Shown: in pieces, positions 1-64,000 of the stretch
Layout of the letters: every line of letters starts with the position of its first letter
Numbering within the stretch: the stretch's first letter is position 1
NCBI RefSeq assembly: GCF_963921235.1
Contig: NC_086108.1
Location: forward strand, 32,614,001 to 32,678,000
Length of the DNA: 64,000 nt
Source of the DNA: Mobula hypostoma
Taxonomy: Eukaryota
Reading direction: 5' to 3'
The notes under the pieces: generated by a model
Seen by the model: only the letters and a program-made list of their open reading frames with translations
The model's database searches: none
Told to the model about the DNA's origin: nothing
Made by a program: the position numbers and the translations under genes

Positions 1-362
1 CGGATTGGATCTCCAAGTTTTGAGATTCCCCTTGTGGCATACTAGTGCTATTTAAAGAAGTTCCCTTCGGAGCACACTCTTCTACTACCAAGTTCCCAGG
101 AGTTCCTCAGATCCAGCACTTAAATAGACATTTGTACATTGCAGCACTCTTCAAATGCTGGCGAGTATTAATGCCTGAAGAATGAATGTTGCAAGAGAAA
201 GGAGAGAGAGAGAGATCAAGCTCTCAGGATTTCAGTAGGACCTGGTAGGCTGGTGAAGGACATTCCCATGGGTGGCAAGCTCTTTGAGGAAGGAGCCACG
301 GTGAACCTCCAGGCCTACAGCTGGGTCCTCCATGCAGGAGGACTTTATACAGAGTAAGTCAC

Positions 363-766
363 ATGTCAGTGTGTCAGCTCCATAGTATCCAAGACATCTT
401 CAAAGACCAGTGCCTTAGGAAAGCAGCATCCATCATTAAGGATCCCTGCCACCCAGGACATGCCCCCTTCTCATTGTTAGTCAGAAAGGAGGTACAGAAG
501 CCCGAAGGCACACTCTCAGTGATTCAGGAACAGCTTCTTCTCCACTGCCATACGATTCCTAAATGAACCCATGAATACTACCTCACTACATTTTTACTTC
601 TATTTTTTTCTCCTACTTATTTTAATTTAACTATTTAATAGATATTTGTATACTTACTTTTATTCAGTTTTTTTCTCTACATTTATCATGTACTTCATTG
701 TACTGCTGCTGTAAAAACAAATTTCATGACATATGCCAGTGACATTAAACTTGATACTGATTCTGA
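363..766 (+). mobile_element. Rex1/Babar-type LINE 3' fragment
   Basis: Translation SIQDIF..CLRKAASIIKDPCHPGHAPFSLL is typical of the Rex1 C-terminus; tail ...ttgatactgattctga. Confidence 0.75.
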
Positions 767-1997
767 TGTTAGGGAAAACCTGCAATGATAGCAAATCCCT
801 GCTTCTGTGGGCCCAAAGCAGATAAATCTCTCCTCAAGTATGGAGATAAAGTGCCGTCTCTAATGCAGCAGTGAGGAGGAAACTGTGATATGTGGTAGAG
901 ACGAATGGTCGCAGCCTGGGATGATCCCTAGGCTCGGGAGCGGAGGGTGTCTATGTCCTTGATCTCCACAGGCAAAGGGATGTACGTGTGTCTATACTTG
1001 AGTCTGCAGGTTACAGATCTCAGCGAGGGCTATCTTAGTAAGCCCAGACCCGGGCAGGCATTACTGTTCATTGATGTATTGCGCGACGAGACTTCCTGTG
1101 GCTCCCGCTACATAACATTTGCTGTTGCCTTGATGTCTCTGATACCTAAGATGCATCTCCTTGCCACTGATAGAATGGTGGATGTGGGCAAATACCCATT
1201 AAAAATCAGTTCCTGAATGGAGAAAATCTATTGATGATATAAAGAACACTAAAATGTGACCAGTGCCCAGAGTAAGCAGTTAGAATCCAGAGTGCTGTGG
1301 AGAATGTTAACGAACGGTACACTCCGAGTACTGGCCGCTTTATAAAGAGTTATTTCAGGAGGAAAATCATGAGCAGAAGTTACTGGCCCTGCATGTGAGT
1401 AAGAGCTTTTGTTCTACAGATCAATGAGGTTGAAAATCAGGCTGAAGATAAAAACTGAGCCTTGCATTTTTCTTTAATGTCATTGGGGAGACTTTAATCA
1501 AATTTTATTTCCTAGTTCTGACAAAGATCCTACTGCATATTCCGTAATGGAATTTCCCACTGACTAGGTGTGCAGAAATATGAAATATTTTATTACTCTC
1601 TGGATTAAACCTTCTTCAATTGTATATCACTGTTCTATTGAGCATTATGAGAAATATTTTACAAGTCTCATTGCTTTGTTTGCTCGATTTTTAGTCTTAT
1701 TCACTTTTAGTATCTTTAACCAATCTTCAAATTCTCAGGCTCTTCACCATCTCTTTGACTTCCCTCATTTTTTTTAAAGAAGCATACGGTATGCTTCATC
1801 AGGGACCTTACTTCCATCATAGGGTCAAAGCTGGGTATGTTCACTGATATTTGCCCAATGTTGAGTTCTATTTGCAAATCTTCAGCAAATGAAGCAGTCC
1901 TTGCCCACATGCAGCAGAATCTAAATATTTCAGGTATGTGCATATAAGTGACAAGTAAAACTTATATCATGGAAATTCTAGTCAATGAGAGAGTCTC

Positions 1998-2818
1998 AAA
2001 TGAAATACAATGTTGGAAAGTGTATGGTTATGCACTTTAGTAGAAGAAATAAACGGGCAGACTATTATTTAAATGGGGAGAGAATTCAAAGTTCTGAGAT
2101 GCAATGTGTCTTGGGAGTCCTCGTGCAGGATACCCTTAAGGTTAACCTCCAGGTTGAGTCGGTGGTGAAGAAGGTGAATGCAATGTTGGCATTCATTTCT
2201 AGAAGAATAGAATATGGGAGCAGGGATGTGATGTTGAGGCTCTATAAAGCACTGGTAAGACCTCACTTGGAGTACTGTGGGCAGTTTTGGTCTCCTTATT
2301 TAAAAAAGGATGTGCTGATGTTGGAGAGGGTTCAGAGAAGATTCACTAGAATGATTCTGGGAATGAGAGGGTTAACATATGAGGAACGTTTGACCGCTCT
2401 TGGACTGTACTCCCTGGAGTTTAGAAGAATGAGGGGGGACCTCATAGAAACATTTCGAATGTCGAAAGGCATGGACAGAGTGGATGTGGCAAAGCTGTTT
2501 CCCATGATGGGGGAGTCTAGTACGAGAGGGCATGACCTAAGGATTGAAGGGTGCCCATTCAGAACAGAAATGCAAAGAAATTTTTTTAGCCAGAGGATGG
2601 TGAATCCATGGAATTTGTTTCCATGGGCAGCAGTAGCGGTCAAGTCATTGGGTGTATTTAAGGCAGAGATTAGTAGGTATCTGAGTAGCCAGGGCATCAA
2701 GGGTTATGAAGGCAGGGGAGTGGGACTAAATGGGAAAATGGATCAGCTCATGATAAAATGGCAGAGCAGACTCGATGGGCCGAATGGCTGACTGCTGCTC
2801 CTTTGTCTTATGGTCTTA
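1998..2818 (+). mobile_element. CR1 LINE 3' fragment (C-terminal RT/thumb region)
   Basis: ORF 1985-2791 contains LYKALVRPHLEYC, LERVQRRFTRMI, RRMRGDLIE and FFSQR; 3' UTR ends gggccgaatgg...tcttatggtctta. Confidence 0.92.
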
Positions 2819-2904
2819 ATCATTGGCCCATTCAATGGTATTATGTCACTATTTCTCTTTTTTCAATATCCTGAGAGTCACGATTAACCAGGACTTCAAC
2901 TGGA

Positions 2905-3133
2905 AGTGAGAGAAGAGGAGAAATTGCCTTTAAACTCACGAGAGAGTATAGGCCATCAACTTCTTTTTGTTGATGTTTCTGTGGCAGGTAATTTCTTTTT
3001 TTACGAGGTTGAGTTGCTAACTCGACGCTCAACCCAGCACGGATGGAAAGCGTGCACGGGAGCCAGCTGGATTCGAACTTGGAACCTTCCGCCCCAAAGT
3101 CCAGCGCTGATGCCACTACGCCACCAGCCAGCC
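2905..3133 (-). mobile_element. tRNA-derived SINE, 229 bp, with 12-bp TSD
   Basis: Minus strand has A box TGGCGTAGTGG and B box GTTCGAATCC; TSD acttcaactgga at 2893-2904 and 3134-3145. Confidence 0.88.
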
Positions 3134-4269
3134 ACTTCAACTGGACCAGCTACCATATATTGTGGATACAAGAGCAGGTCAGAGATTATGTACAGTATTC
3201 CGTGGTGAGTGACCCACTTCCTGATACCCCAAATTTATTCCACAAGCTTTTTCTGCAAGGTACATGTTAGGACTGTGATGGAAGATTTCCATAAGCCACA
3301 TTGATGCAGATCCAATTATTTTCATGCACTTCAACACAATCCATGATGAAGCAGCTTGTTTCATTGTCACACTATCAACAATCCTAAAAAACAACTTTCT
3401 CCTCGGATGTGCCCAGTGGTCATAGTGTACAACTGCACTGCATTGCTATTGGTCCCACAGTAATTCCCAAACCCATGACCTTTCCCACCAAGAAGGATAA
3501 GGCCAACAGGAACATGAGGACACTACCACCTGCAATTTTCCCTCCATACCCATCATCATGATTTTGAAATATGTCGCTTCTCCATCATCGTTGGATCCAA
3601 ATCCTAGAACTCACTACCCAATAGTAGTTGTAGAACTACCTTCAGCAAGTAGGCTGAAATGTTTCAAGAAGGAAACTCATTACCCAATAGCATTGTAGGA
3701 CTATCTTCAGCAAGTAAGCTGAAACGTTTTAAGAAGGAAACTTATTAGCATGCTCTTAAGGGCAATTAGTAATAGACACCCAATTTTAGATAAATAAATA
3801 ATATTGCTAGTGACCGCTCCCTCCATTTTAATCAGATAAGCCAAGGGTTCTCCAAGCAGAAAAAAAATGTATGTTTTGGAAACACATCTGACTTTAAAAT
3901 GCAAATAAGAATTCATAGTTGTTAAACATCAGCCTTCCTCACACAAAAAAAACTGATATACATAATTACAGACTACTAGGACGTTCCTACATACCATCTT
4001 TTGGAAGTTGGCTAATGTTAATTCAAAAGACGGGTTGATACCTCTTTCTCAACAATGGCTCAACACAGAAATGTTCTTTAAGATGTTACATGGAGCCACA
4101 TTCTCCAGGTTCACTGCCCTGGTTTGTGCTAAAGCATCTACATTTGGCTTCATAAATGGAAATTGTTAGGAGAACATATAAGTACGAGAGCAAGGCAGAG
4201 TAAGAAAATAACTAATAATATCATTAATACTTAATGGTCTTATTATAATACTAATACCATTAATATTAT

Positions 4270-4452
4270 ATTTTGTCTTCAAATTTGACCTACCAAAATG
4301 AACCACTTCAAACTTACCCGTTGAACTCCATCTGCCACTTCTCAGCCCAGTTCAGCATCATATTGATGTCCCACTGCAACCTCTGATAGCCCTCCAGACT
4401 ATCCACAACACCCCCCAACTTTTGTGTCATCCGCAAACTTACTAACCCACCC
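4270..4452 (-). mobile_element. CR1 RT fragment
   Basis: Translation KLGGVVDSLEGYQRLQWDI..WAEKWQMEFN. Confidence 0.8.
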
Positions 4453-4670
4453 TTCTTCTTCCTCATCTTCCTTAATATTGACTGAGAAAATACAGAAGAT
4501 ATTAATGATGAATTGTCTTCATGAAAAGCCATTTGATTTGTACATTGTCCTCTACAAGGATACCACAAGCAGCAATTAAGAGCCACTATGTCTGGAATCT
4601 TGTCAAGCAATAAGTAGTTCAGCTTGTGGCCAAACTTAGTACTTGAAACCTAGAGTCTTCTTGGCATCCA

Positions 4671-5541
4671 CAAGATGGCGCCAGTGACCAATGGCGACAT
4701 CCTGCAGATGAGATGCAAATTACTTCTACTTATTCTTCTTATTCAGTATGCATCTTCTCCTGAACCGCGATCGATTGCAGGCTGTAATTTCCATTTTGAT
4801 TATGTATTTTTGGGCCGATTGATCAATCTGACTCCTTTGCTATCTCCTTGGGAACTCTGTGAGATTGAGAGCAGGGTGTACGGGTATCATTTTCTAGTGG
4901 CAGAACATGAACTCATGGGCGGCTTCATTACTCCTCTCTGATTAAAGCGTTGAGCAAGATTGGAATGAATGAGGACGAGAACGGAAGACACATGGGTGTT
5001 CAATGCCTTCTGCCCGTGTTTGACCTCTCTCGCTACTGCTGGAGGAAGGTGCAGGTTCATTCTCCTCGGGTCAGCTCGTGGTTGTGGTCCTCTCTTTCGG
5101 AGGACTCTATGCTTTGGTTTTTAACGTCCTCAGTACTGAATGCACTCCGCGTCTGTGGATTTGTTTCTGGAGGACTCTGTGGTTCGTGTTCCATGTGTTT
5201 CTTGTTACCCTTGTTTGCTATTTGCGCAAATTGATCGAGGCATTTCGGCTCTGTGCTGAGACCTGCAATCATTGACACAGCGCTAAACTGAACTGATTCG
5301 GTGGCTGTCACGTCCGAACCATTTTGGGAACTCTTGCAGTTTGATGTTTAATATTCTGTGTGGGATTTGCTCAGTTTTTGCTGTTTGTGCAATTTGTTCT
5401 TTGTTTCGCACGCTGGGTGTCTGATGTCTTTGTTCCATGGTGTTTCTCTGTTTCGTGGCCGTCTGCAGGAGGACAAATCTCAGGGCGAGCTATACTGTAT
5501 ACAATACACGCTTTGATAATAAATGTACTTTGAAACTTTGA
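4671..5541 (+). mobile_element. Probable non-autonomous LINE derivative (Rex1-like ends)
   Basis: Starts caagatggcgcc, has a non-coding body, and ends aataaatgtactttgaaactttga; same architecture as 58097-58978. Confidence 0.45.
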
Positions 5542-7281
5542 AGCATAGGAACAACTTGTTCCTCCAGCATTGTTGGAGATAAATGGGAAAGTGAGGCCAG
5601 CTATGTCACTGTCAAATCTTATTTATTTAAAATAAACACAATGTGCATAAAACTAAATGTGCTTGAAAGGATTACAGTACCATACTTGTCAGACTACACC
5701 ATAAGGATTATGTTATTTCCTTCAACATTCTTATTTTAATGATACAGACAAACAGAAAGACCAGATTCTAAATTTTCAACCGCATACTTGAAAGACCAAA
5801 TTGAAGTAGTCTTTAGCCTACTGATTTCAATCAATCAAAGTGGTAAATCACGCAGTCCTGGAATTTCCTTGCTGAGTATCCTCATGAGCAAAAAAATGGC
5901 AATTTCTTGTTCTTTAATTAAGAATCACCCAGTAAATTAGAACAAAGGATGTGAAACCATCATTAGGAACTGCTTCCTTCTCTGCTGCTTTTGAACATAG
6001 CTTCCTGCGAAGGTTGGAATTCCTCCAGGAATGCCTTGGAATCTTAGGAAATTAGGGATTCAACTCCTCAGCAAGCAACCTAGGGAGAAAATAGTTGTTA
6101 TTAAACTTGATTTGTATTTTTACCATCTTTTGACCCAGCAGTTATTAAATATTAGGAATGGAACAAAATGCTGTTTGACTGGATGTACTAGCTAGAAATG
6201 GGAACTCACATAAAGAAATTGGTAGGGCCACATCAAACCAGTTTTGTTAAGTAGAAATCCTGATCTCATGTGGTAAATAAATAATTTCATTAAAATGCAA
6301 AGTTAATCAACTGGAGTTCTGTTTCACACAAGTTACAACTTGAATGTCACTTCCTGTATGTACAGTTCTTACAGCCGCAGGTTATTGTTTCCTATACCAT
6401 TATCTTATGACTAGTTTGTCAGTTACTAGTTTTGTATGATGCTTAAGCCCAAGGACTTAAGACTGAGCAGTTACGTATACCGATGAGATATTTCCTATAT
6501 TAGTAATATTTTGCAAAGAGGAATGGTTTGAGAGTCACAGCTACTTTCTGTCAAAACAAGTTTCTGTTGATAACTGGTGTTTATATTCGATGTGAATTTC
6601 CACCCGCGCCAATTGCTCCTTCCACCTTCTTCCTCCCTCAGTTCACACAACCATTAAAATCACTCTCCGGAATGCTAAGAGACAGCAGGTAAGCAAATTA
6701 ACAAAAATACTTCATTAAACAAAATAACTTGTCTGGAGAGAGCATTTCTTTTCTCTCTATCAGCTTCCATACGGGCAAATTAAATCAAGAATGCTAATGT
6801 TGGGTAGTTTAAGTGCACTTGCTCACGTGATCCAATTCTTATGGGGAGGGGAGGGCCTCATACCTTACAACTTGCATCTGAAAACAATTTCTCTATAACT
6901 ATCAAAGTTGGTGCTGGCGATATATGGCAGCATTTGCAGGCCGATTAAAAAAAAGATACTTTACTAGATATACTGAACTACAACCACTGTGAACTACACC
7001 CTGTAATTTCCCTTTAAGGAATGTACTTTTGAACTGTATAAAGGAATTAGTGATTATATGATCTCCTAAAGGATTCAGTAAACTTGAATCTTGAGAAAGC
7101 AGGTACGGCCGGGGTGGCCATTCCCAGGGGTGGATGCTGTGTCGAGGGTAGAGAACAAAAAATTAACCCATGCCTAGCTCTATTACTCTGTGTTAATTAA
7201 AGCGCTGAGGTAGATTAAAATGTTGAGGCCTGAGAGTGGAAAACAAGCCGATATTTGATGCACCTCTCTCACTTCTCACTA

Positions 7282-7411
7282 CAGGTTTCCCCCGCCATCC
7301 GAAGGTAGAGCGTTCCTATGAAATGGTTCGTAAGCCAGAATATCGTAAAGCGAAGAAGCAATTACCAGTGTGGTTTTGTAAAGTGAATGTTCGAAAAGTG
7401 GGGGACACCTG
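7282..7411. mobile_element. Tc1/pogo (Tigger-like) MITE, 130 bp
   Basis: TIRs caggtttcccccgc / gtgggggacacctg; TA on the left flank, CA on the right. Confidence 0.7.
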
Positions 7412-7744
7412 CATACCGTCAGAATGTACACTGTCCATGGTTGGTGAGAAAGAGAGATAGAGAGAGCAGTGGTAATTGGGGTGAAGATAGAAGCTGGTAG
7501 AGAGTGACATCACCTCCAGCAGCCCAGCTCACACCCAATCTTCACTTTCTCGTCAGCATCACGTCATCAAATTCCCAAAACTTTACTCAACACCACTATG
7601 AGAGTACTTTCACAGACTCACAGTTCAAGACAGGGGATGATACTAAATCTGGGCTTAGTCAGGGTCTCTCTCATCTTAACATTGACTTTTAAAGTTAATC
7701 TGGTGTAGTGAAAAGATAATTCTTTAGAGAAGAAGTATTGTGAG

Positions 7745-8272
7745 CAGTTTTGGGCTCCTTATTTAAGAAAGAATGTGACATTGGAGAGAGCCGGAGGATG
7801 TTCATGAGAATGATTCTGGGAATAAAAAGCTTGTCTGAAGAGGAACTGATGGCTCTGGGTCTTTACCTAGTGGAATTTAGAAGAATGGTGGGGAGGATCT
7901 CATTGAACCTATTGAATGTTGAAAGGCCTGGAGAGAGTGAATGTGAAGAGGATGTTTTCTATAGTGGTGGAGTCTTGGACCAGAGGGACAGAATAGAGGG
8001 ACCTCCGTTAGGAATGGAGATGAAGAGGAATTCCTTCAGCCAGAGTGTGGTGAATCTGTGGAATTCATCACCACAGGTGGCTGTGGAGGCCAGATCATTG
8101 GGTATACTTAGGGTGGAGGTTAAGAGCTTCTTGATTAGTCAGGGCGTGAAAGGTTACAGGGAAAAGGCAGAAGAATGTGGTTGAGAGGGCAATGGATCTG
8201 CCATGATCAAATGGCAGAGCAGACTCGATGGACCAAATGGCTTAATTCTCCTCCTATGTCTTATGGTCTGAT
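7745..8272 (+). mobile_element. Decayed CR1 3' fragment
   Basis: Translation LGLYLVEFRRM and NSFSQSVVNLWNS, followed by a CR1 3' UTR. Confidence 0.85.
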
Positions 8273-8554
8273 GATAGGTGAATGAAAAAAGAACTGACTT
8301 TTAAAAGAGGATTTAATTACAATTAAAACCAAAGAAATTTATCCTGAACACATAGATCTGATTCGGAGAGATGTAAATTATTAACAGACTTTAGTAATGA
8401 CTGGACTACATTCAATATGTTATAGGGATTTCCAAAATGAATAATAGATTAGATTTGGTACTTGTTCAGATATTACGATTGAACAATGAATGCTGACCTT
8501 GGCAGCATTACTCTCAACCTGACGATGGTTTTAAATTGCAGCACCATTACAGAT

Positions 8555-11290
8555 GACACACACAAAGTCCTGGAGGAACTCAGCAGGCCAGACAGCATTT
8601 ATGGAAAAGAATACAGACGACATTTTGGTGGGACTAGGAGGAAAAAAAGGAGAGGTGTAGAGTTAAAAGTTGAAGGAGGGGAGGAAGAAAGACAAGGTGA
8701 TAGGTGAAATGGGACAAGGAGGGGCTAAGGAAAGAGCTGGGAAGTGGATTGGTGAAAAAGATCCAGGGCTGGAGAAGGGGGAGTCTGATAGGAGAGGACA
8801 GAAGGCCATGGAAGAAAGAAAAGGGGGGAGGAGCACCAAAGGGAGACACTGGACAGGCAAAGAGATAAGATGAGAGAGGAAAGGGGAATAGGGAATGGGA
8901 AGGGGGGGGGGCGCATTACCAGAAGTTCGAGAAATCGATGTTCATGCCATCAGGTTGGAGGCTACCCTGATGGGATAGAAGGTATTGTTCCTCCAACTTG
9001 AGTGTGGCCTCATTACAACAGTGGAGGAGGCCATGGATAGACATATCAGAATGGGAATGAGAAGTGGAATTAAAACGGGTGGCCACTGGGAGATCTCACC
9101 TTTTCTGGCGAACCCAGTGTAGGTGCTAGGCAAAGCCACCTCCCAATCTACACCAGGTCTCACCGATATACAGGAGGCCACACCGGGAGTACTGAACACA
9201 GTATATGACCCCAACAGACTCATAGGTGAAGTGTCACCTCACCTGGAAGGACCGTTGGGGCCCTGAATGGTAGTGAGGGAGCAGGTGTAAGGGCAGGTGT
9301 AGCACTTACTCCTCGAACAGGACCCCACTAAGAAGCACCAGGCCATTGTCTCCCACATCGTCAGCAACCTTATTAACTTTGGGGATCTCCCATCCACTGC
9401 CACCAACCTCATAGTTCCCACACCCTGCACCTCCTGTTTCTACCTCCTACCCAAGATACACAAACTTGCTTGTCCAGGTAGACCCACTGTTTCAGCATGT
9501 TCCTGCCCCACTGAACTCCTATCTCATACCCCAACTCTGTTTTATCCCCCCTAGTTCAGTCCCTCCCTACCTACATCCGTGACATTTCACACACTCTGGA
9601 CCTTTTCAATGATTTCCAATTCCCTGGCCGCCATCATCTTATTTTCACTATGGATGTCCAGTCTCTATACACATCCACCCCCCACTAGGAGGGCCTCAAA
9701 GTTCTCTGTTTCTTTCTAGACACCAATCCCAGCCAGTTGCCCTCCACCACCACTCTCCTCCACCTAGCAGAACTTGTTCTCACTCCTAGTAATTTCTCCT
9801 GTGGCTCCTCCCACTTCCTTCAAACAAAAGTTGTAGCCATGGGCACTCGCATGGGTCCCAGCTATGCCTGCCTGTTTGTCAGTGTTCCAAGCCTACAGTG
9901 GTGACTGTCCAGCACTCTTCTTACGCTACATTGATGGTTGCATTGATGCTGCTTCCTGCACCCATGCTGAACTCATCGACTTCAACCACTTTGCCTCCAA
10001 CTTCCACCCTGCCCTCAAATTTACCTGGTCCATTTCCGACACCTCCCTCCCCTTTCTCGATCTCTTTGTCTCAGTCCCAGGAGACAGCTTATCTACTGGT
10101 GTCTATTAAAAACCCCCGGACTCTCACAGTTACCTGGACTATACCTCCTCCCACACTGTTACTTGTAAAAATGCCAGTTGCTTCTCCCTATTCCTCGTCT
10201 CTGCCGCATCTGCTCTCAGGATGCTTCATTCCAGAATGAAGGAGATGTCCTCCTTCTTCAAAGAAAGGGGCTTCCCTTCCTCACCACCAACGCTGCCCTC
10301 AACTGCAACTCTTCCGTTTCACACATATCTGCTCTCACCCCATCCTCCTACCACCGTACCAGGGATAGTGTTCCTCGTCCTCACCTATCATCCCACCACC
10401 AAGCACATTGGGACCCCCCCCCACCCACTTACTGCTTTCCGCAGGGATTGCTCCCTACTCAACTCCCTTGTCCATTCATTCCTCCCCACTGATCTTTCTC
10501 CTGGCACTTATCCTTGCAAGCGGAACAAATGCCACAGCTGCCCCGACTCTTCCTCCCTCACTATATTCAGAGCCCCAAACAGTCCTTCCAGGTGAGGCAA
10601 CACTTCACCTGTGAGTCTGTTTGTGTCATATATCGGTGAGACCTGACGTAGATTGGGAGACTGCTTCGCTGAGCTCCTACATTCCACCAGATAAAGTGGG
10701 ATCTCCCAGTGGCCACAGATTTTAATTCCACTTCCCATTCCCATTCTGATATGTCTATCCGTGGCCTCCTCTACTGTCGTGATGAGGAACAACACCTTAT
10801 ATTCCATCTGGGTAGTCTCCAACCTGACAGCAGGAACATCGATTTCTCGAACCTCTGGTAATGCCCCCCCCCCACGATTCCCTTTCCCCCTTTTCCCTCT
10901 CGCACCTTATCTCCTTACCTACCTGTTGCCTCCCTCTGGTGCCCCTACCCCTTTTCTTTCTTCCATGGCCTTCTGTCCCCTCCTATCAGACTCTCCACAC
11001 CAACTTCTCCAGCCCTGTATCTCTTCCACCAATCAACTTTCCAGTTCTTTACTTCATCCCTTCCCCTCCTGGTTTCACCTATCATCTCGTGTTTCTCCCT
11101 CCCCTTCTCTCCCCACCTTTTAACACTACCCCTCATCTTTTTTCCTCCGGCCCTGCTAAAGGGTCTCAGCCCGAAACATCGACGGTACTCTTTTTCCATC
11201 GATGCTGCCTGGCCTGCTGAGTTCCTCCAGCACTCTGTGTGTGTGTCTTGGATTGCCAGCATCTGCAGATTTTCTCTTGTTTCTGATTGG
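8555..11290 (+). mobile_element. Penelope-like element with an inverted 5' copy of its 3' end and a 12-bp TSD
   Basis: RT motifs QTKVVAMGTRMGPSYA, FLRYIDGC and LPFLDL; GIY-YIG remnant HFTCES..VIY-IGET. 8555-9310 is the reverse complement of about 10510-11245. TSD accattacagat at 8543-8554 and 11291-11302. Confidence 0.88.
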
Positions 11291-11477
11291 ACCATTACAG
11301 ATAGCTGGGGAGGAACCAGAAGATTCAAATAACATAAATCAAGTGGCTAAACTGATAGAGAAAACCAAATGTTCTCTAATTCCAAGGACATCTTTGGTAA
11401 AAGTAATATTCTGTCTTAAGAATTTTCTGCAGGGTGCTACGATTTTTTGACTCAAAAGCAAGAAATCTTACTGCTAG

Positions 11478-12175
11478 GACAAGAAAATCTGCAGATACTG
11501 GACATCCAAAGCAACATGCACAAAATGCTGGAGGAACACATCAGGCCAGGTGGCATCTGTGGAAAAGAGTAAACAGTCAACGTTTTGGGCTGAGACCCTT
11601 CATCAAGAGTGGGAAAAAAAGATGAGAAGTTAGAGCAAGAAGGAGTGGGGAGGGGAGAAAGAGGCACAAGGTAGTAGGTGATAGGTGAAACTGGGAGAGG
11701 GGTGGGGTGAAGTAAAGAGCTGGGAAGCTGATGGGTGAAAGAGAGAAAGGGCTGGAGAAGGGGGAATCTGGTAGGAGAGGGCAGAAGACCATGGAAGAAA
11801 GGGAAGGGGGAGGAGCACCAACGGGAGGTGATGGGCAGGTAAGGAGATAAGCTGAGAGAGGGAAACAGAAATGGGAATGGTGAAGGGGGGGGGGGAATTT
11901 ACCAGAATTTCAAGAAATTGATGTTCATGCCATCAAGTTGGAGGCTACCCAGACGGAATTTAAGTTGTTGCTCATGCAACCTAAATGTGGCCTCATCATT
12001 GCAGCAGGGGAGGCCACGGACTGACATGTTGGAATGGGAACTAGAATTGAAGTGGGTGGCTACCGGGAGATCCCACATTTTCTGTCAGACGGAGCGTAGC
12101 TGCTCAGCAAAGTGGTTTCCCGATCTATATCAGGTCTCACCAATATACAGAAGGCCACAATGGAAGTACCGGATA
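11478..12175 (-). mobile_element. Penelope-like 3' fragment
   Basis: Homologous to 8555-9200: endonuclease C-terminus, purine-rich tract and terminal repeat with a degenerate hammerhead at about 11575-11610. Confidence 0.8.
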
Positions 12176-14110
12176 AAATGATTGGGATGATCCAAAGATT
12201 GGGTGCCCAGCAGATAGACTTGGAAACCCATACAAATGAATTTGTTCATTGTTATACTAAATTAGGAGACAGTCACTTAGAAATTTTCAAATAATATTCA
12301 AGCGTCATACAGGTCACTAAAACTCTTTATTCTTTCTCCACATCCTCCCATCACTCCCAAATCCTGATCTACGTACACCAGAGCATTCCTATGGCAAAGA
12401 AGGAATGAATCAAGAACAAAATGAAAGACCACAGAAGTTAATCCTACTGTACCCAATGTTCAGGCATGCAGTTTTTTCTAGGTGGATTTAGTGAAGTAGT
12501 AGCTTCCCTGGTGCTGAACTGTTGACAGAGCTCCATAATAGAGTGTAGTGAGCCTAGGGGCTTTTTATTTGGTTCACAAATTCAGGATTTTCATCACTAG
12601 GATTCCATAAATATTGAGCATGCATGGAATTTCTTATTTTGTTGGATATAATTCCCAATACTGGGTCTTTCCCGAAGTTTTTAGTGGATTTCATTTTTCA
12701 CATAAGATCCAAGGAAATAGGAACAATAGAAGGCTGGCCTCCTGCTTTGTTCAGTAAGTTCATAGTTGATGCACTACCCTAAGTGCATCTTCCCTTAATT
12801 ACCATTATGATGACCAAATATACATTGTTCATTTTAACCACCAATATAACTGTATTTGTAGTCCTCTTTGCAGACTTCTCCAAAGGTTCATTATATTATG
12901 ATTACAAATGTTTTACCTAAGCTCTATGTGACCTATATTTTATCTTGAAATAATACTCTGTAATTTAGACTCTCCTAAGAGAGGTGTAGGCATCCCATTA
13001 TCTGTATAGTAATCCTTACAAATTCTTACTGATTTCAATGTAGAACTCCTAATTCTTTTGAATTTCTGTGAGAATATGTGCACTGGCTCTTCTCATAGGC
13101 AAACCCATTGTACAGGAAACTACCTGTTGAATCCATGCTGCGTCACTTCTAACATCAAGTATATCTTTCCCAAGGAACAGAAAGAGCAGAACCACGCAGA
13201 TTACTCATAGAATACCACTTAAGATAATTTGGTTTCAGCAAATTGGTCCAATTGCAGCAAAACTTCCCCTTCTCTTTCTTTCTTGCTGTACCTAGATCTT
13301 ACAATCTCAAAACCCTGCCCAGACTAGCATTTACACAACTCTACTACATAAATTCTTGTTTTCCCATTCTTCTTCACATTGGTATCTTCTCTTACTACAT
13401 CTGCCTATCACAAGCCGTTTCACTGTATCTCAATAAATAAAATTAAAACTTTGTATCCTGTTTCTATACTATATCCTATATACTTGAGGAGGAGCTTAGG
13501 AGGGTTAATGGTGCCTAACGGGGACTCTTTTGCTTACATCTTCAGAAACAGCTCTATTTCCATCCTTAATATCTCTATTTTTCCCTTTCAGGGTTTTTTT
13601 GAAGACCCTGACCTGGAGTTACACACTTGACTAGGGTTCTTTGCAGGAATGGGACCTGTTCTCGGTGTTTCACGACTGGCCATTATTCAACATGCCAAGG
13701 GCTCAGCCTAAGAGCTTCCAAGGCTCTGTGCCCAGAGACCCGAGATCTTTGGGCACAGAGCTTGGAAAAAGCAATGCAATGGACTTTTTAAACAGCGTAA
13801 ACCAGTGAGCTGTTTGTTATATCTCCCATCTCATTGTGAAATGGAGACAACTCTTTCTCCCTTATTAGGGAGAGAGAGAATTTGTAGTACAGGATGTCAA
13901 ATACCGGGTGAACTAGCAGTCTTTGGGGTACTGCAAGTCTGTGTCTTTGTGTTGCTTTGCTCATGCTTGAGTGCTTGGTGGCGGGTGCTGATGCTTTTTT
14001 TTAGCCAGTGGGGGGAGGAGGGATTGTTGCTTGCTGCCACTTACACATGGGGGGGGGTTAGAGGAGGGGAGCTGGGGGTTTCTAATATTTAACTGTCACT
14101 TCTTCTTTAG

Positions 14111-14402
14111 TGGTGTGGCGCATGGCCAAGTGGTTAGGGCGTTGGACTAGTGATCTGAAGATCGTGGGTTCGAACCTCAGCTGAGGCAGCGTATGTGTCC
14201 TTGAGCAAGACACTTAACCACACAATGCTCCAGTCTACCCAGCTGAGAATGGGTACCGGCAAAAATGCTGGGGGTTAACCTCGCGATAGACTGGCGTCCT
14301 ATCTGGGGGGGGGGAGTCTTGTACTCTCAGTCGCTTCATGCCACAGAAACCGGCATAAACACTGGCCTGATGGGCCACAAGGCTCGTGACAGACTTTAAT
14401 CT
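14111..14402 (+). mobile_element. tRNA-derived SINE with a CORE-like segment, inserted in a non-autonomous LINE-like repeat (about 13590-14505)
   Basis: A box TGGCCAAGTGG, B box GGTTCGAACCT, then gtgtccttgagcaagacacttaacc. Confidence 0.8.
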
Positions 14403-14509
14403 TATTCTTTGGGGGCACTTCTCCGTTTTCATGGATGGTTGCGAAGAAAAAGCATTTCAGGATGTATATTGTATACATTTCTCTGACATTAAATGTACCT
14501 TTGAAACTT

Positions 14510-15445
14510 CTGATATCATCATTCTCTTCACCTCCAAATGGATCCTACCTCCAAACATATCTTTATGTCCCTTTCCTCTGCTTTCCATAGATATCGCTCC
14601 CTCCACGATTCCCTTGTCCATTTGTCCCCCCACGACAATAAATCTGCCTCCCAGCACTTATCCCTGCAAGCAGCCAAAATGCCACAACTGGTCATTCATC
14701 TCCTCCCTCAACTTCATTCAAGGCCACAAACAGTCCTTCCAGGTGAGGCAACACTTCACCAGTGAATCTGCTGGGCTTGTCTATTGTGTCTGATGCTCTC
14801 AATGTGGCCTCCTCTACCTTGTTGAGACCCATTGTAAATTTTGGACCCTTTCGTTGAGCACCTCCATTCCATCCGCCACAAGCAGAACTTCCTGGTGGCC
14901 AAACGTTTTAATTCCAGTTCCCATTCCCATTCTGACAAGTTTGCCCATGACCTCCAATTATGCCACGATGAGGTCATGCTCAGGGTCGAAGAGCAACATC
15001 TTGTATTCCTCTAGGTAGCCTCCAACCTGATGGCATGAGTATTGATTTCTGCTTCAGGTAAAAAAATTCTCTCCCCCTCACCCCTTCTTTTATTCCCCAC
15101 TCTGTTCTGTTACATCTTCTCATCTGCCTATCACATCCCCCTGGGTCCCCTCCCCCTTCCCTTTCTCCTGTGGTCCACTCTCCTTTCAGATCAAATTCTT
15201 TCCTCTCCAGCCCTTTACCTTTCCCATCCACCTGGCTTTACCTATCACCTTATAGTTATCCTCCTTCCCCAACCCCAAATTTTAATTGTGGCATCTTCTT
15301 CTTTCCTTTCCAGGCCTGAAGAAGGGTCTTGACCTGAAACGTCAACCGTGTATTCATTTCCATAAATGCTGCCTGACCTGCTGAGTTCCTCTAGCAATTT
15401 GCATGTGTTGCTTTGGATTTCCAGTATTTGCAGAATTTCTTGTAT
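14510..15445 (+). mobile_element. Penelope-like 3' fragment (GIY-YIG region plus terminal repeat)
   Basis: Translation TYPCKQPKC..SFQVRQHFTSESAGLVYCV; terminal repeat with a hammerhead-like core at about 15312-15347. Confidence 0.82.
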
Positions 15446-15468
15446 TTATATCCTATGTAGAGTCTTTG

Positions 15469-16094
15469 TGGTGTCAGGATGGTTGCCGTGATGCATCTTA
15501 GTGTGGTAGTGTAGTGGATAGCGCTTGTCGCTCTCACTCTCAGCTTTCACGCTGGCTAGCAGTCTTGTGAAAATGAGAGCTGAGTGTGTAAGTCTCTCCC
15601 TGCCAGTACAAACTCTCTCCAACAGCAAGCCTCATGTGGTGGTGACACACAGAGACTGAACTCCTTTTAGACTCAGGCTGAACTGCAGAGAACGGGGAGG
15701 AGGTCTGGCTCCTGCACACGTAGCATGCAGGCTCACCGGTGTGTGGACACACTCTGGTGCTCGTGAACCAGATCCCCAGCTATGGGTAAACAGCCCCACT
15801 GCCTTGTGGGCAGCCTCGGGAGAGATGAGGGCTAACGGTAGTAGGCCCAGACAGCCAATCCGGAGTGGAGCCCCCAAAGGCGGCTGCAAGTCATTGAACA
15901 TCCTTCCGACAGCTCCTGCAATCAGGCTGGTGCCAAACGTATTGCTACATTAGCTTTGCTCTGGACTACAATGGTGAGGCCGAGAGGGGGATCTTGGAGA
16001 CTGGGCATCTCAGGATCTCCATATCTTCAGCCCAGGCTTGTGATGGTGTTGATCATCACTCATTGTCCTTCAAGACAGACAGATGCCAAACACC
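15469..16094 (+). mobile_element. 626-bp non-autonomous retroelement, probably RTE-derived, with 10-bp TSD
   Basis: TSD agagtctttg at 15459-15468 and 16095-16104; GC-rich non-coding body resembling RTE/Expander 5' UTRs (family assignment from memory). Confidence 0.6.
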
Positions 16095-16474
16095 AGAGTC
16101 TTTGCAGCTTCTTCTTTTAGTTAGGCTTAACCAACAATCTTTGTGTATTATTTTAAGTTATTACTATAGATTTATAAATATCTAAGGATCCATTGCTGGT
16201 CATTGAGCACCCCACTGGGAAAAAAAAACTCTTTTACTGATACTCTGTTTTATGTCCTTTTATCAATCCTCTAGCAATGCACCTGATCCTGTGAGCCCTT
16301 ATTTTGTGGAAACTTTTGTATGATATCCTTTGTGAGTCAAGTACAAATCTAAATGCATTGATTCCACAACTTTTTAAATTATACATTTGAAGGCAATTTG
16401 AATTTGACTTTAATGGGATGAGTAACAAGTCTGTCCCAAAATGCCTTTGGTGCTTGTTTCCTCTCTAACGTCTA

Positions 16475-16865
16475 CTGTAGTGTAGTGGTTAGCACAACAT
16501 CATTATCGTTTGGGGCACTAGAATTCAGAGTTCAATTTCGATGTCATCTGGAAGGAGTCTGTATTTCCTCCCCATGGAATGTGTAGGTTTTCTCTGGGTG
16601 CTCCGGTTTCCTCCCATGTAAAGATGTACTGATCATTGTAAATTGCCCCACGTTTGTTCTGGAAGGAAAAGCCTCATCTTGAAAGCAGATGCAGAGGAGA
16701 CGGAGGAACTCAGAAAAGCGATTGGCATTTTTGCAAGTGACAGGGTGGGAAGCGATATAGTCCAGATAGCAGTGAGACTCAGTGGGTTTATTAAAAATAT
16801 CAGTAGATAGACTGTCTCCAGAGATGCAGACAGAGAGGTCAAGAAAGGGAAGAGCAGTGCCTGAG
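16475..16865. mobile_element. V-SINE fragment (+) abutting a Penelope RT fragment (-)
   Basis: gtagtgtagtggttagcac...gggtgctccggtttcctccc (V domain); minus strand reads LPFLDLSV..LSTDIFNKPTESHCYLDY. Confidence 0.7.
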
Positions 16866-18554
16866 CTTGTTAAGAATGTGATAACAGGAGTTGATAAATA
16901 GCCCCAAGGTCTTGCTCCCATTCATTTAATTCATAGCTGTTTTGCACCTTAACTGCTCTAGCCCTCATCTGCTGCATGTTCCTTGAGAGCCTTACCCAAA
17001 AAGGGTCTTACATGACCAGTGGAAAAGCAAAATACTGCAGATGCTGGAAATCAGAAATATAAGTGGGATATGCTGGTAATTACTGGTGTGCCAGACATAA
17101 TTGTGAAGGGAGAGTGACAACATAAATGTCTCAACTAGATCTAGTGTCAGCTATGTCCGAGTGCTGGTCTGACATTTGAGTCATAGGACACTTGCATGCT
17201 CTCTAGGTCTGACCAGTAATATATAACAATTTCTGCATCTCTGGAGACTTCATGGAGCCACCTTTGCGTAGCCAAGAGTAGAATTTACGTCAAAGAGATG
17301 ACATGATCCGATTCTACAAATGATTTTGGGCAAGTGCTCATAGGCAGCCAACATCAAGGGCTGTCCATGTGCTAGTTGAAATCTACAATGCTCAGGTGTC
17401 AGAGTGGGTGCTCTCGGAAAGATCCAAAGCATGGTTGATAGGAGGTTCAGGTCCTGTTGGGTTGTGCGCTTCAGGTCAGCACTGAGGGAGTGCTGTGTGC
17501 TGCCATATTATGAGAGTGTTGCAGCCAGTGGAGTCACCTTCCAGACAAGATACGAAGCTCAAGCCTTTCGAGATGAACCTTTGTGCACGAATGATCCCAT
17601 GGCACTATTCAAAGGCGAGTAGGAGTGTTTTCTGTTCAGTACTCCAGCCAGTATCTAATTCTGATATCTAACCCTCAGCGTATAAACTGGTCATTTTTTT
17701 TCCCACTATCACTTGAGGGAAGTAGTTCTACTTAAATTGGCAGCCACATAGTTTACAATACAACAGTACTACAAAATTAACGACACATCAGCGATATTTC
17801 TGCCACTGCCTGTAAAGAGTTTGTACCGTATGTTCTCCCCATGACTGCATGGGTTTCCTCTGGGTACTTTGGTTTTCTCCCACAGTCCAAGGATGTACTG
17901 TTTGGTAGGTTAATTGGTCCCATGATGAGGCTGGTGTTAAATCAGGGGTTGCTGGGCGGCACAGTGTGAAGGGACAGATGGGTCTACTGTGCCCTATATC
18001 TCATTAACTAAGATTTTAAAAATGTAAAAAAACATAGAACACTTTGTGAAGTCCTGGGGACCATGAATGGAATCATGCAAATGCAAAAAAAAAACCCTAA
18101 AGATAGGAAATAACCAATAGTTCAAGCAGTGTCTGTGGAGAAAGAAAAACTCAGTTAACATAAGAGCTTTCTGATATAAATTAACATCTCTCATCAAAAT
18201 CTTATTCTTATTTTTATGACATTTTGTTGCAGAAGAAAGTTATCTTTAGGTTTGTTCCAGTTAATATTATTTATTATTAAAGTCATTTATAGTCTGCATT
18301 GCTTTCAACACAGTAGTACAGGTAGTGGTGTTGTTGCCTCACAGCTCACGGGCCTAGGCACAATGCTGACCTCCAGTGCTGTTCGTCTCCCTATGACTAT
18401 GCGGGTTTTCCCCAAGTTCTTCAGTTTTCTCCCCACTTCCCAAGTTGGGAGGTTATTTGGCCAATTACATTGCCTCAGGTGAGTGGTAGAGTCTGTGGGA
18501 AGGGAGGGGAAGGTGGGATTAATGTCGGATTACAGTAAATAAGTGATTAAAATA

Positions 18555-18905
18555 TAGAACAGAACAGTACAGCAACAGGGCTCTTCAGCCCACAATGTTG
18601 TGTCGAACCTGCTAAAAAGCAAATCAGAAACACCCGAAATCTAATCCCTCCTACCTGCACAGTGTACATATCCCTCCACCTTCCTCATACTCATGTGCCT
18701 AGCTAAACATCTCTTAAAAGTCTCTGATGTATTTGCCTCTACCCCCACACCAGGCAGTGCATTCCAGGCATCCACCACTCTCTCGAGTAAAAAGCTTACC
18801 CCTCACATCCCTTTTGAACCTACCCCCTCCCACCTTCAATGCATGCCCTCTGGAGTTAGACATTTCCACCCTGTGAAACAGATACTCCCTCTTTACTCTA
18901 TCTGA
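18555..18905 (-). mobile_element. CR1 3' fragment
   Basis: Translation SNSRGHALKVGGGRFKRDVRGKLFT; 3' UTR tail. Confidence 0.85.
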
Positions 18906-19770
18906 TGATAACATTGTTGGGTTTCAAGAAAAGGTTGACTTGAATTGAATTGAATTGAAAAAAATCAAGATAATTGCAATTAATGTTTAATTTGCTACTA
19001 TGTTTATATTACCATTCTTTGCTGAAAATCGACAAATAAAGTGATGCAGAGTTAAATGACAGTAGAAACTTTTAAGTGTACTTAGTTCTGTATTCTTCAT
19101 GCTGCTGTTTTCGTATCTGAATTAATAATCTACGGTGGCTTCAAAATTTCAATTCAGCTCAGTAAATCCTGACGTTAAAATGATGAAATTAGCAAACAGC
19201 TGGATTATTGTAAAAGCACAATTGTGTCAATAACGTCCTTAAGGTAAAGAATCTATTTCATTGTGATGTTATTAAGTGGCAGCGATTTGATTGTTCTTTG
19301 AAATGGCATAGGAAAGTGTTTAATCATTTCAGCCAAGTAAGGCAGCATTTTACGAGGGGATAGACAATAAGTTTCAGCCTGGACAATGGTGCTCATGTCA
19401 CGTGGCCAAGCAAATTTAATGAAATTATTTTGTGTGGATCTACATACGTGGAATCAGTAGGTCATTCAGTCTCTCGTATCTGGCCTACCATTCAATAAAA
19501 TCATGACTGATCTTTTCCCTCAGCACAACTTTTCTGCATCAACTTCGTACTTTCTGATTCTTGAATGTTGTGAAGTACTTTCCTCCACCATCTCCTCAAG
19601 CAGTGCACTCTGGATTATAATCACTTCTAGGTCAGGAAATTCTTCCTCCGATCCACTCCAAACCTCTTACTCCTCACCTTAAACCTACACTCTTTGGCTT
19701 CAGACTCCTCTGCATAGGGAAAAGTTTCTTATGATCTACCCTATCTGTGTCTCTCCATCTCCATCTAGAT

Positions 19771-19847
19771 CTGGGGTTCCCAGACTTCTTATGCCATGGA
19801 CCAATACATTAGGCAAAGGGTCTGGAGACCCTCGTTGGGAACCCTTG
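19771..19847. mobile_element. 77-bp hAT (Charlie-like) MITE
   Basis: Ends ctggggttccca / tgggaacccttg; near-identical 8-bp TSD atctagat / atttagat. Confidence 0.7.
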
Positions 19848-20079
19848 ATTTAGATATCCCCTTCCCTCCCATGTTCCTCCGTGCTAAAGAAAACGTTCCC
19901 AGTCTTTCCAGTTTCTCCTAGTGGATGTCCTGTGCACCCTTTTCAGTACAATCACATCTTTCTGTAGTGTGGCAACTGGAATTGTATATTCCAGTGGTGG
20001 CCCTACCAATGTGTTTTGAAATTGTATCATGACCACCTGCACTTATATTCTATACCTTGGCTAATGAAGGCAACCGTCC

Positions 20080-23000
20080 CATGTCGGGACAGAAGACAGT
20101 GCCAGTCTGAGAGGTGGACAGGTCTGCGAGTCAACAATTGGCGCTGAGGCAAAGCCGAGGAGACAGACGTCAGGCAGAGCTGTGGTAGTAGGGGACTCCA
20201 TTGTGAGAGGTACAGAAAGGGGTTTCTGTGGCAACAGGCGAGATTTAAGGATGGTGTGTTGCCTCCCTGGTGCCGGGATCCAGGATGTCACGGACCGATT
20301 GCAGGGAATCCTCAAGAGTGAAGGTGAACATCTGGAAGTGGTGGTGCATGTCGGCACAAATGACGTGGGGAAGAAGAGGAAAGACATTCTACAGCGCGAC
20401 TTCAGAGAACTCGGAAGAAGGCTGAAAAGCAGGACTTCCAGGGTGGTCATCTCCCGTTTGCTTCCAGTTCCCCGTGCTGGAGTGGGCAAGAACAGGGAGA
20501 TAATGGACCTGAATGTGTGACTGAGGAACTGGTGCAGGAAGCAAGGGTTTACATTCTTGGACCACTGGGATATGTTTCGGGGTAAGGATGAATTGTACAA
20601 AAGGGATGGGTTGCACCTTAATAAGCGGGGCACCAGCATTCTGGCAGGCAGGTTTGCCTCTGCAACATGGGTGTGTTTAAACTAAGTTGTGGGGGGGAGG
20701 GGACGAACTGGAAACATAAGGATGGAGATAAAGGGAAAGTGAGAATAAGAAAAGTTAAGAAAGACAGCAGAATCAACAGAGCAGAAAGCTCAAGAAGGGA
20801 TCGTACAGTATGGCCAAGTGAAATAGGAACTGATATGGGAGGTGAGAGGAGTAATAAATTAAAAGAATTGTATATGAATGCACGGAGTATAAGAAATAAA
20901 GTAGATGGGCTTGAAGCACAGTTGGAAATTGGTAAGTATGATGCTGTGGGAATAACAGAGACATGGCTTCAAGTGGACAGGGCCTGGGAAATGAATATTC
21001 AAGGAGTATACGTCCTATCGAAAGGACAGACTGATGGGCAGAGAGGGTGGGGTGGCTCTGTTGGTGAGGAATGATATTCAGTCGCTTGCGAGGGGGGACA
21101 TAGAATCAGGAGACGTAGAGTCAGTATGGATAGAACTGAGAAATTCTAAGGGTAGAAAGACCCTAATGGGAGTTATCTACAGGCCCCCAAACAGTAGTCT
21201 GGATGTAGGTTGTAAGTTGAATCAAGAGTTAAAATTGGCATGTCGCAAAGGTAATGCTACAGTTGTTATGGGGGATTTCAACATGCAGGTAAACTGGAGG
21301 AATCAGGTTGGTACTGGACCCCAAGAAAGGGAGTTTGTGGAGTCCCTCCGAGATGGGATTCTTAGAACAGCTTGTACTGGAGCCTACCAGAGAGAATGCA
21401 ATTCTAGATTTAGTGTTGTGCAATGAACCGGATTTGATCAGGGACCTTGAGGCAAAGGAGCCATTAGAAGGTAGTGACCATAATATGATAAGATTTAATC
21501 TACAATTTGAGAGGGAGAAGGGAAACTCAGAAGTGTCAGTATTACAGTTGAACAAGAGGAACTATGGTGCTATGGGGGAGGAGCTGGCCAAAGTTCAATG
21601 GAACAATACCCCAGCAGGGATGACAGTGGAACAGCAATGGCAAGTGTTTCTGGGAATAATGCAGAAGGTGCAGGATCAGTTCGTTTCAAAGAGGAAGAAA
21701 GATCCTAAGGGGAGTAAGAGGAGGCCATGGCTGACAAGGGAAGTAATGGACAGTATAAAAATAAAAGAGAAGAAGTATATTGGGAAACTTTTAAAGAGCA
21801 ACAGAAGGTAACTAAAAAGGCAATACGCGGAGAAAAAATGAGGTACAAAGGTAAACTAGCCAAGAATATAAAGGAGGATAGTAAAAGCTTCTTTAGGTAT
21901 GTGAAAAGGAAAAAAATAGTTAAGACCAAAATTGCACCCTTGAATACAGAAGCAGGTGAATTTATTATGGGGAACAAGGAAATGGCAGACGAGTTGAACC
22001 GGTACTTTGGATCTGTCTTCACTAGGGAAGACACAAACAATCTCCCAGAAGTAATAGTGGCCAAAGGACCTAGGGTAATGGATGAATTGAAGGAAATTTA
22101 TATTAGGCAGGAATTGGTGTTGGATAGGCTGTTGGGTCTGAAGACTGATAAGTCCCCGGGACCTGATGGTCTGCATCCCAGGGTACTTAAGGAGGTGGCT
22201 TTAGAAATCGTGATGCATTGGTAATCATTTTCCAATGTTCTATAGATGCAGGATCAGTTCCTGTGGATTGGAGGGTGGCTAATATTGTCCCTCTCTTCAA
22301 GAAGGGAGGAAGAGAGAAAACAGGGAATTATAGACCGGTTAGCCTGACGTCGGTGGTGGGAAAGATGCTGGAGTCAATTACAAAAGATGAAATTAAGACA
22401 CATCTGGATAGTAGTAACAGGATTGGTCCGAGTCAGCATGGATTTACAAAGGGGAAATCGTGCTTGTCTGATCTTCTGGAATTTTTTGAGGATGTAACTG
22501 TGAAAATGGACAAGGGAGAGCCAGTGGATGTAGTGTACCTGGACTTCCAGAAAGCCTTTGATAAAGTCCCACATAGGAGATTAGTGGGCAAAATTAGGGC
22601 ACATGGTATTGGGGGCAGAGTACTGACATGGATTGAAAATTAGCTGGCTGACAGAAAACAAAGAGTAGCGATTAACGGGTCCCTTTCGGAATGGCAGATG
22701 CTGATCAGTGGGGTACCGCAGGGTTCAGCGCTGGGACCGCAGATGTTTACAATATATATTAATGATTTAGATGAGGGAATTAAAAGTAACATTAGCAAAT
22801 ATGCCGATGACACAAAGCTGGGTGGCAGTGTGAAATATGAGGGGGATATTATGAGAATGCAGGGTGACTTGGACAGGCTGGGTGAGTGGGCAGATGCATG
22901 GCAGATGCAGCTTAATGTGAATAAATGTGAGGTTATCCACTTTGGTGGTAAGAACGGGAAGGCAGATTATTATCTAAACGGAGTCAAGTTAGGAAAAGGG

Positions 23001-23340
23001 GAAGCACAACGAGATCTATGTGTTCTTGTACATCAGTCACTGAAAGCAAGCATGCAAGTACAGCAGGCAGTGAAGAAAGCTAATGGTATGCTGGCCTGCA
23101 TAACAAGGGGAATTGAGTATAAGAGCAAAGAGGTCCTTCTGCAGCTGTACAGAGCCCTGGTGAGACCACACCTGGAGTACTGTGTGTAGTTTTGGTCTCC
23201 AAATTTGAGGAAGGACATTCTTGCTATTGAGGGAGTGCAGCGTAGGTTCACAAGGTTAATTCCTGGGATGGCGGGACTGTCATATGTTGAAAGATTGGAG
23301 CAACTGGGCTTGTATACTCTGGAATTTAGAAGGCTGAGAA
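20080..23340 (+). mobile_element. CR1 LINE copy A (SGNH-esterase ORF1, APE endonuclease, RT); frameshifted and 3'-truncated
   Basis: Motifs VVGDSIVRG / VHVGTND / DGLHL, YMNARSI..ITETWL, MGDFN, SDHN, SPGPDG, YRPVSLTS, YLDFQKAFDKV, SGVPQGS and YADD; several stops and frameshifts. Confidence 0.95.
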
Positions 23341-23899
23341 ACAATATTCAACTTCTTTGTCTTTGTGATTTTGATACAACCTAATACCTTATTTGACTTT
23401 CATTCCACTTGTTCTGGAATTCATCAAATAATCCCACACTGCTGTTCTCTATATTGGACCATGTGTAAACCATTGATTCATAGTGAAGCTGTATGAAAAT
23501 TATCATTTAGCAAGACCATACCCAACATACAATTTAGAAGCAGTGTACATCTGAACGGTAGCCACTGTCTGTTTATAAAACTTCAGCAGGATGGCTATAT
23601 CAGGGAAATTATCAGAATCAGAATCAGTTTTATTATCACCGGCATGTGACGTGAAATTTGTTAACTTAGCGGCAGCAGTTCAATGCGATACATAATCTAG
23701 CAGAAAGAAAGAGAAAAAGTAATAATAAATAAAATAAAACATAATAAATAATCAAGTGAAAACGGCCAGTGAGTGAGTGGGCAGTGAAGGAGTGGAGTTT
23801 TGAGGCTTTGACTCGAGAGATTCTGGCAGTTTTGGCAGTTGGTCTGTGCAATCAAATCAATCAAGATTTGAATAGCTTAGACTCAGCAGAAAGCAGCTG

Positions 23900-26800
23900 A
23901 TTGGGCAATCGAGGTCAGGTGACCAAGCATTTTGAAAAACTCAAACAGATAAATAGAGGAGTAGCTCAAGCGGAGCGGCCTGTGGAAAGTGGCCAGTGAG
24001 TGAGTGGGCCAGTGAAGGAGTGGAGCTTTGAGGCTTTGACTTGAGAGGCTTTGACGATAAGAGACGGAGGATGAGTTTGTTCCCAGTTAGTCTTTACAAT
24101 GCCTCCTGAGACGGTGATGTGCCTCTCATGTGAGATATGGCAGTCTTGGGGAAACGCCCCTCTCCCGCAGAGTCACATCTGCCAGAAGTGCATACGGCTG
24201 GGCGATCTGGAAGACCATGTAAGGAATCTGGAGCAGCAGCTGGATGACCTTCGACTCATAAGGAAGAATGAGGCAGTCATAGATGAGAGCTACAGGGAGG
24301 TAGTCGCACCTAGGCTGTTGGAAGCAGGTCGTTGGGTGACAGTCAGAGGGGGGAAAGCGAAGTTGAGCAGACAGGTAGTGCAGAGCACCCCTGTAGCCAT
24401 TCACGTGAATAATAAGTTTACCGTCCTGGATACTGTTGGCAGAGACGACTAACCAAGTGTGAGCCATGGTGGCAGGGCCTCTGGCACTGATCTGACCCGG
24501 TGGTGCAGAAGGGTGGGACGGAGAAGAGGTGAGCTGTCGTCATTGGAGACTCTACAGTCAGGGGAGCAGAAAGGAGATTTTGTGTACGTGAGAAGGACAC
24601 CCACGTGGTTTGTTGCCTCCCGGGTGCCAGGGTCCAGGATGTCTGTGACCGGGTGCACGACATCCTGGTAGGAGAGGAAAAGCAACCAGAAGTCGTGATA
24701 CATGTTGGTACCAACGACATAGGCAGGAAGAGGGATGAGGTCCTGAAGTGTGAGTTTCAGGAACGAGGCAGCAGGCTGAAGTGCAGGACCTCAAGGGTAG
24801 CGTTCTCAGGATTGCTGCCAGTGCCACGTGATAGTGATGGTAAGAATTGGAGGAGATGGCAGTTGAATGCGTGGCTGAGGAGTTGGTGCAGGGAGCAGGG
24901 ATTTAGATTTTTGGATAATTGGGATCTCTTCTGGGGAAGGTGGGACCTGTACAGATTGGATGGGTTGCACCTGAACTCGAGGGGGAGCAATATCCTTGCA
25001 GGTAGGTTTGCTAGCATGGTTCGGGAGGGTTTAAACTAATTTGCAAGGGGGATGGGACCCGGAGTGATAGAGCAGTGAAAGAAGTGCATGGAGTAAAGCC
25101 AGATCTAACATATAGAGAGGCTTTGAGGAAAGAGAAGCAGAATAAACAGAGTAAAGGTAGTAAGGTAAAAGGGCTGAAGTGTGTGTACCTCAATGCAAGA
25201 AACATCAGGAACAAAGGTGATGAACTGAGAGCTTGGATACATACATGGAATTATGATGTAGTGGCCATTACAGAGACTTGGCTGGCACCAGGGCAGGAAT
25301 GGATTCTCAATATTCCTGGATTTCAGTGCTTTAAAAGGGATAGAGAGGGGGGAAAAGGGGAGGAGGGGTGGCATTACTGGTCAGAGATACTATTACAACT
25401 ACAGAAAAGGTGGGTAATGTAGCAGGATCTTCTTTTGAGTCAGTATGGGTGGAAGTCAGGAACAGGAAGGAAGCAGTTACTCTGTTGGGGTATTCTATAG
25501 GCCCCCTGGTAGCAGCAGAGATGCCGAGGAGCAGATTGGGAGGCAGAATTTGGAAAGGTGTGCAAAAATAACAGGGTTGTTATCATGGGTGACTTTAACT
25601 TCCCTAATATTGATTAGCACCTGATTAGTTCCAAGGGTTTAGATGGGGCAGAGTTTGTTAAGTGTGTCCAGGACAGATTCCTGTCACAGTATGTGGACAG
25701 GCTGACCAGGGGTAATGCCATACTAGATCTAGTATTAGGTAATGAACCTGGTCAGGTCACAGATCTCTCAATGGGTGAGCAACTGGGGGACAGTGACCAC
25801 CGCTCCCTGGCCTTTAGCATTATCATGGAAAAGGATAGAGTCAGAGAGGACAGGAAATTTTTTAATTAGGGAAGGGCAAATTATGAGGCTATAAGGCTAG
25901 AACTTGCGGGTGTGAATTGGGATGATGGTTTTGCAGGGAAATGTACTATGGACATGTGGTCGATGTTTAGAGATCTCTTGCAGGATGTTAGGGATAAATT
26001 TGTCCCGGTGAGGAGGATAAAGAATGGTAGGATGAAGGAACCATGGGTGACAAGTGAGGTGGAAAATCTAGTCAGGTGGAAGAAGGCAGCATACATGAGG
26101 TTTAGGAAGCAAGGATCAGATGTGTCTATTGAGGAATATAGGGTAGCAAGAAAGGAGCTTAAGGAGGGGCTGAGAAGAGCAAGAAGGGGGCATGAGAAGG
26201 CCTTGTTGAGTAGGGTAAAGGAAAAATCCAAGGCATTCTTCAATTATGTGAAGAAAAAAAGGATGACAAGAGTGAAGGCAGGAGTGATTAGAGATAAAAG
26301 TGGGAAGATGTGCCTGGAGGCTGTGGAAGTGAGCGAGGTCCTCAATAAATACTTCTCTTCAGTATTCACCAATGAGAGGGAACTTGATGATGGTGAGGAC
26401 AATATGAGTGAGGTTGATGTTCTGGAGCATGTTGATATTAAGGGAGAGGAGGTGTTGGAGTTGTTAAAATACATTAGGACGGATAAGTCCCCGGGGTCTG
26501 ATGGAATATTCCCCAGGCTGCTCCACGAGACGAGGGAAGAGACTGCTGAGCCTCTGGCTAGGATCTTTAAGTCCTCGTTGTCCATGGGAATGGTACCGGA
26601 GAATTGGAGGGAGGCGAATGTTGTCCCCTTGTTCAAAAAAGGTAGTAGGGATAGTCTGGGTAATTATAGACCAGTGAGCCTTACGTCTGTGGTGGGAAAG
26701 CTGTTGGAAAAGATTCTTAGAGATAGGATTTATGGGCATTTAGAGAATCATGGTCTGATCAGGGACAGTCAGCATGGCTTTGTGGAGGGCAGATCGTGTC

Positions 26801-28020
26801 TAACAAGCCTGATAGAGTTCTTTGAGGAGGTGACCAGGCATATAGATGAGGGTAGTGCAGTGGATGTGATCTATATGGATTTTAGTAAGGCATTTGACAA
26901 GGTTCCACGTGGTAGGCTTATTCAGAAAGTCAGAAGGCATGGGATCCAGGGAAGTTTAGCCAGGTGGATTCAGAATTGGCTTGCCTGCAGAAGGCAGAGG
27001 GTCGTGGTGGAGGGAGTACATTCAGATTGGAGGATTGTGACTAGTGGTGTCTCACAAGGATCTGTTCTGGGACCTCTACTTTTCGTGTTTTTTATTAATG
27101 ACCTGGATGTTGGGGTAGAAGGGTGGGTTGGCAAGTTTGCAGATGACACAAAGGTTGGTGGTGTTGTAGATAGTGTAGAGGATTGTCGAAGATTGCAGAG
27201 AGACATTGATAGGATGCAGAAGTGGGCTGAGAAGTGGCAGATGGAGTTCAACCTGGAGCAGTGTGAGGTGGTACACTTTGGAAGGACAAACTCCAAGGCA
27301 GAGTACAAAGTAAATGGCAGGATACTTGGTAGTGTGGAGGAGCAGAGGGATCTGAGGGTACATGTCCACAGGTCCTTGAAAGTTGTCTGACAGGTAGATA
27401 GGGTAGTTAAGAAAGCTTATGGGGTGTTAGCTTTCATAAGTCGAGGGATAGAGTTTAAGAGTCGTGATGTAATGATGCAGCTCTATAAATCTGCTTAGGC
27501 CACACTTGGAGTATTGTGTCCAGTTCTGGTCACCTCACTATAGGACGGATGTGGAAGCATTGGAAAGGGTACAGAGGAAATTTACCAGGATGCTGCCTGG
27601 TTTAGAAAGTATGCATTATGATCAGAGATTAAGGGAGCTAGGGCTTTACTCTTTGGAGAGAAGGAGGATGAGAGGAGATGTGATAGAGATGTACAAGATA
27701 ATAAGAGGAATAGATAGAGTGGATAGCCAGTGCCTCTGGGCACCACTGCTCCATACAAGAGGACATGGCTTTAAGGTAAGCGGTGGGAAGTTCAAGGGGG
27801 ATATTAGAGGAAGGTTTTTTATTCAGAGAGTGGTTGGTGTGTGGAATGCACTGCCTGAGTTAGTGGTGGAGGCAGATACACTGGTGAAGTTTAAGAGACT
27901 ACTAGACAGGTATATGGAGGAATTTAAGGTGGGGGGTTATATGGGAGGCAGGGTTTGAGGGTCAGCACAACGTCGTGGGCCGAAGGGCCTGTAATGTGCG
28001 GTACTGTTCTATGTATGTTC
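23900..28020 (+). mobile_element. CR1 LINE copy B, near full length, different subfamily, inactivated
   Basis: ORF1 from 24099 (CxxC..CxxC, coiled coil, then esterase), endonuclease, 492-aa RT ORF 25912-27390 with FADD, and a 3' tail; stops and frameshifts present. Confidence 0.95.
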
Positions 28021-28247
28021 TATATGAATCAATTACGTATATTGAATAATTATTTAAAAAAGCAAAAACAGAAATACAGAAAGAGAACTATTTATTTCAA
28101 TAGATTGTATACACACTCTATAGTCACTCACTATTGCAGTGATATACAGCAATACCGAAGCTGTGTACAAAAGGGTTATCAATTCATATGCTTTTTGTGA
28201 ATTTATTCATTCATGGTCTGGGGATCAATTAGCACCTATTGTCTATC

Positions 28248-31158
28248 GATGTGAAAGGTGAGGGGAGTAGAAGTATTACTTTAAATGAATTATAAGTATT
28301 ATATATGAATGCACGGAGTATAAGAAATAAAGTGGATGAGCTTGAGGCTCAGTTGGAAATTGGCAAGTATGATGTTGTGTGAATAACAGAGACATGGCTG
28401 CAAGAGGACCAGGGCTGGGAAATGAGTATACAGGGTATACATCCTATCGAAAGGACAGACAGTTTGGCAGAGTGGGTGGGGTGGCTCTGTTGGTGAGGAA
28501 TGAAATTCAGTCACTTGCGAGGGGGGACATAGAACCAGGAGACGTAGAGTCAGTATGGATAGAACTGAGAAACTGTAAGGGCAAAAAGACCCTAATGGGA
28601 GTTATCTACAGGCCCCCAAACGGTAGCCTGGATATAGGGTGCAAGTTAAATCAAGAGTTAAAATTGGCATGTCGCAACAGTTGTTATAGGGAATTTCAAC
28701 ATGCAGGTAGACTGGGAAAATCAGGTTGGTACTGGACCCCAAGAAAGGGAGTTTGTGGAGAGCCTCAGAGATGGATTCTTAGAGCAGCTTGTATTAGAGC
28801 CTACCAGGGAGAAGGCAATTCTGGACTTAGTGTTATGTAATGAGCCAGATTTGATAAGGGAACTCGAGGTAAAGGAGCCATTAGGAGGTAGTGACCATAA
28901 TATGATAAGCTTTAATCTACAATTTGAGCGGGAGAAGGGAAACTCGGCAGTGTCAGTATTACAGTTGAACAAAGGGGACTATGGACCCATGAGGGAGGAG
29001 CTGGCCAAAGTTGACTGGAAAGAGACCCTAGCAGGGATGACAGTGGAACAACAATGGCACGTATTTCTGGGAATAATACAGAAGGTGCAGGATCAGTTCA
29101 TTCCAAAGAGGAAGAAAGATTCTAAGTGGAGTAAGGGGCGACCGTGGATGACAAGGGAAGTCAAGGACAGCATAAAAATAAAAGAGAGGAAGTATAACAT
29201 AGCAAGGATGAGTGGGAAGCCAGAGGATTTGGGGACTTTTAAGGAGCAACAGAAGATAACTAAAAAAGGCAATACAGTGGGGGTTGGGAGGTGGAGATGA
29301 GATACGAAGGTAAGCTAGCCAAGAATATAAAAGAGGATAGTAAAAGTTTCTTTAGGTATGTGAAGAGGAAATAATTAGTTAAGATCAAAGTTGGGCCCTT
29401 GAAGACAAAAACGGGTGAAATTATTATGAGGAACAAGGAAATGGCAGATGAGCTGAACAGGTACTTTGGATCTGTCTTCACTAGGGAAGACACAAACAAT
29501 CTCCCAGATGTAATAGTGGCCAGAGGACCTGGGTAACGGAGGAACCTAAGGAAATTCGCATTAGGCAGAAAATGGTGTTGGGTAAACTGATGGGACTGGA
29601 GGGTGATAAATCCCAGGGTACTTAAGGAGGTTGCTCTAGAAATCTTGGACACATTGGTAATCATTTTCCAATGTTCTATAGATTCAGGATCAGTTCCTGT
29701 GGATTGGAGAGTAGCTAATGTTATCCCACTTTTTAAGAAAGGAGGGAGAGAGAGAACAGGCAATTATAGAAGAGTTAGTCTGACACCAGTGGTGGGGAAG
29801 ATGCTGGAGTCAATTATAAAAGATGAAATAGCGGCACATTTGGATAACAGTAACAGGATCAGTCCGAGTCAGCATGGATTTACGAAGGGGAAATCATGCT
29901 TGACTAATCTTCTGAAATTTTTGAGGATATAACTATGAAAATGGACATGGGAAAGCCAGTGGATGTAGTGTACCTGGACTTTCAGAAAGCTTTTGATAAG
30001 GTCCCACATAGGAGGTTAGTGGGAAAAATTAGAGCACATGGTATTGGGGGTAGGGTACTGACATGGATAGAAAATTGGTTGGCAGACAGGAAACAAAGAG
30101 CAGGGATCAATGGGTCCTTTTCAGAATGGCAGGCAGTGACTAGTGGGGTACCACAAGGCTCGGTGCTGGGACCGCAGCTATTTACAATGTACATTAATGA
30201 TTTATATGAAGGGATTAAAAGTAACATTAGCAAATTTGCAGATGACACAAAGCTAGGTAACAGTGTGAAATGTGAGAAGAACGTTTTGAGAATACAGGGT
30301 AACTTGGACAGGCTGGGTGAGTGGGCGGATGCATGGCAGATGCAGTTTAATGTAGATAAATGTGAGGTTTTCCACTTTGGTGGCAAGAACAGGAAGGCAG
30401 ATTACTATCTGAATGGTGTCAAGTTAGGAAAAGGGGAAATACAATGAGATCTGGGTGCCCTTGTTCATCAGTCACTGAAAGTAAGCATACAGGTACAGCA
30501 GGCAGTGAAGAAAGCTAATGGCATGTTGGCCTTCATAACAAGGGGAGTTGAGTATAGGAGTAAAGAGGTCCTTCTGCAGTTGTACAAGGCCCTGGTGAGA
30601 CCCCACCTGGATTATTGTGTGCAGTTTTGGTCTCCAAATTTGAGGAAGGACATTCTTGCTTTTGAGGGAGTGCAGCGGAGGTTCACTGGGTTAATTCCAG
30701 GGATGGCTGGAATGTCATATGTTGAAAGATTGGAGCGACTGGGCTTGTATACACTGGAATTTAGAAGGATGAGAGGGGATCTGATTGGAACATATAAGAT
30801 TATTAAGGGATTGGACACGCTAGAGGCAGGAAACTTGTTCCCGATGTTGGGGGAGTCCAGAACCAGAGGCCACAGTTTAAGAATAAGGGGTAGACCATTT
30901 AGAACGGAGTTGAGGAAAAACTTTTTCACACAGAGGGTTGTGGATCTGCGGAATGCTCTGCCTAAGAAGGCAGTGGAGGCCAATTCTCTGGATTCTTTCA
31001 AGAAAGAGTTAGATAGAGCTCTTAAAGATAGCGGAGTCAAGGGATACGGGGAGAAGGCAGGAACAGGGTACTGATTGTGGATGATCAGCCTTGATCACAG
31101 TGAATGGTGGTGCTGGCTCAAAGGGCCGAATGGCCTACTCCTGCACCTATTGTCTATC
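28248..31158 (+). mobile_element. CR1 LINE copy C (same subfamily as A), 5'-truncated, ORF2 broken
   Basis: Endonuclease and RT motifs closely similar to copy A; complete 3' end; 16-bp direct repeat gcacctattgtctatc at both ends. Confidence 0.95.
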
Positions 31159-33470
31159 CCTAATTCCCCCATCATGCTATTTCAGAGAGTAGTTAACAGC
31201 TAAATGTCTTGCAGACACAAGCAGACTAGAGTAAAATTGGCAATTTTCCTTTGCCAAAGGGCATTAATATCCAGTCATTTCATAATCAGTATCATTGATA
31301 AATGTTGTTAAATTTCAGATTTATTCAATTACCTCGAATACTGCAAACTACAACTGCCTTTAGTGGAAATCAACCTTGTACCTTCAGGGCTATAGTCCAG
31401 ATTTCTAAATGTTATCAAGTAAGTTATCAACTATGGTAACATACCAGGATGTGCTATTTCTGAGTTAATTGAAAGCTTAGTTTGCAGTTTAATCAAGGGA
31501 ATAAGATGTTTGTATAAAATTGAATGCTCAAATGAAGAAGGCCTGAAAATCCACAATAGAAAGCAAAATTGCAATACATGTTCACATTTTTATAATAGTG
31601 TTATTAACTCTTTAAAACTTTGGAATGTTTTTGAATGAAACATTCTCCTTTGATGGCATTGGCTAAAATGGGGACATGGCATAACCAGCTGTGAGGTGTT
31701 TCCACCAGTTTTTTTTTTGACAGAGCTTGGAACATAATGGGATAGATATCAAGGAGGCCCCATCATCAACACAAGGCTTCACCACAGTGCTTGTCTGGAA
31801 TTTGTCAAAGGGGACAAGTATGATAGTGTAGTAAAAACAGATCAATTAGCAATTTCCCAAAAGGCATAATGTAGGTGAAAACAGAGTGTGATAAATTTGG
31901 ACAGCTCTTTCAGCATGGAAAATATATAAATGTCTGGGCTGGACATGAGGGCTTTTATTTTAGATAATGTCATTATCTAAGTTAAAACTTCCCTGAACAA
32001 TGAGGTGAGCCTTAACCTTCATTTTCCTCATCACAGGCATACGCCACACTTGTGAAATTGTGACTCCTGCACAGGAAAAATAGGGGGTAGTTTTGTAAAT
32101 CTTCTGCCTGCATTTAGATAGCAACTTTAAAGTTGCAAAACATCTCTAGGTACCACACAAGGTCTGAAGTCAGACTATTTTGGTCTAATTTAGCAAAAAG
32201 GAACCACATTTAAATCCTTATAATCCTGAGCACATAAGTGAAAAAAATTAACTCCTGCCACCGCAAACAATTTGAGCAGGAAGCTATTGCCAAGAAGACT
32301 CAAATTAACAATATTAAATAAGAACCAGGTCAGAAAAGTAGGTGCATAAGATTTAATCTCACTATTTCAATTGTCTTTAAAAGAAGATATCTCAGTGCTT
32401 AACACATTAGCAATATTTACCATTCTTGAACCTTAATACATCCATTTCACAATCCTTGTTGTTTGCTTAATCAGCTGCATCTGTGGATTTCACTGGGTCA
32501 GTATTTACACATTCAATCACCCCCTGAATGAAATTAAACATGAGAACAGAAGCCAAATACGTTTATTCTGCAAGCATACAAACAGAATTGTTTTTAGTTT
32601 ACCCCAATCTTAAAAAATATTCTTAGAATTTTCAAATAATTGAAGGTCTGAATATTATTAGGTAAATATCTCAGAATGTTCTCCACAACACACAAATAAA
32701 TAGTATTATACTATTTTTCAATAAAATCACAGGAAGATTCCTCCAAATACAACAGAAATTTCTAGGATAAAACTGCATTATTTGCCATTAGTTGAGTGAA
32801 GAATATTGGTCAGGGTGTGAGAAGAACCGATCTGTCACGCCTCAGCCTTAAATTTGAGACTTAAGTGTGGCCAACAACACCAAGCTGAGGATTTTGATAC
32901 AAGATTGCTAACTTCCACTTCTGGGATAAAGTACAACTTTTGAAAAGAAGTATGCAAATATTTTCCCATAGTCAGACAAGATCACACTTTTTCACCTCTT
33001 TCGTTTCCAAATTACAAACTCAAAATGGAGTGCAGATCCCTCAGTCACCCACAGCACCGCAGACAACTGGCTATGTCTCAAGGAAATTGTTCAATGACTT
33101 TTAAAATACAAAGTTAGAGTTGTCTGAGCATTTTAAAACAACATTTGATTCACATTTACTTAAACACCCAGCTGTATATCTACAGTTCCTGAATGATAAA
33201 AGGACAATTTTTAAATTAGTCATTATAAAAACCACAAGGAACATTTTGCTCATTGAATGAGCAAAGGCTGTTTCTTGGCAAGATATTCCATTCAATATAA
33301 ACAATAGAACCAGACCTCAGGTTTGTTTCGTTCAAGACATTTGAGTTCTTTCAAAGTATAATCAATAACAAAATTAGTTACAATTCATTTGAAACAATTG
33401 GATGTGAAACAATCTCCATTGTTATTTGGGTGACACAGAAGCCGAACTGAACTCCTCGTTGGACCTCTTA

Positions 33471-33819
33471 CTAATAGAGAAATAGATAAACGCCACAGAG
33501 GGCCACCAGTATGGGCAAGAATTTCAGCAGGATTGGCCAAGAGCCATTTTGCTGACCACTAGGAACCACGCGCGTTTTAGTGGGCTTGATAGTGCGGTGC
33601 CACTGTGTCAAGATGGTTTCCCGGGCTTTTGGCCATTTTCCAGGTCCCATCAATCGAAACTGGTAAGGTGAGCAGGGGCCAAAGAAAACGTGAAATGCCA
33701 ACTGTGGATCACTGAAGAGGAGGTGTTTGATGTTGGGTTTTACACCGATCAGCTCAGCTATCTCATCCATGTAGGGTATGAAATCGACTTGAATGGTGTG
33801 TCTTTGGGAGGTGATGTAT
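33471..33819 (-). CDS. fmo5: FMO last coding exon ([21 protein letters not shown]...[16 protein letters not shown]...membrane anchor, TAG)
   Basis: Acceptor ...gcaaaag| restores the frame; stop codon at 33471-33473; candidate poly(A) signal AATAAA on the minus strand near 32562. Confidence 0.93.
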
Positions 33820-36800
33820 CTTTTGCATGCAAAAAGAAACAGAAGGGAATTATAGACAAAAACAATTCAATGCAAATGTCTGTAGTTGGAAAACAGAAAA
33901 CCGCTGAAAATCATCAATGGTTTAACAGCAACTGCGGAGAGAAACTGCATTACTGTTAACAACCTTTCATCAGAACCTCTCTACTTCGTTTGAAACTTCT
34001 AGCTCTTCAGTTTGGTGAAGAGCTAGAAGTTTCCTTCTATAAGGGGTTCAATTGCAATACTTAAGAGGCATTTGGATATGTACATGGAGGGGTGGAGTTT
34101 GGAGGGTTATGGGGTGAACATGAGAACTGGGACTTGCAGAACTGGAACATGAGGACACTGTGATCAGTATGGACTATTTGGGCTAAAGTGTATATTTGTG
34201 AGCTGTATTACTCTAGGAATCTCTAGACTCTGTTTAACCTTCTCAGTATTTTAAGTACTTTCTGTTTTACAAAACTGGTTTTGCCTTGAATTTACCAAAA
34301 CCAACTCCCTGATAGGCAAATCTCTCACAATGGGGTGCTGTAACAGAGATAGCATCAGTTTCCACTGCAAAAGGCCCCCTCACTACTGCACAAGCTTTGA
34401 CAGAGATTGAGAAGCAAGTGATGTTGTCGTCATGTCCAAGACCAACCCCTGTTCTTATTCAATGTTCTCAGTGCAACTTCAGAATCAAATGAGAAAACAG
34501 ATTTGTCTACTGGCTTAGGATAACACTCAGTAATGCATTTACCCAGCAGAGAAGCTCGCATAGTAATCAATACATTTGTTAACAGTGAGAACGAATTGAC
34601 TCACTCACAACAAGCAGTCAACCCCATCATTATATGAAGTTCATTGTGAGAACATTTTGGGGAAATATAAACAGTGAAATAATGGTCAAAGTCCTATAGG
34701 TCACAGAAAGAGGGATAAAACAGTCTAGTAACAATTTACATTGAGGTCTCACCTGTAATAAAATAAAACACACTAAAAGAATTGGAGAACGGCTTTGCAG
34801 ACAGGGAGTTAATAGGCCAGGCCCTGAGGTACAAGTTAATCCTGATTTTAAAGGCTTATATTTACATTTGATTTTATATTAATCATTTATCTTGAAATAG
34901 TGAAATATTTGCTACATTATTTTAACCTTTCTATGGTTCCATGAAAAATGAAGAATATTGTGAAAGGGTAGATTGAACAAAGTTAGGAAAAGGCCATTGA
35001 GGGTCTCAGAGCAAGGGAACAGTGACCAACATGGTTAACTGAGCATTTACCCGGTATCTTTCTAAGCCTTGCCTTCCACGTACCTGTCCAAGGGATTTTT
35101 GAATGCTGTCAATTTACCTACTTCAATTACTTTTTCTGGCAGTTCATTCCACTATACTGGCCACCCTCTGGGTGAAAGTTATATGCCACGGTATTCCTGT
35201 TGAAAATAACCAATCTCTGTGCTGTCAATTTTGTACAATACAATGTAATACCATATATGGTGACATATATGTAACTTTGATAATAAATTTACTTTGAACT
35301 TTTAATACCTTTTGGCCCTTTTTTCTTTTTTCTCCGATATGTCTGCCATAATGTTGTTAGCACAGGGTAGTTTAGCCGAGCCTACAACACAAAATACAAC
35401 ATTAAAGAATGGGGTTTACCTCATGAATAACTTAAATGTAGTACAGCGCTAAATGTGGAAGGAATTTGTTGCCCTAAGGTCACTGATAATACAGAGCAGT
35501 TTCATGTACAAGTGGCTGGCACCTGACAGAATGGCTTTAGCAGCCAGCAAGGTCCTACAGCACCCAGTTCACCCCCAACTCCTGTGCAGCCACTAAGCTT
35601 GCAGGATGTCCAAACCACCACCGAATTACCTTGTCCTACTTCAATGCACTGTGTAATGATTTGGTTTGTGTCAACAATATGCGAAATGAGCTTTTCATTG
35701 TACCTCAGTACATATGACAATAATAAACCAATTCCAATTTCAACGTCACTGTTTGTGGATGTGTTTCACTGACAATAAAGTACTGAAAAGTTAACATATT
35801 AGAAAGTGTTTAATAATTTTTACCAAGTAACTCACAATTCTTTAAATAATTAAACACATAAATTACCTGAAATAAATCAGAAAAGAAAATTGATAGGCAA
35901 TGTCCTGGCTGCCCAGATCAGAATCTTTCATTCAGTCCCTGTGTTCTCTTTGTCTACTTAATTTTGCCTTGCCTTCTCAAATGTGTAACACTTCATAATT
36001 GGACCCAAACACAGGTAGAAATAATTTCCCCAACACAGAGAGCCCTATGTTCAGAGAATTTTTTTAAAAAAAGATTATGGTTTCCTTATTATCATAGCAA
36101 CCACAACCACATCTATTAATCTGAGAGGTCATCTGAGGAACTGCTCATTATTAGAATCAAATCAGGGCTATTATCACTGACAAAGTCATGAAATGTGTCA
36201 TTTTGTGGCAGCACAAGGCATAAAGAATTACTGTAAATTACAATAAAATAAATAAGCAAGCTGTGCAAAGGAGTTGGTGTTCATGGGCTGTTTAGAAATC
36301 TGATGTCAGAGAGAAAGAAGCAGTTTCTAAAATGTTGAGCGTGGGTCTTCAAGCTCCTGTATCTCTTCCCTGATGATAGAAATGAGAAGAGGACATGTCC
36401 CAGATGTTAAGGATCCATAATGTTGGAGGTTGCTGTCTTGAGGCACCACCTATTGAAGATGTCCTTGATTGTGGGCTGATTTGGAGCTGCCAGAGTCTAC
36501 AACCTCTTTTGATCCTGTGTATTGAAGCCTCCATACAAGGGTCTGATGCAAACATTCACAATATTCTCCAATGTACATTTGTAGAAATTTGTTAAGAGTC
36601 TTTGGTGATATAACAAATCTCCTCATACTCGTAATGAAGTAAAGGTGCTGACATGCCATCCTTGTGACTGCATCAGTATGGTGGGCCCAGGATAGATCCT
36701 CTGAGATGTTGATGCTCACCTATTCCACCACTGATCCCACAGTAAGAATTGTGTGCTCCCCTGACGACCCTTCCTGAAGTGCACAATCAATTCAAGTTCA

Positions 36801-37135
36801 AGTCGCTTTTATTGCCATTTCAACCATAACTGCTGGTACAGTACACAGTAAAAACGAAACAACGTTCCTCCAGGACCATGGTGCCACATGAAACAACACA
36901 AAACTACACTAGACTACGTGAAACAACACAAAACTACATTAGACTTCAGACCTACACGGGACTACATAAAGTGCACAAAACAGTGCAAGACAGTACAATA
37001 ATAAATAAGACAATAGGCACAGTGAAGGACAAATTACAATATAATAATAAATGATGTAAATGTAAACAATTTGTTTTAGCAGGAATTGAGAAAGAAATAG
37101 AAAAAATTGCAAAGGGAGTGGAGTGGTGTTCATTT

Positions 37136-37172
<37 letters not shown>

Positions 37173-40100
37173 AGGGGGGTGGGGGGGTTGGTGTCAGACT
37201 AATAGATGCTGGGAATTGAGGAGTCTAATGGCTTGGGGGAAGAAACTGGTCGTGAAAGCCCAGATGGCAGGAGGGAGAAGAGTTCGTATGAGGGGTACAT
37301 GGAGTCCTTCACAACGCTGTCAGCTTTGCGGATGGAGCGTGTGGTGTAAATGTCTGTAATGGTGGGAAGAGAGACCCCGATGATCCCTTCAGCTGACCTC
37401 ACTATCCGCTCCAGGGTCTTCCTTGGTATTGCTGATGTTGAGTGCAAGATTGTCGTTGCAACTCTAACCAGACCATCTCTCTTGCTGCTGCACGCCTCCT
37501 CGTCACCACCTGAGATTCTGGAACAAGTGGTGCCCTCGATGAACTTATAGATGGCATTTAAGCCGCACCTAGCCATTCAGCCCTGAGTGTAGAGCGAGTA
37601 GAGCTGTGGGCTAAGCACACCTGTAGTAACTGTCGGAAAGGAGGAGATATTATTACTGATCTGCACTGTCTGTGGTCATCTGGTGAAGAAGTCAAGAATT
37701 CAGTTGCAGTACATAAGCCTAAGATTTGAAGCCAGTTGAATTGTACTGATTGAATGATGGTGTAGAATGCCAAGCTGTAGTTAATAAACATCAGCCTTAA
37801 TGCAGGTATTGCTGTTGTCCAGGTGGTCCAAAGCTGAGTGGACAAACAGTGAGATTGCATTTACAGTCGACCTTTTGTGGCAATAGGCAAATTGCATTGT
37901 GTTCAGATCCTTGCTCGGTCAGCAATTAACTTCAGCCATGACCAACCTCTCAAAGCACATCATCACCGTGGATGTGAGTGCTACTGGTCGATAGTCACTG
38001 AGGCAGCTTACCCTGCTCTTCTTGGGCACCGTATGACTGATGCCCTTTTGAAGTAGGTGGAAACCTTCGAGATCAGCAATAAAATATCCAAAGGAACAAC
38101 AACCAAAGGAAAATACATATAATGCATGTTATCAATGGAAAATACATACAATGCTTGTTATTGTTATTTTCAAAAATTGCCTGAATACCTTTAAACACCC
38201 TTGTAGCCCAACGCGCCTGCATTTCAGATACTGGTATAATGGATCCTAATGCCTGGATAAGACCAATGATGGCTAGTGTGGGCTTCTCCAGCTGAGGTGG
38301 AAAGACATTCTTATAAAGAGTGGCATGATTTCTGTTAACTTTGATGACAGACTCATTCAGAAATGGGAAAGCAAAACTGTATCCTGTTGCAAAAATAACC
38401 ACATCGATATCTTCCACTGTACCATCTTCAAAGATGGCTGCTGATTCAGTTAACTGCTTCACATTAGGTTTCACAAGAACACGTCCGGATAAAATGCGAT
38501 TTGGCAAATCATCATTAACTGCTGGATGTTGGCTGTACAAACTGAAAAACAAACAGAGATAACATCCCATCTGCACTGATGTTAGGACATTAAGGTTAAT
38601 CTTTCAGAATTGACGCAGATGGTTGATACAACAAATTCAGCGCAAGATAATCAAAAGCAAAGAGATTTTATTATTGGACCATATTGGGAAGGTGAGTCCT
38701 TTCATGGGATTCTCCCAATTGGTGAAAACTAGTAGCGGATAGAGCATGGGGATAATGCAACAGTGACAGAAGTGTGGAAGTTGATATAGTATAGACTAGA
38801 GATGGAGATAGAGATAGACTATACACTCTCATAGATGATCAGCAGTGGAGAATAACCATTTTAGGCAAGTACTGCATTGATCTGGTAAAAGAGAAAACTC
38901 TTACAAAATAGAAGCATATAAATAAGTAACTATGTCCACAAGGTCGAGTTAATGCTTCACCTGTATGGAAAGTAAGTTGAGACTGATCAGAATCAAGGGA
39001 AAGGTAATGCTAAGATGTGCAGCAGTGAAGTAGATAGGAAAAAAAAAGGAAAGTTAGCTTGGGTTCTCATGGCATAGAAATTGAGCACATGTGTGAGTAT
39101 TGGCTTGGTCTTCGCTCAATGTTCCAATGATCCTTGCTTCTGGATGACATTCAGCATGTGGGTTAGTTTGCTCCGATATGGAACAAATATATTCTATAGA
39201 ATTGGGAAATTAAGTAGGGAAGAATAAGTAAGATGAAAGCCATTGTCACAATGAGCTGGTCACTGAAAAATTGCAAACTTCTGCCTACTCGCAGTTAAAA
39301 ATAAGAGCTTATCATTACAACCTACAGCAATTTCATGATCCAAACTCAAATGTTGCAGATGCCGAAAAGTCTGAAATAAAATAGAAAATGCTCAGCAGCT
39401 CCAGCAGCAAATGTGGAGAAAGAAACAGAGTTAAATCTGCATATGCTGGAAATCAAAGCAACACACACAAAATGCCGACAGAACTCAGCAGGCCAGGCAG
39501 CATCTATGGAAAAGAGTAAACTGTCGACATTTTGGGCCAAAACATCAGGTCTCGTCTTTCAGGTCAATGACTGGTCATCAGTTCATGGGAATTCCTTCTG
39601 CTGGAGATAACCAGTTGAAGGGAACGCAACTTAAAAGCAACATTAGACCATTAAAGAGAAAACCCAGAGAGTTGTTCAAGAGTTGAACCATCTCCTATAA
39701 AATAGAGCAGAAGACAGATTAATTTGAGATTGACTGACATTTGGCCAGAAAAAGATTTACAAATACACAGAGCAGATTTGAAATATCTACTCCTCAGCTT
39801 TTTTTCTCCAGTCCTGACGAAGGGTTTAGGTCCGAAACGTCGACTGTACATTTTTCTATAGATGCTGCCCGGCCTGCCAAGTTCCTGCAGCATTTTGTGT
39901 GTGTTACTTGAAATAGTATCTCTTGTTTCTCACTCTTCACAGATGCTGGCTGATATTGTGATTATGTCCAACATTTTCTATTTTATTTGTAATTCTATAG
40001 CATTTGAAGCATTCCCAAATGCTTCAAATGAGAATGAAAAAAAATGTGACATTAAAGCACATTTGAATAGGACAAGGACAAAGTGAGGTTTCTAAGAGCA

Positions 40101-43100
40101 GTTTAAAGTAAAATGAAGATGAATCTGCATCAGAGTGTTTAGCCCCATGAACAGAAAGCTGCCTGGTAATACAGACCTGTGGGTAGATTGCAAACCATAG
40201 TTTGCATGATCGAATCGATTGTTTAGCATTCTCTGTATTAGTGAAGTAGTTAAAGATGGAAAAAACAGGTTATAAAAACGACGGTTATACATCATGTCAG
40301 CAGGGTATCCTCTTTCAGCCACACGATTAATTACCCAGGTACCCCTTCTCGTACTCAGAAACACCTGCAAGACATTTGAAAAAGTATATTAAATTGTAAA
40401 ATTTTGCAACTTGGACAAACGCCAAAAGACACTATCAAAAATGTATTTACTTTTCCCTCAAGAGAAAGTTATGTGCTTTTGATTCTGGAGGATGATGGGG
40501 AAGAAGATCGATTGCATTAGAGGTTTCCACTTCTAATCAATAGTCAAAGACAAGAAAATCTGCAGATGCTGGAAATCCAAGCAATACGCACAAAATGCTG
40601 GAGGAACTCCGCAGGTCAGGCAACATCTATGGAAAAGAGTAAACAGGTTGGAGGCTTCCCAGCTGGAATATAAAGTGTTGCTCCTCCCTGACGGAATATA
40701 GCTGTTGTTTATGTTCTCTCTGGGTAGCCTCCAACCGGATGGCATGAACATTGGCTTCACAAACTTCTGGTATTTGCACTCCCCCCACCCCTTACCATTC
40801 CTATTCCTGTTTCCTTCTCTCACCTCATCTCCTTACCTGCTCATTACTTCCCTCTTCTCCCCCTTCCTTTTCTTCAATGGTCTTCTACCCTCTCCTATCA
40901 GATTCCCCCTTCTCCAGCCCTTTATCTCTTTCACCTATCAGCTTCCCAGCTCTTTACTTCACCCCTCTCCCTCTCCCAGTTTCACCTATCACCTACCCCC
41001 TTGTACTTTTTCCTCCCCTCCCCCCACCTCTTCGCTCTAACTTCTCATATTTTTTTCCAGTTCTGACGAAGGGTTTTGGCCCAAACTGTTGATTGTTTAC
41101 TCTTTTCCATAGACGCTGCCTGGACTGCTAATTAATAGTCAGTTCCTTTAGCCTAAGAAAATGTGTAAACATCAGATAGAGGAAATAATTAGTCCTTGAA
41201 ATGCAGAAGGAAGAATTTCTAGGTAAGGTATTTAAATTGGCTTTAATTATTAAAGGGGTTGTAAACATAAATCCAGCAAAGAATTCAGAAGAAGTTCCTT
41301 TATCTAGCTGGTGGCAAGAATGTGTAATTTGCTACTGCTGGAATAGTTGAGACAAGCAGCATGAGGCACATTGGGAGGAAGAAATGAATAGGAGGACATG
41401 TTGATAGGGTTAACTGAGGAGTTTGAAGGAGGATTGTGCAGTGGGTAATATAGGAGTATAGCAACAAAAGGACTAACTCCCCCATTATTTTCCAGCATTA
41501 CAAGGTTGACAACACTCCCTAATCTCCCTTTGCTCCAAATCTAACAACGTTCCTGATTAATGCAGATCTAGTCACCTTAGATTTTAAGTTTTAAATTGCA
41601 TTATTATTGTCACATGTACTAAGGTGCAGTGATAAAAATTTGTTTTGCATGCCATAAATGAAGATTATTTCAACACATCAGTACACTGAAGTAAAGCAAG
41701 GCAAAACCAATAACAGGTTGCAGAATAGTATGGTTGCAAAGAAAGTCCTGTGCAGCAAATGATAAGGTGCAAGGCCATAGTGAGTTCAAGAGTCTATCTG
41801 ATCATGCACGGTTCTATTCCTTTCACACAAATTACCAATGAGAGCAGCATTAGCTATCATTACTGAGTCACAGAGTTATAGACCATGGAAACAGGCTCTT
41901 CCGCACAGCTCGTTCATCTGACCAAGTTGTCATCCGGAGTTCATGCCATTTCCCCACATTTGGCCCACATCCCTCAAACATTTCTCATCCATATTCCCAT
42001 GTAAGTGTCTTTTCAATGTTGTAACTGTACCCACCTCTACCACTTTGTCTGGCAGCTCATTTCATTTACTCGCCATTTTCTCTGTGAAAGTGCTGCCTCT
42101 CATACCCCCTTTTGAATCTCCCCCCTCTCACCGTAAACCTCTACCTTCCAGTTTTAGGCTCCCCTACCTTGGAAAAAGACTGAGCATTCACCTATCTATA
42201 CCCCTGATAACTTTGTGTACAGTGGATTCCAGTTAATTGGGAAACAGCAGGACCAGTACATTGTAGCCCAATTAAATGGCTGCTCCAATTAGCTGAAGCT
42301 ACTCAGAAATAGTTAAAAAGGTATAAATAAAAAGACAAATTGAGCAATAAATCTATTTTAATGAAGTACAGAATGAATCAGAACACTACCAATACTACCA
42401 CCGTACTAGAAAACTGCAGTAGTTCCTAATACTAATCGACCGAGGAATTCATCTTCTCACTTTCTTCTTATAAATGAAAAAAAAATCAGTAGATGTAATG
42501 GACTGCCTTAATACAATGTTGTTGATGACAGCATCCTCCAAATCTTCATTTTAATTGTCACATTCAAGGTAATTGTTGATAACTTCAAATTCTTCATAGT
42601 GCTTTACTTGTTGAAGTAGAAAAATTGTTTCATGTTCCTTCCTGGCCATTTGTGGCACCTCCAAGCCTGAATGCTTGAAACCACAGCGAGCAAAGCAGTT
42701 CTGAATGGTTTTACTGCTTATTTCTTGCCAACTATCAGTGACAAAAACTGATACATTTTGAAGACAAACAGACGCAACTGATGCTATTTAAAAACTGTTC
42801 GCTCTAAGCATGGTGCAGTGCCTAACAGCAATGCAAATGCATGTGACTGACACCAGTTAGAAACTGTTCAGTAACAGCATCCTGCCACAATTAAGTGGTT
42901 TAGTGTCCCAAATAAATGAAGGGATTATTGCTCTAGTAGTGTTTGTTCTTTAAGAGTTGTCCCAAATAAGAGACTGCCCTGATTAGCTGGTGGCCCAATT
43001 AACCAGAATCCACTGTACCTCTCTATAAGCTCACCCCTCAGTACCCAATACGTAAGAGAGATAATTCCTGGACATTTATTCAATATTAAGGGATGATTTA

Positions 43101-46100
43101 ATTTAAGTTTATAATGAATTTTAAAGAAATTAGTAGCAAAGAGGGGAACTTTTTCTGCGGGTGGGGAATGTTTAGTTAGGTCATTATGAAGAGAAGCTAA
43201 AATGCAGAGAATGATAAAAAATCTTCTCCTGAAAAGGGCACTAAATGCTTGTTCAATTAATAAACCTTAAAATTGAGACTAGACTGGATTTTAATGTACA
43301 GTGACATAAAAGGATACATATGGGTGGAACAATGACATGGATCAGCCATTATCTCACAGGACACAGAACAGGTTTAGGTATTTCTGTCTGTGTTGCTCCT
43401 CACCTGTTTCGCATGTTGACTGATTTCAGCTGCAAGGTCGCCCCCAGAGCTTCCAATTCCAATTATTACCACTCTTTTCCCTTCGAATTTTAAGGGTTCT
43501 TTATAATCTTTACTATGCATGTAGTGACCCTTGAACTTTTCTATGCCTGGGGAAAAGCAGGAGAGGCAATGTTAGAGCACTTTGCTTGGTGAGTATACGC
43601 TGTAATCATAGTAAATGTACATTACACAGTTAGCTAAATAAAGTTCATATTTGTGTTTGTGCAGTAAATTGACATCAAAATTTCAGCACAGAAGGTGGTT
43701 TATTTACTCATTGTCTCTGGCTGTTTGCTCAAGTCTATTTTCCTACTGCTTTAAATTTTCTCAAATCCCTGGTCAAGTTCTACCAGTTGGGCTCACAAGC
43801 ACAAAATCCATAAATATATTTTGTAAAAAAACATGCTAAGTATGTCCATGCTGCGTAATCCCACTTCAAAATTACTGTTCTTTTTCTCTCACTTTTCTGT
43901 CTAAATTGGGTGGGATTACAATTAGAGGTCATGGGTTAAGGGTGAAAGGTGAAAATTTTAAGGGAAACAGAAAGAGGCACTTCTTCACTCAGAGGGTTGT
44001 GAAAGTGTGGAATGAGCTACCAGTGCAAGTGGTGCATGCGAACTCAATTTCAACATTTAAGAGAAGTTTGGACAGGTGCATGGACGGTAGGGGTATGGAG
44101 GGCTATGGGCCCGGTGCCAGTTGACAGGAGTAGGCTGCTTAAATGGTTCAACATGGCCTAGATGGGCTGAAGGGTCTGTTTCTGTGCTGTACTTTTCTAT
44201 GATTCTATAACTCTAAACATGTCATACATGTTAAATATTTTCTTTCTCCCCTATCAAATTGTTTAAAATTTCCCAACACTTAAAATATTCTCCAATTTTC
44301 TAAACCTTTTCTATTAACTATTAGGTTGATAGTCATTTTTTCCCCTCATTTCTACTGATCTCCTGAATTTGCTTTTCTCTCTGCTTGCTGTATTTCCACT
44401 GTATTGTGAATTCTCATTTTATGGCAAATCTCTCGACCAGGTTTTATTTTTAATCTCATGTCTTTATTCCTTCACACCTGCAATGCCGCTTATATTTGGC
44501 GAGCCAGATTAAAGCAGCATCCTAATGTTCTTTTAATGTTTCTTTACTAATGTCCCCACCTAGGAAAAAAAGTGTCACTGTATCTCCAGTCACTGAATCC
44601 TTCTACATTTTACTGCTTTTTTTAAAAACTAAAAGTGTACCAAAAATAGCACACATTGAAAATTTGTTGCTTAATTCATACTTTGAGATAATTAAGTTGT
44701 AAATTCCTGCTAAAGTCAAGATTTGAATAATGAACAATGTTTTACTTGAATTCAGAAAATATTTGAGAGTGACTGGGGCTTCCAGACCCTCCATGTCAAA
44801 TCAAGATAAATGGAGAATATGTGCAGCAAAGGTATAGGACCTCTGTTGAGGTTGCATTTGGTGGATGGAGTGGTGAGATGAGGAAACAGCAGCACCCAGG
44901 TCTATTTTCACAAATATATATATATATGGTTTGCTCTTAATGAAAACATTTAGTGATTTATATATTTGCTCTCTCAGAACCCTTTGACCCACAACTTCAT
45001 TTAGATTCTTTTCTTTCCACGTAAAATATGGCCTCTTAATTTTTTCTTACTAAAAATAATATTCTGCAGTTGTCTATTTTAAAACTATTTTCTAATTTCA
45101 CACCCATTATGCATGCAACAAATTACAAAGAAGAAATATTTAACCAGTCAACATCCAAGCTGACCATTCCTCCTCGTACGGTCTCATCTAAAAATTTTGA
45201 AATTGTTGCGGAGTCTGGTTTCACGATTTATATTAAAAATAGGTTTCAACTGGTGGTGTCAGCTCTCATTCTCGAAGGAACTTGCTTTGCAGTTCTTGCC
45301 ACTTTGGAAACTACACATTCCTCCTGCCCTGTCTTCCACCAAGGACTTAACAAGCTACTTCACTACTTGCCTCCAAACTCCGGATGTACTGACTTTATCA
45401 AAAGGTTTGGTCATTATCACATTGCTCTTTGGGTGACATTGCTGACCATAGAATGGTAGCAGGGTGATGTGAAAAATTGTAAAAAACACATTAATTATCA
45501 TATTTGTGATGCAGAAGCTGCTTTATGAGACACTGTGCAAACAGAAATACTTTTACTAATTTCTTACACTGTATATTCAGCTTAATCCCCTCAACCTGTA
45601 CTTTAACTGATGAATGCACTCATTTTACTCACCAGGAAATGTATCCAGAGGTAAATGAGGGTCAGCGTGATGACCGGTACAGACCAAAATAGCATCAAAG
45701 GTAGTCGTTTCCAAATTTCCCTCAGTGTCGCTCGTCACTACATCCCACTGTCCAGTGGTAGAGAAATCTGTCCGCTGTGTAATACTGCAGACATTGGTCT
45801 AGAGGAAATGAAAAGGAAGGTGGTTAGACAGTGATTGTGAAGGAGGTTTTCAGAGACGTTGTCAAGATGCAAGTAAGTGAGAATTTCCACATCATTAAGT
45901 TAAATAATTAATATTCCTCTTCCAGTTTTCTGCATTTTCAATGACCCAAAGAAAGCATTGTTACTTTAATAATTCTTTTGCTTAGACTGACCAGCTCTTT
46001 GTATTTGACTCTCACACCACATCTTTTTGCTGGATACCTGTTAGAGTTAGAATGTTAATCAGACAACGAAAATAATTACATTTAAAACACGTCTATTCAC

Positions 46101-49100
46101 TTCCCCAATTTGCTCTCACTGGAAGGAGACTATTAATATTATACATGAGTCTCTTGCATTAGAAATACAAAAACAATGGTTTAGACTTCACCTGGTCCAA
46201 ACTAGCTTCCTAGACAAGTTTGCATTTGTAAAGATGTAGCCATCACAAGTTTCCTTTTGATGACCATCTCTAAACACACCAATGTCTATCTAGGCTCAAA
46301 GGCTAGTAAGAGTAGAATGTGCCTAATAATCATTTTTCACACTTGTCTCCACTGCTCAGTGACACCCTTGTTTTCCAGCTGAGCCCAATAATGTGTTTGG
46401 GGTTCTCACTGAATTACATTGCAGGATCTTGTGCATATGTGGAGCGTAAAAGGGGAAAAACTCTTGGTGAATCAGGGAATTAGGTCAATGGAAAAGGAAA
46501 GCTATGTTTGCACTTAGAAACAAAAGCATTGTGTTTAGTCAAGAATGTACTGCAGTGCCTCCACTTCTTTTGGAGATTGAGACGAGTGAAGCTTCCCACC
46601 GCCATTGTAATGTTTCAACATCATTGAGAATGTCCTGGCTGGCTGTTTTACTGTCTGGTTTGGGAATTGCTTGGCATCTGACTGCAAGTCCCTGTTACAG
46701 ATTGTGAGGAGAGTCAGAGAGTCATCAGGCTCTCTCTTTCCCCCTCCCCCAGCCCCAGGACATGTAGCAGAAATGCTGCGTTTTCAGTGCCCTCAACATT
46801 GTCTACCGACCCTCTCAACCTCTTCGACCTCTTACCATCAGGCAGAAGGTACTGCAGTATGAGAACAAGGGCTGTTAGGCTGGGTAACAGCTTTTTACCC
46901 CATACTGTGAGGTATCTGAACACCCTGCTCCCACCCAATACACATTATTTATGACAGCACCCGTAGCATTATACTGTTGTATATTTATCTATACTGTGCG
47001 ATCGAGAATCTCCGGAGGGGAAGGCCCCAAATCCTCAGCTTTGCCTATTGCCTGTTGCCGGGGTCCAGGGTTGAAACGCTTGGCAGAGATGGTGCGCGGT
47101 GCTCGGTGTCGGAGGGCTGGTCAGAGGCTCGAAGTTTTCAGACGGAATCAAGAGTCGGCTGTGGTCGGGTGCTTCCAGGGTGCTGCATCGGCAAGTTTGC
47201 GGCGCTGGAGGTTCATGGCAGGAAGAGTTTCTCCCTTCAACCGTCTGCGTAAAATGATGGGACTTTTGAGAGACTTTGAGACTTTTTTTTACCGTGCCCA
47301 TGGTCTGTTCTTCTATCAAATTACGGTATTGCTTAGCACTGTTGTAACTATATGTTATAATTATGTGGTTTTTGTCAGTTTTTATAGTCTTGGTTTGTCT
47401 TGTGTTTCTGTGATATTATTGGAGGAACATTGTATCATTTCTTAACGCATGCATTACTAAATGACAATAAAAGAGGACTGCATGTCCTCATAATCTAATC
47501 TAATCTAATCTAATCTAATATGTCATACATGTACTTTACATCAATTTATACATCCACAGAATATTTTTTAATCTCTTAATATTATTGTGTAAATATCATT
47601 TTATGTGTGTATGTGATATATGCACTGAGTTTTGCACCTTACTACCTGGGAATATTGTTTCGTTTACCTGTATACATGGGCATGGTTGAATGACAATGAA
47701 CTTGAACTTTAACCTTCAGACAGGTGATTAACTGATTCCCTGCTGAGCACCCTGGACTTCTCCCTAGTATCAAGAGTGCTACTGGAATCAGCACTAAAAG
47801 TGGTATCTCCCAATGTTAGTAATAATGATAATAATCCAAAATAGTGGTCCATTCTATTATTCCTGTTTTTGCAGCATTCAATGCTTTATAGCAAGCTGAA
47901 GAATTTAAGATTGTTATCCTCATCTTAGACCCTTCCAGGTCCTTTCTTTGCTTGACTCTGTTATTTTTTTTGAAGGTTAGTTCCTTCAACAAAATCCTTA
48001 CTAGTTTTTTGTTCCAGCATCCAGAAGGGAAAGGGAGTGAGAAAGGCACTAAGTAGACCATGGAGCCAATGGAGGTCAGTTAGAATAGGAGTGTTGGGCA
48101 AATAGAACAAAGTGCAGGATACAGACCCAGACTTATTTTAAGTTCATGGAGTTCTGAAAAGGGGAGTTTACCTCAAGTTCAGTCTGGTGATGGCAGTGAT
48201 GTGGAGGCATAGGTTACTATTTCTATATTAGATGTGTTGAGATATGTCTTATATAAGCAATGTTATAGAGTGTAAGTAAGCTTACGCTAATTTCGAGGAA
48301 ATGATATTGCGAGCTCCCAACAGCACGAAGTTCAATAGTCTGATTCATCATGATATTGGCTGGAATGGTAAAAATGTATGGGCCCAATTAATATTGAATA
48401 GCTAATAGGACATGTTCAGAGGTGAGAGAACATACCAACTTCTATAAAATTATGCTACTATTTTCAGGATTTCAATTCTCAAGCATGTCTTGGAAGGCAA
48501 CAAAGGGAACCTGAATTGGTGAGGTGATAGAACAAGCATGTCATTTCCACTCTGGTTATAGATGGCATCAAACAGAGTCACCGGGTCATAGAGTCACTGA
48601 GGAGCACAACACAGAAACAGGAGCTCACAAGGGGATTATTGTGACTTGCATCTAGCTGAGAAGCAGTACCTGTGGAGGATTCAGTTGTTGCTTTAAACTA
48701 AAAGTGAAGATCTGACTGGAATTTAGTCTGCTGGATCACCACTGCCTGTTGTTTCAGTGACAAAGGCTGATTCCAGACACCACAGGGGCAGCTGTACCCA
48801 GATACATCAATCACTCGACGTAGTGGTGGCTACGTCAGAAATATTGCCAAGTCTGATTACACAATTTGTAATTCGCTGGTGTATACTGAGCTAATGGGAC
48901 AGTATTTTGAACCAAATGAAATAGCGAGTGCCAATTTTGCTGAGCTCATCAGGTCTAAAGGCATACGGTTTGCTTCAGAGTTTGACTGTTCCAAATGACC
49001 ATCAGGAGTGAGCTCTCCTGATATTGTCAAAGTGATGCAGGGACATTTAGAAACAACATGTAAGGGAGTTTCGATTTTTATGTTACTGCGGAGGCTAATT

Positions 49101-52100
49101 AAAATGGCGTCTTTGTTATGTTAATCTGGGGAACACAGCTTTGTTGTGTTAAACACTGGGAAAGTTTGCGCTAACTGTTTTTGCTTTAGAGTCTGCTAAG
49201 AGGGTGCTATTAACCAATTGGGATAGTTGTTATGGTTCTGGTGTATTTGAAGATACTGTATGCGCGGGGTTTTGGGGCAGAAGGCGGGAGAGCGAGACAG
49301 AGGATGGACGAGGTGCTGTGAGTCCACTAACGGGGTCGGACCCCGAGCGGGACGTTCGGCGAGGAGACGGAGACGGACTCGTGTGGAGCGTCTGGTCGAC
49401 CACCGTTGTTGGTCCCAGGCGGCCGGTCGAGGTGGTCCGAGGGGTCGCAGGGTGAAGAAGAAGGTCATTGAGCTCCAACGGTTTTGTGCACGAAAAGATT
49501 GAACTTTGATAAGTGTGGCGCCTTTTTTTTCCCTTTTATATTTTATTCTCTTTTAATTATATAGATCCAGTAATATCTATAAACTGTAAATCATTTAATT
49601 GCATCTGGTGTATTGTCTGTTATTTGGGCGGGATGGGGTACCTCACACAGCATCCACACAAACGAATTATCCAGTTTGGCGGGGCCGAGGCTGTTTCCCT
49701 GGACGACAGCGAGCCGAGCGACCCTGAGGGTGGCCGGGGGAGCTATATTGTGTGGGCTTTGTCCGGGATTGAGTCTGCTGGTATGCTGCGTGGGTACCCT
49801 GTTTAAATCTGTAATGTGTGTCTCTGTGGGTTATTTGCTGGTGATTGCTGTATGCGTGGTGGGTGAGGTCTTTGTTCGAGTTCGGGCTGGCATTGACGAG
49901 TTGGAGGTGGCACTCGGGGCTGTCCATGCGGTTGGGAGAGAGAGGAAAGGGTGGTCTGATTTGGAGGTAGAGTCTGCGAATAAATGTTCTAGCTCTGGCA
50001 GGCTTCGCCTGGCACTTGGGATAGTGTCCACCCCAAGAGGGGCGGAGGCGTGCGAGACGTGGGCGGAGCGGATCACTCAGTTGTTAGATGAGTGGCAGTG
50101 CTCGGTTGAGGGAGAGCGACAGGAATTGGTTGAAAGTTTGAGTAGGCAGGCTGGTGACGGTGTTAGAGCTGTCAGGTTCACTTACACCGTAGTGACAGCT
50201 GTCAGTTATTTGAAAGTGGGGGGGGGGAGTTTTCAGTGTGTCTTCTCTGGCGAGGAGGGCGGCTAAATTGCTTGCAGTGCCAGGGGGATCAGTTGTTCAG
50301 CTGATCAGAGAGGTGTCGGGAAATTTAGTGGAGGCCCAGTGGGGGAAAGGCTTGGGGTCTCTGGGGAAGCACGTTCCCAGCAATGTACCACTGAACTTCC
50401 GCAAGGAAAAGACCCTATTCCTGAAGGCTTAGAGGGACCACGCCCCAGAGTGTCGTTATGAATAGAGGGAAGCGATGCTAAAGCTATCCTCGACCCCGGG
50501 GCGCAGATCAAGTTGTTGTACAGTTCGTTTTACAACCGGTGTCTCTGAAGCATTTATCCTTGACAACCGCAAGGGCACCAGAGACTTTGGGTACCAGTGG
50601 CAGTAGTTATCCAGAAGACGATGATTGGTTAATGACCCTGGAGTTCATGGAGGCATTGTCTGGGCACCCAGCGTGTCGAGTTGCTTCTGAGCACGTGTGT
50701 AGCAGCCTTGAGACGGTACCGAATTTAAGCGAGACCCAGCGGTGGTACGGCCTGGGGAAAGTAGCTGAGGGTGAGACCCTCTTAGTAGATGCTCCGAACC
50801 ACCACGAGGGAGGGGAGTTGACCGCTGAAGACACCTCAGTGAGAGAGAGAGGTCGCGGCAACTGGACCCTGGCGGCGTGGAAGATGAAGGCAGCGTGTGT
50901 GCGGATGATGCGATGTGGTTTAATGCGCTGCATCTGAGGGGTGGATGTTGCCAGATCCTGAGGAGTGCGGCTGTTGAGCTGAAGATGGCCTTTACTAGTT
51001 CCCCAGGATTCTTCCGATCCGAAAAGATGCCCAAGGGCATATCCGGAGCCCCTGCATCCTTCCCGCGGGGCATGAGGAAGACCATGGGGGAAGTGAAGGA
51101 GTGTGGAGTTTTGACGTACGTGGATGACCGCCTAGAGCTTGGATTCGCCTGGGGGGACTATGAGGCGAGGCAAGTGGCTGAGCCCGGGCGACCGAAGCGA
51201 AGTGTCAAATGTGGAGGAGTTTTTGGCCGGAGGTGTTTGGTGCAATGTGAGGAAAATGACCCGACATACCAGTTGAACTTCCTGGTGTTGGGACAGACGG
51301 TGGTGGACTAGGGCATGGAAACCCAGGTCGTCAATCTGAATGAGACACAGGGAAGAGAGGGGGTTTGCACCGCACTGCGGTCGTATACTGACGAATTAAT
51401 CCAGCGAGAAGAAACAATGACCCGCCTTCGAAGGGATCAGCAGAAACTCAAGACGTCGATTCAGAACAGATTGGAAGACTTGCAAGTTGGAGAAGATCAT
51501 GGAAGTGTTCTGACTAAGGTCAACAGAAAACCGAGAGCACAGGGAGGGGAGTTTGACTACACTCCCGAGGAGGTAAAGAAATGGAGGACAGATCTCGGAA
51601 AGGGGAGGCGGACGCTTGAAAGGAACCTGAAGATGACTATCGCGAGTTTAAATGAAGTGGAAAAACTGAACGTTGACCTGGAGGACGCCCTCAGGAAGAA
51701 ACAACCGGAGGCTGAACATTCTTTAACTGCTGCTTTTCAGGTCAGGGTGGAAGAAGCTGGTGGGGTAACTGCGTCCCAGATTGAGATGGCCAGGAACCCT
51801 GAGTCAGAACTGCGGAGGCTGTGGCGAGAGTTGAAGGAGTCCCCGAAGAAGCTGACGTCTCGACTGCAGGAGGCTGAAGGGGTAGCCCCGGCTAACTGGT
51901 TCAGTTTGGAGGAACTTAAACAGCAGCTATCGATCGAGGGAATGAGGAAGGATACGGGTTCGAAGGATGATGTGCTGCACATGTGGAACATGCTGCCTTT
52001 CGCTAACTTCCCCGTGATTGAGGAAGAGACCTTTGGCCCTTCTCCCACTTAGTCAGGTGTAGTGGGGAGGGCTAGCTGTGGGCAGTCTGAGTTGCGGCAG

Positions 52101-55100
52101 GATTGGGAAGGAGGAGGGGCGGGGCCCTGGACACGGGACTGGGGGCTCCGAGCTGTAGTGGTGGCCTGAGTGAGAGAGGAGTTGGCAATCAGGCCCGAGG
52201 TATCCCTAGTAGTGTCTGAGCCTTTTGGGTTTAGGCGAGGGATTACGGAGGTCTCAGAGGGTTAAGAAGCTCCCAGATAGGTTGGCCTATGGAGCGCCCG
52301 TGGGACGGGAGTAAGGTCCACTGTTTGGGGAGCACTGTCACTGTGTGTATCTGTGTATGTGTGTGTTGTGTGTCTGTAGGACTGGGTGGCGACTTATTTA
52401 TAAGTCATGAGGACATGACTTTATTTGGTGGGGGGAGAGTGTCAGGGGGTTTCGATTTTTATGTTACTGCGGCAGCTAATTAAAATGGCGTCTTTGTTAT
52501 GTTAATCTGGGGAATGCGGCTTTGTTGTGTTAAACACTGAGAAAGTTTGCGCTAACAGTTTGTTTTTGCTTTACAGTCTAATAAGAGGGTGCTATTAACC
52601 AATTGGGATAGTTGTTATGGTTCTGGTGTATTTGAAGATACTGTATGCGCGGGGTTTTGGGGCAGAAGGCGGGAGAGCGAGACAGAGGATGGACGAGGTG
52701 CTGTGAGTCCGCTAACGGGGTCGGACCCCGAGCGGGACGTTCGGCGAGGAGACGGAGACGGACTCGTGTGGAGCGTCTGGTCGACCACCGTTGTTGGTCC
52801 CAGGCGGCCGGTCGAGGTGGTCCGAGGGTCGCAGGGTGAAGAAGAAGGTCCTTGAGCTCCAACGGTTTTGTGCACGAAAAGATTGAACTTTGATAAGTGT
52901 GGCGCCTTTTTTTCCCCTTTTATATTTTATTCTCTTTTAATTATATAGTTCCAGTAATATCTATAAATTGTAAATCATTTAATTGCATCTGGTGTATTGT
53001 CTGTTATTTGGGCGGGGTGGGGTACCTCACACAGCATCCACACAAACGAATTATCCAGTTTCGCGGGGCCGAGGCTGTTTCCCTAGACGACAGCGAGCCG
53101 AGCGACCCTGAGGGTGGCCAGGGGGGCTACAAACACAACACAAAATGCTGGAGGAACTCAGCAGGCCAGGCAGCATCATGGAAAAGAGTAAACAGTCGAT
53201 GTTTTGGGCTGAGACACTTCATCAGGACTGGATGAAGTGTATCAGCCTGAAACATCAACTGTTTACTCTTTTCCATAGACGCTGTCTGGCCTGGTGAGTT
53301 CCCCCGACATTTTGCATCTGATCCTTAGATTTCCAGCATCTGTTGATTTTCTTAGTTTTGACATTTAGAACCAAAGCCATTGTTGATTGTAGAACATTTT
53401 AGGTTTCATAAGTGGAATCAAAAAGAAAGGGAGTCCATTTCAGTGCATGTGGCTGAATTGCAAAGACTGCCTGAGCATTGTCAGTTCAGTCATGGGCTTA
53501 ATGATAGCTTGTGGAATCTTAAAAGAAAGCATTCGAAAACAGCTCCTAACTGAAACACAGCTTACATTGAAATGAGCAGTGGAAATTGCTGTTTCAATGG
53601 ACACTGCAGACAGAGACACAGTCAGGAACAAAAGTGAACATGAATAGAATTGCAGCATTGTAACGTAGAATCAGGTTCGCGGGTCTGGTGAGTGAAACAG
53701 AAAACACTGACTTCGAATAAATATATTAATCATTTATTTACAAACAGTTAAAATTCGACCAAACATTCACATTCCCCAAGTTACAGAAACTATAAAGCTG
53801 AATATTCAACAAATATACATTCAACAAACATACTTAGCTAAAAGCGTGCGCAAAGCATATCTTCCCAATGGTCATGTGCACCACTTGCCTTAAACAAAGG
53901 AAGAGACAAAGAACCTCCCACACGTTCTCTCTATACATCCAGTATATTGGGAATGGGACACCAACCGGCTAACCAATGGGAAAAGCAGCTGCAGTTTCTA
54001 AACTAACCAATCCTGACAAAGTGCCTTTTGAAAATCAGAATAAACTATGCCCTCCGCCTCACCCCCTCATAGGACAAGCGACTCAACAGAAATCAGCCTG
54101 GCCAAACAAATTGTGTCGCCGTTGTGGCATGGGCTCCCATAAACCAAAGAAATGTAGGTTTAAAGACAAAACATAGAAAATACAACAAAGTAGGACAAAT
54201 ACAAAGAGTTTGTTGGGCAGACAACAATAAAAGGAATGTCCAGGGAAGAGAAAAATCTAAGAAGTCAAGTTGCAGTTTCAAAAAGAGCACTAATCTGTGT
54301 GCTGTTGACAAAAAAAAATCTGATAATGATGAAAGTGACTCAGGATTGTGCAGTCTTAAGATTTACAATGTGAAAATTAATAATAGAAAGCAATATGGCT
54401 TATACCAGAAGAGAAGGACAAATTAATTAAAATGAAATTAGATACTGGCTCAGCTGTTTCAGTCATTCCACAAAATGAGTTTGAGCGACATTTCAAAGAT
54501 ACCAAACTGAAGCCTGCAGATATCCAATTAAGAACTTATACTGAAGAAAAAAATAACTCCCATGGGAATGACATTTGTAACTGTGAAATACAAGGACCAT
54601 AGTTAGAGCCATGAATGGCTGAGACAACTACAACTTGATTGGAGACCCATCCACTATTTGCATGTCACATCCTCCGCAATGAAGCCATCTGAAAGCAAAT
54701 TAAGGAAGGTACCGGATGATGCCACAGCTCTCTCCATGCTGTACACTATGAACACTCGTCCAAAAGAGGACAAATAGGCATTGGTGCCAACCTGTGTGTG
54801 CCTCTAGTTGGAAAGCATATTGGATCAGAGAAGGACCACGCTGCTCAGAGGAACTGTGAAAGTGATGAAGGCACAGGTCCGACAACACAGTTTTTCTACG
54901 CGACATATCCGAGAAAGCTTCTGATATGTTAATCAGACAGATACTTGTGAAATGTGGCTTAGTGTTACGCTGGAAGGGAGTTCAAAGAGCTTCAGAAAAG
55001 TTGCAAGCATTCAGCTTTTGTGTGTATCAAGATCTAGAATCTACTCTGCATGCATTAAGGATATTGCACGAACTTCAAGTGGGAGACAAAAAACTGCTTG

Positions 55101-58100
55101 TAAAAGTAGATGCAAAGGCCAAAAGTCCAGCTGGATGAATCAAAGGCCAAAAAGAAAGAAATCAATAGAGATATGACAACCGAGGGTTTGTCAGAGGATG
55201 TTGTGGTTGGGGAAATGGAGAGGAGAGATCAGATCATAAAGGGAGCAATAGAACAATTAATAAGAAAATATTCCAGTGAACTAAATGGACCTTCCTAAAA
55301 TCAAGGTGCACAATCTAGAACAAGAAAAAGGAGGTGACCGAGAAAGGGAAAGGCATGAGAGGGAGTGGCGTGAAAAAGAATAGGAACATGAGAAAGAAAA
55401 AGAAAGGGATTGAAGTAATTCCAGAGAGGAAAAAGGAGAAGAAAGGTGTGCAGAGCTGTCAGAAATATTTCCTACAATATCAGAATCTTACAACCAACAC
55501 AGAGGAGGCCCCAGAGTCTGAGATTGCTTTCACGGCCACAAGTCCCATCTGCCAAGCAGAGTGATCCCTGTTTCAGGAAAGACGTTATTCGGCAAGAGTA
55601 AGAAATCCTCCACAGTGATAAAATATTTAGGCTTGAGTGGGACAATTTAAAATTTACAGTGCTGTGGATGTCCATGTATAGTAGTTGTATGACATAGTAC
55701 ACTGTGTATATAGTTAAGATGCGTTCTTTATTGAGTTGGAGTTTATACCTAAACAGGAAGGAGTGTGGTATAGTTAATATTTATGTATATATATACACAG
55801 TTGCATATGTCAACATACTACCACATGATACGTGTGTGCCTTGCTCGAAGTAAAGACGAAGCCAGACCTGCTTTCCCAGACTCCCAGGTTTCCTCTGAAT
55901 TAATTTAAGATTCTGATGTTATAACAGACAACAGATAACTTTCCTCAAAAATGGATGTAAATCTTACCGCAAATCGTATATACTTCCTCAGATTGAAATG
56001 TGTAGCATACAGGACCAAATACTTCATAACTTTGGAGTGATGCATATAGTTTGAACAATTGTCAGGAAATGGAAAGTCGCTGTAGCACATCATCTCTTTA
56101 GAGGTATTGCTGACCAGCGACTTATAGATGCTAGCACTCCCATCTGTTATTTTTTCCTGAATAAAGTTAAAAGAATACACTGATTAGCAAGTTAATACAA
56201 AATTACTAGTGTGATTCACCCCACCCTCAAATCAGTTCTCCAGAAAATCGGTCACTTTGTTTTGAGAATGAAAGTTTTATGCAGATTTTCCTTGTACCTC
56301 TGTCTCAAAGGAACGGCAACTAAGACTGCAATTTCTCTGAGCCACAATAACCAGACTGTTCATGGTGTGAGCTGTAATCACAGTATGGCTTGGATTTTGC
56401 TTGGCTTTAGTTCACTTGCAGATTGTTGGCAAATCCAAACACAAAAGATGTCAAAATTGCTGACAGATTCCTGTGGACAAAACCAATCGTTACACTCAGT
56501 TGTTGGTCGTATGTACAGAGTCCTGCAGTGTACTGCAAACAGACTGCAATTGCCCAGTATTTAAAATCTGCTCATTGATTGCACAACATGCACAGGATCC
56601 AAAAGCCCAGTGCATTAATGGAAATTTCACAGCAGAAATCATGAAAGCTAAATAAATAAAGGGAATCCATCTATTTTCTTAATTCATTTTTGTTCTTTAA
56701 GAGTTGTCTCAAATAACTGGTTGTCTCAATTAACCAATGGCCCAATTAACTGGAATTCAATGTATTTTCAAAGGCATCAATCCAATGTCAATTATTCTTT
56801 CTCTTGGAGGAAAGAAAATCTTTTGTCATTTTTATCCTTGTTTGGTAGCCGCAGCTTAAATTTTGCTAGGTCTTTGCGTTACACAAATACAACAGTTGGG
56901 AATTCTAACTTCAAGGAAGGTGGAGGGAAGAAGATCTTGACAATGTTAACTTCTGACTCTGGATCCACAACAAGAAGAGAATGCGACTTGACTTAAACAT
57001 TTCAGTTTTGCCTCTGGATACATTGAGCGTCTTCCTGTACTTACTATAGCCAATAAGTGTCCACTAGGTACACGTTCATGGTCTTCTAGTGCTGTAGACC
57101 ATCCACGACAAGGTTCAACATGTTGTGAGTTCAAAGATGCTCTTCCGGACACCACTGTTGAAAACCATGGTTATTTGGGTTGCAGTCACCTTTGTGTCAA
57201 CTTGAACCAGTCTGGCCATTTTCCTCTGACAAGGCATTTTTGCCCACAGAGCGGCAGCTCAGTCGATGTTCTTCGTTTTTCGCGCCATTCTCTGTAGACA
57301 CTGGAGACTGTTGTGTGTGAAAATCCCAGGAGACCTGCACCTTTTGAGATACTCAAACCACCCCATTTGGCACCAACAATCATTCCACGGTCAAAGTCAC
57401 TTAGATCACATTTCTTCCCCATGCTGATGTTTGCTCCGAACCTCTTGACCATGTCTGCAAGCTTTTATGTACTGAGTTGCTGCCACATAATTTGCAGATT
57501 AGATATTTGCATTAATGAACAGGTATACAGGTGTACCTAATACAGTGGCCACTGGGTGTATATTTCCAATACTTTTAAATGCAGAACAGGTGTGCATAAT
57601 TTGTGAAATATTCAGCAAACTGTGCTTCAGTGTGCAGGGCACCAACAAAGTACAGTTAACAGAGACCACCCTCCACTACCTACATACTGTGTTCTCTTTG
57701 TGCTCCCATTGCAAAACCAAGGTTCTCAGTCCCATTTTGAATGGAATGCTATTGGACTCCTCAATGTAAATATTCATCCTAAATTGTCAAACCCAAACAA
57801 TGAGAATTCCATAGTTTTGGATCGTTATCACATTGTACCTCTGACAGGTGACAGTGTTACACAATCCTGGAATTATATTCCCTCGTCACAATGAAGCTTC
57901 ATTGTGAGAGCTGAATAGAGAAGTGGGGAGTCAAGTTCGAGAATTACTCAGACATAAAGTTAAAAATCAAACCCACAGTCAATCCAAACCAATTTGAAAA
58001 CTATAGGAATTTGCACAAAAACAGTAAATGATTTGTTGTGCTAAACAAACTTTGTCCTGGGACACAGAACAGCTACCAACTTGAATATCTTCATTCAAGA

Positions 58101-59667
58101 TGGCGCCAGCGAACAATGATTCCTTGGGCAACATCTTTCGGATAGGTAATCTCTTCAATCATTTCACTTTCTCTATGTCTTGTGATTGTTCTTTTAGTCT
58201 TGATTGTGTTACGGAAACTATTGGAGCCTGCGACATGTAGTTTGGAATTCGATTGAATGTTCTAGTACTCTTGATAAGTCCAGAGAGGACCAAGAGCACA
58301 AGCTGCAATGTGGAAACGATCAGAGATGGTGCGTGGGGCCATGATCAACTCCATTTCGAAGCGCTGAGGAAGATTGAAGCACCGAGGCGAGGGAGGTCGG
58401 CAGTCACTCTCCACAGAGGCCACGGGATCGACAGCGGTTGGCAGCCCGAACGGCAGCTTTCAGACCCAGCACAGTGGTTGCTCTTCACAGAAGGACTGAG
58501 TTCGTGCAGCCACTCTCCTCGATGCTGACAGGAGGATGTTTTCAAAAATCAGAGACTTATGTGATTATTGGACTGTACTTTATATTGGTCTCCTTCAGGT
58601 TTAGGTGTGTTCTTTCTTGTTGCCGGCTGGCAGATGGGTGATATGTTATTTTTTGTTCAAGGGTGGGGTTGGGGTTTTGATGCTATTATCACTATTCTTT
58701 CCTGTGAGGGAGCAGGTTGGGGGTTTCATGTTATTGTCACTTTCTGTTTGTGAGGGAGGGGTTGGGGGTTTGGGGTTTGATGTTCCAGCTACAATTTTCC
58801 ATGTGGGCAATCTATTAGTTTTCGTGCGAGGAAGAGGGTGGGGGGTTTTGGGGTTTGCAAGTTTTGTTCCTTTTTCATTTTCGTGTTGGGGGAGGGAGAC
58901 TGATATTTTTTCTTTCAACCACTCCCATGGTTTTTCTGTACTTTGTGGCTATCTTTGACAATAAAATGAACCTTTAAATAAATGATTCAAAGTTGAGAAA
59001 GTACTGAGTTAGTTTGGTAAAACATGACTTAAACTGAACTAACAATTTCAACCCCAAAGCAAGTCATCAGGATCCCTTGAGACTGGATAGCTGAGCACCA
59101 GGTAGAAAAGTTAATACACATAAGAATAAAATTTTTGTGGAGTTACACCCACTTTAAATTGATCTCAGTGAAAGCAGATTTTTTAAAGTGCAAATGTTGG
59201 GTATGTGGAATAAAAGCAGAAGGTGTGCAAACACTCAGCAGGGCAGGCAGCATCTGTGGAAAGAGCAATACAGTTAACATTTCAGGTCAGGGATTCTTCA
59301 ACAGAACTAACTTTGTGGAAACTCACTTAATCCCACAGGATTACTCAATAACAAGTAGGTTTCATTAGTGTCTAGGGGTTCATGCTGTTACCATATCTGA
59401 TTAGGGCTCCCAGGCCCGAAACATTATCTGTTTTCCTTTTCACAAATGCTGCCTGATTTGCTGAGTATTTTCTGTTTTTATTGGCAAAGGCTGGCATTGA
59501 AACACCAAAAAACCTAATAAAACACCCAAACGTACCTGAAAGTTCCAGAGCCCTCCAATGTCGTTGCTTTTTTCAAAGCATACGGGCTCCAAGTCTTCAT
59601 CCAAACAGCATTTTATACATGCTAGCCCACTGGCTCCAGCCCCAATGATAGCGACTCGCTTGGCCAT
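33471..59667 (-). CDS. fmo5: Flavin-containing monooxygenase, FMO5-like; 8 coding exons, 1593 nt, 530 aa, apparently intact
   Basis: Exons 59667-59536, 56156-55968, 45798-45633, 43546-43404, 40364-40177, 38541-38189, 35381-35309 and 33819-33471 (132+189+166+143+188+353+73+349 nt) join in frame across GT-AG introns. Motifs present: GAGASG (FAD), [11 protein letters not shown] (FMO fingerprint), GIGSSG (NADPH), FATGY and a hydrophobic C-terminal anchor. GYPAD, SQHP and SQRHTIQ resemble FMO5. The paralog assignment is from recalled sequences, not a tree. Confidence 0.93.
35309..35381 (-). CDS. fmo5: FMO coding exon 7 ([23 protein letters not shown])
   Basis: ttgtag| acceptor, AG|gtatt donor; 73 nt with the phase 1-to-2 change needed to join the flanking exons. 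Confidence 0.92.
36155..38070 (-). mobile_element. Decayed Rex1-type LINE with a second Rex1 3' fragment nested at about 36795-37420
   Basis: Translations [44 protein letters not shown] and [12 protein letters not shown]. Confidence 0.75.
37139..37167. repeat. (TG)14 microsatellite
   Basis: Direct reading. Confidence 0.95.
38189..38541 (-). CDS. fmo5: FMO coding exon 6 ([19 protein letters not shown]...FATGY...[12 protein letters not shown])
   Basis: ttttcag| acceptor, AAG|gtattc donor, 353 nt. Confidence 0.95.
39810..39845 (+). ncRNA. Minimal type I hammerhead ribozyme motif in a Penelope terminal repeat
   Basis: AGTC-CTGACGA-A-GGGT(TTAG)GTCC-GAAACGT-C-GACT: intact core, helix I AGTC/GACT. 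Confidence 0.7.
40177..40364 (-). CDS. fmo5: FMO coding exon 5 ([15 protein letters not shown]...[13 protein letters not shown])
   Basis: ttgcag| acceptor, AG|gtctgt donor, 188 nt. Confidence 0.93.
40550..41130. mobile_element. Penelope-like 3' fragment with an inverted terminal piece
   Basis: Translation [11 protein letters not shown]; terminal repeat present in both orientations; degenerate hammerhead at about 41059-41095. Confidence 0.75.
42220..43015. mobile_element. Tigger/pogo-like non-autonomous DNA transposon, 796 bp, inserted in a CR1 fragment
   Basis: TA|cagtggattccagttaattggg ... cccaattaaccagaatccactg|TA. Confidence 0.85.
43404..43546 (-). CDS. fmo5: FMO coding exon 4 ([15 protein letters not shown]...[23 protein letters not shown])
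   Basis: ccag| acceptor, CAG|gtgag donor, 143 nt; FxGxxxHxxxY fingerprint and second Rossmann motif. Confidence 0.95.
43905..44212 (+). mobile_element. CR1 3' fragment
   Basis: Translation [28 protein letters not shown]. Confidence 0.85.
45633..45798 (-). CDS. fmo5: FMO coding exon 3 ([22 protein letters not shown]...[17 protein letters not shown])
   Basis: ctctag| acceptor, G|gtgagt donor, 166 nt; absent from the ORF track and translated by hand. Confidence 0.95.
46540..47710 (+). mobile_element. Rex1-type 3' fragment with a nested non-autonomous repeat ending in (TAATC)n at about 47490-47520
   Basis: [26 protein letters not shown] remnant; tail aataaaagagg...taatctaatc. Confidence 0.6.
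49059..49747 (+). repeat. 5' LTR of the inner element
   Basis: tgtaaggg...agctata; by manual count about 22 substitutions and 2 indels versus the 3' LTR (roughly 96-97% identical). Confidence 0.95.
49751..49769 (+). promoter_or_regulatory. Primer binding site, tRNA-Pro-like
   Basis: tgtgggctttgtccgggat versus the canonical tRNA-Pro PBS TGGGGGCTCGTCCGGGAT; 3 nt downstream of the LTR. Confidence 0.75.
51315..52052 (+). CDS. Chimeric ORF (245 aa): captured sarcomeric myosin heavy chain rod segments (MYH16-like) plus a retroelement-derived tail
   Basis: [70 protein letters not shown] and [11 protein letters not shown] match recalled myosin rod motifs (LDDLQAEEDK..LTK, KARRKxExDLKMTI, RLEEAGGATSAQIEM..EAELxKLRRELEE, KKLAxRLQEAE). 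Expression is unknown. Confidence 0.75.
   Translation: METQVVNLNETQGREGVCTALRSYTDELIQREETMTRLRRDQQKLKTSIQNRLEDLQVGEDHGSVLTKVNRKPRAQGGEFDYTPEEVKKWRTDLGKGRRTLERNLKMTIASLNEVEKLNVDLEDALRKKQPEAEHSLTAAFQVRVEEAGGVTASQIEMARNPESELRRLWRELKESPKKLTSRLQEAEGVAPANWFSLEELKQQLSIEGMRKDTGSKDDVLHMWNMLPFANFPVIEEETFGPSPT
52427..52439 (+). promoter_or_regulatory. Polypurine tract of the inner LTR element
   Basis: ggtggggggagag lies immediately before the TG of the 3' LTR. Confidence 0.85.
52440..53131 (+). repeat. 3' LTR of the inner element
   Basis: tgtcaggg...ggctaca followed by the TSD aaca. Confidence 0.95.
53132..53359. mobile_element. Hairpin mini-element made of two inverted Penelope terminal repeats; its left edge (49053-49058) lies beyond the inner LTR element
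   Basis: Inverted copies of the Penelope end meet at about 53230; 11-bp TSD gacatttagaa at 49042-49052 and 53360-53370. Confidence 0.75.
53659..54076 (-). mobile_element. Probable solo LTR (418 bp) inserted in the outer Gypsy gag
   Basis: TGT...ACA ends, minus-strand AATAAA near 53733, imperfect 5-bp flanks agcat/agcga; the gag sequence resumes on both sides. Confidence 0.62.
54778..55437 (+). pseudogene. rbm25: Intron-less RBM25 (RNA-binding motif protein 25) fragment: RRM plus start of the RE/RD-rich region; frameshifted
   Basis: [122 protein letters not shown] closely tracks vertebrate RBM25. Confidence 0.9.
55968..56156 (-). CDS. fmo5: FMO coding exon 2 ([31 protein letters not shown]...YIRFA)
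   Basis: tcag| acceptor, |gtaag donor, 189 nt, conserved SNTSKEM motif. Confidence 0.95.
57035..57560 (-). mobile_element. Tc1-like transposon remnant (N-terminal HTH only)
   Basis: Translation [42 protein letters not shown]; terminal TA-cacccagtggccact on the minus strand. Confidence 0.82.
58097..58978 (+). mobile_element. Probable non-autonomous LINE derivative (Rex1-like ends)
   Basis: caagatggcgcc start, GT-rich body, end gacaataaaatgaacc. Confidence 0.45.
59536..59667 (-). CDS. fmo5: FMO coding exon 1 ([15 protein letters not shown]...GGLWNFQ)
   Basis: Acceptor ttgttag precedes 59673, ATG at 59667, donor CAG|gtacg; 132 nt. The acceptor implies an upstream non-coding exon. Confidence 0.95.
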
Positions 59668-62296
59668 CTTCACCTAACAAAGGAAACAGCCAGTAGCTTG
59701 ACTTAATTTTACAAAATAAGAATAGATCGGGACACCATATTTATCATGTTCCCCAAATATTTACAGCTATACTTTAGAGCGCAGCCACACTATAATTGGG
59801 GCAGCACGGTAGTGTAGTGGTTAGCACAATGCTTCACAGTACCGGTACCTGGGTTCAATTCCCACCGCTGCCCGTAAGGAGTTTGTATGTTCTCTTCGTG
59901 ACTATGTGGCTTTCCTCCTGCTGCTCAGTTTCCTCCAGGGGCGGTGCTGAGGTGATGCTAGCTGGGGCTATAGCCCCAGCAGAAATTGCAATAGCCCCAC
60001 CATAGCACCACCAAGAAATTAACTGCAGCTGCTTTGCTTTCTCTGTATAGTTTTGAATACAGCTTGTTTCCCCAGTTAATCTAGTGAAACAGCGCCCCCA
60101 ATTACAATAGCACCCATGCAACAATAAAGTTATAAACTCTGTCAGATCCACTCTACTCTTCTGCTTATTCGTTCGTTGTCAATGACTTGCCGTTGCTGTC
60201 CTCAGATCAGTTAAGCTGATCTAAGATCACTTAAGGTGGTGATGTCACTCACTCTCACTCACGTGAGAGATTGATAGTATATATCCAGGCGCAGATCCGT
60301 GGTCTTGCGAGACTAACGGATGCCACACACACACACATTGTGCTTTTACAAGCCAGCGTGGGCCTGGCACATGCATTATTTTGGCGGGCGTGAAAAATGG
60401 ATCGATTTTTAGTCAGAAAACGACTTCATCCAGAGGAATCAGTGGTGTCTCAGCCTGAGCACGTCTTAATTGAAAGTGACATGCAGAAAGAAGTAAGTGG
60501 GGATGAGGACGACAGCAGTTCATTGAAGGAGTGTGAAGGCGAAGTAGAGGAACAAGAAATGGAGCGGGATTCGGAGGAGAACATGAATGAAACTGCTCTT
60601 AGTGCGAGTGGGAATACTGTTAGCGATGTTAGCCAGCAGCCTGAGGAAGGACCCCGTCGGCCAGCATTGAAAAAGTACCCTTCGCAACAGTTTGGCAATC
60701 AGCAAAGGAGTATTCGTGGCTGGTTTGACTGACTGGAATACTCGATCACGAAAGATACTACGTTCTGCTTCGCATGCAGGCATCTCCTGTGTGGAGGACA
60801 TGGGTTCCATTCTGTGTTTACCTTCACTGTCAGCGGTTACCGCAACTGGCGGAAAGCTACAACAGCTTTCAAAACCCACCATGTAAGTGCAGCTCATAAG
60901 TTTGCGATGGAGGTATGGGCCGAATTCAGATTGAGAAAACAAGATGGTTCAAGATTGGGAAATATGCTTGACAAAGGACATGCAAAGATTGTCCAAGAAA
61001 ATTGTGAGTATATGAAAGCAGTGGTTGAGTCTCTACGCTATACCGCGTGCCAAGGCATTGCCCAGCGAGGACACCAGGAGAATGATGGATCTGGCAATAG
61101 GGGAAACTTTGTTGAGTTGCTCAGTGTAATTGGGAAGTTTGATAAGACTGTAGCTAAAAAAATAGAGGACAATCCTGGAAATGCAAAAAACACCCATCAC
61201 GATATCCAAAATGAAATTATGGGTATTATGGCAGATATGGTCAGACGTCAAATAAGTACAGAAATCAAGGAGGCTGGATATTTTGCCATCATGGTGGATG
61301 AAAGTAAAGACTTGAGTAAAAAAGAGCAAATATCAGTGCTGGTGCGGTATTTGAATAACGAAACAGTGCTTGAAGAATTCTTGCACTTCACTCCAGCAGA
61401 AGAGTTGGACGCAGAGTCGTTTCTTGAAAGCATTGAACAGACACTCGCCCAGTGTATTATTGATAAGAACGCGTGTATGGGTCAGTGTTATGACGGGGTG
61501 GCAGTGATGTCCGGGTGCAATAACGGGGTACAAGAGAGGTTCAGGAAGGAGGTCCCGGCAGGCATTATATATACACTGCCATGCTCACAGACTTAACCTT
61601 GTTTTAGTGGATGTTGTGAGCAATGTACCACAAGCGGGTGAGTTTTTTGAAACTGTGCAGCTGCTTTACAACTTCTTTTCAAACTCTGTTGCCCACGATC
61701 ACAACAACAGACGGTTTGTGCTTCTCTGAAAACATTAATGGTGAGTGCAGTTGATTTAAAAAAAATTTGGGCCAAGACTAATGCTGATTATTGTTATTAT
61801 TTTGTGGTGGATACCCCATAGTCCTTATGTTTCCTGCAAATCCTAAAATATTACATTTACTGCTATTAAGCCTACTGGTTTTGCTTAGACTTCCAAGTGG
61901 TGATTCTGCTGATTTTTGTTTAAATTCAATAGCTGAATTAATTGAGGTATTGCATTGTCAGAGTACGATTTGTCCAACTCCTGGTAAAGCCTTGCATCTG
62001 TTGTTTGACTTTAATAACCGTGTATCTTTTGGCATTACTGTCTATGCAATGCGAATAGCAGTGGGTTCGTGTTGTGTTTTTCAGTTGAAAAGCCTGCATT
62101 TGACGCTGATTGCGGGATTGGTGCATGATTCACGTTGTCCGCTGTTGCTCAGATGCTCTGTTTGTTTTTTTTGTTTATGCTCCATGTCACCCAGGTTGTC
62201 TCCGATGCCGTTGACACTGTAACAGTTCACTTCTATGTTAGATCTATCAATTGCTGTTGCTTGTGAATCAACAGAGGCATTTATAGTAGGCACATA

Positions 62297-62697
62297 ATGC
62301 TGCCCCACCACCGCCTCATACCCCATCCGTTATTTATTTATATACAAACATTCTTTCTCTCTGTCTCCTTTTTCTCCCTCTGTCCCTCTGACTATACCCC
62401 TTGCCCATCCTCTGGGTTTTTCCCCCCTCCCCCTTGTCTTTCTCCCTGGGCCTCCTGTCCCATGATCCTCTCATATCCCCTTTGCCTATCACCTGTCCAG
62501 CTCTTGTCTCCATCCCTCCCCCTCCTGTCTTCTCCTATCATTTTGGATCTCCCCCTCCCCCGCCCACTTTCAAATCTCTTACTAGCTCTTCTTTCAGTTA
62601 GTCCTGACGAAGGGTCTCGGCCCGAAACGTCGACTGTACCTCTTCCTAGAGATGCTGCCTGGTCTGCTGCGTTCACCAGCAACTTTTATGTGTGTTA
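62297..62697 (+). mobile_element. Penelope-like terminal fragment nested in the hAT element
   Basis: Pyrimidine-rich tract followed by the terminal repeat gatgctgcctggtctgctgcgttcaccagcaac. Confidence 0.8.
62600..62635 (+). ncRNA. Minimal type I hammerhead ribozyme motif, best-preserved copy
   Basis: AGTC-CTGACGA-A-GGGT(CTCG)GCCC-GAAACGT-C-GACT; predicted cleavage after C62631. Confidence 0.78.
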
Positions 62698-64000
62698 CAT
62701 AATGCTTGAAACTGACTTTTTAACGCCTCATGTCTGGCCTTGCGAATACATATTACAATACAGTGCATCCCTCAGCACCATCACTGAATCATTTTGCCCC
62801 TCCGTAGCACCAGCAAGAAAAAATCTCTGGCGCTGCCACTGGTTTCCTCCCACAGTCCAAAGATGTACTGGTTGGCAGGTTAATTGCTCAGTGTAAATTG
62901 TCCCGTGATTAAGCTAGGATTAAGTTGGGGGATTGCTGGGTAGTGCCGGTCAAAGCCTAATCTGTGCGGTATCTCAATAAATAAATATTACACAGCACAG
63001 CATGAACTCTTTTTAGGGTTGATGACAAATTCCAAGTGGTTACACCAAGCTAATGGAAATGTTGGGCTCTTTTTGGTTTTAATTTTTGTTGAGTATTGTC
63101 CATGGTTGTTAAATAATAATAATGGATAAAATGTGGGGGTTCCTGTTACTAGCTGGTACACATTCTGTGTGACAACACTCACTACCACCCAAACCCCATA
63201 TGGATCAAACTCTAGGTTAAGTCTGCACAATGGCATTAATTATTTCCAATCAGCATGTCTGTCAGAAATGTGTCTAATTATCACCTGTTTTTAAAATCAT
63301 CAGACAAGAAGTATGTCCTTCGGAAACACAAACCCCTCCAGGATGACAGCTCTGGAAATTGTGACCTAACCTTTGCTCTGACTGCGAGATCCAGCAGTTC
63401 ATGTTTACTAAGCCTCTAACCCTGGTCTTTCCCTATACCAGGAAAAAAAAAGCATTTATATTTGTTTTTCCTGTTCTTATTCTAAATGCCTGCTTAATTT
63501 GCTGTTTTAGACAATACACTGTGTTAGCCCTTCATGTGAAAATAAAATCCAGCCATCATCTTTATTTTTCATTGTTCTATTCATTAACAATACATGTGCA
63601 ATGTTACCTGTGAGATTCTATTTCCATAATGTTAAATCAGACTTTGTATCCAAGTTCCCTTGAAGATTGAGATTAACATAGAATTAGTGACAGTGGATGG
63701 CTGATGGTCAGTACAGAATCGATGGGCCAAAGGGCTTGTCTCTATGCCAACTTGGAGCAATGACATTCCTCAGTTATTTACTGGAACACTAACTGTCCAT
63801 TTCCCTCTCATAGATGCTGTTTGACGAGCTGAGATCTTCCAGTGTTTAATATATTGGTGCTCGAGTGTCATTGGGGTCATAAACTGGAAACACTATAATA
63901 TTCTAAGCAACAGCTGTTCATTCAGTCAAACAATACATATTCCAAAGTGAAGACATTAAAGCTATAATGTTACCTTTCTTTAGTAAAAGCAAATATCTAC

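Follow-up and report, generated by a model that had tools for sequence, protein, structure and literature searches.

The window, a 64,000-nucleotide stretch of the Mobula hypostoma genome, contains a long terminal repeat (LTR) retroelement whose interior combines remnants of gag and pol with a coiled-coil segment resembling the rod of a myosin heavy chain. The outer parts of the element are the following:

49059-53131, + strand: the whole LTR element, 4,073 bp.
49059-49747, + strand: 5' LTR, with TG at its start; its final two bases are unlike the CA that closes the 3' LTR.
52440-53131, + strand: 3' LTR, TG...CA.
49055-49058 (left) and 53132-53135 (right), + strand: candidate target-site duplication of 4 bp, identical bases just outside both LTR ends.
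49752-49769, + strand: candidate primer-binding site, a 17-18-mer beginning with TGG, 4 bases past the 5' LTR, seen in the sequence.
52427-52439, + strand: polypurine tract, a purine run adjoining the 3' LTR and conserved in nearly all of the 16 copies displayed.

The end of the 3' LTR was set by comparison with other copies, and therefore the element measures 4,073 bp, in keeping with the approximately 4.07 kb and the LTR pair of the initial annotation. Specifically, with a 12-base anchor a recognisable 3' LTR end, mostly a canonical ...CA, could be located in 24 of 30 related copies, and the flanks beyond it differ between the related copies compared. The two LTRs are 96.2% identical (691 aligned columns, 21 mismatches, 2 gap openings) and are about 3% diverged. 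Regarding the remaining signals, the LTRs and the polypurine tract stand as originally described. The target-site duplication is present as a match of 4 bases, which taken alone is weak evidence, and at the primer-binding site there is a TGG-starting candidate in place, which may resemble a tRNA-Pro site.

Between the LTRs, the coding remnants can be laid out along P0280, an autonomous Pol used here as a map. Its domain order is reverse transcriptase, RNase H, integrase, and the protease remnant aligns with its N-terminal residues.

49770-50432, + strand: gag remnant of PNMA type, broken here (Pfam PNMA, E 1.3e-6, 28.4 bits, cut-off 25).
50345-50664, + strand: protease remnant (tblastn with P0280 residues 3-108, 42-54% identity, E 9e-17).
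50829-51170, + strand: remnant of the reverse transcriptase palm (P0280 residues 413-525, 41% identity, E 8e-19).
51222-51308, + strand: short RNase H fragment (P0280 residues 702-730, 48% identity), in frame with the cargo.
51945-52085, + strand: Pol C-terminal remnant, the region past integrase (P0280 residues 1327-1374, 37.5% identity), in frame with the cargo.
52246-52441, + strand: end of the parent Pol frame (P0280 residues 1457-1500 and 1505-1522, E 7e-6), in a different frame and reaching the polypurine tract.

The Pfam PNMA match was obtained on the frame 49583-50263, and a 207-aa gag frame ending at the position equivalent to 50432 exists in 6 of 30 other copies. The reverse transcriptase remnant retains YVDD. 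Its finger region is internally deleted, its first catalytic Asp is substituted, and its match to Pfam RVT_1 (E 0.0084) falls under that family's cut-off. Vertebrate Ty3/gypsy relatives with a PNMA-type gag were found (P0133, P0139, P0140, P0142, and P0280). These autonomous relatives, which are distant and come from other sources, carry PNMA, RVT_1, RT_RNaseH_2, Integrase_H2C2, and rve, and their integrase occupies the site of the cargo. Judging from its collinear remnants and absent integrase, the element is a non-autonomous Ty3/gypsy (Metaviridae) derivative with a PNMA-type gag. It possesses the LTR pair, polypurine tract, and candidate target duplication, it lacks the enzymes, and it exists in many copies with the same interior.

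The window maps collinearly onto P0280, with the myosin piece lying between residues 730 and 1327 and the frame before it continuing after it. In an older copy, covered for 300 bases upstream, the myosin part comes after the RNase H end and the linker preceding integrase. The two mappings indicate that the myosin piece stands in for the whole of integrase and the greater part of RNase H, joined in frame at either end, and they bear out the earlier placement of the coiled coil where RNase H and integrase should be. The older copy also has the same RNase H motif upstream of its myosin part. Two readings of the flanking sequence were discarded. The stretch immediately 5' of the cargo is not a reverse transcriptase thumb motif: the P0280 mapping and the older copy identify it as the RNase H fragment. 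Likewise, there is no support for reading the tail of the open reading frame (ORF) as a myosin C-terminus plus 3'UTR, and this tail matches the Pol C-terminal region. We note separately that the chance of two junctions both falling in frame is 1 in 9.

The cargo itself, and the features that delimit it in this copy, are the following:

51315-51940, + strand: myosin rod cargo, MYH16 type, intronless (PDB searches, exon map, alignments, profile search, trees).
51372-51373, + strand: junction of a 120-nt in-frame deletion marking the 'short' subfamily (alignment with three 'long' copies, L076-L078).
51309-51311, + strand: stop codon private to this copy, absent in 30 of 30 other copies, which cuts the family's long ORF2.
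52050-52052, + strand: second private stop, absent in 30 of 30 other copies, which terminates the 245-aa frame.

A phmmer search of the ORF against all PDB chains returned 12 sequences to E 10. Of these, eleven, at E 1.5e-7 to 1.9e-4, are myosin heavy chains, and one (E 0.57) is at chance level. The matched stretches are collinear: ORF residues 20-134 correspond to MYH4 977-1091, residues 101-179 to 1107-1187 (EEAGG..QIEM), and residues ~170-207 to ~1390-1426. In fast-MYH numbering, the cargo matches rod residues ~920-1105, 1150-1190, and 1385-1430; ~210-250 rod residues remain of roughly 1,080. Myosin heavy chains make up 12 of 12 matches of a family profile to PDB (best E 7.3e-15). With a second family profile searched against long proteins, one of the 120 matches listed is a Hypanus gene model containing the element. 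The other 119 all have myosin motor and tail domains and are mostly named myosin heavy chains. Thus, the protein search yielded the myosin heavy chains that the initial annotation had expected, with the rod motifs in the correct order that it had recognised. Pfam Myosin_tail_1 and Myosin_head gave no report for the ORF or for 10 family members, and the identification is based on PDB searches, profiles, and trees rather than on Pfam. These same sequences have no motor domain, full-length rod, or Pfam match of the kind that marks a functional myosin heavy chain. From the collinear matches, we conclude that the cargo derives from a sarcomeric myosin heavy-chain rod.

Within the myosins, the cargo groups with the MYH16 type. 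All 12 cargo rows in the tree fall into one clade (support 100/100) that is sister to two NCBI myosin-16-like proteins (100/100). The AU test rejects a tree separating the cargo from the MYH16-like proteins (p 0.002, for a group named after inspection of the tree). The identity of older copies is 45-47% to MYH16-like proteins across 228-244 aa, compared with 41% to ray fast MYH. The resemblance to MYH16 first suspected from the LKMTI..LNE stretch is upheld by both that stretch and the tree placement. The source of the cargo would accordingly be named MYH16 type, a label taken from two automatically named teleost proteins and applied across two joined branches that are both long. A candidate host MYH16 gene lies at C36:112.72 Mb.

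The cargo reads as spliced sequence. The exon map was drawn from the host fast-MYH cluster (C68:15.3-15.9 Mb), in which the gene at C68:15.38 Mb has introns after ...ATENK, ...QQVDD, ...EKLKK, and ...IKELQ. Long family members and two older copies read through four or more host exon junctions uninterrupted. Exon map and alignments agree with the original description of a cargo without introns and with large internal deletions, and the proposed alignment to the host gene does cross exon junctions of a host MYH gene. Other host myosin loci (C45, C36:126 Mb, and C68:25 Mb) gave weak cargo matches as references; they are ~40-48% identical to the query sarcomeric rods and were therefore set aside. 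Intronless myosin-tail stretches matched by PF01576 (L031-L034 and others) were likewise rejected as relatives. They show no DNA match to the element and no Pol flanks, are ~30% identical to sarcomeric myosins, and are unrelated to the element. A reading of the 120-nt deletion as a cryptic intron removed by splicing, or as an exon lost by skipping, was rejected: the missing sequence is not bounded by GT..AG, and of its two edges the right one alone falls on an exon junction of the host gene. The deletion shows ~1 nt of microhomology.

The window copy belongs to a large family. Three different queries gave 1,441, 1,220, and 1,325 candidate places in the genome. A 40-mer spanning the junction has the window itself as its sole match at 0 mismatches and 144 matches at up to 3 mismatches, versus 0 for a reversed control. 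Four junctions were tested, of which three are common to 30 of 30 copies and the fourth to 29 of 30. Relatives were found only in the ray species Mobula birostris, M. hypostoma, Hypanus sabinus, and Hemitrygon akajei, and among lineages many different internal rod deletions have all been propagated. The cargo includes deletions whose lengths are not multiples of 7 or 28 residues. No A-run longer than 5 occurs between 51300 and 52440, and hence no poly(A) or LINE hallmark is present at the cargo. Taken together, the 1,441 candidate places and the shared junctions agree with the proposal of a cargo propagated by a non-autonomous LTR family, and they contradict the contrary case of a single poly(A)-tailed, LINE-type insertion.

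The frame that first drew attention to this locus is confirmed as drawn. Specifically, the frame 51312/51315-52052 on the + strand is open, encoding 245 aa from its ATG, and the upstream stop-to-stop frame carrying the reverse transcriptase remnant (50829-51311) is in the same frame, with the lone TAG at 51309-51311 between them. In other copies, the cargo frame continues to the position equivalent to 52167-52169. Frames of 458-725 aa that run from the protease or reverse transcriptase remnants (one from gag) through the cargo exist in 6 of 30 copies, and open frames around cargo matches reach 836 aa. The reverse transcriptase-remnant frame of the window is open in 1 of 30 copies, namely this copy alone, because of the copy's own indels. 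Thus, the 245-aa frame is a piece of ORF2 cut out by two copy-private stops.

One part of the initial annotation is not supported by comparison across the family. It held that the cargo had stayed open while gag-pol decayed. The stops that bound the 245-aa frame are found in 0 of 30 other copies, and disruptions of the cargo are about as frequent as those of the reverse transcriptase remnant when samples are picked without regard to the part being tested. Among copies picked by the reverse transcriptase remnant, cargo DNA covered 33 of 39. In these, the cargo is open in 11 of 33, and its event rates per kb are 1.04 (nonsense) and 0.36 (frameshift). For the reverse transcriptase remnant, in copies picked by the cargo, the corresponding rates are 0.83 and 0.79. 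The suggested selection ratio among copies, run as pN/pS, gave a divided answer. Between old and young lineages (21% nucleotide divergence), the cargo shows a ratio of 0.69 in its own frame, against 0.74 and 0.68 in the other two. Among 47 young copies, the ratio is 0.49 in the cargo's own frame (bootstrap 0.36-0.64) and 0.86 and 0.75 in the other frames, with 0.66 in a neutral simulation; neither the reverse transcriptase remnant nor gag shows such a difference between frames in young copies. The young-copy value hints at some constraint on the cargo. Overall, the signal of selection is neutral in the deep comparison and borderline in the young copies. The more than 1,000 dispersed candidate copies and the lack of clear purifying selection also speak against a domesticated host gene.

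We consider it very probable that this is a non-autonomous Ty3/gypsy element carrying a MYH16-type mRNA in place of integrase, that its copies decay neutrally, and that the cargo is a passenger. The capture would have taken place in a forebear of present-day stingrays and mantas, the parent being a Ty3/gypsy element with a PNMA-type gag. There, a spliced MYH16-type mRNA (the rod from about residue 880 onward) would have taken the place of the pol sequence that encodes integrase, with the reading frame preserved across the two junctions. The structure makes template switching the most likely route of capture: reverse transcriptase may have switched templates twice between RNAs co-packaged in a virus-like particle. 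The chimera would have retained the LTRs, primer-binding site, polypurine tract, and gag, and therefore putative helpers could have copied it in trans. Lineages would later have lost the reverse transcriptase thumb, most of RNase H, and several myosin rod stretches, and multiplied to more than 1,000 copies. After insertion, copies would decay neutrally, the window copy with its ~3% diverged LTRs among them. Given no clear constraint on the myosin amino-acid sequence, the most fitting view of the cargo is that of a passenger which became fixed in the active lineages of the family.

Among the points against this explanation are the low young-copy pN/pS, the two in-frame junctions, and the long open frame that active lineages kept despite a cargo that is now only ~30-47% identical to myosins. 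The coiled coil could be kept because the element needs it. A translated fusion may multimerise or enter helper particles and promote the copying of its own RNA, or any open frame may suffice, for example against nonsense-mediated decay. The in-frame junctions, the 458-725-aa and longer frames in inferred active lineages, the persistence of open-frame lineages in both Mobula and Hypanus, and the low young-copy pN/pS relative to simulation are what such a need would produce, and by a rough estimate with assumed rates several nonsense changes would be expected since capture. However, the deep pN/pS is neutral, the many different rod deletions have all been propagated, the cargo of inserted copies decays as fast as the reverse transcriptase remnant, and annotated proteins are pre-selected for open frames. 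We judge a need of this general kind unlikely. Its specific form, in which active lineages require an open, translated ORF2 whose myosin coiled coil replaces integrase and multimerises or enters helper particles to the benefit of its own RNA, is less probable still; if true, a parasitic retroelement would have recruited a host structural domain to its own propagation.

The remaining alternatives concern how the cargo arrived. Capture could have occurred at the DNA level, with an LTR element recombining with, or being repaired across, an existing processed myosin pseudogene with no template switch. The end product would look identical, and intronless myosin-tail copies of other origin are present in the genome. 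Replacement of a collinear pol stretch in frame at both ends is, nonetheless, the structure attributed to template switching in PMC5131818, and a shallow search revealed no stand-alone MYH16-type pseudogene without pol flanks; we regard capture from DNA as decidedly improbable. A LINE-made processed myosin pseudogene inserted into one copy of the LTR element would account for the absent introns and for nothing further, and it conflicts with the short A-runs, with Pol sequence that is replaced rather than interrupted, and with more than 1,000 candidate copies sharing junctions, so that its probability is very small. Finally, the coiled coil could be native to the retroelement and owe its likeness to myosin to composition alone. 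Pfam Myosin_tail_1 indeed gives no match, and off-register coiled-coil alignments reach E 1e-12 with composition correction off. Yet the in-register alignment of cargo to myosin reaches E 6e-26, HMMER with its own correction matches myosin heavy chains only, the older copies have the MYH16 identity given above, and autonomous relatives have integrase at that place. We assign a native origin a negligible chance.

The preferred reading, an mRNA captured by an LTR element, has counterparts in known systems. Replication-defective transducing retroviruses carry and express gag-host fusion genes and depend on helpers. As in the ray family, host cDNA replaces viral coding sequence and is fused to upstream viral frames. 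In contrast, the ray family is Ty3/gypsy without env, is germline-fixed and amplified, carries a fragment of a structural protein, and gives no sign of a cellular effect. Relative to the PNMA-gag Ty3/gypsy elements, the ray family has gag, protease, reverse transcriptase, RNase H fragment, and Pol C-terminal tail in collinear order and the TG...CA termini are alike, whereas integrase, most of RNase H, and part of reverse transcriptase are missing and a myosin rod stands instead.

The closest likeness is to the LTR-mediated retrocopies of animals described by Tan et al. 2016 (Genome Res 26:1663, PMC5131818), which also cites the capture mechanism of transducing retroviruses. In that paper, an intronless host mRNA replaces internal frames and is flanked by discontinuous element parts, often in frame, the chimera is recopied as a non-autonomous element, and microsimilarity at the switch points is the key mark. 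The cases described there are young and have one or few copies, whereas in the ray family the candidate copies exceed 1,000, there are several deletion lineages, and four species are involved, with a cargo that has drifted to ~30-47% identity with myosins and parental sequences that are by now highly diverged. By its intronless cargo, pol replacement, and lack of poly(A), the ray family is classed here with LTR-mediated retrocopies, of which it is an unusually abundant case. Maize Bs1, as summarised in the same source, is similarly an LTR retroelement with transduced host fragments in a hybrid frame and switch points common to its copies. The copy number of Bs1 is one to five, and its captured sequence comes from three plant genes, unlike the single animal gene fragment, thousandfold amplified, of the ray family.

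A host gene fragment in an LTR retrotransposon can evidently persist and reach more than 1,000 copies in a vertebrate lineage. The ray family constitutes a natural experiment in how a coiled-coil sequence drifts once freed from function, and, should the open frame prove to be required, it would offer one of few instances in which a host domain is of use to a non-autonomous element. In listings of literature outside subscription journals, we found no paper on this family. In public ray annotations its members appear under names such as 'MYH16', 'myosin heavy chain, cardiac/skeletal/striated muscle-like', 'SDHAF3 isoform X1', and 'TMEM192 isoform X1', and masking this element family would remove such errors.

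The 245-amino-acid frame (51315-52052, + strand) lies within a 4,073-bp LTR element, in agreement with the 4.07 kb paired-LTR element first described here. The LTRs, at 49059-49747 and 52440-53131, are 96.2% identical across 691 columns. A candidate primer-binding site beginning TGG lies just 3' of the 5' LTR, a purine tract adjoins the 3' LTR, and identical 4 bases stand outside the element at both sides. The 3' LTR terminus was found in 24 of 30 related copies (copies with a findable anchor word); it is mostly ...CA, and the flanks diverge beyond it. Upstream, the stop-to-stop frame of the reverse transcriptase (RT) remnant, 50829-51311, is in phase with the 245-amino-acid frame, and the single TAG reported between them is present at 51309-51311.

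Sequence comparison supports a myosin heavy-chain rod origin for the coiled coil. Pfam returned no myosin match for the frame or for ten family members. A phmmer search with the frame against all PDB chains retrieved 11 myosin heavy chains at E 1.5e-7 to 1.9e-4, plus a single match at chance level (E 0.57), and three matching stretches are collinear with myosin, as the initial annotation had expected. All 12 matches to a profile built from ten family proteins are myosin chains (best E 7.3e-15), among them a construct with MYH7 residues 1361-1425 alone. A second family profile matched 120 long proteins. A Hypanus gene model containing the element itself accounts for one; the other 119 all possess the motor and tail domains of myosin and are mostly named myosin heavy chains. 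Longer family members (P0002, P0003, P0006, P0007, and P0194) contain extra rod segments in the correct order. The cargo was also said to be intronless. In the host fast-MYH gene at C68:15,380,000-15,399,999, mapped with the stingray myosin P0018, the cargo-matched rod region comprises at least 5 exons; in the longer members of the family and in two older copies these junctions are crossed without a break, which bears the claim out. In the surrounding region, C68:15.30-15.90 Mb, at least eight myosin heavy-chain genes of the fast type stand in tandem, at intervals of mostly ~75 kb and no more than ~110 kb.

Relatives of the carrier were sought by exhaustive protein search, with the stretch from gag to RT in a related copy as query. 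Because the autonomous relatives together possess PNMA_N, PNMA, zinc knuckle, RT, RNase H, integrase zinc finger, and integrase core domains, the carrier is, by domain content, a Ty3/gypsy element with a PNMA-type gag. The window is collinear with P0280, the closest full Pol.

Window stretches and corresponding residues of P0280
50345-50664: protease remnant, residues 3-108
50829-51170: RT palm remnant, residues 413-525
51222-51308: RNase H fragment, residues 702-730
51315 to about 51940: myosin cargo, no P0280 residues
51945-52085: Pol C-terminal region, residues 1327-1374
52246-52441: end of Pol, extending into the polypurine tract, residues 1457-1522

The cargo is in the same frame as the RNase H fragment before it and the first C-terminal stretch after it (51945-52085). 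In an older copy, L081+L079, the RNase H end is followed by the linker that precedes integrase and then by the myosin part. Given this order and the P0280 collinearity, the myosin cDNA took the place of integrase in pol, refining the initial placement of the cargo where RNase H and integrase should be. The RT thumb was lost in subsequent deletions, along with most of RNase H and several portions of the rod. An in-frame 120-nt deletion, whose ends lack splice sites, distinguishes the short subfamily, to which the window's copy belongs, from the long one. Just 5' of the protease remnant, 50459-50461 and its equivalent in other copies is a stop codon in some and sense in others, perhaps a difference between subfamilies where gag meets pol.

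A LINE-mediated insertion of the myosin piece would predict a single copy with its own poly(A). Three queries of the 3.48-Gb genome instead yielded 1,441, 1,220, and 1,325 candidate places, and no A-run longer than 5 occurs in the cargo or 3' of it. The best 40 places by cargo-DNA score are 96-100% identical over the full cargo length. A 40-base word spanning the RNase H/myosin junction has 144 matches at no more than 3 mismatches (reversed control, 0), a floor, as the common form departs from the window at three positions. Of four internal junctions, three are present in 30/30 copies and the fourth in 29/30, the pattern of shared junctions that the initial annotation proposed to look for. In one family copy, L072 (C71:26026345-26027244), the cargo is interrupted by another retroelement, whose frame resembles a LINE-type reverse transcriptase.

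The likeness to MYH16, originally suggested by the LKMTI..LNE stretch, has also gained support. In maximum-likelihood trees, the cargo rows all group together (100/100), and their sister is MYH16 as represented by just two teleost proteins, automatically named myosin-16-like by NCBI (100/99 when 10 cargo rows are included and 100/100 when 12 are). The tree separating them is rejected by an AU test (p 0.002), for a group named only after the tree was viewed and with both joined branches long. L079 and L080, older intronless copies 79% identical to the cargo in DNA, share LKMTI..LNE with MYH16-like sequences, and their proteins are 45-47% identical to these versus 41% to ray fast MYH. A multi-exon host gene at C36:112719854-112723116 (112.72 Mb) best matches, at 65-66% identity, an MYH16-like rod part absent from the element; this gene is a candidate for the host MYH16 and for the source from which the cargo was copied.

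The claim that the cargo frame stayed open while gag-pol decayed does not hold. Each stop bounding the 245-amino-acid frame occurs in 0/30 other copies, in which the frame continues as far as the equivalent of 52167-52169. Only the window has its RT-remnant frame open (1/30), owing to indels of its own. Among the 30 copies, chosen by cargo similarity, six possess frames of 458-725 amino acids running from protease/RT remnants (in one, from gag) through the cargo; elsewhere in the genome, open frames around cargo matches reach 836 amino acids. Choosing copies by RT remnant, which avoids selection by the trait measured, gave 39 besides the window, 33 of which were compared in cargo DNA. The cargo is unbroken in 11/33; another three, truncated or interrupted there, were excluded from rate counts. 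Cargo decay in these copies (1.04 nonsense and 0.36 frameshift events per kb) is comparable to RT-remnant decay in cargo-picked copies (0.83 and 0.79). This is ordinary post-insertion decay from a source with open frames.

Constraint on the cargo protein is borderline: there is a hint among young copies and none at depth, where the ratio is neutral. Pairwise Nei-Gojobori pN/pS was used; the pairs are non-independent, so intervals are too narrow. Simulation rates came from gag and RT.

pN/pS in frame; out of frame
Cargo, 47 young copies: 0.49 (0.36-0.64); 0.86, 0.75
RT remnant: 0.68; 0.68, 0.67
Gag: 0.73; 0.65, 0.74
Cargo, neutral simulation: 0.66; 0.71, 0.70
Cargo, two old versus three young copies (21% nucleotide divergence, 516 nt gap-free): 0.69; 0.74, 0.68

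Cargo identity with myosins is now 30-47%. That active lineages kept a long open frame despite this drift suggests selection against stops with no sequence constraint; the expected-stop estimate behind this argument, as we infer it, depends on assumed rates.

Thus, the 245-amino-acid frame within the LTR element is real and its identification and capture are supported, whereas selective retention is not. According to Tan et al. 2016 (PMC5131818), LTR-mediated retrocopies are intronless host mRNA pieces substituting for part of the internal frames, flanked by discontinuous element parts, often in frame, and recopiable as non-autonomous elements; the same source gives maize Bs1 one to five copies. 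Compared with the retrocopies described there, the ray family has the same structure and is set apart by its scale and age rather than by its kind. It is a newly found, very abundant example of an LTR-mediated retrocopy; a literature search, judged from search results, found no account of a myosin-carrying ray LTR family. Protein relatives are restricted to two Mobula species, Hypanus sabinus, and Hemitrygon akajei. Because the Hypanus row nests within Mobula rows in the tree, the family had already diversified by the time these rays separated, barring transfer from one to another. Two public host-gene isoform models of Hypanus sabinus, P0009 ("SDHAF3 isoform X1") and P0289 ("TMEM192 isoform X1"), contain cargo sequence, in P0009 fused together with Pol-tail sequence to the N-terminal LYR domain of the host protein. 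These are either element copies spliced into host transcripts or wrong gene models.

Intronless myosin-tail stretches with stops also occur at L031 (C18:48745523-48746731), L032 (C50:30689110-30689772), and L033/L034 (on C184 and C157). They score up to 432 bits on PF01576, are ~30% identical to sarcomeric myosins, and were rejected as family members, having neither a match to the element nor Pol flanks; they probably represent processed pseudogenes from a different class of myosin. Finally, immediately 3' of the element, window positions 53140-53300 hold a repeat with a long inverted repeat (~26 bases at ~53180-53205 pair with ~53250-53275) and resemble a small foldback or a SINE-like element.

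Follow-up and report, generated by a model that had tools for sequence, protein, structure and literature searches.

Introduction

The capture of host genes by LTR elements is already known. LTR-mediated retrocopies of metazoans were described by Tan et al. in 2016 (PMC5131818), Pxyfem retrocopies in the diamondback moth (PMC9674220), and endogenous retroviruses (ERVs) carrying host mRNA in crocodilians (PMC4299795). As far as these accounts go, the cases comprise one to about a dozen copies. According to the text of a 2026 preprint, the leading parents of retrocopies in cartilaginous fishes are MIPOL1, SUDS3, SDF2L1, SLU7, and ZNF276; it frames lineage retrocopy profiles as selective filtering. 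Single captures riding amplified elements would yield equal retrocopy counts without selection. A retrocopy-survey pipeline is described as discarding candidates that are at least 40% repeat-masked, so that a family of the RBM25 type could be missed outright. A search that left most subscription literature outside its reach returned no publication on RBM25 with a gypsy retrotransposon or on an RBM25 pseudogene in a shark. None of the 15 papers listed of 391 in a further literature search mentions RBM25. Papers checked for the gene do not name it in their main text, and the retrocopy-parent tables of the 2026 preprint may list it.

Here we analyzed a window of 64,000 nucleotides from Mobula hypostoma (NC_086108.1, positions 32,614,001 to 32,678,000). 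It contains one old, decayed Ty3/Gypsy-type element with an RBM25 cargo, lying antisense in an intron of an FMO gene. This copy also contributes evidence for long and short forms of the cargo and for a possible poison exon of FMO provided by the antisense strand of the element.

Anatomy of the outer Ty3/Gypsy-type element

On the + strand, the element reads gag, zinc knuckle, and protease (to 54728), RBM25, the C-terminal tail of pol, a polypurine tract (PPT), and one LTR. Matches to gag-pol relatives (P0138) lie at 48828-49049, 53362-53635, and 54081-54723. The decayed 5' part of gag (48828..49058; tblastn with P0138 residues 3-80, E 2e-4) and its continuation (53362..53658; residues 79-175, 61-68% identity, E 4e-26) are followed by a frameshifted region with stops (54081..54728), delimited by the relatives' alignments and five X1 contigs, which comprises the zinc knuckle, the aspartyl protease, and the linker to the reverse transcriptase (RT). 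The CX2CX4HX4C knuckle (~54114) and the DTG protease motif (~54440) are legible in its translation. The five X1 contigs exit at 54728 into other sequence, which we take as the continuation of pol. No 5' LTR or primer-binding site was recognized upstream of gag.

The enzymatic core of pol is missing. A six-frame Pfam scan of 53120-56121 found no RT, RNase H, or integrase, and three long relatives gave no tblastn match between 54717 and 56100 at E values up to 1. The left flank of the cargo can be aligned to a 1324-aa relative as far as residue ~405; in that protein, RT, RNase H, and integrase occupy residues 500-1147. On the right, only ~62 codons of the pol tail remain. Both flanks are matched by P0138 and P0157 (weakly for the tail), and the roughly 850 codons absent in between (RT, RNase H, integrase) correspond to a loss of about 2.5 kb. 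The relatives P0157 and P0206 present the order gag-protease-RT-RNase H-integrase; window gag and protease showed 27-50% and 22-49% likeness to them, and the element itself lacks the RT on which a phylogenetic placement would be based. A profile-free search with the protease piece retrieved 133 related proteins, none of which contained RBM25 sequence or was annotated as a fusion. A word-indexed protein search with the same piece gave no match, and viral contigs matched neither this piece nor the junction pattern.

The pol tail and 3' untranslated region (55433..55750, + strand) are supported by a weak protein match (13/38, E 0.001) and by high multicopy cover, and a PPT-like stretch was recognized by inspection at 55751..55763 (+ strand). 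The first-pass annotation, which had an integrase tail, PPT, and 3' LTR resuming after the cargo, stands for the tail and the PPT, and the LTR is an assignment from context. This putative 3' LTR (55764..55926, + strand; 163 bp, TG...CA ends) is preceded by the PPT, and cover beyond it drops to the single-copy level. No partner was found in 31000-49060, 53120-54800, or 56000-64000, either above shuffled sequences or by self-BLAST, and this is why we treat 55764-55926 as an inferred, unpaired LTR and the 5' LTR as absent. Because the latter is missing, the window copy has no target site duplication (TSD) of the element. The 5' LTR was presumably lost later in this copy, and Tan et al. mention older vertebrate retrocopies whose element remnants are gone on one side (PMC5131818).

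Content and decay of the RBM25 cargo

Pfam, tblastn, and protein alignment confirmed the proposal that RBM25 follows gag, knuckle, and protease in the same orientation, with the RT/RNase H/integrase core missing. It had been described as about 660 nt of continuous RBM25. The identity holds; the length is ~700 nt (54730-~55432), and the reading is broken by frameshifts, stops, and a jump. The main block (54730..55331, + strand), defined by protein alignments and multicopy contigs and common to other copies, is captured, intron-free RBM25 cDNA in the sense orientation of the element. It contains a short exon, the RRM, a helical region, and the following exon up to its lysine-rich end. Among the proteins retrieved, the short first exon was found only in those of chondrichthyan type. 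Residues 1-203 of P0122 align to 54736-55345 with 70% identity (140/199 matched codons in a frameshift-aware alignment), with four frameshifts and two stops. Two more stops lie in the RE/RD stretch, and a frame broken in this way is not that of a functional retrogene. The divergence of the cargo from a parent-like contig is about 14%.

The RRM (54890..55096, + strand) was identified by Pfam and protein search and lies in a frame that is still open (54890-55123; RRM_1, E 6.6e-5). Its best match of 211 is an RBM25-like protein of the shark Heptranchias perlo (78% identical, E 1e-28). The ESM Atlas placed it in generic RRM clusters, and the PDB returned only other RRMs, with no match to an RBM25 RRM. 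It had been suggested that such elements could inflate RBM25-like annotations in this lineage. Our results did not bear this out: among the 120 matches listed of 211, no named entry was from a ray, and the only chondrichthyan entry with a name appears to be the model of a genuine gene.

The last 101 nt of the cargo (55332..55432, + strand) encode an RE/RD-rich stretch that is bounded by a 10-nt purine repeat and skipped in other copies. It contains 11 RE/ER/RD/DR dipeptides, against 3.0 in shuffled sequences (0/2000), and its scores with three RBM25 proteins exceed those of 500/500 shuffles in each case. Alignment to the full-length P0026 leaves a 39-residue gap, and some 40-60 codons are skipped before the RE/RD region. 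Composition and protein score make it likely that this piece comes from further along in RBM25 and was joined through an internal jump. These two measures carry its assignment to RBM25, since parent-like X1 contigs leave it uncovered at 80% likeness (depth of 18-26, against ~160-430 on the RRM block). A protein search for full-length chondrichthyan RBM25 gave 8 matches, none named as a cartilaginous fish, and the RE/RD region consequently has no close protein reference.

Junctions and mRNA origin

The cargo shows loss of an intron where it could be compared with genomic DNA. In L001, the one vertebrate genomic RBM25 locus recovered from a metagenome scan, an AG-bounded exon start maps to ~55170, and the window reads through this position without an intron, as had been anticipated. 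At this boundary the alignment indicates that the cargo derives from spliced mRNA; at the other boundaries, intron loss is presumed from the exon structure of human RBM25. The 5' end of the cargo fits one splice form, P0122, from which four residues of P0002 and P0123 are missing. A retained intron at this end was ruled out, since both P0122 and P0123 include the stretch as exon sequence.

The expected lack of a poly(A) tail and TSD around the cargo was borne out: the 20-nt flanks outside the two junctions (to the left of the 5' one and to the right of the 3' one) have no word longer than 3 nt in common, and the longest A run in 55300-55460 was 5. The poly(A), TSD, and mainly 5' truncation of LINE-type processed pseudogenes were not found. 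Since the flanks are noncontiguous parts of pol and neither TSD nor poly(A) is present, the cargo replaced part of the element, as proposed, and insertion into an intact pol is ruled out. An assembly artifact is excluded as well, because a second sample of this organism yielded contigs that run across the window junctions (X1 records 4 and 7, with 1 and 0 differences). In the window copy, the protease linker reads in frame into RBM25; such an in-frame fusion was observed only at this 5' junction. The alignment of P0123 reaches 54721 and so includes 8 nt that agree with the element as well (a codon-level overlap), and a purine repeat lies in the switch-point region on the 3' side. One X1 contig, probably derived from the parent gene, joins the window at 54731, and its upstream letters resemble a splice acceptor and not the expected previous exon, a context that weighs against template switching.

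Later insertions and the FMO gene

Three later insertions broke the outer gag. A younger, different LTR element with a PNMA-like gag and an RT remnant is nested at 49059..53131 (+ strand); its LTRs (49059-49745 and 52440-53131) are 96.2% identical, with TG...CA ends and a 4-bp TSD. The RBM25 piece had been called a second, independent capture, and we identified no first one: the 246-aa ORF of the nested element has only coiled-coil-type matches, and no host gene could be assigned to it. A short interspersed repeat with many copies in the window follows at 53132..53361. An 11-nt word recurring just 5' of the nested element and after this repeat may be TSD-like. The third insertion, of ~420 bp (53659..54076), appears as a gap in the P0138 alignment and is solo-LTR-like, with TG...CA ends.

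The element lies antisense between an FMO exon at 55968..56159 (- strand; Pfam FMO-like, E 1.6e-26) and the next one near 45630-45810. In one X1 contig, 54688 and 55968 are adjacent and the skipped stretch has GT..AG ends, which defines a candidate cryptic exon at 54455..54688 (- strand), antisense to the protease region. This candidate is in frame and reaches a stop after 7 codons, and X1 record 3 covers 54455-54689 with 0 differences. X1 may be an RNA run, and the antisense strand of the element could possibly give FMO a poison exon. Organisms B and C carry the putative 3' LTR at the corresponding position (X6 record 32 and X14 record 15). With an orthologous site in three organisms, the insertion predates the split of A, B, and C.

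A probable family of RBM25-bearing elements

The predicted RBM25-bearing family is supported by many diverged RBM25 contigs without introns, obtained from the DNA of three organisms; some of them run across the same junctions. The contig evidence comes from 4 of 24 runs: X1, from another sample of the window's organism, and the DNA runs X2, X6, and X14, from three organisms. At a likeness of 80% or more, the RBM25 part is represented by at least 40-125 contigs per listed variant site in the three organisms. All 24 variant sites listed in 54910-55218 carry another letter, in at least 41-125 (X2), 46-125 (X6), and 40-113 (X14) contigs. The summed depth on this part is 5,095-46,905, against 9-14 for single-copy contigs; short overlapping contigs inflate such sums, which are not copy numbers. 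Half-depth variants in the FMO exon were taken as an FMO paralog, and single-copy depth was therefore measured from single contigs.

The structure is shared among copies, since diverged contigs cross both junctions in the DNA runs. X2 record 18 spans 54618-54853 across the same 5' junction with 42 differences and 5 gaps (18% diverged), which identifies it as a paralog. Of the 32 pieces listed (52,625 in total), it is the one clear paralog at this junction. X14 record 10, at 7%, may be the orthologous site and was not counted. Four listed contigs (records 22, 23, 30, and 31; 16-18% diverged) cross 55170 without an intron. At the 3' side, the joints 55331>55433 (4, 3, and 2 contigs) and 55332>55435 (2, 1, and 1) lead from RBM25 into the tail without the 101-nt piece, which suggests two forms of the cargo, a long one (the window copy) and a short one. 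The family has at least tens of copies and probably hundreds or more. A single or rare chimera, with the RBM25-like contigs being separate retrocopies or DNA-level duplications, would agree with the few junction-spanning paralogs among the listed contigs and with a depth that gives no copy number. We hold this highly unlikely, because high cover begins and ends at the cargo ends, RBM25-part depth is 0.45 of tail depth in all three runs, and paralogous contigs cross both junctions, with a divergence of 15-18% among long RBM25-like contigs.

Origin of the chimera

Most probably, a spliced RBM25 mRNA was captured by template switching and then spread within a nonautonomous element. The direct support comprises the anatomy, intron loss at one boundary, the lack of TSD and poly(A), many diverged copies, a few contigs sharing the junctions, and the orthologous site in three organisms. 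We infer that the mRNA was copackaged with Ty3/Gypsy RNA. Minus-strand synthesis would have copied the LTR, the PPT, and the pol tail before switching to RBM25 mRNA in the purine-rich tract, continued back through the RRM for ~600-700 nt, and returned to the element RNA just past the protease, at an RBM25 exon boundary, with loss of the roughly 2.5 kb that encode RT, RNase H, and integrase. The resulting chimera, with its cis signals intact, could have been mobilized in trans by autonomous relatives. The long and short forms may have arisen in either of two ways, by a further jump or by deletion between the two near-identical purine repeats, in an order that we reconstruct only tentatively. 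The window copy would have entered the FMO intron antisense before the A/B/C split, then lost its 5' end, received the three insertions, and decayed.

Splicing could have made the 5' junction instead, if an element in or near RBM25 was transcribed by read-through and joined donor to acceptor, leaving only the 3' junction to recombination during reverse transcription. This fits a 5' junction that lies 1-2 nt from the start of an RBM25 exon, the acceptor-like context in the parent-like X1 contig, and the GT of element contigs at the matching position. The putative donor matches the consensus only at GT and +3, and the P0123 isoform is element-like over the three codons that precede the boundary, a resemblance accounted for by a template switch and unnecessary for splicing; overall, we find this route quite unlikely. 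RT-coding LINE-like repeats, which we take to be CR1-like, occupy the 20-31 kb stretch of the window, and the 3' end of the cargo lies in an A/G-rich tract that could have served for priming. A LINE could have inserted an internally primed, truncated RBM25 retrocopy into a Gypsy element, deleting target-site sequence, and the retrocopy could then have been amplified as a passenger; the 2026 preprint attributes non-mammalian retrocopies mainly to CR1/Tx1. This origin is very unlikely given that the cargo has neither poly(A) nor TSD, that its 3' truncation exceeds half of the mRNA, and that a 2.5-kb loss would have taken the enzymes yet spared the PPT and LTR, features of the kind that Tan et al. 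give as marks of LTR-mediated copies (PMC5131818).

Under capture by template switching, the RBM25 piece might itself have been functional, as an in-frame Gag-protease-RBM25(RRM) fusion of the founding element or through exons acting as splicing or packaging signals, helping an enzyme-less element to outcompete its helpers. The retrotransposon would then have recruited a host splicing-factor domain where pol had been. The sense orientation, the whole RRM, the frame shared with the protease linker at the 5' junction, and the large share of family cover are compatible with this. We nevertheless consider it unlikely, as nonautonomous elements spread well without helpful cargo. In the RRM frame, 7/12 listed differences fall at first or second codon positions (hand count), as in neutral decay of the window copy.

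Comparison with known systems

The cases described by Tan et al. resemble the window copy in being partial, intron-free mRNAs truncated at both ends that replace internal ORFs between discontinuous LTR-element sequences, without poly(A) or TSD, in sense orientation, and inserted in genes (PMC5131818). The switch points lie near exon junctions in their BLASTOPIA cases as they do here, and some of their copies were reamplified, as was the RBM25 family. Their cases are young and found at one or few sites, whereas ours is old (~14%), present in three organisms, and of high copy number. They report microsimilarity at the switch points; here the overlap is read at codon level. Their product has both LTRs, and the window copy lacks the 5' one. 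Host mRNA is likewise found within maize Bs1, a plant element with three gene pieces, and human HERV-K/FAM8A1, described as a single case (both cited in PMC5131818).

The Pxyfem retrocopies of PxyMasc are multicopy partial cDNAs at the flank of an LTR element with long and short forms, as here (PMC9674220). They occupy 11 W-linked loci with 93% identity and have a shown silencing role; the RBM25 copies have diverged much further and seem to exceed them in number. The crocodilian ERVs with KIT-ligand or nectin3 mRNA are also a vertebrate LTR lineage that multiplied with a host mRNA, predating speciation (PMC4299795). They are retroviral, with 9 and 6 copies, and their ORFs are intact and under purifying selection, with env replaced or nothing lost. 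In contrast, the RBM25 element is of Ty3/Gypsy type, has lost pol, and carries a cargo that is partial and, in the window copy, broken. It adds a large cargo amplification to the vertebrate record of gene capture by LTR retrotransposons, at a scale that looks unusual for a vertebrate.

Anatomy of the outer Gypsy element

The gag-pol relatives of the outer Gypsy element (133 matches, unnamed), which show the Ty3/Gypsy domain order, align at 48828-49049, 53362-53635, and 54081-54723, and the zinc knuckle and protease motif are legible in the translation of the element. Its gag is broken by three later insertions: an inner LTR element at 49059-53131 (LTRs 96.2% identical, 4-bp TSD), a short repeat at 53132-53361, and an insertion of ~420 bp at 53659-54076. 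Within 49059-53361, the short repeat entered the outer gag first and the inner LTR element followed, at the edge of the repeat. Downstream of a short RT remnant, the inner element carries an open 246-aa coiled-coil ORF (51312-52052), whose matches were all generic (myosin rods, weak CENP-H, and unnamed clusters), with no host parent among them. Elsewhere in the window, three LINE-like RT-coding copies, which we take to be CR1-like, lie close together at 20000-31000 and are 61 to 93% alike, and the long frames at 60394-61596 presumably resemble a hAT/ZMYM1-type transposase.

The left flank of the RBM25 cargo stops near residue 405 of a 1324-aa relative, in which RT, RNase H, and integrase occupy residues 500 to 1147. 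Accordingly, about 850 codons (2.5 kb) of pol have been replaced by the cargo, a rough figure since this relative is distant, in line with the first-pass annotation, which had an RBM25 fragment in the place of pol. On the 3' side of the cargo, ~62 codons match the pol tail weakly (13/38, E 0.001) and are followed by a purine tract and then by a 163-bp TG...CA stretch (55764-55926). This stretch had no partner in the window regions searched, so we infer that it is an LTR and that the 5' LTR is missing.

The RBM25 cargo

The open frame at 54890-55123 is the RRM, 78% identical to an RBM25-like protein of the shark Heptranchias (best of 211 matches), which also provides the best named RBM25 match of the cargo. 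Residues 1 to 203 of the RBM25 protein P0122 align to 54736-55345 with 70% identity, four frameshifts, and two stops, and 39 residues of the full-length protein P0026 are missing just before 55332-55432, so the coding sequence is not continuous, contrary to what had been supposed. The cargo starts with a 48-nt RBM25 exon (54730-54777) seen only in Heptranchias proteins and one unnamed cluster member (P0002, P0122, and P0123); the first 14 residues of P0122 come from an exon that the bony-vertebrate proteins compared lack. Together with the shark as best named match, this exon places the host among the cartilaginous fishes. Downstream of the 48-nt exon, alternative acceptors lie 12 nt apart, and the window holds the splice form lacking the four residues that follow it. 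This may be a chondrichthyan cassette exon, of which the retrocopy preserved one splice form. In this copy, the frame of the protease linker continues across the 5' junction to a stop at 54775, within the first RBM25 exon.

As intron reference we used L001, a metagenome contig with genomic vertebrate RBM25 exons and introns from host DNA (100-330 and 2519-2922). One of its intron boundaries maps to ~55170, where the window is uninterrupted and which four long contigs cross without an intron, confirming at this one boundary the intron loss that had been anticipated. For the remaining RBM25 introns, we assumed the positions of human RBM25. The last 101 nt of the cargo (55332-55432) hold 11 RE/ER/RD/DR dipeptides versus 3.0 in shuffles (0/2000), score above 500/500 shuffles on all three RBM25 proteins compared, and present the same 10-nt purine word at both ends. 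Judged by this composition and these scores, an RBM25 origin of the piece is likely, although parent-like contigs leave it uncovered at 80% likeness.

A probable family of RBM25-bearing elements

Contigs of four of 24 public runs were placed on 54300-56160 at 80% likeness: X1 (guessed to be RNA) and X2 (DNA) from organism A, X6 from organism B, and X14 from organism C. The tables listed 40 of 322 variant rows, 15 of 840 joints, 24 of 3,889 loose ends, and 32 of 52,625 pieces. The chimeric structure is real: X1 and X2 come from different samples, and X1 contigs cover the 5' junction (1 difference in 440 nt) as well as the 3' region (no difference in 461 nt). X2 matches the window locus exactly elsewhere (record 24), so its record 18, with 42 differences and 5 gaps over the 5' junction, is a paralog, the only clear one at this junction among the listed pieces. 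A short form without the 101-nt piece exists in all three organisms, as joints link RBM25 directly to the tail (55331>55433 in 4, 3, and 2 contigs; 55332>55435 in 2, 1, and 1).

At 24/24 listed variant sites of the RBM25 block, the alternative letter occurred in 40 to 125 contigs per DNA run (counting to 128). Summed depth over the block was 5,095 to 46,905 versus 9 to 14 for single-copy contigs, a sum that does not equal copy number; its median was 0.25 to 0.27 of that of the left flank and 0.45 of that of the right flank in all three runs. The lowest RBM25-block sites are still at 28 to 74 times single-copy depth, and block medians divided by a worst-case overlap of 31 give 25 to 44, from which we estimate at least tens of RBM25-bearing copies, and probably hundreds or more. 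The family predicted by the first-pass annotation is supported by diverged contigs in the DNA runs of three organisms, a few of which cross the same junctions, with no RBM25-bearing copy traceable to its LTRs in the contigs. The further suggestion that such elements inflate RBM25-like annotations found no support in the best 120 of 211 matches.

Host locus and age of the copy

Element and cargo sit within an intron of a flavin monooxygenase (FMO) gene on the minus strand, with one exon at 55968-56159 and the next near 45630-45810. Contigs of organism B (335 nt; 3 differences, 7 gaps) and organism C (334 nt; 12 differences) join the LTR to the former exon, so the insertion is older than the split of these organisms from A. 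Divergence from the window is 28/198 positions for a parent-like X1 contig and 15 to 18% for paralog contigs. An old, dead copy agrees with the three nested insertions.

On the minus strand, positions 55968 and 54688 are joined in a single X1 contig, which links the donor of the FMO exon to an acceptor within the element; the 1279 nt that it skips have GT..AG ends and a pyrimidine tract, and the joint is absent from all three DNA runs (X2, X6, and X14). This contig has a depth of 223, and in X1 the contig of the candidate exon reaches 209, that of the FMO exon 743, and the intron 5 to 6. The candidate exon so delimited (54455-54688, minus strand) derives from the antisense Gypsy protease region, is in frame, and meets a stop after 7 codons. 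Drawn from a single contig (shorter side 29 letters) in one run, it is a lead: a candidate TE-derived poison or terminal FMO exon. Separately, a close FMO paralog is indicated at 55954-56160 by half-depth variants (organisms A and B) and by a contig with 34 differences (organism C).

Origin of the chimera

In the explanation we favor, the reverse transcriptase of the element would have switched onto an RBM25 mRNA that had been spliced and co-packaged, and then back to element RNA. This would account for the replacement of pol, the truncation at two ends, and the sense orientation, as well as for the cargo having neither TSD nor poly(A). A LINE-made RBM25 copy amplified as a passenger fits less well, and we give it little credence. 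Read-through and splicing is a slightly better contender for the 5' junction. Element contigs follow the window up to 54728, and a parent-like contig enters it at 54731; the P0123 alignment extends back to 54721, so that a few codons there are compatible with either parent. The upstream letters of the parent-like contig look like a splice acceptor, which keeps read-through and splicing a live, if improbable, rival.

Under template switching, the cis signals kept by the chimera would let autonomous relatives spread it. That the depth arises without any family also fits less well and seems the least probable reading.

Comparison with known retrocopies

No paper on an RBM25-bearing element was found in a literature searched without most subscription papers. 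A 2026 preprint reports an unusual set of leading retrocopy parents for cartilaginous fishes (10.64898/2026.06.26.734816); repeat-masked candidates were filtered out in its companion (10.64898/2026.06.24.732306). Replacement of internal ORFs, two-end truncation, sense orientation, and absence of TSD and poly(A) are marks of LTR-mediated retrocopies in Tan et al. (2016, PMC5131818). The RBM25-bearing element resembles these in most respects, but this copy lacks one of the two LTRs. Amplified relatives are small in the literature compared: more than one site for a Drosophila LTR-mediated retrocopy (PMC5131818), 11 loci in the diamondback moth (PMC9674220), and 9 and 6 copies of crocodilian ERVs with captured mRNA (PMC4299795). 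Set beside these, the RBM25 capture is genuine and of a mechanistically known type, and its scale is unusual.
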